Positions 1 through 64,000 of a stretch of DNA of 64,000 nt are shown one piece after another. Position 1 is the stretch's first letter, and the number at the start of each line of letters is the position of its first letter. The notes beneath the pieces are model-generated. The model saw nothing but the letters and a program-made list of their open reading frames with translations. It ran no database searches and was not told the DNA's origin. Made by a program: the position numbers and the translations under genes. This stretch comes from Scyliorhinus canicula (Eukaryota): contig NC_052172.1 in the NCBI RefSeq assembly GCF_902713615.1, positions 5,995,337 through 6,059,336 of the forward strand, written 5' to 3'.

Positions 1-300
1 GCCCTCCATAGCGCGTTGAAAAATAGCGCAGGCAGAGGATACTCCAAAGAGCAGACGTGTATATTCTTACAGTGTATTAATCGTTACATATGGCCGTGAG
101 GCAGGGTCCAGCTCCAACTGCAGGTAGGCGTGACTCATATCTAATTTTGTGAACGAGACTCCGCCTGCAAGCTTCGCCTAGAGGTCCTCTATGCGAGGCA
201 TTGGGTATCGGTCGAGTCGGGAAGCCGTATTCACTGTAGGTTTATAGTCGCCGCACAAGCGACCTGTGGCATCTGGCTTCATTACAGGTACACACTCTCA
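1..300 (-). mobile_element. Gypsy LTR-retrotransposon reverse transcriptase fragment (degenerate)
   Basis: Manual minus-strand translation gives PVMKPDATGRLCGDYKPTVNTASRLDRYPMPRIEDL*AKLAGGVSFTKLDMSHAYLQLELD...FGVSSACAIFQRAM, the typical Ty3/Gypsy RT motifs, with stops. Confidence 0.85.
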
Positions 301-494
301 AGGCAGTTTATTCCCGAACTTATCCACTCGCTGTGTAAAAGACATTTTTCCTCATGCCGCTGTTGCCAATCATCTCAAATCTGCCGTCCAGTTTCAATCC
401 TTCCACTAATGGGAACAGTTTCTCGCTATCAACTCTGTCCAGCCCCCCTCATCAAATCTTCTCCTAATTTTTGCTTTTCCAAAGACAACAGTGA

Positions 495-566
495 TCCTCA
501 TTAATACAGCAGTTAGTAACCCCGCCTGTCATACGCGAGACCGGGGTTCAATTCCCCAAAGGGGAG
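495..566 (+). tRNA. tRNA-Asp(GTC)-derived pseudogene
   Basis: 72 nt, TCCTCATTAATACAGCAGTTAGTAACCCCGCCTGTCATACGCGAGACCGGGGTTCAATTCCCCAAAGGGGAG, colinear with the vertebrate tRNA-Asp-GTC. Anticodon arm and B box are kept; the A box and acceptor stem carry substitutions. Confidence 0.8.
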
Positions 567-752
567 ATTTGGATTTGTCCAGAAAAAGCTCCAATCTGTC
601 TGGAGAACTGTAGGTCCTCATGCCTGGGACCATTCTCAGAAATCGTTTGTACACCCACTCCAGCCTTCACATCATTCCTAAAGTTTGCTGCCCAGAACTG
701 GATACAATACTCCAATTGAGACTGAATAAGTGTTTTGTACAGGTTCATTTGT

Positions 753-1087
753 GGGCAGCACAGTAGCATGGTGGTTAGCATAAATGCTTCACAGCTCCAG
801 GGTCCCAGGTTCGATTCCCGGCTGGGTCACTGTCTGTGCGGAGTCTGCACGTCCTCCCCGTGTGTGCGTGGGTTTCCTCCGGGTGCTCCGGTTTCCTCCC
901 ACAGTCCAAAGATGTGCGGGTTAGGTGGATTGGCCATGCTAAATTGCCCGTAGTGTCCTAAAAAGTAAGGTTAAGGGGGGGTGTTACGGGTATAGGGTGG
1001 ATACGTGGGTTTGAGTAGGGTGATCATGGCTCGGCACAACATCGAGGGCTGAAGGACCTGTTCTGTGCTGTACTGTTCTATGTTCTA
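753..1087 (+). mobile_element. HE1/V-SINE-type tRNA-derived SINE, young copy with CR1-like tail
   Basis: tRNA-like head (GTGGTTAGCA...GGTTCGATTCCCGG), central GGGTTTCCTCCGGGTGCTCCGGTTTCCTCCCACAGTCCAAAGA domain and (TGTTCTA)n tail; near-identical to copies at 34528 and 44473. Confidence 0.9.
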
Positions 1088-1444
1088 ACTTCCTTGCTTT
1101 TGTTCTCTACCCCTCTGTTTATGAAGCCCAAGATCCCAGATGCTATATTAAGCTTTCTCTCAACCTGTCTTGCCGCCTTGAATGATTTGTGCACTTGTTC
1201 CCCCAGGTCCACATACTCCTGCACTCTCAGAGAATTATGTTCATTTTATTTTGCCTCTCCACATTCTTCCCATGAAAATGTATCACTTTGCATTTTCTCT
1301 ATTGTTTTATCTACCGTTCGTTTGAAATCCAATAGCAGCATTCAAGAGGACATTGGATAAGGTGTTGAAAGGAAGAAATGTACCAGGTGATGAGAGAAGA
1401 TCGAAGAGTCAGAAGCAGCACGAAAGGACAATGGAGAACTGAAT

Positions 1445-3225
1445 GGGGCGGCACGCTGGCACGGTGGTTAGCACTGCTGCCTCACAGCTCCAAGGAACCG
1501 GGTTTCAATCCAGACTTGGGTCACTGACTGTGCGGAGCCTGCATATTCTCTCCGTGTCTGCATGGGTTTCCTCCGGATACTCCGGTTTCCTCCCACAAGT
1601 GCCGAAAGACGTGCTGTTAGGTAATTTGGACATTCTGAATTCTCCCTCAGTGTACTCGAACAGGCGCCGGAATGTGGCGACTCTAAGATTTTCATAGTAA
1701 CTTCATTGCAGTGATTTTTAAAAGAAATTTAGAGTACCCAATTCATTTTTTTTCCAATTAAGGGGCAATTTAGCCTGGCCAATTCACCTCGCTTGCACAT
1801 TTTTTGGGTTGTGGGGGCAAAACCCACGCAAACACGGGGCGAATGTGCAACGTCCACACGGACAGTGACCCAGAGCCGAGATCGAACCTGGGACCTCGGT
1901 GCCGTGAGGCCATACTGCTAACTCACTGCGCCACCGTGCTGCCCTTTCATTGCAGTGTCAACATAAGCTAATAAAGATTGATAAAAACGTTGTGCAGGTT
2001 ATGTGGATTGACCATGAAACACTGGATTGGGCAGCACAGTAGCATAGTGGCTAGCACAATTGTTTCACAGCTCAAGGGTCCCAGGTTTGATTCCCGGGTG
2101 GGTGACTGCCTGTGTGGAGTCTGCATGTTCTCCCCGTGTCTGCGTGGGTTTCCTCCGCGTGCTCCGCTTTCATCCCAGTCCAAAGATGTGCGGGTTAGGT
2201 GGATTGGCCATGCTAAATTGCCCTTAGTGTTCAAAAAGGTTATGTGGGGGTTGCCGGGTTGTGGGGATAGGATTCCGGCACCTGTTCAGGTACACTGAGG
2301 GAGAATTCAGAATGTCCAAATTACCCAACAGCACGTCTTTCGGCACTTGTGCGATGAAACCGGAGTATCTGGAGGAAACCCATGCAGACACGGAGAGAAT
2401 ATGCAGGCTCCGCACAGACAGTGACCCAAGTCCGGATGGAAACCCGGTTCCTTGGAGCTGTGAGGCAGCAGTGCTAACCACCGTGCCAGCGTGCCGCCCC
2501 ATTCAGTTCTCCATTGCCCTTTCGTGCTGCTTTCTGGCTCCCCGATCTTCTCTCATCGCCTGGTACATTTCTTCCTTTCAACAAGCGAAATTTAGTCAGC
2601 ACGGTAGCATTGTGGATAGCACAATCGCTTCACAGCTCCAGGTTCGATTCCGGCTTGGGTCACTGTCTGTGTGGAGTCTGCACATCCTCCCCGTGTGTGC
2701 GTGGGTTTCCTCCGGGTGCTCCGGTTTCCTCCCACAGTCCAACGATGTGCAGGTTAGGTGGATTGGCCATGATAAATTGCCCTTAGTGTTGGGTGGGGTG
2801 ACTGGGTTATGGGGATAGGGTGGAGGTGTTGACCGTGGGTACGGTGCTCTTTCCAGGAGCCGGTGCAGACTCGATGGGCCGACTGGCCTCCTTCTGCACT
2901 GTAAATTCTATGACCTGATCCAATGTCCTCTTGAATGCTGCTATTGGATTTCAAACAAACGTGGGCTTGAGTGGGTTGCTCTTTTGCAAGGGCCGGTACA
3001 GACTCGATGGGCCAAATGGCCTCCTTCTGCACTGTAAATTCTAAATTCATGTTAAATTGCCCTTAGTGTCCAAAAGTTTAGATACATAGAAGATAGGATC
3101 AGGAGGAGGCCTTTACGCCCTTGGTTAGGTAAGGTTACTGGGTTCCAGGATAGTGTGGGCTTAAGTAGAGTGCTCTTTCCAAAGGCCGGTGCGGACTCGA
3201 TGGGCCAAATGGCCTCCCTCATAGG
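1445..3225. mobile_element. Cluster of about five SINE copies in both orientations (approx. 1445-1712 +, 1716-1944 -, 2029-2265 +, 2266-2500 -, 2598-2915 +) plus extra tail fragments
   Basis: Repeated V-SINE head and core motifs on alternating strands. Confidence 0.85.
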
Positions 3226-3269
3226 GATTGTGTGGTTACCTTGCTCATGCTAAAGTCATGGGTGAGCTC

Positions 3270-3620
3270 CCTACCCAGAATGCAGCTGGGGGGAAAGGCC
3301 GCACTGCGCAGGCGCGGCTAGTGGGAACCCGGCAGCTGAGCGCGAACGCTACGGCGCCACCGAGTTTCCGGGAGGCGCGCGATGCCGGTCTCCAGCGCAT
3401 CGTAAACGCGGTGGTTTAGTGCCCACCTCTCCCTCTAATCGAGCCGCCTTTTCCCGGTGTCTCCTGTTCCGAGACGGACTGACAACAAAGGAGCCGCCCA
3501 GAATGCACCGCGGCCGGCATTGGGACACATGCGCGGGCCATCAGCGCCTTGGATAGAGCGGTTTCTGGCGCGCAGGGCATTGTGGGAGATGCCGTCGCCA
3601 TTACCCAGCAGCTATCGTGT
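3270..3620 (+). promoter_or_regulatory. CpG-rich promoter-like island with three ZNF143/Staf-type sites and an NRF1-like site; probable promoter of the downstream ZNF gene
   Basis: Dense CpG. TACCCAGAATGCAGCTGG (3272-3289), CGCCCAGAATGCACCGCG (3495-3512), CTCCCACAATGCCCTGCG on the minus strand (3571-3588), TGCGCAGGCGCG (3305-3316). Candidate splice donor AAG|GTAAAA at 3790/3791. Confidence 0.6.
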
Positions 3621-3909
3621 TTCATTGCAGACTGGGCTGGAGATGTGGAGCTGCAGCTGTTGGGTTGCGGTGAACTGAACCCTGTGAGCCCGACAGCGTT
3701 CATTAATTTTACCTGTGAAATGGTTCAGGGAGATAGGTCCTGGGAGAGATTGGTTTGTGAAACAGGCACTGTCCCTGTCATCTTACAAAGGTAAAAGAGC
3801 CTTTTAATCCATTTAATGCACACAGATTTTAAAAAATTAGTTTGAGTATTGCTGACAAACTTTTCGTCTTGCTCTCCCCAGGACAGCTTGCAAGGAAACA
3901 ATTTATTCT

Positions 3910-5590
3910 GTGATAATTTCATAGCATTTACAGTACCGAAGGAGGCCATTCGGCCCATCGAGTCTGCACCAGCTCCTGGAAAGTGCACTCTACCCAAGGT
4001 GAACACTTCCACCCTATCCCTATAACCCAACCCAACACTAAGGGCAATTTTGGACATTAAGGGCAATTTATCATGGCCAATCCACCTAACCTGCACATCT
4101 TTGGACTGTGGGAGGAAACCGGAGCATCCGGAGGAAACCCACGCACACACGGGGAGGATGTGCAGACTCCGCACAGACAGTGACCCAAGCCAGAATCGAA
4201 CCTCGGACCCTGGAGCTGTGAAGCGATTGTGCTATCCACAATGCTACCGTGCTGTGATGTGGAGGTGCCGGCGTTGGACTGGGGTGAGCACAGTCAGAAG
4301 TCTTACAACACCAGGTTAAAGTCCAACATGTTTGTTTCAAACACTAGCTTTCGGAGCACTGCTCCTTTCTGTGTGTGAGAGAGTGCATGTTGGCCTGAAG
4401 TTAACTCTTGATAAAGATTGGTAGAGGTGTGGCTCTGGGGAATGCAGCACCAAACTGTTAACTGTGGAGGTTTTCGTTCAAATTCAAGCAAGGCGTTGCT
4501 GTGGCAAATGACCCAGGGAATGCCTATCTCCCACGTTTTTGTTAAATTGCAAGTGGTGCAATGCTTGGACATACTCCTTCTGTCCATGAAGGACAAGATT
4601 CTGCATGTGAATATCTAGATTCTAGCATGCGTAGGTGCGCCACACTGCGAGCCTGACTGATAATTATAAATTTGTTGGCAGTGTAATTCTTGGTACAATG
4701 AGGATTTTTAAATGTGCGTTGTCCAAGCACAGAATCATGCTTAATGTTGGACACGATGTTTTGAGTTTTGCAAATTCTGTGCTTTGGGTACAGCCTGGGG
4801 CTAAAGCTGAAATGAAATGCAGTTTGATATAATCTGCCAGTCATGGGATGTAGGGCCTTTCATATTTTCATGGCCTTGCATATTGATAACAATACTGTGT
4901 CCATGTGCTTGTTCAACATTGCTCGCACCAATGTACTGCTCAAGGAAGCCGTAGAATCCTTACAGTGCAGAAGGAGGCCATTTGGTCTGCACTGACCCTC
5001 GGAAAGTGCACCCTACCTCGGCCTATCGGAGGAAACGCATGCAGACATGGAGAGAAGGTGCAAACTTCACACAGACAGTCACCAAAGGCCGGAATTCAAA
5101 CTGGGTCCCTGGCCCTATGAGGCAGCTATGCTACCCACTGACCATTTCTCTGTATCATGATGATTTGGACACACTCCCAATGTCTGAATCTGTATTCATT
5201 GAACTTATACACTCTGTTAGTAGTTGAGTTGAGTTTTAACAAAACCATGTATCCCAAGTAAATGGTGTTGCTGTGAGATCCCCTCTAGGACCTGCTCTTG
5301 CGAACAAGCTTTGTTGGTTTCCACAGGAAATGCATTTTCTTTTGTTTTAAAAAGTATTTTAGCCCAAACATGTTCAACATTGAAACACAATCTTAATATC
5401 CAACAGGACGACGCAGTGGCACAGTGGTTAGCACTACTGTCTCACAGCGCCAGGGACCAGGTTCGATTCTGGCTTCAGGTGACTGACTGTGTGGAGTTTG
5501 TACGTTCTCCCTGTGTCTGTGTGGGTTTCCTCCGGGTGCTCCGGTTTCCTCCCACAGTCGAAATATGTGCAGATTAGGTGGATTGACGAT
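3910..5590. mobile_element. SINE copies (approx. 3910-4252 -, 4955-5140 -, 5405-5590 +)
   Basis: V-SINE head and core motifs. Confidence 0.8.
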
Positions 5591-7130
5591 GGTCAAGTGA
5601 GCAAACACCTGGGACTGCTTAACCGGCCCAGTTAGCTGGTGGCCAATCCATGTCACGACTCTCAGTGGAGGCCTCTTGCCCCCCCCCCCCGAATCCGTCA
5701 TCATCATCCTTGGGCTCTGCAACCCACCCACACCCTTTCCCTCTCTTAATTGGACCCACCCAAGATGGTCCCACGCCCCGTCCATGCCCAAACGTATCGG
5801 ATATAGGCCGTGTTGCCTCACCACCCATCCCCCCCCTACCCAGGCTAACCACCGCAGCCCCTCCCCCACTTCACTTCCGTTCAGGAGAATTTCTTGCTCG
5901 TGTGGCAACTCCCACCTGTAGGCCTTAAACTAAAGATCACCTTCACCACCACCTCTACCCACCCCCCGTCTCTCCTGCACCCCCCCTTTTGTTTCTCTAC
6001 AGCTCTTCCCGGCCCCTCCCCCAGTACCCTGCACCTAACCCAATGCAAGAAATATCACCCCAAAATATCCCACAAACAGAACATTCTCGACCTGGCCCGC
6101 CACCCCAACCCATGACAACCCCTCATGCACAAGGGAAATAACAAAAACAGAAAGAGCATAACAAAGAGAGTATAATGCAATTGAACATCATACCCCCAGC
6201 ACTGAAGGCCCCCCCCCCTCTGAAAAAGCAGCAATTTAACTTCAGTACAAAAAAGGGAGGTGGGGTGCAACCAGCCCTATATATCAACCTTTCCCAATCG
6301 GTAAAAAAAAACATGGGACAAAACTTAACATTGATAGAACTTCCACCCGCGTTTCCCTTCTAGCCCTCCCCCAGCTTATGTTCCTTATTAAAATTTGCTG
6401 GTGTTCCAAAATGATATTCCTGGCCCTCGACAGTGACCAGTGACCAAAGTTTGGCCACTACAACACCCCAAACCGACTCTGTCGCCGATACGACACTGCC
6501 TCAGTCTTATTCAACGCCGCCCGTCGCTTGACCAACTCTGCACTGATAAACCTGGATTCGATCTCCTTCCCAATCGCAATGCTGCTGTGCGATGGCCTAC
6601 CTCAGGATCTTTTCCTTGTCCTGGAACTTGTGCATATTCACAATCACCGCCCGTAGTGGCTTCCTTCGGGCACTTTGCTTCTGCCTCAGGGACCTATGGG
6701 CCTGATCCACCTCCGGGGCCTTGTCAAGCACCTTTTCCACCAACCCGCCAGCATCCTCGTGACGTAGCCCGTTCCACTTGTTCCCTCCACTCACTTTGGT
6801 AGGACCACAATCCGAAGATACTGCCGCCTGGACCTGTTCTCCTGGTCCTCCATCTTTGCTCCATTGGCAGTTTCCCAGTCGACGATGAGCCTTTCCACTC
6901 TGCCATTTTTCAAATTGATGCTGTGCCACGAGTCTCTTTAACCATGGCTGTCACTATATCCTGTCAAGTTTGATACCCCATACACATGCCTATCCGGGGA
7001 AGAACTGATCCCCTCCACTCACCGCACAACCTTTTTGCCAAAATTCCCCAAAATTCGGGTAAAATGGACCAAAAGCAATGCCTCTGGTCAGGAGCCACCC
7101 TGTGTGCAACCACTCGCTCCATGGCCTCCA
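5590..7130 (-). mobile_element. L1-clade LINE 5' fragment (ORF1 remnant, inter-ORF spacer, start of ORF2 endonuclease)
   Basis: ORF 6597..6929 contains LDKAPEVDQAHRSLRQK...RAVIVNMHKFQDKEKILR (L1 ORF1 type). ORF 5393..5908 contains PPLRVVTWIGHQLTGPVKQSQVFAHL, a decayed LITWNVRGLNGPVK endonuclease start. Confidence 0.75.
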
Positions 7131-7239
7131 CCCAGGAAACATATTTTCAATGGAATGACAATAAACCTCCTCCCCACTGCATATTTTTGATTTGTAGCTA
7201 ATATATTTTCAGTATTTGAATCTACAGCTGCATGTCCAA

Positions 7240-8175
7240 ATTTCCTTACACACCTCAATGGGCTCCACCTTGTGCTCAAATTCACCTTTGAAACAACTGT
7301 CAAATTAGCTCTCTTTCGTCAAATAGTTGATAATCTGCCAGTGGACTCTCTACTAATGTCGACCGCAAGCCCACCTTCACTGGTCAATATACGGGTTGGG
7401 ATTTCAGTGCAGAAGGCGGCCTTTCAGCCCATCAAGTCTGCACCGACCCTCCGAAAGAGCATCCTACCCAGGCCCACTCCCCAATCCCATCCCTGTAACG
7501 CCACCTAACCTCCACATCGTTGGACACTAATGGGGCAATTTATCATGACCAATCCACTGTGGTAGGAAACCGGAGCACCTGGAGGAAACCCACGCAGTCA
7601 AGGGGAGAACGTGCAGACTCCACACAGGCAGTCATCCAAGGCCGGCATCGAACCCGGGTCCCTGACGCTGTGAGGCAGCAGTGCTAACCACTCTGCCACC
7701 GTGCTGCCCATTCTCACCGTTCCATACACTATAAGGTTGGCCTTATCAGCATTCTCCTAAATAAGGGTTGAGCCATTTGCTCACTGTGCAAGCTTGATGC
7801 TGAAAAAGGGTCGCATCAAAGATGTCTTGCGGGGTAATGGCTACCCAGATCAGACCATTGCTCACTGTAGATCGCGTAAACTCATGAATGCATCTAAGGC
7901 CGCCAATTTTAGCTCCTGGAAAGTTCCCAGTCTAGCTCAGATTACCCGAGAAGTGTGAGGCGCCTAAAAGATTTGAACAATGTGTGAAGCTAGTTGTTTC
8001 ACACTGCTACGATTCCTCAGCTACACGAGCGATGTTATCCACTCACAGGCTTCTGCCTTCAAGTCAAAAGAACATTCTGCCTACCACACAATGTATAATG
8101 TGAATTCTTGAGCCCATATGATGCCAGGTATGTAGACCGTCCGTCCAGTGACTGCCAGATCGTATCAAACCATAT
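7240..8175 (+). mobile_element. Penelope-like element remnant (RT C-terminus to GIY-YIG), interrupted by a minus-strand SINE at about 7406-7710
   Basis: Frameshifted translation includes FLTHLNGLHLVLKFTFE, RKPTFTGQYT, LRGNGYPDQ, LLPSSQKNILPTTQ and YDARYV, characteristic of vertebrate Penelope-like RT/GIY-YIG proteins. Confidence 0.7.
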
Positions 8176-8656
8176 GTCCCTTCAGCTGGGCGCAACAAGC
8201 AAAGTTTTCCTGGCACCAGTTCCACAGATTCCCATTTCATTAAGTTCAGTTGCACACCCTGCTTTTGTATTTTTCTTCCTGCTCACCTCTTTTTCCTGTC
8301 CTAATTTCATTTTACAGAGTATCTGAAGGGGATCTTTTGGAGACCGGAAACTTTGCAACGCCTCAAGGTCTGACAGAGTCACTTGAAAAATCAGGAGCGT
8401 TGGCCTTTAAATGTAGAATGAAAAAGTGTTTGTCCTGTCGATGGGAAAGGCTTTCAAACATCAGTTTGACTGGAAACCCCAGACGCACACCCTCCAGTCA
8501 GAGTGTTCCAGCGCACTGACTGGAAAAAGCTTTTGAAAACAGTGACACAACCAGACAAAAGCATTGTGTCATTGTCGACGTGGTGAAAGTTGTCCTGTTT
8601 GTGGATGAGGCCTGAACTGATAATCCAACCTGGAGAGACACAAGGATTGCTGCACC

Positions 8657-9247
8657 ATGGAGAAACCATGGAAATGTGGGGACTGCGGGAAGGGATTTAA
8701 CTACCCCTCCAAGCTGGAAACCCATCGACGCAGCCACACTGGGGAGAGACCGTTCACCTGCTCCCTGTGTGGGAAGGGATTCACTCTGTTGTCAAACCTC
8801 CAGACGCACCAGAGAGTTCACACCGGGGAGAGACCGTTCACCTGCACTGAATGTGGACAGGGATTCACTACCTTATCCAACTTGCTGAAGCACCAACGCA
8901 TTCACACGGATCAGAGACCGTTTAAGTGTTCTGACTGCGTGAAGAGCTTTAAGAGCAGAAATGAACTGCTGACGCACCGGCGCACCCACACTGGGGAGAG
9001 GCCGTTTAGCTGCTCCCTGTGTGGGAAGGGATTCACTCAGTTGTCACACCTTCTGAGGCACCAGCGGGTTCACACTGGGGAGAAGCCATTCAGTTGCCTG
9101 GTGTGCGGGAAGGGATTTGCTAATTCCTCTGAGCTTCTTAGACACCAGCCAGTTCACACTCGGGAGAGACCGTTCACCTGCTCTGTGTGTGGGAAGGGAT
9201 TCACTCGATCGTTCACTCTGCTCAAACACCATCGAGTTCACAAGTGA
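8657..9247 (+). CDS. C2H2 zinc-finger protein, 7 tandem fingers, 196 aa, no effector domain seen
   Basis: Seven C-x2-C-x12-H-x3-H units joined by TGERPF/TGEKPF linkers. Exon acceptor (ctaat branch, pyrimidine tract, TTTACAG) at 8317/8318. In-frame stop at 8621-8623 upstream of the ATG. Confidence 0.85.
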
Positions 9248-9660
9248 CAGCAGGGGTTGGGTTCTGCTGTTTCCCTGTTGTTAATCATAGACTGGAGTGA
9301 ATCATTTTCATTGTGCCAGGTGAACAAGAGTAGCCCATTCAGCCCCTTGAGCATGTTCTAGTATTCAATACGATCAGGGCTAACTCCATGTACCCAAATT
9401 TGCCCCAAATCCCTCGCTACCTTTCTTCTGATCTTGGAACCCAGGGTGGGAGCAGACTTCAGAAGTACCTAGTATAACTCAGGCTCAAAACAACTACTGA
9501 ATATCCAAGAGAGAGAGGAATCAGTGAATATAGAATTGAACCCAGCCAGAGTTAGCACTGTATGGGCAGAAGAGTTTCAGTACGGAGGGAGCTTTACCTT
9601 GTATCTAATCCACGCTATACCAACCTTGTAAGTATTTTATAGGTCAATGCAAACGACGTT

Positions 9661-10346
9661 GGGCGGAATTTTCCGCTGGGTCCAAAAATTGCGGAGGCCT
9701 TCGTGAACTCGGCCGAGGTTCACGACTGCCTCGGGGGCTGCTCCCCGCACCTAATTCACCCCCACTCGGGGGGCTAGGAGCGGGCCCCCGTCGTTCCCGG
9801 CCGCGACCTTGTCGTGCCGGAAATGACGCCCGAACGACGCATCTCTGATGTCATCCGCGTATGCGCAGGTTGCCAGTTCCAACCTGCGCATGCGCGGATG
9901 ACATCAGCCGTCTTTCTCCACCGCCGCCCGGCAAAACGTGGCGGCTTGATCTTGCCGGGCAGCGGAGGGGAAAGAGTGCGTCCGTTTTGGACGCAGGCCT
10001 GACGATCGGTGGGCACCGATCGCGGGCCTGTCCCCTCCGGAGCACAGTTGCGGTGCTCCCGTCCAAATCGGGCCCCTGGATGCCCCAAACGGGCATCTGG
10101 CACCCGTTTCACGAATGCAGCGACCAGGTGTGGTTGCTGCCGTGGTGAAACGGGCGTGTAGGGACGTCCGCTCGGCCCATCGGGCTCGGAGAATCGCCGT
10201 TCGCCGTGAAAAACGGCTCGCGGCGATTTTTCCGAGTTTGGGGGGGGGGGGGAGAGAATCGCTGGGGGCGCCAGGGGGGCATAAAAAATGTCGGGAGGCC
10301 CTCCCACGATTTTCCCACGCCAGGTGGGGAGCGGAGAATTCCGCCC
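9661..10346. mobile_element. GC-rich non-autonomous DNA transposon (MITE), PIF/Harbinger-like
   Basis: TIRs GGGCGGAATTTTCCGCT / AGCGGAGAATTCCGCCC (1 mismatch in 17); 3-bp TSD GTT on both sides (9658-9660, 10347-10349). Confidence 0.8.
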
Positions 10347-11159
10347 GTTAACTCTGTAACCTGTGCAGTACCTCCCATGGCCTGTTTGATGTGGCAGTCA
10401 ATGGCGAGCTTTACACTGTATCTGCCCCATGCTAATCATCCAGTCAAATTGTCCAGGCTAATAATAAACTATTTTGATTCGATATTTAATTTTCAAACGT
10501 TGTATATGTTGGACAGACTCTGAATATATTTGAGTTGCTTCAGCGGAATTGACAGGCATGTGTCCCAGTCACAGGGTTCATGAGTCATTGAACTTTGTGT
10601 GTGGGGTGACAGAGAACATACAATGCAGAAACAGGCCATTCAGTTCAGTCAGTCTGTGCTAGTATTCAGACACCATATTCGCCTTCCTTTCTATCTGTTT
10701 GATCTCAGCCTTTCCACTTGCTTTTCTGTTCCCTTTCCCTCGTGCACTTGTTTAGTTTCATTTTGAAAGCATCTCTGCTATTTGTCTCAACCGTTTCCTA
10801 TGCTTGTCAGTTCTACATTCTAAACACGCTTGGAGTAAATACATTTCGCCCTAATTTCTCTATTGGACTGTATTTGGGGCAGTTTCTTAGAACAATATAT
10901 TCTAGGACCAATCAGTGATCAGGCAATTTTAAACCTTAATTAATTATCTCATGATAAAAGGGTCTCTACATGGGTAACAGTGACCATAACATGGTAGAAT
11001 TTCAGATTAGGTTTGAGGGTGAGAAATGTGGGTTTAATACTAGTGGCTTAAACTCAAAAACAAATACCAAGGTATGAAGACAGAGTTGACGAACGTGGAC
11101 TGGGAAACTAGTTAAAAGGTAAGATAGTAGAAAAGCCGGTGTAGAATCAGTTTGGGTGG

Positions 11160-13191
11160 AGATAATAATAATCTTTATTGTCACAAGTAGCCTTACATTA
11201 ACACTGCAATGAAGTTACTGTGATAAGCCCCTAGTCGCCACAGTCTGGTGCCTGTTCGGGTACACGGGGAGAATTCAGAGTGTCCTAATTACCTAACAAG
11301 CACATATTTCGGGACTCGTGGGAGGAAATTGAAGCACCCGGAGGAAACCCACGCAGGCATGGGGAGAACGTGCAAACTCCGCACAAACAGTGACCTAAGC
11401 TGGGAATCGAACCTGGGACCCTTGCGCTGTTATGCAACAGTGCTAACCACTGCGCTACTGTGCCAGTGCAAGACAGCAAGGGGCCTGTAAGAAAGTTACT
11501 AAATAATTGTGGGTGATTATAATCATCTTATTGATGGGAGAATTCAAATGGTAAAGGTAGCTTTGAGGATGTATTCAGGACAGTTCCATACAACACTAAG
11601 TTCGACAACCAACAAAAGAACAGGCTATTTTAGACTAGGTAACGTAATTAATTCATTTAATCTGTTGTGTTCTTTTTATTAATTAACCTTTGAAGTTAAC
11701 GGGCCAAGATACCCATTACCTAGATTTTAATTATCATGGAATCCAGACAGTGCAGAAGGAAGCCATTCGGCTCATCGAGACTGCATTGGCCCTTGAAAAG
11801 AGCACCCTACCTAGGTCCAAACCCCACACTATCCCCATACCCCACCTAGGGCCAGTTTAGCGTGGCCAATCCACCTAACCTGCACATCTTTGGACTGTGG
11901 GAGGAGAACGGAGCACCCGGAGGAAACCCACGCAGACACGGGGAGAACGTGCAGACTCCGCACAGACAGTCACCTGAGGTCGGAATTGAACAACAAAGAA
12001 CAAAGAAAAGTACAGCACAGGAACAGGCCCTTCGGCCCTCCAAGCCCGTGCCAACCATGCTGCCCGACTAAACTAAAATCTTCTACGCTTCCTGGGTCCG
12101 TATCCCTCTATTCCCATTCTATTCATGTATTTGTCAAGATGCCCCTGAAATGTCACTATTGTCCCTGCTTCCACCACCTCCTCCGGCAGCGAGTTCCAGG
12201 CACCCACTACCTTCTGTGTAAAAAAGAAAAACTTGCCTCGTACATCTCCTCTAAACCTTGCCCCTCGTAACTTAAACCTATGCCCCCTAGTAATTGACCC
12301 CTCTACCCTGGGGAAAAGCCTCTGACTATCCATTCTGTCTATGCCCCTCATAATTTTGTAGACCTCCATCAGGTCGCCCCCCAACCTCCGTCGTTCCAGT
12401 GAGAACAAACCGAGTTTATTCAACCGCTCCTCATAGTTAAAGCCCTCCATACCAGGCAACATCCTGGTAAATCTCTTCTGCACCCTCTCTAAAGCCTCCA
12501 CATCCTTCTGGTAGTGTGGCGACCAGAATTGAACACTATACTCCAAGTGTGGCCTAACTAAGGTTCTGTTCAGCTGCAGGGGTCCCTGGCACTGTGAGGC
12601 AGCAGTGCTAACCACTATGTCACCGTGCCGCTCCAGTTATCCTACTATCCCACTTCCCAAATGTTATCCACACTTACAAAGCAGAACGTCTCTTGAGTGA
12701 GATAAAAGTACAACAAAACATATACGTGTACAGATTTAACTGGGTTTACAATCGCACGAGTTGAAAAGACACATTTTCTAATTCAGCACTTATCATAATA
12801 AGCCACGACTGATTATATCGGGGGAACCTAAATAGCCCGATACCACCACCTCACTGTCACGAGATTAGATTGTCACTAAAATGACAACACATACTGTGTC
12901 CACCCATCGTTCCCCCCGGACTAGAGCTGCCTCACGGTCGGCATCATGGGTCTATGAAGGCAAGGTTGTCCTGTGTCGGCCATCCTGAATTCCAGTGTTC
13001 CATAGCTGTCAGGAATAGAAGATCCGGTTTTGTGAGAGTTGCCTCAGCAGAACCAGTCTGAGTGATCCTGTGAACCAGAGGAACACGTGAGTGGGAAGAG
13101 GCCATTCGATCATAGACTCCTTAGGGTGCAGAAGGAGGCCATTCAGCCCATCGAGTCTGCACCAACCCGCCGAGAGAGCACCCTACCTAAG

Positions 13192-13222
<31 letters not shown>

Positions 13223-14990
13223 TTTCATCCCCGCAACCCCAATCAACCTGATCACTTTGGACACCTAAGGGGCAATTTTGGCATGACCAATCCACCTAAC
13301 CTGCACACCTTTGGACTGAGAGGGGAAACCGGAGCACCCGGAGGAAACCCACGCAGACACGGGGAGAACGTGCAGACTCCGCACAGTCACTTGAGGCCGG
13401 AATTGAACCCGGGTCTCTGCCACTGTGAAGCAGTAGTGCCACCTTCTAGCCTGTTCCAGCATTCGGTTACATCATGACATGTACCTCAACTATATTTTAT
13501 CAACAAAAATATATTAATCTCAAGTTTTGACAGTTTCAATGTGCACCCAAACTCGACAGTGTTTTGGCACAGCAAGTTCCAGATTCTCACAACCCTGTGT
13601 GTGAGGAAATCATAGAATTTACAGTGCAGAAGGAGGCCATTCAACCCATTGGGTCTGCTCCGGCCATTGAAAAGAGCACCCCACTTAAGTCTATGCTTTC
13701 CCCTATCCCTGTAACCCAGTGACCCCACCTAACCCCACTAAGAGCAATTTAGCATTGCCAATCCACCTAACCTGCACATCTTTGGCCTGTGGGAGGAAAC
13801 CGGAGCACCCGGAGGAAACACACATAGACAAGGGAAGGACATGCAGATTCCGCACAGACAGTGACCCAAGCCGGGAATCGAACCTGGGACCCTGGAGCGG
13901 TGAAGCAACAGTGCTAACCACTGTGCTACCGTGCTGCCCCGATGCTTCCTGACGTCACTCCTGAACAGCCGACCTCGAATTGTAATGTTCTGCACCTTGT
14001 TTTAGATATCATCCCAACAGAGGAAATAATTATTCTTCATCGACCCCATTAAACCCTTTATATCTTACATCAATTAGATCATCCTTCAATCTTTTTTACT
14101 CCCTGGAATACAAGCTTAATCTATATGATGTGTCCTCCCCATTTCACTCTTTAGCCCAGGTATCATTCTGGTGAATGTGGTCTGCACTCCAATTTCTGTA
14201 TCCCTCCTGAGGTGTAGTGTTCAGGTTTGATTACAGTTACTCCGGATGAGCTTTTATTCAACTGTAACGCATTGGTAGCAAAAATGGAAGGTAGATTATT
14301 ATTTCAATGGGGGTAAATTGAGAGAGGTGGATACTCAGCCAGACCTTGGTGTCCTCGTGCATCAGTCACTGAAAGAAAGCAGGTACAGCAGGCAGTAAAG
14401 AAGGGAAATGGTATGTTGGCCTTCATGGCGAAGGGTTTGAGAATAGGAATAGGGATATTTTAACACAATTGTATCGGCATTGGTGAGGTTGCACCTGGAG
14501 TATTGTGGGCAGTTTTGGTGACCTTATCTGAGGAAGGATGTTGTTGCTATGGAGGGAGGACAGCGAAGGTTTACCAGGCTGATTCCTGGGAGGGCCGGAC
14601 TGTCATATGAGGAGATACTAAATCAGTCCGGATTATATTCATTGGAGTTTAGAACAGTGAGAGGAGACCTCATAGAAACTTACAAAATTCTGACAGCATT
14701 AGACAGGGTAGATTCAGAAAAAATGTTCCCGTTGTTGGACATGTCTAGATCTAGGGGTCATAGTTTGAGGATAAGGGGTAAACCTTTTAGGACTGAGGTG
14801 AGGAGAAATTTCTTCACCCAGAGAGTGGTGAATCTGTGGAATTCACGACAACAGAAAGTAGTTGAGGCAAAAACATTATGTAATTTCAAGAAGGAATTTG
14901 ATATCGCTCTTGGGGCTAAAGGGATCAAGGGATATGGAGGGAAGCCGGGATCAGTAGGGAAGGTGGGATCAGGATATTGAAGTTGATGAT
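11160..14990. mobile_element. Interleaved SINEs (approx. 11160-11465, 11745-11990, 13120-13440, 13610-13940, all minus) and CR1 ORF2 3' fragments (approx. 12000-12580 -, 14270-14990 +)
   Basis: ORFs 12073..12615 and 14549..14980 encode the CR1 ORF2 C-terminal motifs RPHLEY-VQFWSP and FFTQRVV--WN; SINE core motifs are present. Confidence 0.8.
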
Positions 14991-15773
14991 CAACCGTGAT
15001 TCAAAAGTACGGATTAAATGCCTCGGTAAATATTCCACCAGCATAAAGAACCAGGAGTCGGGTTAATGAGCCTTCGATATCGAAGACTAAAATGTGACAA
15101 TTTAAAGTTTTAAGTGCACACAAATGTATTATAATAAAAGACATGCAGTTTTCAAGACGCACTTAGATATAGCATTTGGGGTGAAGGGGATCAAAGGATA
15201 TGGGGAGGGAAGGTGGAATCAGATTATTAAATTGGATGATCAGCCATGATCATAATGAATGGTGGAGCAGGCTCGAATGGCCGAATGGCCTCCCTCCTAT
15301 TTTTCCATTTGGTGGTTGTCCAAATATTGTAACACCAGATAAATCCCGAAAATAAAACATAGTCTGTTATTATTTCTATCAGAGAGCTCCAGCTTTAGAC
15401 TTGTTACAGACATTAAAGATTTAAAAAACGAAGCTAAATATTCACCAAGTGTTAAATTAAGTTGATCCGTGTGTGTGTGAGACTGGAAAGGAGGAAGGGT
15501 CTGAATCTAATCTAAATGTCTAACAAGTTTAAAATGATTTGAGTTTGGGTTGAGATATTTATAATGAATTCTGGGGTTGTGTGATGAATGGTTCCATAGA
15601 TGATGTTTATTTGATTACTCCTAATTTATACCCCATATTTGGTGGTAGGACCACCTGTTTAATAAGAATGGCCATTCAGTTTAGAACATAGAACATAGAA
15701 CGATACAGCGCAGTACAGGCCCTTCGGCCCTCGATGTTGCACCGACATGGAAAAAATCTAAAGGCCATCTAAC

Positions 15774-18677
15774 CTACACTATGCCCTTATCATCCATATG
15801 CTTATCCAATAAATTTTTAAATGCCCTCAATGTTGGCGAGTTCACTACTGTTGCAGGTAGAGCATTCCACGGCCTCACCACTCTTTGCGTAAAAAACCCA
15901 CCTCTGACCTCTGTCCTATATCTATTACCCCTCAATTTAAGGCTATGTCCCCTCGTGCTAGCCACCTCCATCCGCGGGAGAAGGCTCTCGCTGTCCACCC
16001 TATCTAACCCTCTGATCATTTTGTATGCCTCTATTAAGTCACCTCTTAACCTTCTTCTCTCTAACGAAAACAACCTCAAGTCCATCAGCCTTTCCTCATA
16101 AGATTTTCCCTCCATACCAGGCAACATCCTGGTAAATCTCCTCTGCACCCGTTCCAAAGCTTCCACGTCCTTCCTATAATGAGGCGACCAGAACTGTACG
16201 CAATACTCCAAATGCGGCCGTACTAGAGTTTTGTACAACTGCAACATGACCTCATGGCTCCGGAACTCAATCCCTCTACCAATAAAGGCCAACACACCAT
16301 AGGCCTTCTTCACAACCCTATCAACCTGGGTGGCAACTTTCAGGGATCTATGTACATGGACACCGAGATCCCTCTGCTCATCCACACTACCAAGAATTTT
16401 ACCATTAGCCAAATATTCCGCATTTCTGTTATTCTTTCCAAAGTGAATCACCTCACACTTCTCCACATTAAACTCCATTTGCCACCTCTCAGCCCAGCTC
16501 TGCAGCTTATCTATGTCCCTCTGTAACCTGCAACATCCTTCCGCACTGTCTACAACTCCACCGACTTTAGTGTCGTCTGCAAATTTACTCACCCATCCTT
16601 CTGCGCCCTCCTCTAGGTCATTTATAAAAATGACAAACAGCAACGGCCCCAGAACAGATCCTTGTGGTACGCCACTCGTAACTGAACTCCATTCTGAACA
16701 TTTCCCATCAACTACCACTCTCTGTCTTCTTTCAACTAGCCAATTTCTGATCCACATCTCTAAATCACCCTCAATCCCCAGCCTCCGTATTTTCTGCAAT
16801 AGACGACCGTGGGGAACCTTATCAAACGCTTTACTGAAATCCATATACACCACATCAACTGCTCTACCCTCGTCAACCTGTTCAGTCACCTTCTCAAAGA
16901 ACTCGATAAGGTTTGTGAGGCATGACCTACCCTTCACAAAACCATGCTGACTGTCCCTAATCATATTATTCCTATCTAGATGATTATAAACTGTATCTTT
17001 TATAATCCTCTCCAAGACTTTACCCACCACAGACGTTAGGCTCACCGGCCTATAGTTACCGGGGTTATCTCTACTCCCCTTCTTGAACAAAGGGACCACA
17101 TTTGCTATCCTCCAGTCCTCTGGCACTATTCCTGTAGCCAATGATGACCTAAAAATCAAAGCCAAAGGCTCAGCAATCTCTTCCCTGGCTTCCCAGAGAA
17201 TCCTAGGATAAATCCCATCTGGCCCCGGGGACTTATCTATTTTCACCTTGTCCAGAATTGCCAACACTTCTTCCCTACGCACCTCAATGCCATCTATTCT
17301 AATAGCCTGGGTCTCAGCATTCTCCTCCACAATATTATCTTTTTCTTGAGTGAATACTGACGAAAAGTATTCATTTAGTATCTCGCTTATCTCCTCAGCC
17401 TCCACACACAACTTCCCACCACTGTCCTTGACTGGCCCTACTCTTACCCTAGTCATTCTTTTATTCCTGACATACCTATAGAAAGCTTTTGGGTTTTCCT
17501 TGATCCTACCTGCCAAAGACTTCTCATGTCCCCTCCTTGCTCGTCTCAGCTCTCTCTTTAGATCCTTCCTCGCTTCCTTGTAACTATCAAGCGCCCCAAC
17601 TGAAACTTCATGCCTCATCTTCACATAGGCCTCCTTCTTCCTCTTAACAAGTGATTCCACTTCTTTGGTAAACCACGGTTCCCTCGCTCGACCCCTTCCT
17701 CCCTGCCTGACTGGTACGTACTTATCAAGAACATGCAATAGCTGTTCCTTGAACAAGCTCCACATATCCAGTGTGCCCAACCCTTGCAGCCTACTTCTCC
17801 AACCAACACATCCTAAGTCATGTCTAATGGCATCATAATTGCCCTTCCCCCAGCTATAACTCTTGCCCTGCGGGGTATACTTATCCCTTTCCATCATTAA
17901 TGTAAAGGTCACCGAATTGTGGTCACTGTTTCCAAAGTGCTCACCTACCTCCAGATCTAACACCTGGCCTGGTTCATTACCCAAAACCAAATCCAATGTG
18001 GCCTCGCCTCTTGTTGGCCTGTCCACATATTGTGTCAGGAAACCCTCCTGCACACATTGTACAAAGAATGACCCATCTAATGTACTCGAACTATATCTTT
18101 TCCAGTCAATATTTGGAAAGTTAAAGTCTCCCATAACAACTACCCTGTTACTTTCGCTCTTTTCCAGAATCATCTTCGCCATCCTTTCCTCTACATCCCT
18201 AGAACTATTAGGTGGCCTATAGAAAACTCCCAACAGGGTGACCTCTCCTTTCCTGTTTCTAACCTCAGCCCATACTACCTCAGAAGAAGAGTCCCCATCT
18301 AGCATCCTTTCCACCACCGTAATACTGTCCTTGACTAGCAGCGCCACACCTCCCCCTCTTTTGCCCCCTTCTCTGAGCTTACTAAAACACCTAAACCCCG
18401 GAACCTGCAACAACCATTCCTGTCCCTGCTCTATCCATGTCTCTGAAATGGCCACAACATCGAAGTCCCAGGTACCAACCCATGCTGCCAGTTCCCCTAC
18501 CTTATTTCGTATACTCCTGGCATTGAAGTAGACACACTTCAAACCACCTACCTGAACACTGGCACCCTCCTGCGAAGTCAAATCTGTGCTCCTGACCTCT
18601 ATACTCTCAATCTCCCGTACCCCAAAACTACAATCCAGGTTCCCATGCCCCTGCTGAATTAGTTTAAACCCCCCCAA
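15774..18677 (-). CDS. CR1 ORF2p: APE endonuclease plus reverse transcriptase (967-codon open frame, no ATG until codon 125)
   Basis: YFNARS, ISETW, VMGDFNFP, SDHN (APE); NYRPVSLTS, QHGF, DFSKAFDKV, GVPQGSVLGP, FADDTK (RT). Confidence 0.95.
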   Translation of the reverse strand: MGGFKLIQQGHGNLDCSFGVREIESIEVRSTDLTSQEGASVQVGGLKCVYFNARSIRNKVGELAAWVGTWDFDVVAISETWIEQGQEWLLQVPGFRCFSKLREGGKRGGGVALLVKDSITVVERMLDGDSSSEVVWAEVRNRKGEVTLLGVFYRPPNSSRDVEERMAKMILEKSESNRVVVMGDFNFPNIDWKRYSSSTLDGSFFVQCVQEGFLTQYVDRPTRGEATLDLVLGNEPGQVLDLEVGEHFGNSDHNSVTFTLMMERDKYTPQGKSYSWGKGNYDAIRHDLGCVGWRSRLQGLGTLDMWSLFKEQLLHVLDKYVPVRQGGRGRAREPWFTKEVESLVKRKKEAYVKMRHEVSVGALDSYKEARKDLKRELRRARRGHEKSLAGRIKENPKAFYRYVRNKRMTRVRVGPVKDSGGKLCVEAEEISEILNEYFSSVFTQEKDNIVEENAETQAIRIDGIEVRREEVLAILDKVKIDKSPGPDGIYPRILWEAREEIAEPLALIFRSSLATGIVPEDWRIANVVPLFKKGSRDNPGNYRPVSLTSVVGKVLERIIKDTVYNHLDRNNMIRDSQHGFVKGRSCLTNLIEFFEKVTEQVDEGRAVDVVYMDFSKAFDKVPHGRLLQKIRRLGIEGDLEMWIRNWLVERRQRVVVDGKCSEWSSVTSGVPQGSVLGPLLFVIFINDLEEGAEGWVSKFADDTKVGGVVDSAEGCCRLQRDIDKLQSWAERWQMEFNVEKCEVIHFGKNNRNAEYLANGKILGSVDEQRDLGVHVHRSLKVATQVDRVVKKAYGVLAFIGRGIEFRSHEVMLQLYKTLVRPHLEYCVQFWSPHYRKDVEALERVQRRFTRMLPGMEGKSYEERLMDLRLFSLERRRLRGDLIEAYKMIRGLDRVDSESLLPRMEVASTRGHSLKLRGNRYRTEVRGGFFTQRVVRPWNALPATVVNSPTLRAFKNLLDKHMDDKGIV

Positions 18678-19585
18678 AGAGCACTAACAAATCTTCCCCC
18701 CAGGATATTGGTGCCCCTCAGGTTCAGATGTAGACCATCCTGTCTATAGAGGTCCCACCTTCCCCAGAACGAGCCCCAGTTATCCAGAAATCTGAATCCC
18801 TCCCGCCTGCACCATCCCTGTAGCCACGTGTTTAATTGCTCTCTCTCCCTATTCCTCATCTCACTATCACGTGGCACGGGCAACAACCCAGAGATAACAA
18901 CTCTGTTTGTTCTCGCTCTGAGCTTCCATCCTAGCTCCCTAAAGGCCTGCCTGACATCCTTGTCCCCTTTCCTACCTATGTCGTTAGTGCCAATGTGGAC
19001 TACGACTTGAGGCTGCTCCCCCTCCCCCTTAAGGACCCGGAAAACACGATCCGAGACATCACGTACCCTTGCACCTGGGAGGCAACATACCAAACGTGAG
19101 TCTCTCTCGCTCCCACAAAATCTCCTATCTGTGCCCCTGACTATTGAGTCCCCAATTACTAATGTTCTACTCCTTTCCCCCCTTCCCTTCTGAGCAACAG
19201 GGACAGACTCCGTGCCAGAGGCCCGTACCCCATGGCTTACCCCTGGTAAGTCCCCCCCCCCACAAGTATCCAAAACGGTATACTTGTTACTCAGGGGAAC
19301 GACCGCAGGGGGTCCCTGCACTGACTGCTTCTTCCCAGTCCCTCTTACAGTTACCCATCTATCTCCAGTCTTTGGTGTAACTACTTCCCTGAAGCTCCTA
19401 TCTATGACCCCCTCTGCCTCCCGAATGATCCGAAGTTCATCCAGCTCAAGCTCCAGGTCCCTAACACGGTTTTTGAGGAGCTGGAGTTGGGTGCACTTCC
19501 CACAGATGAAATCAGCAGGGACGCTGACGGCGTCCCTCACCTCAAACATTCTGCAGGAGGAGCATTGTACTGCCTTCCCTGACAT
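18659..19585 (-). CDS. CR1 ORF1p: N-terminal Cys cluster, coiled coil, SGNH-esterase domain (308 aa from ATG 19585)
   Basis: CSSC...CGKC, then esterase blocks LVIGDSIVRG, VVHIGTNDI and QDGLHLN. The ORF-track start at 19696 is GTG; the first ATG is at 19585. Confidence 0.88.
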   Translation of the reverse strand: MSGKAVQCSSCRMFEVRDAVSVPADFICGKCTQLQLLKNRVRDLELELDELRIIREAEGVIDRSFREVVTPKTGDRWVTVRGTGKKQSVQGPPAVVPLSNKYTVLDTCGGGDLPGVSHGVRASGTESVPVAQKGRGERSRTLVIGDSIVRGTDRRFCGSERDSRLVCCLPGARVRDVSDRVFRVLKGEGEQPQVVVHIGTNDIGRKGDKDVRQAFRELGWKLRARTNRVVISGLLPVPRDSEMRNREREQLNTWLQGWCRREGFRFLDNWGSFWGRWDLYRQDGLHLNLRGTNILGGRFVSALWGGLN

Positions 19586-20084
19586 CACCTCTAGATTAAA
19601 AAAAAAACAAGAAAAAGAAAAAGAAAGGAAGAGCTTACCTGATATTACTTCAAACCCTGCTCCCGCTGAAAGGAAAGCAAATTTAAAGGCACTCACTCAC
19701 CTTCACGACAGGCCCCTGCTCCCCAACCACTGTGGGGTGGGGGGGTTGGTTAGAGGAGGAGGTAGGGTGGGAAACACTCACGAAGTGAAATGTTGTGAAT
19801 TTATTCTTGAATAACTGAATCTTGGGTAACGGTCATGTTGCTCAAGGGTGGGCTCAGCAAGATAATAAGAATTGAGGCCTAGATTTATCTGATGGCAGTT
19901 TTAATTTTCAAAACTAGAATTTGTTTGCTTATATGTTATTTGAATAGCAGGAACAACAGAATACTGTTCTTTAGGGGTGTGTATTCCTTATCAACAGCTT
20001 CACATTGTTGTGAAGGGAGTTAACCAGCTTGTTTGGCAAGCCAGCTTTGACTTCTGCGAAACTATATACATATTTTTTAAAGTG

Positions 20085-21130
20085 CCCAATTCATTTTTTT
20101 CCAATTAAGGGGCAATTTAGAGTGGCCAATCCACCTACCCTGCACATCTTTGGGCTCTGGGGTGAGCCCCACGCAGAGATTGGGAGAATGTGCAAACTCC
20201 GCACGGACAGTGACCCAGAGCCGGGATCGATCCCGGGTCCTTGGGCACCGTGAGGCAGCAGCGCTAGCCACTGCGCAGCCGTGTCGCCCAGACTCCTATT
20301 AAAATATGATACACTGCGAATTTCCCCAAACTAAATTTTCATCTAATATTAATTCCAGATTATAGACCCTTATTCCTTCACAACTCAGTTGTGATCTCAT
20401 GAAACGGCAGGCAGGTTCGATGGGCCGAATGGCCTACTGCTCCCAAGGGGTGGCGCAGTGGCTAGCACTGCAGCCTCACAGCACCAGGGACCCCAGTTCG
20501 ATTCCGGCCTCGGGTGACTGTGTGAAGTTTGCACGTTCTCCCGTGTCTGCGTGTGTTTCCGGTTTCCAGTCCCAAGTTGTGCAAGTTAGGTTGATTGGCC
20601 ATGTTAAATTGCCCCTTCGGGTGGAATAGGATACGGAATTGGTGGTCTTTCAAAGGGTTGATGCAGACTCGATGGGCCAAATGGCCTCCTGTGTAGGGAT
20701 TCTATAAATCTTCTAATTAAAAGTGCCACCCAACGAAGTACTGACACGAAACTCGAATACTAGCTTCTCTGATTCTTCATTGAACTTATTGATAAATGTA
20801 GTGGAATGCTGAGGCCTCAACACAGATTCCTGGGAAACCACTAGTCACACCCTGACACCTGGAGTTCATCCCCAATTTTCTACACTCTGTTTCCTACCTC
20901 CTAACCAATTCCGTATCGAAGTCTATAATTCCAGGCTCTTTCACCTTTGCTAACAGTCTTTTGAGTGGAACCTTATTGAATGTCTTCTAGAAGTCAATAT
21001 AACTAGCATTCATAGACATTCCCTCACCCACCATGTTAGTGACCGCCTCAAAAATATAACACGGTGATTAAACACGGTTTAACCTTTTATAAATCCGTGC
21101 TGTCTCCCTCTGACCAGTTCATGTTTTTCC
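20085..21130. mobile_element. Two SINEs (approx. 20085-20290 -, 20445-20700 +) and a decayed CR1 RT fragment (approx. 20790-21130 -)
   Basis: SINE motifs; degenerate CR1 RT nucleotide similarity. Confidence 0.7.
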
Positions 21131-21166
21131 AAATGATAATGAGGTGGATGATTCAGACTTCAAAGA

Positions 21167-24100
21167 TCCCCCCCGAACCTCAGACCTCCCCAACTTCACA
21201 GACCCCCCCAAAACTCACAGGCACCCCCTGAACCCCGCACACACCCCCTGAACCCCGCCGACACACCCTGAACCCCACAGGCACCCTCTGAACCCCGCAG
21301 ACACGCCCTGAACCCCACCGACACCCCCTGAACCCCGCAGACACCCCCTGAACCCCGCAGACACCCCCTGAACCCCGCCGACACCCCCTGAACCCCACCT
21401 ACACCCTCTGAACCCCGCAGACACCCCCCTGAACCCCGCAGACACCCCCTGAACCTCGCCGACACCCCCTGAACCCCACAGGCACCCCCTGAACCCCGCA
21501 GACACCCCCCTGAACCCCGCAGACACCCCCTGAACCTCGCCGACACCCCTGAACCCCACAGGCACCCCCTGAACCCCACAGGCACCCCCTGAACCCCACA
21601 GACACCCCCTGAACCACGCAGGCACCTCCTGAACCTCGCAGGCACCCCCTGAACCCCGCCGACACCCCCTGAACCCCACCTACACCCCCTGAACCCCGCA
21701 GACACCCCCTGAACCCCGCAGACACCCCCTGAACCCCACAGACACCCCCTGAACCCCGCCGACACCCCCTGAACCCCACAGGCACCCCCTGAACCACGCA
21801 GGCACCCTCTGAACCCCACAGGCACCCCCTGAACCCCGCATACACCCCCTGAACCCCGCAGACACCCCCTGAACCCCACAGACACCCCCTGAACCACACC
21901 GACACCCCCTGAACCCCGCAGACACCCCCTGAACCCCGCAGACACCCCCTGAACCATGCAGGCACCCTCTGAACCCCGCCAGCACCCCCTGAACCCCGCC
22001 GGCACCCCCTGAACCCCGCCGGCACCCCCTGAACCCCACCGACACCCCCTGAACCCCGCCGGCACCCCCTGAACCCCGCCGGCACCCCCTGAACCCTGCC
22101 GGCACCCCCTGAACCCCGCCGGCACCCCTTGAACCCCGCAGACACCCCCGTGAACACCGCCGACACCCGCTGAACCCCGCAGGCACCCCCTGAACCCCGC
22201 AGGCTCCCCCTAAATCACGCCGACACCCCCTGAACCCCACAGGCACCCCCTGAACCCCGCAGACACCCCCTGAACCCCGCAGGCACCCCCTGAACCCCGC
22301 AGACACCCCCTGAACCCCGCAGGCACCTCCTGAACCCCGCAGACACCCCCTGAACCCCACAGGCACCCCCTGAACCCCACAGGCACCCCCAGAACCCCGC
22401 AGGCACCTCCTGAACCCCGCAGACACCCCCTGAACCCCGCAGACACCACCTGAACCCCGCAGGCACCCCCTGAACCCCGCAGACACCCCCTGAACCCCAC
22501 CGACCCCCTGAACCCCGCAGACACCCCCTGAACCCCACCGACCCCCTGAACCCCACAGGCACCCCCTGAAACCCGCAGACACCCCCTGAACCCCACCAAC
22601 AGCCCCTGGACCCCACAGGCACCCCCTCAACCCCGCCGGCACCCCCTGAACCCCACAGACACCCCCTGAACCCCAGAGGCACACCCTGAACCCCGCTGAC
22701 ACCCCCTGAAACCCGCTGACACCCCCTGAACCCCGCAGACACCCCCTGAACCCCACCTACACCCCCTGAACCCCGCAGACACACCCCTGAACCCCGCAGA
22801 CACCCCCTGAACCCCGCAGACACCCCCTGAACCCCACAGGCACCCCCTGAACCCCACAGACACCCCCTGAACCACGCAGGCACCCCCTTAAACCCACAGG
22901 CACCCCTGAACCCCGCAGACACCCCCTGAACCCCGCAGGCACCCTCTGAACCCCACAGGCACCCCCTGAACCCCGCATACACCCCCTGAACCCCGTAGAC
23001 ACCCCCTGAACCTCGCCAACAACCCCTGAACCCCACAGGCACCCCCTGAACCCCGCAGGCACCCCCTGAACCCCACAGGCACCCCCTGAAACCCACAGGC
23101 ACCTCCTGAACCCCACAGGCACCCCCTGAACCCCACAGGCACCCCCTGAACCCCACAGCCACCCCCTGAACCACACCGACACCCCCTGAACCCCGCAGAC
23201 ACCCCCTGAACCCTGCCGGCACCCCCTGAACCCCGCCGGCACCCCCTGAACCCCGCCGGCACCCCCTGAACCCCACCGACACCCCCTGAACCACACCGAC
23301 ACCCCCTGAACCCCGCAGACACCCACTGAACCCTGCCGGCACCCCCTGAACCCTGCAGACACCCCCGTGAACCCCGCCGACACCCGCTGAACCCCGCAGG
23401 CACCCCCTGAACCCCGCCGGCACCCCCTGAACCCCACAGGCACCTCCTGAACCCCACAGGCACCTCCTGAACCCCACAGGCACCCCCTGAACCCCACAGG
23501 CACCCCTGAACCCCACAGGCACCCCCTGAACCCCACAGACACCCCCGAACCACACCGACACCCCCTGAACCCCGCAGACACCCCCTGAACCCCGCAGACA
23601 CCCCCTGAACCCCGCAGGCACCCACTGAACCCCGCAGACACCCCCTGAACCCTGCCGGCACCCCCTGAACCCCGCCGGCACCCCCTGAACCCCGCCGGCA
23701 CCCCCTGAACCACACCGGCACCCCCTGAACCCCGCCGGCACCCCCTGAACCCTGCCGGCACCCCCTGAACCCCGCCGGCACCCCCTGAACCCCACCGACA
23801 CCCACTGAACCCCGCAGACACCCACTGAACCCTGCCGGCACCCCCTGAACCCCGCAGACACCCCCGTGAACCCCGCCGACACCCGCTGAACCCCGCAGGC
23901 ACCCCCTGAACCCCGCCGGCACTCCCTGAACCCCGCAGGCTCCCCCTAAATCACGCCGACGCCCCCTGAACCCCACAGGCACCCCCTGAACCCCGCAGGC
24001 ACCTCCTGAACCCCGCAGACACCCCCTGAACCCCGCAGGCACCCCCTGAACCCCGCAGACACCCCCTGAACCCCACCAACAGCCCCTGGACCCCACAGGC

Positions 24101-24670
24101 ACCCCCTCAACTCCACAGGCACCCCCTGAACCCCACAGACACCCCCTGAACCCCACAGGCACACCCTGAACCCCGCTGACACCCCCTGAAACCCGCTGAC
24201 ACCCCCTGAACCCCGCAGACACCCCCTGAACCCCGCAGGCACCCCCTGAACCCCGCAGTCACCCCCTGAACCCCACAGACACCCCCTGAACCCCACAGAC
24301 ACCCCCTGAACCCCGCAGGCACCCCCTGAACCCTACAGGCACCCCCTGAACCCCACAGGCACTCCCTGAACCCCACAGGCACTCCCTGAACCCCACAGGC
24401 ACCCCCTGAACCCCACCGGCACACCCTGAACCCCACAGGCACCCCCTGAACCCCGCAGGCACCCCCTGAACCCCACAGGCACCCCCTGAACCCCGCAGGC
24501 ACCCCCTGAACCCCACAGGCACCCCCTGAACCCCACCGGCACACCCTGAACCCCACAGGCACCCCCTGAACCCCACAGACACCCCCTGAACCCCACAGGC
24601 ACCCCCTGAACCCCGCAGGCACCCCCTGAACCCCACAGACACCCCCTGAACCCCGCAGGCACCTCCTGAA
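21167..24670. repeat. GC-rich minisatellite, 20-bp unit (consensus about CCCCCTGAACCCCRCAGRCA), about 175 copies
   Basis: Directly visible tandem array; strongly C-rich on plus, G-rich on minus. Confidence 0.97.
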
Positions 24671-26189
24671 TGCCACAAAAAGAAAAAGTTAGTTTATTCA
24701 CTTTATTGCTCTGGAAGTTATGGATGAAAAGATAAAGTTACTGACACATACACCCACAAAGATTAGTTACAAATGACGATATAATACTTATAAACATAAA
24801 TTAATATTAGTCCGTATTCCAGTGAGATTTCCTGTTATTTTCTCCTAAGTGCTGGCTCTGAAGAGGAAACTGGGGTGCAGCTCCCCGGCTGCACAGCCGG
24901 CCGATCTCGCCAATTAATAAGGGATCTGATGGAGCGGCAACGCTGCCAACACAACGATCAGGACGCCCTGTTTAAAGGCTGTCCTGATCTGTCCCCACAC
25001 AGGAACCTGGGCAATCCCCCAGCACACAAGTGGAACCCCCCATGGAGCTCCCCAGAGGGGCCCCCTTGACACATCCCTCTGGTTACGGGCCTATACTTAA
25101 CTGTGGGACCCCAGGGATTCCCTTCGACCGCTTGACGTTTTTAAATACCTGCTTAAAAGCTTCATCCCTGGGACAATTTCCATTTAGCACTATTACAATC
25201 AAATCATCTTTTCCCTCCTTGTTTGGTTATTTTGTGAAAATGGATGTGCATACAAGTCAGCGACTGTTTAGTCTTTGTGAGATGTGTATAATCGTCTCAT
25301 TCAGACAGGTCTAATGTATGTGACGTTATGTTGGCAAGAGGGGGAGGTTCTAAATGTGAATGGAGCATAATGGTGGGAAAGCCTGCTAATTATATTAAAT
25401 GTATTGATAAAATTGTACTACTGCCAAGGGCAGGGGAAAATCGCAGAGCGAGATCTCCCCGACGAGAATCTCATTTTCCGGTTCTCGTGAGATTAGCCGT
25501 TTGCCTCCCTAGCGAAGGTGGGCACACAATCGCCCCCTGATGTGTTTTGAGGTTGCAATGCGGCATTGTCGCAAGTGAAGGCCTTGAGGTTCAGAGTTAT
25601 CTCCGCGGCTGTGATGGCTTCCACTGTTGAATGGCTGGAGGTTGCTTTAGTAGGTGAGTGGAGTCAGGGTTTACAAGGAGGGGAGACCGTTCCTGACTTC
25701 CGGTTCTGAAGGCGAGGCATTTTCAAGCTGCCCAGTTGCAGCAGAAGCTGTGCATGTTTCTAGAGGCCTTTCTCTAACCCTAATGTTCCTCCCTGGGTTG
25801 AAGCTTCTTCAAGATGGATCCCGCTCAAAAATGGCCACGATTATCATGTGACCTGTACAAGAATAGTTTTCCATGTAAGACAAGTCGTCATTCCATTACA
25901 GGTATCAATGTCTCTTGCAGAGATCAAAAGAGTCAAACCCGTTCACACTTTAGTGTCCTAATGTTAGGAGGAAAAGCTAGCAGGCTAAAGAGTTTCTATT
26001 TACTCTTCTGAAACAATAATAGAATTTTAAATGTAACGTAAAGTAAAGTTGCCACAGTCCCACATGACCACAGGCTGACTGGTGGCGATATAACCTGAGG
26101 GTTGGGTGAGGGGCCAAATTAAGCTACAAGACAGGTACAAGTGAAAGCTATCAGCTTCCCATCCTAGACAGATACTTTATTCAATATGC

Positions 26190-28460
26190 CACCGACTCAG
26201 CCTGTGGAGACTAACTCTCTAACTCTCTAACTCTTTCAAGATATCAGCCCCCGGGAAGGACGGCACCTCCCTTCTCGCAAAATCCCTCACCTGCAGGTAT
26301 CTGAAGCCGTTCCCCTTGGGCAACTCATTTCCTCCAACTCTTCCAGGCCTGCAAACTTGTCCCCTATAAACATGTCCCTGAAGTAGTCAATCTCCACCTG
26401 TCGCCACCCCCCCCCCCCCTCGGAATCTCGCATTCAGCCCCGCCGGCACAAACCTGTGATTGTCACATATCGGCACCCACAGCGTCATGCCCTCCAACCC
26501 AAGGTGTTGTCTGCACTGGTCCCAAACGTGCAACGCCGAGACCACCATCGGGCTCACAGTATATCAGATCAGCAAAAATGGAAGGGGTGCCAACAATAGT
26601 GTCCTCAAACTCGTTCCCTACATGACGCTGGCTCTATCTGCCCCCAAATCGAACCCTCCTTCACTGCTCATTTCCTTACCATTGTGATATTTGCCGCCCA
26701 ATAATAGTTCATCAAACCCGGCAACGCCAACCCACCATCGTCCCCTCTCCAAAAACAACCTCCTCACCCGTGGGGTCTTCCCCGCCCACACAAATCCCGC
26801 AATTATCCCGCTCACCCACCTGAAAAAAGACCTGGGAACAAAGTTGGAGAGCTTCTAGAACAGGAAACTGGGCAGCACCGTCATTTTAACCGGCTCCATG
26901 CGCCCAGCCAGTGACAGCGGCAACGCATCCCACCTCTTATAATCCGCCTTCATTCCTTCCACCAATCGAGCCAAATTCAGTGTATGCAGCTGCGCCCATC
27001 CAAAGATGTGCAGGGTAGGTGAATTGGCCACGCTAAATTGTCCCTTATTTGGAAAAACAATTGGGTACTCTAACAAAAGACCGTCCCCATACAACGAGAC
27101 TCTGTGCTCGGCCCCACCCCACTCAATCCCTCTCCAACCCATCGATGCCCTCAGTACCATTGCCAATGCCACTCGCCAAGGCAAAAAGCAATGGGGCTGG
27201 TGAGCATCCCTGCCTCGTCCCCTGATGCAGCCTGAAGTAACCCGAGCTTGTCATATTCGTCTGGACACGAGCCATCGGAGCTCTGTTCAACAGCCGAACC
27301 CAATCCGGGAAACCCCGGCCAAACCGACCCAATACCTCCCACAAATACGCCCACTCCACCCGATCAAATGCCTTCTCTGCATCCATCGCCACTACATCTA
27401 CCTCCTGCTCCTTCGAGGGCATCATAATGACATTGAGCAGCCTACACACATTTGCCGCCAGCTGCCGCCCCTTCACAAACCCCGTCTGGTCCTCCCCTTT
27501 CACCCCTGGCACACAGTCCTCTGTCTGCGACGCTAACATCTTCACTAATAACTTTGCATCCACGTTTAGCAGCGATATCGGGTGGTACGACCCACACTGC
27601 TCCGGGTCCTTATCTTTCTTTAAAATCAGCTAAATGGATGCCTGTGACAATGTGGGGTGGGGGTGGAGAGCTAAGTCCTCCCTTCCCCTTGCTTTGTTGT
27701 ATATCCTCACTATCAGAAGACCCAGCTCTGCACCAAACCTCTTATAAAACTCTGCTAGGAGCCCATCCGGCCCAGGGGCCTTCCCTGCCTGCATCCATCC
27801 TACCCCGTTTAATCACCTCCCTCAGCCCAATCGGCGCCCCCAACCCTGCACCGCCTCACACCCTCCTTCCCAGGCGGAGGCTCCGACTTATACAACTGCA
27901 AAAACCTCATTCACCCATTCTGGGTCCGTCATCGCCTTGCGCCTCTCATCCCTCACCCTACCAATCTCCCTCGCCGCGGACTGCTTCCTCAGTTTTTTTA
28001 AATAAATTTAGATTACCCAATTATTTTTTCCAATTAAGGAGCAATTTAGCGTGGCCAATCCACCTACTCTGCACATTTTTGGGTTGTGGGGGCGAAACCC
28101 ACGCAGACACGGGGAGAATGTGCAAACTCCACACGGACAGTGACCCAGAGCCGGGATCGAACCTGGGACCTCAGCGCCATGAAGCGGTTGTGCTAACCAC
28201 TAGGCCACCGTGCTGCCCCTGCTTCCTCAGTTAGTGCCAACATTCTACTCACATTTTCCCTATACTCGCACACTGCCCCTCTGCCTGTCTGCAATTGCCC
28301 CACCGCCTTCCCCATGAACACCAACCCAAATTCCATCTGGAGCCTCTGCCTCCTTTAGTAGCCCCTCCTCTGGCCCAACCGAGTACGTCTGATCCACCCT
28401 TAAAATCTCATCCACTAGCCTCGCTCTCTACTCTCGCTCCACCCTCTCGCTATACACCTG
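26190..28460 (-). mobile_element. Degenerate L1-clade ORF2 (RT region) with SINE insertions (approx. 27000-27075, 28010-28220)
   Basis: ORF 27123..27563 contains EDQTGFVKGRQ and AMDAEKAFDRVEW; ORF 26855..27184 contains HRVSLYGD and WDALPLSLAGR. Confidence 0.8.
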
Positions 28461-28640
28461 GATCCAGATGAATTCACGCCTGACTACCGCCAAGTGCCTC
28501 CCACACTGTGGAGGCCGAGACTCCCCCGTGTCATTCTGCTCCACATACCCTCGGATGGCGGCCCTTACCCTCCAGCACACCCCCCTCATCCGTCATCAAG
28601 CCCACATCCAAGGACTGATGGGCGTCCACGTGTGAGTGTA

Positions 28641-29037
28641 ATGCTAACAGTGGTGGCCCCATCTCGGAGCTCCGCTCTGGCTCACTGCTCAGCTCGCCTC
28701 CCACCGCCAATCGGCAGAACGTGACCCGCGGCTCCGTGGTCAAGCTGTTCAACGGCCGGCACAACGTCCACTTGCACTCCCACGACGTGAAGTACTGGTT
28801 GGGAAATGGGCAGCAGTCTGTGACTGGGGTGGACGCAGCTATTGGACAGTGAGAGGGAAGCAGGAGGAGGGGAATACCGATCAAACGAGGCCAGTCATTA
28901 GGGCTGACACTGGAAGAAACCTACACAGTCATCAATTTGTGTCACCACTCTGGAAACCAGGAAGTAAGGGCTTTCGGTGGGATTGGAGAAGGAGATGGCT
29001 TGGATGTTTTGATGGTGCGATGCAGTGGAACCAGTAA
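28641..29037 (+). pseudogene. SDF2: Processed pseudogene of stromal cell-derived factor 2 (MIR-domain protein), 3'-truncated
   Basis: From 28721: VTRGSVVKLFNGRHNVHLHSHDVKYWLGNGQQSVTGV, then in shifted frames YWTVRGK, GIPIK, TGRNLHSHQFVSPL, GNQEVRAFGGIGEGD. This matches recalled SDF2 (VTCGSVVKLLNTRHNVRLHSHDVRYGSGSGQQSVTGV...TGRNLHSHHFTSPLSGNQEVSAFGEEGEGD). No introns, several indels. Closer to SDF2 than to SDF2L1 by eye. Confidence 0.85.
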
Positions 29038-29053
29038 GAAATATTAAGACTGT

Positions 29054-29695
29054 GGGCGAAATTCTCCCCCCCCACGACGGGTGGGAGAATAGCGGGAGGG
29101 CCTTCCCGACTTTTTTGACGCCCTCCCGCTATTCTCCCCCCCCCCCGCCGAAATCCCGACACGAATCGCTGCCGCCGTTTTTTTTACGGCCGGCAGCGAT
29201 TCACAGCTGTTAGAAGGGCCGAAGTCCCAGCCCTTTACGACCTTTTTACGAACGGCAAACACACCTGGTCCTGCCGTTCGTAAAAACGTCGTGACCACCT
29301 GGAAAAAAATAACCATGGCACCGATTGGCACGGCAGTACCACGGCCGTGCCAAGGGTGCCATGGGCCCGCGATCGGTGCCCACCGATCGCGGGCAGCGGG
29401 CCCGATGCCCGCGCACTATTTGTCCTTCCGCCGCCCCGCAGTATCAATACGCGGGGCGGCTGAGGGGCAACCCGGACCGCGCATGCGCGGGTTTCGCGCA
29501 AAAAACGCGATGACGTCACCCGCGCATGCGCGGGTGGAGTCTTCCCACCTGCGCATGCGCGGCTGACGTCATATGACGCGTCAGCCGGCGCTAAGTCCGA
29601 CAAGCGGGCTTAACGATTTTCGTTAAGCCCGACTTGTCGGAGCCTCCGACGTCGGGCTGCTAGCCGATTTCTCCCGTTTTGGGAGAATTTCGCCC
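29054..29695. mobile_element. Harbinger-like MITE related to the 9661 element
   Basis: Perfect TIR GGGCGAAATTCTCCC / GGGAGAATTTCGCCC; flanks TGT/AGT (imperfect TSD); subterminal sequence similar to the reverse complement of the right end of the 9661 element. Confidence 0.78.
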
Positions 29696-30379
29696 AGTGT
29701 GTGTGTGTGTTGACAAATTACTTCATTGCGCCTAAAGTCATAGTTTTTCTAGACTTGTTTAAATTTTGAAACAAACGGGAATATATTTAAAACAAAGTTT
29801 GTGTGTAAATGTAAGGATGCACATGTCCAACTGAAATTGTTTTGATTTTCCCAAACCTGCAAACAACTGGCTCATACAGTGGAAAAGTCCCATCTACTCA
29901 ATCTACCAATCACTATAAACCCCCTGGTAATTGGCGGCTCAGCCAGGGAAACAGATCTTTCCTGCCTACCCTCTTGAAGCCCCTTGTAACGCTGCACTCC
30001 TCTGTTGGGAGTGCAGCTTGTTCTGAGTGGAATTTCGTAGAATTTACAGTGGAGGAGGAGGCCTTTCGGCCCATTAAGTCTGCACCAACCCTCCGAAAGA
30101 GCACCCTACCCCAGACCCACACTTCTACTCCTTCCCTTTTGGACACTGGGGCAATTTATCATGGCCAATCGGATTGGATTGGATTGGATTGGATTTGTTT
30201 ATTGTCACGTGTACCGAGGTACAGTGAAAAGTTTTTTTCTGCAAGCAGCTCAACAGATCATTCAGTACATGGAAGAAAAGGGAATTAAACAAAATTCAAG
30301 AAAATACATGAGAATACATAATAGAGCAAAACAAGATATACAATGTAACTACATAAGCATTGGCATCGGTTGAAGCATA

Positions 30380-30640
30380 CGGGGTGTAGTGTTAATGAGG
30401 TCAGTCAATAAGAGGGTCATTTAGGAGTCTGGTGACAGTGGGGAAGAAGCTGTTTTTGAGTCTGTTCGAGCGTGTTCTCAGACTTCTGAATCTCCTGCCC
30501 GATGGAAGAAGTTGGAAAAGTGAGTAAGCCGGGTGGGAGGGATCCTTGATTATGCTGCCCGCTTTCCCCTGGCAGCGGGAGGTGTAGATGGAATCAATGG
30601 ATGGGAGGCAGGTTCGTGTGATGGACTGGGCGGGGGTCAG
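30380..30640 (-). mobile_element. Rex1/Babar LINE 3' fragment
   Basis: ORF 30401..30751 ends with LPSIDSIYTSRC...IIKDPSHP...LLPSGRRFRSLRTRSNRLKNSFFP, a Rex1-type C-terminus. Confidence 0.75.
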
Positions 30641-30719
30641 AGAATCCTGCCCCATGTCTTCAGTCTTTGTAGGCCAGTTAATATAAGACACTGGCACTTT
30701 ATCAATTGAGGCATAGATT

Positions 30720-33395
30720 ACAAAAACAGGGAGATCATGTTGGAGTTGCACAGAACTTTGGTGAGGCCACAGCTGGAGTACTGTGTGAAATTCTGGTCAC
30801 CACGTTATAGGAAAGATGTAATTGCACTGGAGGGGGTGCAGAGGAAATTCACCAGAATGTTGCCTGGGATGGAACACTGATGTTATGAAGAGAGGTTGGA
30901 TAGGCTTGGGTTGTTTTTGCTGGAACAGAGAATGTTGACCTGATCGAGATGTACAAGATTATGAGAGACATGGACAGGGTGGATAGGGAGCAGCTGTGCC
31001 TCTCAGTTGAAGGTTCAGTCACAAGTTCAAGGTAAGGGGTATGTGAGGAAATACCTTTTTACCCAGAGGGTGTTAACAATCTGAAATGCACGGCCTGGGA
31101 GGATCGGCAAGTAATCCTGTGTTTGCTAACTTTATTTATAGGTGGTTTTTGACCTGTGATGTGGTTTGTGTGATTGGAAATGATACAGATATCAGTTAAA
31201 AGTTAAAGTGTTTCCTTTTATTCATGAGCGTTGTTTGATTGGTGATTATAAGCTTTATTTCTGTGCGGCTAAGGCAGTTTGATGCTGTGTTAATAATGAA
31301 GTTTGTTTTACGATACCATATCTGGGTATGTGAGCAGAATCACTCTTGAAACAAAGTATCCTTTCCTTGCAGTTTTACAAATGCAAACAAAGTTTTGGGG
31401 TTTCCGCCTGGTATCCTGGCAACTGTTGCGGGCTGGTCTGGGATCGTAACACTTGTAGGACTCTTGGATGTAGGCCACGGAATTGGCATACTTTACTCCC
31501 AACAGTTTTCCGAGCATCTTTCCCTTTGGATGCAGATGGTTTTGAATTCCTACCTCCGTTTTTCTTGATGTTCCGTTATTCTTGGGGTGCTTTTAGTGTC
31601 TTTTCCTGTGAAGACGGGTGAAAACTATTTGTTTACAGTCAGTCATTTCCACATTGCTAATTCCCCAGTCTCCTCTTCGAAGGGACTTGTGTACCCTTTA
31701 GCTTCTCTCTTCCTTTTGTATAGTTGTGAACCCTGTTCTTAGATTTCTTCTCTGTTTACTTTCATGTTCTAATTTCCACCCCTTTATTATTCTTTTGAAT
31801 CGTCCTTTGAAATGAAATGAAAATTGCTTATTGTCACGAGTAGGCTTCAATTAAGTTACTGTGAAAAGCCCCTAGTCGCCACATTCCGGCGCCTGTCCGG
31901 GGAGGCTGGTACGGGCTTTTTAATAAAAAATTCCCCAAACTCTGCTAGTGATTTTGACATCATTTTATACATTTCTTTTCCATTTGATACCATGTTCATA
32001 GTCAGCAATGGACAGTGTAAGGGCAGCACGGTGGCGCAGCGGTTAGCACAGCTGCCTCACGGCGCCGAGGTCCCAGGTTCGATCCTGGCTCTGGGTCACT
32101 GTCCGTGTGGAGTTTGCACATTCTCCCCGTGTCCGATGGGTTTCACCCCCACAACCCAAAGATGTGCAGGGTAGGTGGATTGGCCACGCTAAATTGCCCC
32201 TTAATTGGAAAAAAGATTGGGATTATTAAAAAAACAATAAATGTAAGTTTTTAAAAAGAAGCAATGGATATTGCATTCTCCTTGAGGAGACTTTCTTTCT
32301 CAATTAGATATATCTTTGTTGAGAGTTATAAATTGCTGAAATCTCTGCCACTGCTTCTCCACTATCTTGGGCAGGATTCTCCGTCCTGCCGCACCCGTTT
32401 TGGTACGGCGCGCCCTGCCGGTCCGGTAGCCGGACATTGGGGATTACGGGTAATCCGTGGGCGTGAGTGCGCTGCCGGCCGAGAATCTAGCCCCTTATCG
32501 TTTAGCCTGTTTTCCCAGTCGCTGGAGCCAACTCTGCCTTCATATGTTTGTAATTGCCTTCGTTTAGGTTCAAGACCCCCGTTCTTGTTGAAACAGTGTA
32601 GATGGGGGCCAGACAATCTAAACTTGGCAAAAGCTCTGGTTCTGCTGCTGTTTGGTTGATGGAAAGTGGCAGATCGACTCTTTCAGCTTCACAAGACGAT
32701 AGCTTTGGGGTTGGGTGGGGGGTGGGGGGCTTAATGCCCACTTCTTCCCTTTGGGTTGGACAAAGGATATATATTCCTGATCTGGATTATTGAGATAAGA
32801 CCATCATGAGACATAGGAGCAGAATTAGGCCACTCGACCCATCAATTCTGCTCCGCCATTCAATCGTTGCTGATATTTTCTCACCCCCATTCTCTTGCCT
32901 TCTCCCCATAACCCCTGATCTCCTTATTGATCAAAAACCTATCTATCTCTGTCTTAAAGGCACTCAGTGATTTGGCCTCCACAGTGTTCTGTGGCAAAGA
33001 GTTCCACAGATTCACCACCCTCTGGCTGAAGAAATTCCTCCGCAACTCTATTTTATAGGATTGTCCCTTTAGTCTCAGATTGTGTCCTCTGCTTCTAGTT
33101 TCTCCTACAAGTGGAAACATCTTCTCAACGTCCACTCTGTCCAGGCCTCTCATTATCCTGTACATTTCAGTACGAACCCCGTCACCTTTCTAAACTCGAA
33201 CAAGTACAGATCCAGAGTCCTCAACTGTTCCTCATATGACGAGCTCTTCATTCCAGGGATCATTCTTGTGAATCACATCTGGACCCTTTCCAAGAATCCT
33301 TTCCATCCTTCTTTAGTTTTCCACTGCTCTCTCCTGGCCCTGCCCCCAAAGATTACAGAAGGAGGTCCCATTTGTAAACTTACAGGGCGGCCAAC

Positions 33396-33426
<31 letters not shown>

Positions 33427-36400
33427 ACCTCCCCAAAAGTTGACATAGACAATTCCCATTGTAATCATGACACTTTCGCCAAGCCCCATACCACCCCCCC
33501 AAATTCTACATTGGGATTTTCCATTGTATAAATGACAGGTCCGCCTCCAACCCATGACGGTTACTATTTAATTCATGAAGGGGTTTACCAGAAGTTTCAG
33601 GGTCCTTTCTCCTCGCACGCGGGTCATCTCCATTGGCCAATTCCTGCCTTAGAAAAGTGCATTATTTTCAAATTCTTTATTCGTTCTTGAAATGTGGGCA
33701 TCACTAGCTGGGTCAGCATTTGTTGCCCTACTTGCCCTTCAACTGAGTGGCTTGTTCGGCCATTTCAGAGGGGAGCAGAGGGGAGTCACGGTAGCACAGT
33801 GGTTAGCACTGTTGCTTCACAGTGGCAGGGACCTGGGTTCGATTCCTGGCTTGGATCACTGTTTGTGCGGAGTCTGCACATTCTCCCCGTGGCTGCGTGG
33901 GTTTCCTCCGGGTGCTCCGGTTTCCTCCCACAAGCCCAGAAAGACGTGCTGTTAGACGAATTGGACATTCTGAATTCTCCCTCGGTTTAGCCGAACAGGC
34001 GCCGGAATGTGGCGACTAGGGGCTTTTCACAGTCACTTCATTGCAGTGTTAATGTAAGCCAGCTTGTGACAATAAATTAAATTATAAATTAAATAGTGGC
34101 AGTTATATATATGAAATCTGCCATAAGTCTACGAGGACTGGTGTAGGTTTTCCAGTCATTAGAGGAGGTAATGATGAGTCAGCTATTGTTAATCTCTATC
34201 AGATAACAGCCACCACCCAGCAAGCCCAAGCCTTGTCCATTCTTCAACTCTGGAAAATCACCTCCAATAAAATGCTTGAACCCCACCTTCTGACTCACCA
34301 AACTACGTTCAAGATCTTGGGACGTTTGAACTTGTGTACACAGCAAAGGGTAATTCCAATGAGGCCGAGGATAACCGGCAATACAACCACCACGATCTTC
34401 CATCCGCGGATTTGAGTTCTGTCACCTGTTTCCCAAGAGATTGGCAAAACAATATTCCGTTACTCCCAGCATAAATCCCAAAAAGGAAGTTTAATGTTGT
34501 GCAAGATTCTCAATTCTACAACAGTTTTAGAACATAGAACATAGAACATAGAACAGTACAGCACAGAACAGGCCCTTCAGCCCTCGATGTTGTGCCGAGC
34601 AATGATCACCCTACTCAAACCCATGTATCCACCCTATACCCGTAACCCAACAACCCCCCCCTTAACCTTACTTTTTAGGACACTACGGGCAATTTAGCAT
34701 GGCCAATCCATCTAACCTGCACATCTTTGGACTATGGGAGGAAACCGGAGCACCCAGAGGAAACCCACGCACACACGGGGAGGACGTGCAGACTCCGCAC
34801 AGACAGTGACCCAGCCGGGAACCGAACCTGGGACCCTGGAGCTGTGAAGCATTTATGCTAACCACCATGCTACCGTGCTGCCCATGGAATGGCTGCTGTG
34901 ACTCTTAAGCTGATCCAAATCACTGTATAAAATCACCCCACCTACACTCTCAACCAGACAATGTTTTGGACACATCTTCATCAGCAAGATGATGATAAAG
35001 CCACCTTTGGATTGTCCTGGGGATTCTCTGTTATTGAGCATAATCAGGGAGGAGATTGATTTTTATTTTTGGACACTGTGAGAGTCAAGGAATATGAACT
35101 TCAGTAAGGCCTTTGACAAGGACCCTCATGGTAGACTGGTACAAAAGGTGAAGTCACACGGGATCAGAGGTGAGCTGGCAAGATGGATACAGAACTGGCT
35201 AGGTCATAGAAGGCAGAGAGTAGCAATGGAAGGGTGCTTTTCTGAGTGGAGGGCTGTGACTAGTGGTGTTCCGCAGGGATCAGTGCTGGGACCGTTGCTG
35301 TTCGTAGCATAAATAAATGATTTGGAGGAAAATGTAACTGGTCTGATTAGTAAATTTGCGGATGACACAAAGGTTGGTGGAATTGCGGATAGCGATGAGG
35401 ACTGTCAGAGGATACAGCAGAATAAAGATCAGTTGGAGACTTGGGCGGAGAAATGGTAGATGCAGTTCAATCCGGACAAATGTGAGGTAAGGCGTTTTGG
35501 AAGGTCTAATACAGGTGGGAAGTAAAGAGTAAATGGCAGAATCTTTAGGAGTATTGACAGGCAGAGAGATCTGGCCTTAAAGTCCACAGGTCACTGAAAG
35601 TGGCAACGCAGGTGGAGAAGGTAGTCAAGAAGGCACAGGGCATGCTCGTCTTCATCGGCCGGGGCATTGAATATAAAAATTAGCAAGTCATGTTGCAGCT
35701 GTATAGAACCTTAGTTTGGCCACACTTGGAATATAGTGTATAATTCTGGTCACCACATGATGAGAAGGATGTGGAGCCTTTGGAGAGGATTTAGCAGGAT
35801 GTTGCCTGGTATGGAGGATATTAGTCACAGGCAGGGGCACACAGTGCCTTCCTGTTGTAAGAAAATGCTAAATAATATCTGTTCAACCAACTGTCGCCCC
35901 ACAGCTGCAAAATCTCACTTGGATCAGAATCTCAATTAGCGAAATCATTCCTCAAAAAGCGAGGCTACCGAAATCATCACACGTTTCCTTGTCTGACTCT
36001 CCCTGGTCTGTTCTGATTCTGTGGTCGATTCCTCCGCACGAGTCCTTGTCCCACTCTCTCCCTTAACGAATGAGAGATTCACCTGCTGGACGAAATTCAG
36101 TCTTGCCCCAAACCTGGCACCAGTACACAGACAGGACCCTGACTTCACTTGATATGGGAGTGACAGACCCCTCGAACCTTCAAATTGGTTGCAGACGGGT
36201 GGGGAGAATAGGGTGAGATCTCTGGACTGTAGTACGGATTTTAAAGCTTTTCAAAAAAAATTTGAGTACCCGATTCTTTTCCCCCCAATTAAGGGGCAAT
36301 TTAGCATGGCCAATCCACCTACCCTGCACATACATCTTTTTGGGTTGTGGGGGTGAGACCCACGCAGACACGGGGAGAATGTGCAAACTCCACATGGACA

Positions 36401-36480
36401 GTGACCCAGGGCTGGAATCGAACCCGGGTCCTCGGTGCCGTGAGGCAGCAGTGCTAACTATTGTGCCACCGTGCTGCCCT
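30720..36480. mobile_element. Mixed CR1 fragments (approx. 30720-31100 +, 32800-33300 -, 35085-35820 +) and SINEs (approx. 32021-32230 +, 33780-34080 +, 34528-34883 -, 36250-36480 -)
   Basis: CR1 motifs (FSKAFDK, GVPQGSVLGP, FFSQRVVNLWN) in the ORF track; SINE heads and cores. Confidence 0.8.
32369..32493. mobile_element. Short (125 bp) Harbinger-like MITE
   Basis: Imperfect TIRs GGGCAGGATTCTC / GAGAATCTAGCCC; 3-bp TSD CTT on both sides. Confidence 0.7.
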
Positions 36481-36940
36481 GATTTTACAGCTTTAAGTAA
36501 CACAAAAGACATAGGAGCAGAATTAGGCCATTCAGCCCATTGGGTCTACTCCCCCATTCAATCATGGCTGATATGTTTCTCATCCCCATTCTTCTGCCTT
36601 CTCCCCGTAACCCCAAGAACCTATATATCTCTGTCTCAAAGACACTTCGTGATTTAATAAACTTGGAATATAAGAGTTGGTTTAAGGAGATTAAGTGCAA
36701 ACAAATGAATTTAGTAAAAAATCTTCCAGCACTCAGACCCTACGGAAAGAAAGTTGTGAATGGCCAGATTGTTCAGTGGCAAAGTTATCCAACACAAATA
36801 CAAAAGAAGCACAAAGCAGTGTTTAATGATGTAGGAATCCAGGAGGACTCGTTATAATTCTGACTGACAGAATATAGTTTTATTTAGATTTTTTTAAACT
36901 TAGAGAACCCGATTCTTTTTCTTTACCCAATTAAGGCAGA

Positions 36941-38774
36941 ATTTGGCAGGTAGGATCAAGGAAAACCCAAAAGCTTTCTATAGGTATGTCAGGAATAAAA
37001 GAATGACTAGGGTAAGAGTAGGGCCAGTCAAGGACAGTGGTGGGAAGTTGTGTGTGGAGGCTGAGGAGATAAGCGAGATACTAAATGAATACTTTTCGTC
37101 AGTATTCACTCAAGAAAAAGATAATATTGTGGAGGAGAATGCTGAGACCCAGGCTATTAGAATAGATGGCATTGAGGTGCGTAGGGAAGAAGTGTTGGCA
37201 ATTCTGGACAAGGTGAAAATAGATAAGTCCCCGGGGCCAGATGGGATTTATCCTAGGATTCTCTGGGAAGCCAGGGCAGAGATTGCTGAGCCTTTGGCTT
37301 TGATTTTTAGGTCATCATTGGTTACAGGAATAGTGCCAGAGGACTGGAGGATAGCAAATGTGGTCCCTTTGTTCAAGAAGGGGAGTAGAGATAACCCCGG
37401 TAACTATAGGCCGGTGAGCCTAACGTCTGAGGTGGGTAAAGTCTTGGAGAGGGTTATAAAAGATACGATTTATAATCATCTAGATAGGAATAATATGATT
37501 TGGGACAGTCAGCATGGTTTTGTGAAGGGTAGGTCATGCCTCACAAACCTTATCGAGTTCTTTGAGAAGGTGACTGAACAGGTAGACGAGGGTAGAGCAG
37601 TTGATGTGGTGTATATGGATTTCAGTAAAGCGTTTGATAAGGTTCCCCACGGTCGGCTATTGCAGAAAATACGGAGGCTGGGGATTGAGGGTGATTTAGA
37701 GACGTGGATCAGAAATTGGCTAGTTGAAAGAAGACAGAGAGTGGTAGTTGATGGGAAATGTTCAGAATGGAGTTCAGTTACGAGTGGCGTACCACAAGGA
37801 TCTGTTCTGGGGCCGTTGCTGTTTGTCATTTTTATAAATGACCTAGAGGAGGGCGCAGAAGGATGGGTGAGTAAATTTGCAGACGACACTAAAGTCGGTG
37901 GAGTTGTAGACAGTGCGGAAGGATGTTGCAGGTTACAGAGGGACATAGATAAGCTGCAGAGCTGGGCTGAGAGGTGGCAAATGGAGTTTAATGTGGAGAA
38001 GTGTGAGGTGATTCACTTTGGAAAGAATAACAGAAATGCGGAATATTTGGCTAATGGTAAAATTCTTGGTAGTGTGGATGAGCAGAGGGATCTCGGTGTC
38101 CATGTACATAGATCCCTGAAAGTTGCCACCCAGGTTGATAGGGTTGTGAAGAAGGCCTATGGTGTGTTGGCCTTTATTGGTAGAGGGATTGAGTTCTGGA
38201 GCCATGAGGTCATGTTGCAGTTGTACAAAACTCTAGTACGGCCGCATTTGGAGTATTGCGTACAGTTCTGGTCGCCTCATTATAGGAAGGACGTGGAAGC
38301 TTTGGAACGGGTGCAGAGGAGATTTACCAGGATGTTGCCTGGTATGGTGGGAAAATCTTATGAGGAAAGGCTGATGGACTTGAGGTTGTTTTCGTTAGAG
38401 AGAAGAAGGTTAAGAGGTGACTTAATAGAGGCATACAAAATGATCAGAGGGTTAGATAGGGTGGACAGCGAGAGCCTTCTCCCGCGGATGGAGGTGGCTA
38501 GCACGAGGGGACATAGCCTTAAATTCAGGGGTAATAGATATAGGACAGAGGTCAGAGGTGGGTTTTTTACGCAAAGAGTGGTGAGGCCGTGGAATGCCCT
38601 ACCTGCAACAGTAGTGAACACGCCAACATTGAGGGCATTAAAAAATTTATTGGATAAGCATATGGATGATAAGGGCATAGTGTAGGTTAGATGGCCTTTA
38701 GATTTTTTCCATGTCGGTGCAACATCGAGGGCCGAAGGGCCTGTACTGCGCTATATCGTTCTATGTTCTATGTT
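36941..38774 (+). mobile_element. 5'-truncated young CR1 copy of the same subfamily as the 15682-19797 element
   Basis: ORF 36943..38685 is almost identical to the C-terminal 580 aa of ORF2 at 15774..18677, with only scattered substitutions; same 3' UTR and TTCTATG tail. Confidence 0.95.
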
Positions 38775-39115
38775 AAGGGGTAGTTTAGCGTGGCCAATCC
38801 ACCTACCCTGCACATCTTTTTTGGGTTGTGTGTGGGTGGGTGGGGGGTGGGGGGGGGGGGGGTGAGACCCATGCAGACACGGGGGAATGTGCAAACTCCA
38901 CACGGACAGTGACCCGGGGCCGGGATTCGAACCCAGGTCCTTGGCACTGTGAGGCAGCAGTGCAAACCACTGTGCCAGCGTGCCACCCCCTCATTTAATT
39001 TTTATTTGACAACCAGACTTGACAGCCAGACACAAGCATATGCAGATCACATTGTCCATCCACAGTTGCATGAACTAAAATATTTACAACTGGGGCAGGC
39101 ATATTATCAAGTGAC

Positions 39116-39360
39116 TGTGGTGATATAACCACTGTATATATGTGTACTTGCCATAGGGGGATGTATGCCTGTACCTGTAATACAGGTTCCTCCGGTAAGC
39201 CCCTGCCGGCTAGCTCCGCCCACAGGGAGCTTGTGTATAAATATGTGTGTGAGTCACTCAGACCCTACTCTACAGTTGCAGATGGAAGAATAGCATTGCA
39301 CAGCAATAAAGTCTCTATTGTACTTGTCTCTCGTCTTTGAGTATAATTGTTAGCGCCACA
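39116..39360 (+). mobile_element. Solo LTR (Gypsy-type)
   Basis: TGTGG...CCACA termini, internal TATAAAT and AATAAA, near-TSD GTGAC/ATGAC. Confidence 0.65.
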
Positions 39361-40521
39361 ATGACCTTTCTCTCCCTGGTAAAATATGACCAATTATTGG
39401 GGCAGCAGTTTCTGTGTCGAAAAAATGGCAGCAGTTTTTTCCTGAGGGTCAAGTTACAGGTCAGACCTGGAAAAAATAGTTTGCAAGTTTTGTTTCCATA
39501 TAGAGCAGAATTTGGACCCATCTTCAGTTCTGCTGATCTGTATCGGGAATGTCTCTTTCTACTTAGATCTGACTCTGGCAGGCTTCTTCAAAGACACCTT
39601 TATTTATATGACAGGCCTCTCAGTGAGTGGATCTCGCTCGTGTGGAGACTTCTTAAGATTTGCACAGAACTGCTGTCGTTACTGCTACGTGATGATACAC
39701 ATAACACTCTTGTCACCATAACAGCCGATTATTTTACAAAAAACAATCAAATATCGGCACCCACTCCTTCCCTCAGTGACTCAAAATATATAAAGGTGCT
39801 GAAAAGCGGCCTTTGTTCAACCAGACTTGGCCACTGAGCTGCAATCTCACAGACACAGTGGATGTTTCACTGGTTCCCTCGATAGTTCAGTGAGTCTGAG
39901 CCACACAAACCTGGAGCTCTCACTCAGTCTGTGCTGAAGGGGCTGTTGTCAGGGGGATGAACAACCAGGTTTCCTGCCCTCGTGAACAAAGAACAAAGAA
40001 AAGTACAGCACAGGAACAGGCCCTTCAGCCCTCCAAAGTCAGCGCCGACCATGCTGCCCGTCTAACCTTATACACTTCCAGGGTCCGTATCCCTCTATTC
40101 CCATCCTATTCATGTATTCGCAAAGACTCCCTTTTTAATGTCACTATCGTACCTGCTTTCACTGCCTCCTCCGGCAGCGAGTTCCAGGTACCCACTACCC
40201 TCTGTGTAAGAAACTTGCCTCGCACATCTCCTCTAAGCCTTGCCCCTCGCACCTTAAACCCCTGTCCTCTAGTAATTGACTCTTCCACCCTGGGAAAAAG
40301 CCTCTAACTATCCACTCTGTCCATGGCCCTCGTAATTTTGTAGACTTCTATCAGGTCGCCCCTCAACCTCCATCGTTCCAGTGAGAACAAACGGAGTTTA
40401 TCCAACCTCTCCTCATAGCTAATGCCCTCCATAAGAGGTAACATCCTGATAAACCTCTTCTGTACCCTCTCTGAAACCTCCACATCCTTCTGGTAGTGTG
40501 GTGACCAGAATTGAACATTAT

Positions 40522-42210
40522 TGTGATGAATGGTATTAGTAACTGCTGTAGCTGTACCTTGCCATTAATGCATTGGCCCTTTAAGACTGGGCTTGGAACC
40601 CTGGGGGACTCCGCCTCTGGCTCCGCCCCCAGGAAACGGTATATAAGATGAGGCTCACTCGGCAGCATGTGGTGAGCACACTTCTCGGCAGCTGTTCAGT
40701 TCTCTGATGATTAAAGCCTTTGAATTACCAATCTTCTCTCCTGTGTCGTAATTGAGGGTATCTCAATTTAATCATCAGACGCATCAAGATGGACAGCGCT
40801 CTAAAGCCGGAGAAACTCAACCTGGACGCTCGGTCGCTGGAAGCCCCGAAAATGTTTAAATATTGGCTCCGGTGCTTTGAGGACTATCTTGACTCCTCAG
40901 TGACTGATGTCGACGGCGCTCGCAAGCTGAGATTCCTACATGTCCGAGTGGGCCACCGACTCTCCTCCGTAATCGAGACGCTATGACCTACGAAACTGCG
41001 GTTGAGATACTGAAGAAATACTTCGTAAAGCCGATTAACGAGGTACACGCCAGACATTTGCTCTCAACCTGCAGCCAGCGCTCCGGGGAAACTCTGGACG
41101 AATACATGGAGAGACTCACTGCACTCGCGAGGAACTGCAACCATAAAGCAGTGACGGCAGAAGCCCACATGAATTTGCATATTCGCGATGTCTTTGTGTC
41201 CGGTATCAGGTCCTCGTACATCCGGCAGCGGCTCCTAGAAGACGGGGCAAAGGATCTCCAAGGCACGGTAGTGCTCACCTCTTCTCTAGAAATGGCCCAC
41301 CGTAACCTCCGTACATACTCCGCGGACCTTGCAAACCCCTCTCGATCCCCTCCAGACTCGGCCACGCTACAGGCCTGCGCCACGCGGTGATCCGCTCACT
41401 CCGGGGGTTCCCCATGCTATTTCTGTGGGCACGGCCAGCACCCCCGTCAACGTTGCCCAGCCCGCTCCACGATCTGCAATGACTGCGGGAAGAAAGGGCA
41501 CTTCGCTAAGTCTGCCTGGCTGGGCCCAAAGGCCACAAACAAAAGCCTCACCAGGCCCAGAAATCAAGCTCCCGGCCACAAAGGCCCCGCAACGTGGCTG
41601 CGCGGCGACCGGCCACACCCACTTCCGACGAGTAATCGACCTCGTGCGAGTCATGGGAGCGGCCATCTTGGCGGCGACCATCTTTGAACCCCGACACGTG
41701 CGACCGACGGCAGAGGCCATTTTGTGACTCCGGGCGGCCATTTTGTGAGTCCGACTTAACCGAGCACTCTGACTACCCGCAACTAGGAGCGATCACGCTC
41801 GATCAATCGCGGCCAAAGCACCTGCGAAACTCAATGATGCGGGTACAAATCAACGACCATGACACTCCCTGCCTATTCAACTCCGGGAGCACAGAGAGCT
41901 TTATTCATCCAGACACAGTAAGGCGCTGCTCTCTGCGCACCCACCTCGCCTCCCAAACTATCGCCCTCGCCTCAGGGTCCCATTTGGTTCAAATCACGGG
42001 GTATTGTGTCGCTGACTTTGCAATTCAAGGTGCTGAATATACCCGTTTTAAACACTACATCCTCCCTCACCTCTGCGCCCCCCTGCTGCTCGGTCTGGAC
42101 TATCAGTGCAGCCACCGGAGCCTGACACTGATGTTCGGCGGACCCCTGCCCCCACTCACAGTATGCAGCCTGATGACACTCAAAGTGGCACCACCCCCCC
42201 TTCGCGATTC
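40522..42210 (+). mobile_element. Truncated Gypsy LTR retrotransposon: 5' LTR (40522-40765), frameshifted gag with CCHC knuckles, protease
   Basis: TG...CA LTR with TATATAA. gag MDSALKPEKL...QRSGETLDEY...IRDVFVSG; CYFCGHGQHPRQRC and CNDCGKKGHF; protease-like LFNSGSTESFI. No RT. Flanked by minus-strand CR1 fragments (approx. 39985-40520, 42330-42960). Confidence 0.82.
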
Positions 42211-43157
42211 CACATCACTATGGGCCAGCGAGTTCTAAAAATTCACCACCACCTGGAAGAAGTAGTTCCTCCTCATCTCAGTTCTAAATCTACCGCCTCT
42301 CAACCTATATCCATGGACCTTCATTCTAGATTTCCCAGAAGAAGGAATACTTGTTCCATGTTTAATTAATCAATCCCTTTTCGTATTTTATACACCTCGA
42401 TCAGATCCCCTCTCATCGTTCTAAACTCCAGCGAGTATAACCCAAAACTGTTTAATCTCTCCTCATACCACAACCCTTTCATCCCCAGAATCAATCTGGT
42501 GAACCTCCTCTGAACTGCCTCCAATGCCACCACATCCTTCCTCAAATAAGGAGACCAAAACTGGACACAATACTCCAGATGTGGTCTCACCAACATCCTA
42601 TACAATTGCAACAACACTTTGCTACCTTTACACTCCAGTCCTTTTGCAATAAACTCTGACATTCCATTTGCCTTTTTAATGACATGTTGTACCTGCATAC
42701 CGACTCTCTGTGAGTCATGAACAAAGACACCCAGATCCCTCTGCACAGGGGCATCTTGAATCTGCTTTCCATTCGGCAATAATTTGCCTTTCTATTTTTT
42801 TGGTCAAAATGGATAACCTCCTAGCCTATCTGTATCCATCTGGTAAGTCTCCTCTTCACTGCCTGCTTTGCCACCCATTTTAATATCATCCACAAACTTT
42901 GCGATGTTACATTCTGTCCCTGCTTGCAGATCATTTATATAGATTGAAACTATTGAGGTCAACGAGTCTTTGCAACTTCCTGCTGCTGCCAGCTCCACAA
43001 ACCAAACAGAGAGCGAGGAGGGGGCTGCTAATGTGAAAGGGAGGGTCTTCACTCAGAGTGGGCGGGACTGGGCTGTCAATCAGACAGTAGGAGGAGAAGG
43101 TTTCAGTGTTGTCTTCCCAGTGATGAAGATTGTTTGAAAGGGAAGTGGAAGTGGAAG

Positions 43158-43676
43158 ATGTATCTGCAGCTGACTCTGTTAATCATGTTTCACCGTAAGG
43201 AACTTTCCTAACAACCATCCTTATCCAATATCTCACTTTCCTGTCCACTTGCTGACCTCGCCTTTTGTTCATTTTCCTTTGTTCTTTCTCATTCTCTTAA
43301 TTTCTCTTTCAATTCTTGTTCCTCACTTTCCTTCATAGAGTGTCCCATCTCCTGACCTTCTCTCCCTGTCTCTTTCTCAGATGTGAAGTCTCAGACTATC
43401 CTCCAGACTCCCGCCGCCCTCTCCAGATTTCCTGGGCAGGGAGTGATAATAAAGTGCACCGTGGAGGAAGCAGGTATCCCGACCATGTTGTGGTACAGAC
43501 AATGCCCGGGGAAGGAACTGAAGGTAATGTTTTATTCCCCAACCGTTGAAAGTGTGAGTCCAGATGAGCCGGTGGACGGTTTCACAGCGAAGCGGCCCAG
43601 TGGCTCCGAGTTCAACCTGGAGTCCTCCAGCCTGCGGGTTAATCACTCGGCCGTGTATTACTGCGCCTGGAGTCTT
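43158..43676 (+). CDS. TRBV: TCR beta-type V segment V1 (leader 43158-43194, intron, V exon 43381-43676), open frame
   Basis: Leader MYLQLTLLIMFH with phase-1 GTAAGG donor; acceptor TTTCTCAG; V exon VKSQTILQTP...KC...WYRQCPGKEL...HSAVYYCAWSL. Confidence 0.88.
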
Positions 43677-43715
43677 CACCGTGACTCAGAGAGATGGAGC
43701 AGTTCAACAAAAACC
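43677..43715 (+). other. 23-RSS of V1 (variant heptamer CACCGTG)
   Basis: CACCGTG + 23-nt spacer + ACAAAAACC. Confidence 0.92.
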
Positions 43716-44472
43716 CCAAAGGCAGCAGGAAACAGCTGTGAATGAATACATCACTTACCGCCTTCTTCTACCCGTGTTATTTTCTTTTGCTTACGAGGAG
43801 TTATAAAGTGGATAAAAAAACACTGCATGTGGAGCAGAGAAATATGTGTACAGTAGGACACCACAGCTGAGAGATTCTAACTACCAGGAAAGGATGAACA
43901 AATAGAGGGCTCATCTCTGTGGATAGTAAAGACTGAGGTTTATCCCAATAAACGTTTTATATTGTGAAATGGTTTGTTAGGGTTCATGCAGAGACGTGTC
44001 CACTGGTAGGGAGGCCCAGAAATGTAAGCAATCGTTAATGATAATCAGTGAGATAGCCAATCCTGGATTAGGAGGAGCTCCCTTATCCACAGAGTGATTA
44101 GAATATGGAACTTGCTGCCACAGACAGTGGATTGAAGAGAATTGTAAAGATTAATTGCAGGGCAAGTTGAATCAACAGATGAGGCAGAAATATAATAGAA
44201 GAAAATGTTGGTGGGTTGGGTGTGACACAAGGAGAGAGAGAAGAGCCCATGTGCGAAAGAGAGGGCGAGAGAAGGGTTTTTGTGTGAGAGAGAGGGAGAG
44301 TGGGAATAGAGAGTGTGCGTCTGGCTCACTGAAATACTCAGAGTTCTCACTCACTCTCACCTCCACACACAAACACACACTCACCAGTGAGTGAGGGTGA
44401 ATGTGAGAGCGCCCTGAGCCGTGAATGAGCTGGACACACAAACTCTGACACTCTCAGTGTACTCTGATGGTC

Positions 44473-44827
44473 AACATAGAACATAGAACATAGAACAGTA
44501 CAGCACAGAACAGGCCCTTCAGCCCTCGATGTTGTGCTGAGCAATGACCACCCTACTCAAACCCACGTATCCACTCTATACCCGTAACCCAACAACCCCC
44601 CCCCCTTAACCTTACTTTTTAGGACACTACGGGCAATTTAGCATGGCCAATCCACCTAACCCGCACATCTTTGGACTGTGGGAGGAAACCGGAGCACCCG
44701 GAGGAAACCCACGCACACAGGGGGAGGACGTGCAGACTCCGCACAGACAGTGACCCAGCCGGGAATCAAACCTGGGACCCTGGAGCTGTGAAGCATTTAT
44801 GCTAACCACCATGCTACCGTGTTGCCC
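44473..44827 (-). mobile_element. Young HE1-type SINE
   Basis: Near-identical reverse complement of 753-1087. Confidence 0.9.
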
Positions 44828-45539
44828 TACCCAAGTACCTGCCCATCCACTCTATCCATGGCCCTCATAATCTTGTCAATTACTCTGTGAATGAGCAACT
44901 TAATGCCTTGATATTTCGCATTTTAAAAAATCATGGTTAATGTGACCCCAAACCTTCCCTTTCCGAAATTTGCTCATCATTCCCATGGGTGAGAAAGAAA
45001 TGGAAATGTGCCCCCCTCCATCTCACGAAACAAGATTGGACAAGCCGATTTGAGAGGAACAGGAGCCTTCCCACAGTGCACCAATCGAGCCTGTTGCACA
45101 AAAGTTGAGTCATGCCACTTAATCCTCTATAGCCTACTACAATGAAACAGTCTCAACCCATTCAATCCTCTATAGCCTTTTACATAGAAACAGGGGCAAC
45201 CCAGTTAACCCCCTGCACCCTGTTACACAGAAATTGGGTCATCCCTTCCTACCCCTCTGCAGCCTGTTACAGAGAAACAGGGTCATTCCATTCAATCCCT
45301 CGATAGGCTGTAACACAGAAACAAGACTGGGGTATTCAATCCCCTCTCCACCGAGCCTATCACAGTACAATGATGGAAGAAGATCATTCATTACCTCTAT
45401 CCTCTTACACAGAGACGAGAGGAGATTGTTCTGATTGAAATAAATGGCGATGCGATGGCATGATTGCGGATCCAGGTTTGGGTCATTACATTTCTGATCA
45501 GCAACTCTGGAAGCGCAAAGAAGAAAAAGACAGAGTTAA

Positions 45540-46120
45540 TTAAATCGGATTTATTGTCACATGTACCGAAGTACAATGAAAAGTATTTTTCTGTGGCCGA
45601 AGAACGTACACAGTGCGTAGATAGTAGACACCAGAATAATCAACAGAGAACATTGACAAGTGGTACATCAACAGCACACTGATTGGTTACAGTGTGGTGA
45701 TTGTTTACAGTGCCGAACAAGGAGCAAAACAAAGCAAATACATGAGCAAAGCAGCATAGGGCATTGTGAATAGAGTTCTTACAGGGAACAGATCAATCTG
45801 AGGGGGAGTTGAGGAGTCTTGTAGCTGTGGGGAAGAAGCTGTTGCTATGTCTGGATGTGCGTGTCTTCAGACGTCTGTACCTTCTGCCTGATGAAAGGAT
45901 CTGGAAGAAGGCAATATCTGGGTGGGAGGGGCCTCTGACAATGCTGTCTGCCTTCCTGAGGCAACGAGAGGTGTATACAGAATCAATGTGGGTGTGGCAA
46001 GCTTGTGTGATGCGTTGGGCTGAGTTCACCACAGTCTGCAGCTTCTTGCGATCTTCGGCTGAACAGTTGCCATACCACACTGTGATGCAGCCGGATAGGG
46101 TTCTTGCTGTCGCACATCTG
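45540..46120 (-). mobile_element. Rex1/Babar LINE 3' fragment
   Basis: ORF 45793..46080: WYGNCSAEDRKKLQTVVNSAQRIT...SGRRYRRLKTRTSRHSNSFFP. Confidence 0.78.
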
Positions 46121-46281
46121 TAGAAGATGATTGGTTATCTGGAGAATGGGCGTGTCCAAACCTCCACATTCCTAATTGTCTTCAGGTTTGTCTCAATGAT
46201 TTGAAGAGAGCGGATTAGTTCCTCACACGCTCCCCGGTTCAGTTCCCGCTCCTTCCCTTATGAAGAGGAAATTTCAAGCCA

Positions 46282-46739
46282 ATGATGAATCTATTTCTGG
46301 GTCTAATCTTCATGTTTGATTGTGAGGGAGATTTTCAAACAATAGTTCTTGTTAATGAGATTTTCTTTGCTGCTTTCTGTCCCTCTCCATTGCTCTGAAT
46401 TTACCCATTTACTGATCTCCTTCTCTCCCTGTCTCTCTCCCAGTGGTCGATTCGCAGACTATCCGCCAGACTCCAGCCGCTGTCTCCAGATTTCCCGGGG
46501 AGGAGGTGGAGCTGAAATGCACTGTGGACGGCAGCAGTAATCCTGATCTGTATTGGTACAGACAGCACCCGGGGAAGGAGCTGCAGTGGATGTTTTACTC
46601 CACGGGTATTGGTCACATAGATCCAGAGGGGTCGGTGGACGGCTTCAGCACCACGAGGCCGACTGACTCCAAGTTCAACCTGGTGTCCTCCAGTCTGCGG
46701 GTGAATCACTCGGCCGTGTATTACTGCGCCTGGAGTCTT
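46282..46739 (+). CDS. TRBV: TCR beta-type V segment V2 (leader 46282-46321, V exon 46444-46739), open frame but non-canonical RSS
   Basis: Leader MMNLFLGLIFMFD with GTGAGG donor; V exon VDSQTIRQTP...CTVDGSSNPDLYWYRQ...FYSTGIG...YYCAWSL, strongly TRBV30-like. Confidence 0.9.
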
Positions 46740-46778
46740 CAGAGTGACTCAGAGAGATGGAGCAGTTCAACAAAAACC
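46740..46778 (+). other. 23-RSS of V2 with defective heptamer CAGAGTG
   Basis: CAGAGTG + 23-nt spacer + ACAAAAACC; third base of the invariant CAC is changed. Confidence 0.9.
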
Positions 46779-47213
46779 TCAAAGGCACCAGGAAACGGCT
46801 GTTGCAGACAGTTGCGGCTGCATCAATCTGCTGTTCTTTTCTCTAATGTGGTAAACACATTCTGACGTTTAGAAGAGACCAGTTACAATAAAAGTGAGAG
46901 ATTAGATTAAGAATGTCTGGAGAAATTGAAGACCAAAGTTAACAGGAATGTTACCAGACCTGATTGATTCCAGCTTCAGGAAAGTTGAATGTTTGTTTCT
47001 GTTGGGAAATGAAAATTGTGAATTGTCCTTCTGACATTTTTGGAAATTATGAGAGGGTTGATAGTATCTATGTGCGGAAGTTCAAAACACAACAAAAATA
47101 AAATAACCAATAGAACAATAAAAAAGAGAGAAGGGATGGAGAAGGAAAGGGGAAGATAGCTAGTGACGGACTGTGGGGCTTGACACACTGAATCTGCCCT
47201 TCCATTCCCAATA

Positions 47214-47231
47214 TGGTCTCCAGAGGGCGAC
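47214..47231 (+). promoter_or_regulatory. CTCF-like motif downstream of V2
   Basis: TGGTCTCCAGAGGGCGAC resembles the CTCF core CCASYAGRKGGCRS; a paralogous site lies at 60014. Confidence 0.4.
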
Positions 47232-48283
47232 CGAGGACCATGAATCACATTAGTGCCCGGAACACAGCTCGAAACAGCTCCGCTCCTGAACAGGAGGAGA
47301 TTGAAACCACACAGCATGTTCGACTATGGAATTAGATTCGGCTTTATCTCAACCTTAATTCCTTTTCCCGCCTTCAATACCCAAGAAAATATACAATCTC
47401 ACTCTTTAAATGTCCAAATGATTCTCAGCATTGACAGTATTTTGGGAGAGTTCCAGATTTTCACTGCCCTTTGTATCATAACTACTGACTTACCTCTCCG
47501 CCGAGGACACTGGTTTAATGGTGAATTTGTGCCTCGCTGTTCTGAGCTCTAGGACCAGAAGAAATTACACGAAGTTATTAACTTTGTCTACTGGTTTGAA
47601 ATGTCTAAATATAACCTCATCAAGCACTTAATGTACTTTTGTGAAAGAAATACAGACACACTGAAGCAAACCGTCGTCATGAATTAACCCTTTCAGCCCA
47701 GTGCAATTATGGGGAATTCACTTTGCATCCTTTCTCCGGCCAATACATTCTTTCCCCTGAGATTTGACAAGAACTAAATGTAATTTTCCAGGTGGCATCT
47801 GCTGTCAACTGGAATATAACCTCCTCCATGTTGCTTGCCAGCTCCGCTTTAGGAAAGGTCAGCATTGCACGAGACATGATGATTCCTATTTGTTCACGTG
47901 TCTCTGATTTTAATGGTCCGTATTGCTGATCAACAACATTCCTTTGTAGCTCTCGAGTGTCTCGCTTCTCACCAGTTAGAAACTATTCCAGTGTCTGCCT
48001 TCTGCCGATTGTTATAACCTGGGACCTCCCCACATTAAACAGTATCTGCTACTGCTTCGCCCACTCACTTCCTCTGTCATTGCCCTCAATTAAAATTCCT
48101 GTTCTTATAGGCGCCGCTTTCAACCAATCACCGAGAGACTTAGCATCAGTGAGGGAGGGCCGTGCACACACTTGTATCATTACCTCGGGCACTCCAGCCT
48201 TCCCTCAGTGATCTGAATTGAGGCGGATTCACTCCCATCAAGAGTATTTTAACTCATTCCCCTGTTACAATTTAAAGTTAAAT

Positions 48284-48759
48284 ATGTATTTGTTACTGAG
48301 TCTGATTATGTTATTTCAATGTAAGTGATTTTTCAAGCAGCAGCTAACATCCAAGCTTCATATTTGTTTCATTGCTTCTCTCCTATTAAATATTTTTCCT
48401 TCCCTGAATCTCCATAAGAATGTTGCTGTTTATTGATCACCTCATCTCCCGATTTCCTTTCAGATGTGAACTCTGAGACAGTCCACCAGTCTCCCCCAGC
48501 AGTTTCCAAATCTCCTGGAGAGACAGTGGAACTGAAGTGCACTGTGGAGGGTGCCAGTAGCGGATCCATGTTCTGGTACAGACAACACACCGGGAGGGGG
48601 CTGAATCTCATGTTTTATTCAGCAGCTACACAAAGTGTGACTCCATCGGAGACGGTGGACGGTTTCAGCGCCCAGAGACCGAATGGCTTCCAGTTCAACC
48701 TCAAGTCCTCCGGCCTGGGGGCGAATCACTCGGCCGTGTATTACTGTGCCTGGAGTATT
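48284..48759 (+). CDS. TRBV: TCR beta-type V segment V3 (leader 48284-48320, V exon 48464-48759), apparently functional
   Basis: Leader MYLLLSLIMLFQ with GTAAGT donor; V exon VNSETVHQSP...C...WYRQ...YYCAWSI. Confidence 0.92.
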
Positions 48760-48798
48760 CACAGTGACTCAGAGAGACGCAGCAGTTCAACAAAAACC
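48760..48798 (+). other. Canonical 23-RSS of V3
   Basis: CACAGTG + 23 nt + ACAAAAACC. Confidence 0.95.
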
Positions 48799-49389
48799 CT
48801 AAAGGCAGAAAGAAACAGCTGTGAGCGAGAGAGCTCTGCGGTGCTTCAGTCTGTTTGGGGTTTTGTGGACGGAAGATGTTTGTGTAAAGACAGGTGTCAG
48901 AATAGCAGTGAGTGGTTCGACATTGTGACACTGAGGAAGCTGCAGAGAATCATTTTCAACGATGATGTCAGAACTGCAACTTTGTGACTGTCTAGAATTG
49001 TAATATCAAAAGTTCAGCATTCTATCCACTGACATTGTGTGTGCTGTGTCTCCACAGGGAGAGCTGAGGGAGCTGCGGTCTGATGAAACACACAATTGCC
49101 TATAACAAGGCTGGAGAGGCCTTTCAGTCCCTTTAGTATGAACATCGGGAGGGGAATCAGCCTCTAGATTCTGTTGCACAGGAACAAGAAGATGCCTTCC
49201 AGGCCCTCGAGCTTGTTACTCTGAAACAGGAGGAGGCCATTCAGCACCTCGAACCTGTTGCAAAGTAAAGGAAGTGGTCATTCATTACTTCCACCAGTTC
49301 AACAGGTCAAGGCCATTAAATCAATACACATGTCTGCATTGTTTAGTTGCATTACAGCGTCTCTTTATCCTGAAAGTGAGATACACCGT

Positions 49390-49835
49390 ACGTAAAAGCG
49401 GCGACTACAGACAGAGAGATCAAAAGGTAAGTTAGAGTATATGAGAGCGACAGGCGGGGGATTGAAGGAAGAAAATCAAGCCAGAGGCAGAGATGGCAAC
49501 ACGAAGGAGAGAGAGGTGGAAAACGCGCGAGAGTAAGATGAAGAGAAAGAGAGCGATAGAGAGTGAGAGAGCAAGGGAGCGAGCAAAGAAGGCAACCAAA
49601 CAGAGACACAGACGGAGGGATAAAGAGTTACAAAGATCAAGCGTGGAACAGAGTGAGAGAGAGAGAGCAAGACTGTGAGTGAGACAGACAGAGAGACAGA
49701 GATGGAGAGAGGGAAGATAGTAAATTACAACATAGAAGAAGAGAAATAGAGAGAGAGAAAATGAGACCGAGACTGAAAAACAGCGAAAGAGAGAAAGAGG
49801 CACAGACACAAACGCAGAAACACAAAATTTCACAT
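49390..49835. repeat. Purine-rich (GA)-type low-complexity tract, paralogous to 62150-62577
   Basis: AG-rich degenerate repeat with matching internal words in both copies. Confidence 0.85.
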
Positions 49836-50120
49836 CTGATTAAGGAAATTCTACAGTCGGACAGGAGTTACGCGGAATCCCCAAGGCCAGAGTTACTCAG
49901 GAAACGACAGAGGCTGCAGGCTGAATTTGGGGTGTTGACTACAGGCAAGGCTGTAGAGCAGCTTAGAAAGGTAAAAGGCGCAATTTATGACCATGGGGAG
50001 AAGGCCAGTAGAATGCTTGCACAGCAACTGAGGAAGAGGGAAGTGTCTAGGGAAATAGGGAGGGTAGTGGATGGGGAAGATAATCTAGTGGGTGATCCAG
50101 CAGGGCTGAAAATCCAGCAG

Positions 50121-53100
50121 GCACAAAATCCCTCACCTGCAAGTATCTAAAGTCGTTCCCTCTCGCCAGCCCAAACTTCTCCTCCAGCGCCGGGGGGGGG
50201 GGGGGAGCAACAAAGCTAAATCGCTGGCTTTGAAAGCAGACCAAGCAGGCTAGCAGCACGGTTCGATTCCCGTAACAGCCTCCCCGAACAGGCGCCGGAA
50301 TGTGGCGACTAGGGGCTTTTCACAGTAACTTCATTTGAAGCCTACTCGTGACAATAAGCGATTTTCATTTCATTTTCATTCATGCTCGGATAAGTTCCCT
50401 TCCAGGAACAGATTCCCCCATCCTCACAATCCCCACCCTTCTCCACAGTCGATACCCCCCATCCATGTTCCCCGGGGCAAATCGGTGGTTGCCGCAGATT
50501 GGGGTCCACACCGATGCTCTTCCCTCCCCTACATGCCTCCTCCACTGGCCCAAGTTCCGAACAGCCGCCACCACCATTGGGCTGGTGGAGTACCATGCAG
50601 GCGGAAGGGGCAGAGGTGCCGTGACCAGGGCTGGTAAGTTAGTGCCCCTGCACGAAGCAGCCTCCATCTGCTCCCAAACCGACCCCGCACCCACCATCCA
50701 TTTCCTTATCATCGCTATGTTGGCCGCCCAGTAATAGTTGCTGAAGTTCGGCAACGCCAGCCCCCGTTCTCCTCTGCTCCTGTCAAGCATCACCCTCTTC
50801 ACCTGCGGGGACTTCCCTGCCCATACAAATCCCAGAATAATTTTATTCAGCCTCTTAAAGAAGGACCACGGGATAAAGATGGGGAGACACTGAAAAACAA
50901 ACAACAACCACAGGAGAATCATCATCTTAACAGTTTGCACCCTCCCCACCAATGACAGTGGGGGCGCATCCCACCTCCGGACCTCCTCCCTCACTCTTTC
51001 CACCAGTCAGGACAGGTTGGCTTATGCAACCTACCGCAGTCCCATGCCACCTGAATCCCAAATATCGGAAATTCTCTCCCACTCGTGTGAACTACAACCT
51101 CTTCAGCCTACTCTCCTGCCCCCTCGCCTGAATTACAAACAACTCGCTCTCAGTCATGTTCAGTTTGTATCCGGAGAACCGGCCAAATTCCCTCAGGGTT
51201 GCCAGAATACCGTCCATCCCCACCATTGGGTCCGACACATATAACAGCAGATCATCCCCGTATAACGAGGCTCTATGTTCCACTCCCCCCCCCCCAGACC
51301 AGCCCTTTCTAACCCCTAGAAGCTCTCAGTGCAATTGCCAGCGGCTCTATGGCCAGCGCCAACAGCAGTAGGGAGAGAGGGCAGCCCTGTCTTGTCCCAC
51401 GTTGCAGTCTAAAGTAGTCGATGTCGTTCTGTTCGTCCTTACACTCACCTCCGGGGCCTGATACAATAGCCTAAATCAGTCGATGAACCCCGCCCCGAAC
51501 CCGAACAGTCCTAGTACCTCCCACAGATAATCCCACTCGTCCCGGTCAAAAGCCTTTTCGGCATCCATGGCTACCACTATCTTTACCTCCCTACTCGGGG
51601 GGGGGGGGGGGGCATCATAATCACGTTGAGCAGTCTTCTTATTTTGGCCACCAGCTGCCTCCCCTTTACAAACCCGGTTTGGTTCTCCACAATTACATCC
51701 GGTACACAGTCCTCAATTCTGGTCACCAGAATTTTGGCCAGTAACTTGGCATCTATGTTGATAAATGAGATTGGCCTATATGACCCACTGCCTCCGGGTC
51801 CTTATCCCATTTCAGAATGAGCGAGATGGTGGCCTGCAACATCCTCGGGGGGTAAACTCCCTCTGGCTCTTGCCTCATTAAAGACCTTAACCAGCACCGG
51901 CCCCACTATCTTGGCAATTTTTTTGTAAAACTCCACCAGATACCCGTCCGGCCCTGGGGCTTTACCCGACTGCATGACCTTCAGGCCCCTCAATACCTCT
52001 TCGATCCTGACCAGGGACCCCAGTCTATCCACCAACCCCCTCCCCACTCTTGGGAAGGTCAGTCCATCCAGGAATCGCCTCATCCCCCCCGGTCCCCCGG
52101 GTGGTTCCGAAGTGTACAGCTTCCTATAAAAGTCGCTAAAGACCTTGTTCAGCCCTGCTCGATCACCCACTAGATTATCTTCCCCATCCACTACCCTCCC
52201 TATTTCCCTAGACACTTCCCTCTTCCTCAGTTGCTGTGCAAGCATTCTACTGGCCTTCTCCCCGTGGTCATAAATTGTGCCTTTTACCTTTCTAAGCTGC
52301 TCTACAGCCTTGCCTGTAGTCAACACCCCAAATTCAGCCTGCAGCCTCTGTCGTTTCCTGAGTAACTCTGGCCTTGGGGATTCCGCGTAACTCCTGTCCG
52401 ACCATAGAATTTCCTTAATCAGTTGGTCCGTCTCTGCCCTATCTGTCCTGTCCCTGCCCAGATTGAAATCAACTCCCCTCTCGCCACTGCCTTCAGTGCC
52501 TCCCAGAGCACCGCTGCCGAGACTTCTCCAGTATCGTTCACCTGCAGGTAATTCTGCATGCATTTCCTCAGCCTCTCACACACTGCCTCCTCCGCGAGTA
52601 GCCCAACTTCCAGCCTCCATGGTGGGCGTTGAAAGCTTTCCTTACAAACCTGCAGGTCTACCCAGTGTGGAGCATGGTCCGATATGGCAATTGCCGAATA
52701 TTCTTCCCGCACCATTCCGGCCAGCAGGTCCCTACTCACCACAAAGTAGTCAATTCAGGAATACACCTTGTGGACATGGGAGTAATACAAGAACTCCCTC
52801 GCCGTCAGCCAGCTAAATCTCCACGGATCTGCTTCCCCCATTTGCTCCATGAACCCTCTCAGTTCCTTTGCCATCGGTGGCAACCTGCCCGTTCTTGAGC
52901 ATGACCGGTCCAGGCTCGGGTCCAGGACTGTATTAAAGTCCCCGCCCATGATCAACTTTTGCGAGTCCAAGTCGGGAATCTTCCCTAGCATTCTCCTAAT
53001 AAAATCCACATCGTCCCAATTAGGGGCATACGCACTGACCAGGAGTACTCTCACCCCTTCGAGCTTACCCCTCACCATAACGAAGCTTCCTCCCCCATCC

Positions 53101-55073
53101 ACGACTGTGCCCTCCGCCTCAAATTGTAACCTTTTATTAACCAGGATTGCAACCCCCCTCGTCTTAGAATCAAGCCCCGAATGAAAGATGTGACTGACCC
53201 AGCCCTTCCTTATCCTAACCTGGTCTGCCACTTTCAGGTGTGTCTCCTGCCACAAGAAAATGTCCGCCTTCAGAACCCGCAGATGAGCAAACACATGAGC
53301 CATCTTCACTGACCCGTTTAACCCTCTAACATTCGAGGTGATCAGCCTGGTTGGGGGGCACTTCGCCCCCCCTTTGCCAATCAGCCATCCCCTTTCCTTG
53401 GCCAGCCCCCCAGCCATGTGTTGCGCTTCCTCTGGTCCACCTCCTGGTTGGCTCCACCCATGACCTCCTCACTGTTACCATGCCCAGTTTCCATCCCCGT
53501 CAGCAGAACAACCCCCCTCCCCCCCAGCAATACCATCCTATCACCTAGCCCCTGCTCTAATCTAACTATATGGACACCCTCCCACCTCGTCTCCAGTTGA
53601 CTAGCTGCACTCCGCTAGCCTGGGGCTCCCAGCCTCGGCACCAGCCTGTCTCCCACCCATTGTTCCCATTCACCCCTTCCTCTGATCCCTCCATACCACT
53701 TCCCCAGATCAGCCGTACTTAAGCAAACACTCTATACAAGTCATAGACAGCCCCCACAATAGCACACTTCAAGTTAAACAAGAAAAAAAGAGATATGAAA
53801 TAACAGGCACTCTTCAGTCCTACCCAACCAGACACAGAGAAAGATTACACAAAGTTCCCCGAAGCATCCATTTTAACCCAACCCTTTTAACTGTTTTCTT
53901 TATTAATCCCCCCCGGCCTCCCCCCCCCAGCCAAACTCCAACTAAGCAAAGAGCCCAAACAGGAAACATTCAGGAAAACCACGCAAAAAGCACGTAAAAA
54001 CAGGAAGAAAAAGATACATCCCAAAACAGGAGAGACACCACATATACATAAAAGCTCTAACATGAGCCCAAACATCCTCAGCTCAGGGTCAGCCCTAGCT
54101 TCTTAACGAAGTCCATTGCATCTTAGGGTTCCTCGAAATAGTGGTGCTGACCCTTCTACGTAACCCACAGTCGCGCTGGAAAAAGCAACCCGGATTTCAC
54201 CTTGTTTTTATACAGTATCTCCTTCACCTGCCTGTAGCCTCCCCTCCTCCTGGCCACCTCCGCGCTCAAATCTTGGTACACACATAGGGTGGTATTGTCC
54301 CAAATACAGCTTTGTGTGCTCTTTGCCCATTGCAGCACCCGTTCCTTGTCCAGGAACCTGTGAAAGCGTACCACCATCGCTTGTGGGTGACCCCCTTGTC
54401 ACGGCTGCCTCAGCTGCACTCTGTATGCCCTGTCCACCACCGGTGAGCCTGGGAACACCTCGTTCACCAGCAATGTCTGAAACATACCCTCCACATATGT
54501 GGCAGCGTCTAGCCCCTCTGCCCCCTCTGGGAGGCCAATGATTCTCACATTCTGCGGCGAGATCCGTTGTCCAGGTCCGCCAGCCTTTCCAGAAGCACTT
54601 TTTGCTGGTCCCTCAGCCTCCTGATCTCTACATCCGCCACCGTTTGAAAGTCAGCCTGCTCCTCCACTGATTTCTCCAACTGCTGGAGCTTCTCAGCCTG
54701 ATCATCCAGCCTTTTCCCCATCCGATCAATCGACTTCTGAAGCGGCTCCATGTTGTCACGCTTCAGAGCCAAAAAGCCCTCCTGCATGGCTTGCAGCAGC
54801 TGCTCCATTGTGGGCTGGGCTGTCGGCGCCTTGCTCTGAACACCAGCCATGCCGGTCTCTCTCACAGCCTCCACTGTGCCCTTACTCAACTACTTCTGCT
54901 GTTTACAGTCCCTCTGGCTTCTTAGATCCATACAATTCTGTATGGGTCCTGTGCCTGAGTACTATTGCTTTCCAGTTCCGCGCTCAAAAGCTCAACAAAA
55001 TCAGGGGAAAAGGTCCAAAAGTTCGACCGAAACGGGAGCCACCTTCTCCCTCATAGCCGCCACCGGAAGTCCC
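50121..55073 (-). mobile_element. L1-clade LINE with intact 5' end, decayed ORF1 and ORF2, 3' end missing
   Basis: 5' end GGGACTTCCGGTGGCGGC. ORF1 pieces 54545..54889 and 54156..54377; endonuclease 52755..53417 (LITSNVRGLNG, QETHL, MGGDFN); RT and downstream pieces to RYLQVRDF. SINE tail inserted at about 50230-50375. Confidence 0.88.
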
Positions 55074-55400
55074 GTAAGGAATCACTTTCAAACAACATTG
55101 AGCAATTATCTTCCTTTGCACAGTTAATTACTTTCCACTGCTTGTTTTCCCCTCTTTCTCCCTCCCCCTTTCTTTCCCAGAAATGAACTCACACAATGTT
55201 CCCCAGACTCTCGAATATTCGCCAGATGCGAATCGTGCAAATGTATTCAAGGTGGAATGTAGATAAAGGCTCGAGGAAGAAAGGAGTAGAAAAATTTGCC
55301 AATGCAGTCGAACATCAACCCACTCGGAACTGAAGTTAGGAGCACATTCAGTCAGCAGTTGACACTGTTTTCCAGGGGCCAGATGAAGCAGGTTCTGGGT
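55074..55400 (+). pseudogene. Highly decayed V pseudogene (intron and 5' V exon; leader removed by the L1 event)
   Basis: GTAAGGAATCACTTTC donor similar to the V1 intron; acceptor TTTCCCAG at 55180; exon MNSHNVPQT...VFKVEC then stop, with FR1-like spacing; no RSS found. Confidence 0.55.
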
Positions 55401-55619
55401 GAAACAGATTTAGATAAAAATGCAGATAAAAATTCTCTTATAAAAGAGAATTCAGAAATATAGAGAAAAATGAGAACAAGGAAAACAAGTGAGATTATGT
55501 TTTCAGTCTCCTCATTGACTGATGAGGGCGCTCTAGGACCATTCAAAATATCAGTGCCCAGAACCTGCCGTAATAATAACCCAGGAACTGGAGGGCACAA
55601 ACTCCCCGATATCATTTAT

Positions 55620-57480
55620 TTTATTCTTGATCGTGGCCACCATTGCCTCGGCCGCTACCTGTTGTCCATTCCTAATTGTGTTCACAGTAACTTCATTGAA
55701 GCCTACTCGTGACAATAAGCGATTTTTCATTTCAAATGGGATTGTGGTGTAGGTGCACACACTGTGCTGGTAGGGAGGAAGTTCTAGCAATTTGTTCCAG
55801 CGGCAATGAAGGTACAGTGGTATGGTATACGTTAGGATGATGGGAGAGAACGCGCAGCCTTTGGTGTTCCCATGCATTTGCTACCCTTGTCCTTCAAGGT
55901 GGGAGCGGTCAGGTGCTTGGATGGTGCACGGGAAGGAGCTTTGGTGAGTTGCTGCACTGCTTCTTGTAGATGGTGCACACAGCTGTCACAGTTCTGTGGT
56001 ACAAAGAACAAAGAAAAGTACAGCACAGGAACAGGCCCTTCGGCCCTCCAACCCGTGCCGACCATGCTGCCCGACTAAATGACAATCTTAAAGTGGTGGA
56101 AATGGTGCCCTTCAAGCTGAGCTGCTTTGTCTTGGATAGTGTCGAGCTTCATGAGTGTTATTGGAGTTGCACTCATCCAGGCAAGTGGATTGCCTGGCAT
56201 CACGTCCCTGACCTATGCCGTACAGAGGATGGCGAACATTTGGAGTGTCACAAAGTGAGTTAGCTTTGAGGAGCCCTGATTGTCACGGCATTCATATGGA
56301 TGGTCAATGGTAAAACTCAGAAAGGTGATATTGGGAGATTCAGTGACGGTATTACGATTGGATATCATGAGCAGATGGTTGGATTATCTCTTGTTCGAGG
56401 TGGCCATTGCAGGATATTGTGTGGCATGAATGTTACTTGCCACCTACCAACCACAATATCCATGTCGTCCAGGTCTTGCAGCTTGTGGGCCGGGACTGCT
56501 TCAGTAACTGAGGAGTCACAAATGAATATTGTGCAATTATCATTGTACATGCCCATTTCTGACTTTATGATGGACCGAGGCTGATGGTGGAGCTGAAGAT
56601 GGTTGGCCGATCGAACAAAGACTCTTGCCCTTTGCAGTATCCAGCGCCTTCACAGCCGCTTCTTGATATCACGTGGAGTGAATAGAATTATTTACAGACT
56701 GGTATTTGTGATGCTGGGGAACTCCTGAGGAGGCCGAGATGGTTCATCCACTCCGTAGCGCTGACTGAAGAATGATTCAGCCTTGAAGTTTACACTAATA
56801 CTCTGGATTCTCTGGTCATTGAGGATGGAGATATTTGACGAATATCCTCATCCCATTAGTCGAATTGTCTGTCGGAATTGGTGACAGATTGTAGCAGGAT
56901 TGAAGAGCTTAGAGCTGATCCGTTAGTTGCAGGTTCCCTGAGCTCTGTATATTGCAAGCTGGTCCGTTGTTTGGCATGTATGTAGTCTTGTGTTGTAGAT
57001 TGATAGGGTTGACACGTGATTTTGGCTGTGCCAGGTGCTACTCTTGGCATGTCCTCCTGCACTCCTCATTAAATGATACCCCGGTTTGACGATAATTGTA
57101 GTGTGAGGTTACAGGTTGTGGTTGTTGACAATTCAACTGCTGTTGATGGCCTCAATGCCTCGCCGATGCTCGGTATTGATTTGCCATTAGTTTTCATAAT
57201 GAAGCTTGATGAGGATGAGGTGAAATCGGATTATCTCGCTTGTTGGATCTCTCAACATCTCTTGCAGGCCCAGTCCAGCAGCTGTGACCTTTATGATTCG
57301 GTCAGTAATGGTGCTGTCCAGCCACCCTGGCGGTGGGAATAATGAACAGCATCCAGAATGCAGTGTGTGCAGTTGTAATACTGAGATTGACGATTGACAT
57401 TCCGACCTGGGAAGAAAATGATTCATCAGTTGGTAGAGGTGGAGGGGACGGCTGGCATTCTGTAGGCGGTAGACAGCAGC
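55620..57480 (-). mobile_element. Old degenerate LINE-like sequence with a younger CR1 tail fragment at about 56000-56080
   Basis: Decayed repeat-like sequence, partly paralogous to 63680-64000; family not resolved. Confidence 0.4.
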
Positions 57481-58841
57481 AGATTTGCTTGTTCATGAAT
57501 CCACATATTTACAAAATTATCGATGTAAATTCCACCAGCATCTTGGATGGATTTTCACCCGACCTTCTAGTACATTCACCTCTGGATGATCATCCTAGCG
57601 ACATTTAGGCAATGTGATCCGGTTACAGATACAATTAGATCATCCACTTCCAGCCCACATCCTCAAAACGCTGAACAACACAAATCCATTAAGCTCTTTC
57701 TTGAAATGTCCAGTTGACCATCAGCATCGGCCACCCTTTGGGAAGGGACAGAGTTTGTGAAGGGATGTTTCCTGACCTCTCTTTTGAAAGGCCCGGTGCT
57801 CGTCGTGATGTTATATTGTCCTGGCTCCCAACTCTGGGGGAAACAGCACCTTATTCATCCACCTTATATACTCCTAACAGAGCACACACTCAAATCAGTT
57901 CACCCCTCACCATCCTGCCGTACAGGGAACGGAGAACAACTTCTGAAATCTGTCTTCATGAATAATGTCTTGATTCCGGTACATTCCCTGGTGTTGGGTT
58001 AACGTCCCTGAGCTACTCGTCCATTAGCTCAGGTTAATGTTCTGGCGGGAAATGTGCTAAACTCAAAATGGAAGCGAACGGAATTTGAATTCAATTAATT
58101 AAAAAAAGTGATTGAAAGCTGGTCTCGGGAATGACGGCTTGAAATTATTATCGATTGTTCTGAAACATTGTGCCGCCAGACCAATGTGTTTAACTTTTAA
58201 CTGACCCTGAAATACCACTGAGGTTAAGGACAATTCGGGATGGACAGTATTTGGGACCTTACCAGCGATGGCCACTGTTGAGAAACACTCCCCGGTGACG
58301 CACTGGTCAATCTGCTTGCAGTTCCTCCCAGCTTACTGCATCCTTCTTGATCTGCGTTACCCAGATCTGAGCGCAGTATTCCCGGGTTCTGGAACAACAT
58401 AAGGAAAACTCCCTCCATCAGTTACTCCAGTTCCCACGGTGGGAAGGCTGTCATTCTTTTAGGATTTAATTTCCTTTCCCCGAAAAAAACTGGGTTTGTG
58501 TGATTTGTGGAGCTGAACTTCTTTCCTCCTCCGCGCTGTGTTGCCTCCAGCCAGTTAGAAGATGCACTGCTCTAAATTACTCAGGACGATCTCAAAGGAT
58601 TTGTTTGCTTTGCTGTCTCGCTTCATCCGTTTGTGACCCCCCCAACCCCCCCCCCCCTATACTTCCTGCCCCCACCCTGTCCTCTTACAGCCAATCATAG
58701 AAAGGGGTGTGACTTTCCCAGATATCCTTGGACCTTTTAGGTTGTTTCAATGATTGGACAGAAGGCATGTTGAGTCCCACGACGACCGGCCTCTCTTGTT
58801 TCCGCTTGCATGTCTAACACCAGTAAAGGTTATCATTAAAT

Positions 58842-59314
58842 ATGTTTGTGTTACTCACGCTCACGGTGTTATTTCAATGTAAGTAATATTTTTTGTGAAC
58901 AACAATCTTTTAGAATTTCTTTTAAAAAATTCTTATTGTTTTCTTTCTTTTATATTGATCTTTCACCATAAGGATGTCGATATTTATTAATCTCCTCTTT
59001 ACCCCATCTGTCTTCCAGATGTGAGTTCAATGAACATCCAGCAGACCCCCGCCGCTGTCTCCACATTTGTTGGGGAGGGAGTGAAACTGGATTGTGAGGC
59101 TGAGGGAGCCAGTAGCGGTAACATGTACTGGTACAGGCAACATCCGGGGAAGGGACTGCATCTGATGTTTTTCTCTGTAATAACACCAAACGTGGATCCA
59201 GAGGGGACGGTGGACGGTTTCAGCGCCCAGCGACCGAATGGCGCCGAGTTCAACCTGGAGTCCTCCAGCCTGCGGCTGGATCACTCGGCCGTGTATTACT
59301 GCGCCTGGAGTCTT
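58842..59314 (+). CDS. TRBV: TCR beta-type V segment V4 (leader 58842-58878, V exon 59019-59314), apparently functional
   Basis: Leader MFVLLTLTVLFQ with GTAAGT donor; V exon VSSMNIQQTP...DC...WYRQHPGKG...YYCAWSL. Confidence 0.92.
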
Positions 59315-59353
59315 CACAGTGACTCAGAGAGATGGAGCAGTTCAACAAAAACC
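59315..59353 (+). other. Canonical 23-RSS of V4
   Basis: CACAGTG + 23 nt + ACAAAAACC. Confidence 0.95.
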
Positions 59354-60013
59354 CCAAAGGCAGCAGGAAACAGCTTTTGCAGCACAATTGCGGCTGCTTC
59401 ATCCTGCTGCTTCTTTTCTCTCGCGAGGCAAACATATTCTGACAATTAGAAGAGATCAGTTACGATAAAACTGAGTGATTAGACTAAGAATCGCTGGAGA
59501 AATTTAAAACAAAGTTAACAATAACGTTACCAGAACCGATTGGTTACAGCTTCAGGAAAGTTGACCATGTTAGTTTCTGTTGGGAAATCAAATTTGAGAA
59601 TCTTGATGACATTTTTTGGGTAAATTATGACGTTTGATAGGATCGATGTGCGGAAGGGCAAACTGCAGTAAGGGGATTCGAACCAACATAGTCAACCAAA
59701 AAACGTGGAACTCGCTCCCACCGAGAGGTTGAGGGAATGTCGATGCCTTTAAGAGGAAGCTGCAGAACCGAGTGGGAAAGGAACAGAAGGAAACATGGAT
59801 GAGATAAAACTTCAACCCATCTCGGATTTGAGCAAATTCACACAGCGGGAGACACTGGTTTATGCAGTAGGTGATTTCAGCTGTATGTCCGACAAAAAGA
59901 AAGTAACTAATAGCATTATAAACAAGAGAGAAGGGACGGAGAAGGAAAGAGGAAGATAGCTAGTGAAGGACTGTCGGGCTTGACACACTGAATCTGCGCT
60001 TCATTTCCCAACA

Positions 60014-60031
60014 TGGGCTGCAGAGGGCGCG
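60014..60031 (+). promoter_or_regulatory. CTCF-like motif downstream of V4
   Basis: TGGGCTGCAGAGGGCGCG, preceded 5 nt upstream by TTCATTTCC, which resembles the CTCF upstream module. Confidence 0.5.
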
Positions 60032-61074
60032 AGAGGACCACGACACACATGAGTGACCAAACATGTCTCAATAGAAACAGGAAGAGATGAAAACCGCGCA
60101 GCTCTTAGAACCTGTTCCACTATAGAATTAGATTGGGGCTTATCTCAACCTTAATTCCATTTCCCCGTCTCCAATACCCAACGAAATCTACAATTTCATT
60201 TTTAAAATGTCCAATTGACTATATTTTTGGAGAGAGAGTTTCAGACTTTCAGTTCCTCTTGTAACATTACTTACTTACCTCGCCGCGGTGGACCCGGGTT
60301 TAATGGTGAATTTGTGCCTCGCTGTTCTGAGCTGCATCACCAGAGGGAAGTACACCAAGTTATTAACCGCGTAAACTCTTTAGAAAATGTATAAATATAA
60401 CCTCATTCATCCAACTTACTTTTGTGAAAGAATTGCAGACACACTTAAGCAAACCGTTCTCATAAATTAACCCTATAAGCCCAGTGTAATTATGCTGAAT
60501 TCACTTTGCATCCTTTCTCTGTCCAATACATTCTTCCTGAGGTGAACTGACCAGAACTGATAAAGATTTTCCAGATTGTATCTGCTCTCAACTGGAGTAT
60601 AACCTCCTCCATGTTGCATGCTCGCTCCGCTTTGGGAAAGGTCAGCATGCCATGAGACATGAAGATTTCAATTGTTCATGTCTCTCTGTTTTGAATGGTC
60701 TGTGCAGCTGGATATCAACATTCCTTTGTGGCTCCAGATTCCTCGCTTCTCACCAGTTAGAAAATATTCTGGTCTCTCTTTGACTTCTGTCGACTTTTGT
60801 GACCTGGGATCTGCCAGCATTAAACTGCATCTGCCACTGATTAGCCCACTCACTCCCTCTGTCATTGCCTCCAATGAAAGCCCCTGTTCTAATCGGCTCC
60901 GCTTTCAACCAATCACTGAGCGCATTTCCATCAGTGAGGGAGGGCAGTGCAACATTTACGTCATTACCTCCACCCTCCATCCTTCCCTCAGTGATCTGAA
61001 AGGAGATGAATTCACTCCCAACAAGACTGTGCTCCCGTTTTCTCTCATTCCCCTGTTACAACTTGAAGTTAAAT

Positions 61075-61550
61075 ATGTATCTGTTACTGAAGCTGATGAT
61101 CTTATTTCAGTGTAAGTGAGTTTTCAAGCAGCAACTAGCATCCAATCTTCACATTCCTTTTATTGCTTCTCTCCTATTTCCGTTATTTCCTTCCCTGAAT
61201 GTGCATAAGAATGTTGCTGTTTATTGATCACCTCCTCTTCCGATTTCCTTTCAGATGTGAACTCCGAGACAGTCCACCAGTCTCCAGCAACGGTTTCAAA
61301 ATCTCCTGGAGAGACAGTGGAACTGAAGTGCACTGTGGAGGGAGCCAGTAGCGGTTACATGTTCTGGTACAGACAGTACCCCGGGACGGGGCTGAATCTC
61401 ATGTTTTATTCCCCAGTTGCAAAAAATGTAGATCCACCGGGGACGGTGAACGGTTTCAGCGCCCAGCGACCGACTGGTTCACAGTTCAACCTTGAGTCCT
61501 CCAGCCTGCGGGTGGATCACTCGGCCGTGTATTACTGCGCCTGGAGTATT
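61075..61550 (+). CDS. TRBV: TCR beta-type V segment V5 (leader 61075-61111, V exon 61255-61550), apparently functional; paralog of V3
   Basis: Leader MYLLLKLMILFQ with GTAAGT donor; V exon VNSETVHQSP...WYRQYPGTG...YYCAWSI. Confidence 0.92.
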
Positions 61551-61589
61551 CACAGTGACTCCGAGAGAAGGAGCAGTTGAACAAAAACC
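61551..61589 (+). other. Canonical 23-RSS of V5
   Basis: CACAGTG + 23 nt + ACAAAAACC. Confidence 0.95.
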
Positions 61590-63098
61590 CCAAAGGCAGC
61601 AAGAAACAGCTGTGAGCGAGAAAACCGCGCGGTGCTTCAGCCTGTATGGGGCTTTGTGGCGGGAAAATGTTTGTGAAAAGGCAGGTGTTGGAATAGCAGT
61701 GAGTGATTAGATATTGAGATAGTGAGGAAGCTGCAAATAAACATTTTGAAAGGTGATGTCAGAACTGCAATTTTGAGACTGTCTCGAGTTGTGTCAAAAG
61801 TTTACGCATTTTATCCACTGTCATTGTGTGTGTTCTGTCTCCACAGTGAGAGCTGAGGGATCTACAATCTGATGGGACACACAATTGTCTGTAACAAGGC
61901 TGGATAGACCTTTCAGCCCCTCTAACTTGTCACACAGGAACATGCGGAGGAGAATCAGCCTCTCGAGCATGTTGCACAGGAACAAGACGATGCCATCCAA
62001 CCCCTCGAGCTTGTTACTGAGAAACAGGACGTGAGCATTCAGCCCCTCGAGCCTGTTACACAGATAACGAAGTGGTCATCCATTGCTTCCACCAGTTCAA
62101 CAGGTCAAGGCCATTAAATCGATCAAAATTTCTGTGCTGTTCAGTTGCATCACAGGATATGAGAGTGACTGGCATCTAGGTGGACAGAGGGGGGTTGAAG
62201 AAAGAAAATCAAGCCAGAGGCAAAGATGGCAACACAAAGGAGAGGGAGGTGGAACACGTGCCAGAGTGAGATGAAGAGAACGAGAGCGATAGAGAGTGAG
62301 AGAGCGAGGGAGCGAGCAATGAAGACAACCAGACAGAGACACAGACAGAGAGATAAAGTGTTAGAAAGATCAAGCGTGGAACAGAGTGAGACAGAGAGAT
62401 AGAGAGCGAGACTGAGTGAGACAGACAGAGAGACAGAGATGGAGAGAAGGAAGATAGTGAATGACAACGTAGAAGAAGAGAAATAGAGAGAGAGAAAATG
62501 AGACCGAGACTGAAAGACAGTGCGAAAGAGAGACAGAGGGACAGATACAAACGCGGAAACACAAAATTCCACATCTGCCTATATTCACATCCCAATTCAT
62601 TAAATGACGCCCTGGTGGACCATGAGTGAACTGCATCCTGAATATAATATTGCCTTTTGCAGATTCCGCCCTCAAGGCCTGATCATCCAATCCTCTTGAT
62701 CATCATAGAACCAAATAATTAGCCAATCGTGAGCTGGGACCGATTTGAGACTCCCCGTGTTGCATTGTCTGCCTCCGGCTTCTCAAGGCCTTCCCTTCGG
62801 GGCATGGTGTTGAAATATTGAGGCAATGATGACATTGCGAAGTTGCACCTGGATTCGGACTAGGTTTTGGGAACCCAGATGAAGTTGTGATGAAGTTGTG
62901 ATGATTTAATTAAATACGGAGTCACCGAAGCGGTTCTTCGAATGTGACCGCTTTGAGCCCTGTCAATCATCGGTAATTAGCAACGGCAGTGATTCTGATT
63001 GGTGTGACCGAAGTGAGAAATGTTGCAACCTTCTCTAACAGCTCCACACTCTTGTCCTTACACCTTCCCTTTGCTGAAGGACAAACACCTCGTGAAAT

Positions 63099-63450
63099 AT
63101 GCATTTGTTACTGTGACCAATGGTCTGATTTCATCGTAAGGAATCACTTTCAAATAATAATGATTCACAATCTTCTTTTGTGCAGTTAGCTATTTTCCTC
63201 TGCCTGTTTTCCTACCTTTCTCTTTCTTTCCCAGAAATGAACTCACACAATATTCCCCAGACTCTCGAATATTCGCCAGATTCGAATAGCGCAAATGTAT
63301 TCAAGGTGGAATCTAGATAAAGGCTCGAGGAAGAAAGGAATAGGTAACTTTGCCAATGCGGTCGAACATCAACCTTCCCGGAACTGAAGTCAGGAGCACA
63401 TTCAGTCAGCAGTTGACACTGTTTTCCAGGGAGCAGGTGAAGCAGGTTGT
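63099..63450 (+). pseudogene. Decayed V pseudogene (37-nt leader with two stops, intron 63136-63234, degenerate 5' V exon)
   Basis: ATG CAT TTG TTA CTG TGA CCA ATG GTC TGA TTT CAT C|GTAAGG has the same 37-nt length and phase as the V1, V3, V4 and V5 leaders; exon MNSHNIPQT...; no RSS found. Confidence 0.62.
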
Positions 63451-64000
63451 GGGTGAGACATGTCTAAATAACAAATGCAGAAAGAGGGGAAGAACATGTC
63501 TGAAAGATAATTGAGAAAACAAGTGAAAATGAGAACAAGGAAAACATTTGAAATCACTTAGTTTATGTTTTCATTCTCTACATCGACTGATGAGGGCGCT
63601 CCAGGACCGTTCAACACATCAATGCCTGGAACTAGGACCAATAATAACCCAGGAATTGGAGGACATAAACTCCCCGATATATTTCTTTTTATTATTCCAT
63701 GGGTCGTAGGCGTAATTGGCGAGGCCACTATTTGTTGTCCAATTCCTCTTTTGTTTGAGAATGTGATTGTGAGTAGGTGTACCCATAATGCTGTTAGGGA
63801 CGTCGTTCCAGGATTTTGTTCGAGCGAAGCTACAACAATCTGGTCATTAATTAGGATGATGGGAAATAACCTGCAGCCTGTGGTGTGCCCCTGCATTTGC
63901 TGCTTTTGTCCTTCAAGGTGAGATAGGTCACGTGCTTGGATAGTACTGTGGCAGGAGCATCTTGCAGACGGTACACATGCTTCCACTGTTCTTTGGCGGC

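Follow-up and report, generated by a model that had tools for sequence, protein, structure and literature searches.

U_UUA_AAC is the shift site of coronaviruses, and retroviral gag-pol genes also contain -1 frameshift sites. How LINE retrotransposons translate ORF2 is treated as unsettled in the available portions of three reviews (PMC3894237, PMC11485995, and PMC2881922), and termination-reinitiation, as described for L1 and SART1, serves as the general model. Human L1 and silkworm SART1, which like CR1 have a bicistronic RNA, couple ORF2 output to ORF1 translation according to the same partial texts (PMC2881922, PMC3894237, and PMC11485995). However, they produce separate proteins, and a conserved in-phase slippery heptamer is not described in those portions. 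A stated precedent is provided by the Dictyostelium non-LTR retrotransposons TRE5-A and TRE3-A, for which an excerpt of PMC5911963 states that a -1 frameshift is needed for ORF2; these are APE-type LINEs, as is CR1, whereas their clade and host are different. No report of frameshifting in CR1 was found in the literature searched, the coverage of which excluded key older papers, and the main text of a 2026 CR1 survey contains none of the strings "frameshift," "overlap," and "translat" (PMC13343379).

The window analyzed here, a stretch of 64,000 nucleotides from the 4.2-Gb genome of Scyliorhinus canicula, contains a full-length CR1-type LINE at positions 15682..19787 of the minus strand, with edges derived from sibling copies and reads. 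The 5' edge at ~19787 is common to sibling copies, and the 3' edge is marked by loose read ends at 15682-15689; no target-site duplication of at least 6 bases was found at the flanks. ORF1 (18659..19585, minus strand, ATG at 19585) encodes 308 aa ending in ...GGLN*, and its alignment reveals an N-terminal Cys-pair motif (CxxC...CxxC) followed by an SGNH esterase, with matches to Pfam Lipase_GDSL_2 (E = 8.7e-15) and to PDB 4c1b, an ORF1-encoded protein (E = 3.3e-26). The ORF2 frame (15774..18683, minus strand, 969 aa, first ATG at 18305) carries an APE endonuclease at aa 52-255 and a reverse transcriptase at aa 536-758. The 3' terminus consists of short repeats with TTCTATG units and without poly(A) (15682..15700, minus strand); for avian CR1, an octamer end is noted in the available part of PMC2612034. 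The esterase ORF1, the APE-then-RT ORF2, and the short-repeat 3' end without poly(A) are as in a vertebrate CR1 LINE, and the element shares the esterase ORF1 and APE-RT ORF2 with the canonical vertebrate CR1 (PMC13343379; PDB 4c1b esterase). Both frames are open, in agreement with the preliminary description, which had been made from the DNA letters of the window.

The same description had placed two heptamers at the end of ORF1 and ORF2 in the -1 phase, and both placements were confirmed. U_UUA_AAC (18662..18668, minus strand) and the overlapping G_GGU_UUA (18665..18671, minus strand) lie in the ORF1 phase, and the ORF1 stop TAA (18659..18661, minus strand) directly follows the former, while the ORF2 frame opens after the TAG at 18686-18684. 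An X_XXY_YYZ heptamer is present in zero-frame phase within an overlap with an open -1 frame. Strict heptamers of this kind occur in ORF1 only at the last two of 306 in-phase positions, against a background of 4 of 967 in ORF2. If the amino acids are held constant and codons are drawn at the frequencies of the element itself, the probability of GGT, TTA, AAC is 0.0145. The linker from the ORF1 stop to the endonuclease (18543..18658, minus strand) is open in the -1 frame and has no AUG. The suggestion that ORF2 lacks an early ATG was correct, although the first ATG occupies codon 127 when the open frame is counted from its beginning; the number 125 given earlier corresponds to a count from the TTG at codon 3. 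As had also been noted, this ATG comes after the endonuclease motifs NARS (aa 54) and ISETW (aa 79); it falls within the endonuclease domain. A -1 shift would yield a computed ORF1-ORF2 fusion of 1270 aa.

ORF1 homologues were collected by a protein search that was not led by the motif. Of the 79 that extend into the C-terminal region, 53 have Leu-Asn as their last residues, corresponding to 53 of the 56 that terminate at the aligned place; identities are 29-86%, and named sharks, rays, frogs, and a gull are included. In contrast, the esterase ORF1s of a more distant teleost group end differently (..xTD). At the DNA level, with counts anchored upstream of the heptamer, TTTAAAC followed by TAA or TAG is found in five divergent families (A-E) of the S. 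canicula genome: in 20/20 copies of family B (16 with the endonuclease in the -1 phase), 19/20 of family C (18 in the -1 phase), 12/12 of family E and, counted in phase, 14/18 of family D and 20/30 of family A, which includes the window copy. By eye, the family C junction resembles a consensus labelled ScyCan_CR1-1a. Likewise, all seven metagenome host contigs (bird-like or other) with an intact ORF1 end have TTTAAAC and TAA or TAG, and all five with the endonuclease in view keep the -1 phase. TAA or TAG directly follows the heptamer in 11/11 representative lineages. In published consensus sequences labelled CR1 (one labelled Crack), an ORF1-like end is present at 17 of 20 motif matches, a motif-led count that has no denominator. 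Viral contigs gave no match, and GTDB contigs gave three weak matches, none with the ORF1 end. Because the lineages are related, these counts are not independent trials. The junction alignment nonetheless bears out the expectation that heptamer, stop, and -1 phase are kept in deeply diverged CR1 lineages. G_GGU_UUA, which had been proposed as a second slippery site, is limited to some shark families, and we rejected it as a general shift site.

The distance from stop to endonuclease varies between 80 and 233 nt across the other lineages, and the -1 phase is kept. Family B has an open -1 frame from just 10 nt ahead of the stop, and its linker stays open for 137 nt before the first AUG. Both here and at loci L072, L078, and L080, closure of the -1 frame lies 1-2 codons upstream of TTT, so that entry is possible only at about the site of the heptamer.

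The nucleotides of the junction are more constrained than its protein would suggest. Across 10 open lineages, the junction Leu is always TTA and the Asn always AAC, and the T preceding TTA is kept in all 10 under different residues, whereas conserved residues away from the junction keep one codon in 1 of 17 ORF1 and 0 of 13 ORF2 columns, and variable-residue ORF1 columns keep the third base in 1 of 126. A pattern-led sample that included decayed copies comprised 64 copies, of which 14 were dropped as not collinear; the exact heptamer is present in 37 of the remaining 50, and 44 are within one mismatch. In this sample, lineage-weighted conservation at third positions -7, -4, and -1 is 0.88-0.92 compared with 0.32-0.72 upstream. 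An old decayed family speaks against this pattern: the exact heptamer survives in only 22 of its 39 copies, and G stands at -4 in 8, which are scattered on the tree, but one six-copy branch has five variant heptamers. The codon comparison and the pattern-led sample indicate that the heptamer is conserved beyond protein constraint.

We consider it probable that -1 programmed frameshifting at U_UUA_AAC generates the predicted 1270-aa ORF1-ORF2 fusion with endonuclease and reverse transcriptase. This was the central proposal of the preliminary description; it passed the comparative tests, including the frozen synonymous sites, from which we infer the mechanism. A fraction of ribosomes would likely slip back one base at U_UUA_AAC, with tRNA-Leu and tRNA-Asn re-pairing from UUA/AAC to UUU/AAA. 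Most ribosomes would end at UAA and release ORF1p, while a minority would continue (..GGLN-LIQQG..), setting a ratio similar to that of Gag to Gag-Pol. The coronavirus and retroviral sites share the heptamer class and phase with CR1, as well as a structural protein-polymerase fusion as minority product, which in CR1 is predicted. However, CR1 is a non-LTR retrotransposon in which no protease domain was detected with Pfam, its zero-frame stop is the very next codon, and minimum free energy folding gave no pseudoknot or stable stem.

The canonical -1 frameshift stimulator is a stable base-paired structure about 5-9 nt downstream. In the window copy, the minimum free energy z scores of the downstream RNA are -0.16 (45 nt), 0.37 (70 nt), and -0.38 (100 nt), and among 33 folds across lineages they range from -2.33 to +1.2, with only one below -2. 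These 33 minimum free energy folds revealed no stable or shared base-paired stimulator 3' of the heptamer. The previously suggested CAGG/CCUG stem is not conserved among lineages, and both it and any shared hairpin were discarded as stimulators because the folds are neither stable nor conserved. What is kept is a double G-tract, GGGG-N3-GGG (18642..18651, minus strand), a candidate stimulator separated from the heptamer by a 10-nt spacer; the share of G is 0.97 at stop+10 and 0.94 at stop+11 in the pattern-led sample. ViennaRNA predicts no G-quadruplex in the window copy, where one would need an 18-nt loop. A loop of that length exceeds the linker limit of the ViennaRNA G-quadruplex model. A strong G-quadruplex is predicted only in family B. 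A common long-range partner of the G-tract was not found within 1.4 kb on either side, and a shared one was rejected because the best duplex sites differ in place by lineage. More tentatively than the shift itself, we suggest that the ribosome may be made to pause by the stop next to the heptamer together with the conserved G-tract beyond the 10-nt spacer, rather than by a classical pseudoknot. A possible analogy is the frameshift of the arterivirus PRRSV, where, according to an excerpt of PMC5009743, CCCANCUCC is bound by nsp1beta-PCBP: there too the element downstream of the shift site is a short linear motif, not a fold, and its distance is constant at 10-11 nt. In contrast, the CR1 motif is G-rich, and protein binding to it is hypothetical.

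The main rival to frameshifting is termination-reinitiation, in which ribosomes finish ORF1 at UAA or UAG and then begin a separate ORF2p in the -1 frame, using an AUG or AUU close by or indeed any codon. Four of 11 lineages have an AUG in the ORF2 frame at stop+2 or +5 (TAATG in family C; ATG at +5 in L072, L074, and L077), and AUU takes these positions in four more (families A, including the window copy, D, E, and B). However, the start-like codon alternates between +2 and +5, and L071, L078, and L080 have none near the stop. Five of 11 lineages lack the upstream TURBS-like motif UGGGA; in the others it belongs to coding sequence and varies in position. Precedents exist, as the partial texts describe L1 ORF2 translation as AUG-independent (PMC11485995) and UAAUG as used by SART1 (PMC3894237); no AUG overlaps or adjoins the stop of the window copy, which has ATT instead. 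An in-frame AUG ahead of the endonuclease, previously regarded as evidence against frameshifting, exists in family C (TAATG), family B (+137), and three bird-like contigs (+5) and is absent in families A, D, and E. Out-of-phase copies of family A also suit reinitiation and count against frameshifting: in 10 of 30 near-identical copies, a small indel ahead of the heptamer has shifted the phase, and five of these ten also share an ORF2 stop. Reinitiation does not account for the synonymous positions that are frozen ahead of the stop, and we regard it as unlikely.

Two further explanations appear far less probable. The motif could be kept for another reason (Leu-Asn at the C terminus of ORF1p, a signal for splicing or promoter activity, or an RNA packaging site), with ORF2 made from spliced or subgenomic RNA. 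L and N are indeed invariant residues of the aligned ORF1 ends, but selection on the protein does not account for the fixation of TTA, AAC, and the T ahead of them. The junction has no conserved AG or pyrimidine tract, and in families A, D, and E even a subgenomic RNA would offer no AUG upstream of the endonuclease. Moreover, among the best 15 of 28 read joints, none has CT..AC ends and none links ORF1 to ORF2. We consider this explanation very improbable. The chance is slightly smaller still that the frames are fused in the nucleic acid itself, by a base gained when transcription or reverse transcription slips in the G7 run that precedes the heptamer. Genomic G8/G11 copies are in-frame fusions (L117, L123-L125, L127, and L128, five of the six picked for long frames), yet they are scattered on the family D tree and do not form one clade, neither family B nor the bird-like loci have the G run, and the best 12 of 27 read indels include no G-run insertion. 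The scatter of G8 copies also led us to reject a propagating constitutive-fusion lineage, and L104, L217, and L218 each became fused on their own, through a short deletion or the loss of a stop. A weak search for longer proteins gave four matches, none of which passes through the junction without a break. The junction is covered at a depth of about 20-190 by four raw RNA runs, in which element transcripts and intronic copies are not separable, and the indexed runs list no RNA holder.

In sharks and rays, 22-34% of the genome consists of CR1-group elements (PMC13343379). On a broader and more doubtful view, the dominant retrotransposon family of jawed vertebrates may have relied on -1 frameshifting to produce its reverse transcriptase, fused in the manner of Gag-Pol, since before the split of sharks and bony vertebrates, driven by the adjacent stop and a linear G-rich motif, protein-bound or G-quadruplex, as a natural G-tract-stimulated and possibly host-controlled system. 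As natural use of G-quadruplex frameshift stimulators was not known according to the available part of a 2016 review (PMC5009743), the conserved G-tract offers a second testable lead, and a conserved frameshift would provide a cassette of only about 30 nt, small enough for direct testing. If frameshifting at U_UUA_AAC is true, the annotation of ORF2p would change, and the CR1 enzyme would be born fused to the esterase ORF1p, giving a simple route of RNP assembly with fixed stoichiometry. It would explain how CR1 LINEs make their reverse transcriptase, as retroviruses do.

The element studied is a full-length CR1 LINE on the minus strand (~19787-15682) that contains the ORF1/ORF2 junction. ORF1 encodes a 308-aa SGNH esterase (ATG 19585 to TAA 18659), and the 969-aa ORF2 frame (18683-15774), which lies in the -1 phase relative to ORF1, encodes an APE endonuclease and a reverse transcriptase (RT). 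Strict slippery heptamers occupy 2 of the 306 in-phase positions of ORF1, namely G_GGT_TTA (18671-18665) and T_TTA_AAC (18668-18662), versus 4 of 967 in ORF2. The arrangement proposed in the preliminary description, with U_UUA_AAC in ORF1 phase at the junction and ORF2 in the -1 frame, was borne out, and a -1 slip at this site gives a predicted product of 1270 aa, matching the proposed fusion of about that size. The first ATG of ORF2 indeed lies beyond the NARS (codon 54) and ISETW (codon 79) motifs, at codon 127 of the open frame; codon 125 corresponds to counting from the TTG at codon 3.

A 5′-truncated copy of the same family retains an open RT frame at 36904-38770 (plus strand), and a decayed APE-type LINE of a different kind lies at 50380-54889 (minus strand). 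The window also holds, on the plus strand, a decayed gag/aspartyl-protease retroelement fragment (40908-42238) and an exon with seven C2H2 zinc fingers (8624-9247). A GC-rich minisatellite with a 20-bp unit (21218-24670; ~173 copies, 88% matches) is a source of long spurious ORFs. Five plus-strand Ig V-set segments lie at 43356-43745, 46416-46865, 48418-48987, 58991-59449, and 61209-61588, three of them followed by an exact CACAGTG-23-ACAAAAAC signal; by our reading, they form a T-cell-receptor-like antigen-receptor variable cluster.

Sibling copies were sought in the genome (4.22 Gb, 646 contigs) using ORF1 without its last 12 residues as query, which anchors the search upstream of the motif. 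TTTAAAC-TAA was present in 30/30 loci of the element's own family (family A) and in phase in 20 of them. Among divergent CR1 families, the heptamer and stop were found in 20/20 loci of family B (ORF1 identity of 44%; -1-phase endonuclease in 16), 19/20 of family C (-1-phase endonuclease in 18), and 12/12 of family E, while 14 of the 18 family D loci were in phase and four had an altered G-run length. A divergent ORF1 from Scyliorhinus torazame likewise retrieved 94%-identical copies from the studied genome, which suggests a catshark-like elasmobranch as the likely host. In a sample of 64 copies selected with an upstream pattern (799 matches, of which the first 30 were taken, together with the 34 outside family B among the next 70 listed), 50 were collinear, of which 37 carried the exact heptamer and 44 had at most one mismatch. 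Lineage-weighted conservation at third positions -7, -4, and -1 was 0.88-0.92, versus 0.32-0.72 at twelve third positions upstream. Several natural copies carry ORF1 and ORF2 in a single frame (L104, L117, L123-L125, L127, L128, L217, and L218) because the G run lengthened, a few bases were deleted, or the stop disappeared; those of family D are scattered over the family tree.

The same junction recurs in other hosts. A metagenome scan yielded 30 loci, seven with an intact ORF1 end, six of these being bird-like by protein similarity. TTTAAAC-TAG was present in 7/7, and the endonuclease was in the -1 phase in all five loci where it was visible. Two frame-broken loci had the heptamer close by; the remainder reached a contig end, lacked the region, or were unrelated. 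In the junction comparison across CR1 that the preliminary description called for, heptamer, stop, and -1 phase are preserved in widely divergent lineages. Moreover, the PMC13343379 supplement (400 letters per sequence; a motif-led count with no denominator) gave 20 motif matches, 17 at an ORF1-like end by eye, under labels that we interpret as including alligator, crocodile, bowfin, bullfrog, chimaera, stingray, coelacanth, sawfish, and dogfish.

At the protein level, the C-terminal region could be aligned in 79 of 109 ORF1 homologues. The aligned end was reached by 56, with 53 ending in LN and the others in IN, LNY, and SP; the residues preceding LN vary freely. The other 23, mostly more distant teleost esterases and broken gene models, terminate elsewhere. 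Two broken models, one from a ray, run ..GFKL.. directly into the endonuclease, which corresponds to the same junction bases read in the -1 frame. One homologue labelled as a Pseudomonas aeruginosa SGNH hydrolase (P0008; 76% identity to the studied ORF1, LN end) probably reflects a bacterial record contaminated with shark DNA.

As an internal control, codons were aligned across 10 open-frame lineages. Away from the junction, invariant amino acids used a single codon in only 1/17 ORF1 columns and 0/13 ORF2 columns, indicating that synonymous sites are saturated, and the third base was constant in only 1/126 ORF1 columns of variable residue. At the junction, however, all 10 lineages have TTA for Leu and AAC for Asn (TTT AAA CTA in the -1 frame), and the T preceding TTA is invariant under Gly, Thr, His, Cys, Ser, and Ala codons. 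Because these bases are fixed against saturation elsewhere, the constraint acts on nucleotides. In family B and three other lineages (L072, L078, and L080), the -1 frame is shut one or two codons ahead of TTT, which confines entry into the ORF2 frame to the heptamer site. G_GGU_UUA, correctly phased in the studied element, is thereby ruled out as a general signal.

Downstream, the lineages share a double G-tract starting ~10 nt past the heptamer (G share of 0.97 at stop+10 and 0.94 at stop+11), and scoring for G runs places its 14-nt window among the top 0-3.8% in all 11 elements examined. No stable fold common to the lineages was found in 33 folds (z from -2.33 to +1.2), nor was a common long-range pairing partner, and strong G-quadruplex prediction was confined to family B. 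The G-tract spacing is similar, by analogy only, to that in PRRSV, in which a motif bound by protein lies 11 nt 3′ of the shift site, as described in an excerpt of PMC5009743. The encoded G-x-G may have a peptide role, although GGG serves for only 58/208 Gly codons elsewhere in the compared ORF2 stretches. In some old copies (L138, L152, L193, L198, L199, and L247), the post-stop G-tract has grown into long G runs, a slippage hotspot.

Irregular copies, which count against the frameshift reading, were also observed. A one-base deletion at ~18694, common to nine family A copies, throws the heptamer out of phase. Five dispersed ones (L013, L020, L021, L023, and L024) have a common 5′ end (19239) and ORF2 stop and are likely a non-autonomous or duplicated set. 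The rest of the nine carry variants of different sub-branches, so a tentative but likely origin is repeated shortening of the G run combined with trans copying or duplication. In an old family, the exact heptamer was retained in 22/39 copies and eight had G at -4; these are scattered on a rough tree of 32 of the 39 copies, which includes one six-copy branch with five variant heptamers.

We consider it probable that tandem -1 slippage at U_UUA_AAC, which the next-codon stop and the downstream G-tract would help, produces a minority esterase-endonuclease-RT fusion. Production of ORF2 by termination-reinitiation appears unlikely; an ORF2-frame AUG at stop+2 or +5 in 4/11 lineages, and AUU there in four more, makes it possible, perhaps together with frameshifting, but it does not account for the fixed synonymous sites ahead of the stop. 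Other roles for the motif seem very improbable, as does joining of the frames by slippage at the nucleic-acid level. RNA reads from four runs covered the junction, with no ORF1-to-ORF2 joint among the best 15 of 28 joints and no junction indel among the best 12 of 27 indels.

A -1 frameshift is stated as required for TRE5-A and TRE3-A in an excerpt of PMC5911963. Programmed frameshifting in CR1 is not mentioned in the excerpts of that paper or of PMC13343379, PMC5009743, PMC3894237, PMC4316615, PMC11485995, PMC2734521, PMC2881922, and PMC3905857, and the term CR1 did not occur in the excerpted frameshifting text of PMC5009743. No report of a CR1 frameshift was found in the literature covered; the original CR1 descriptions lie outside it and may hold a passing remark. 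Overall, the signal at the junction is real, deeply conserved, and of the recoding type, and it resides in an ordinary-looking CR1 element.
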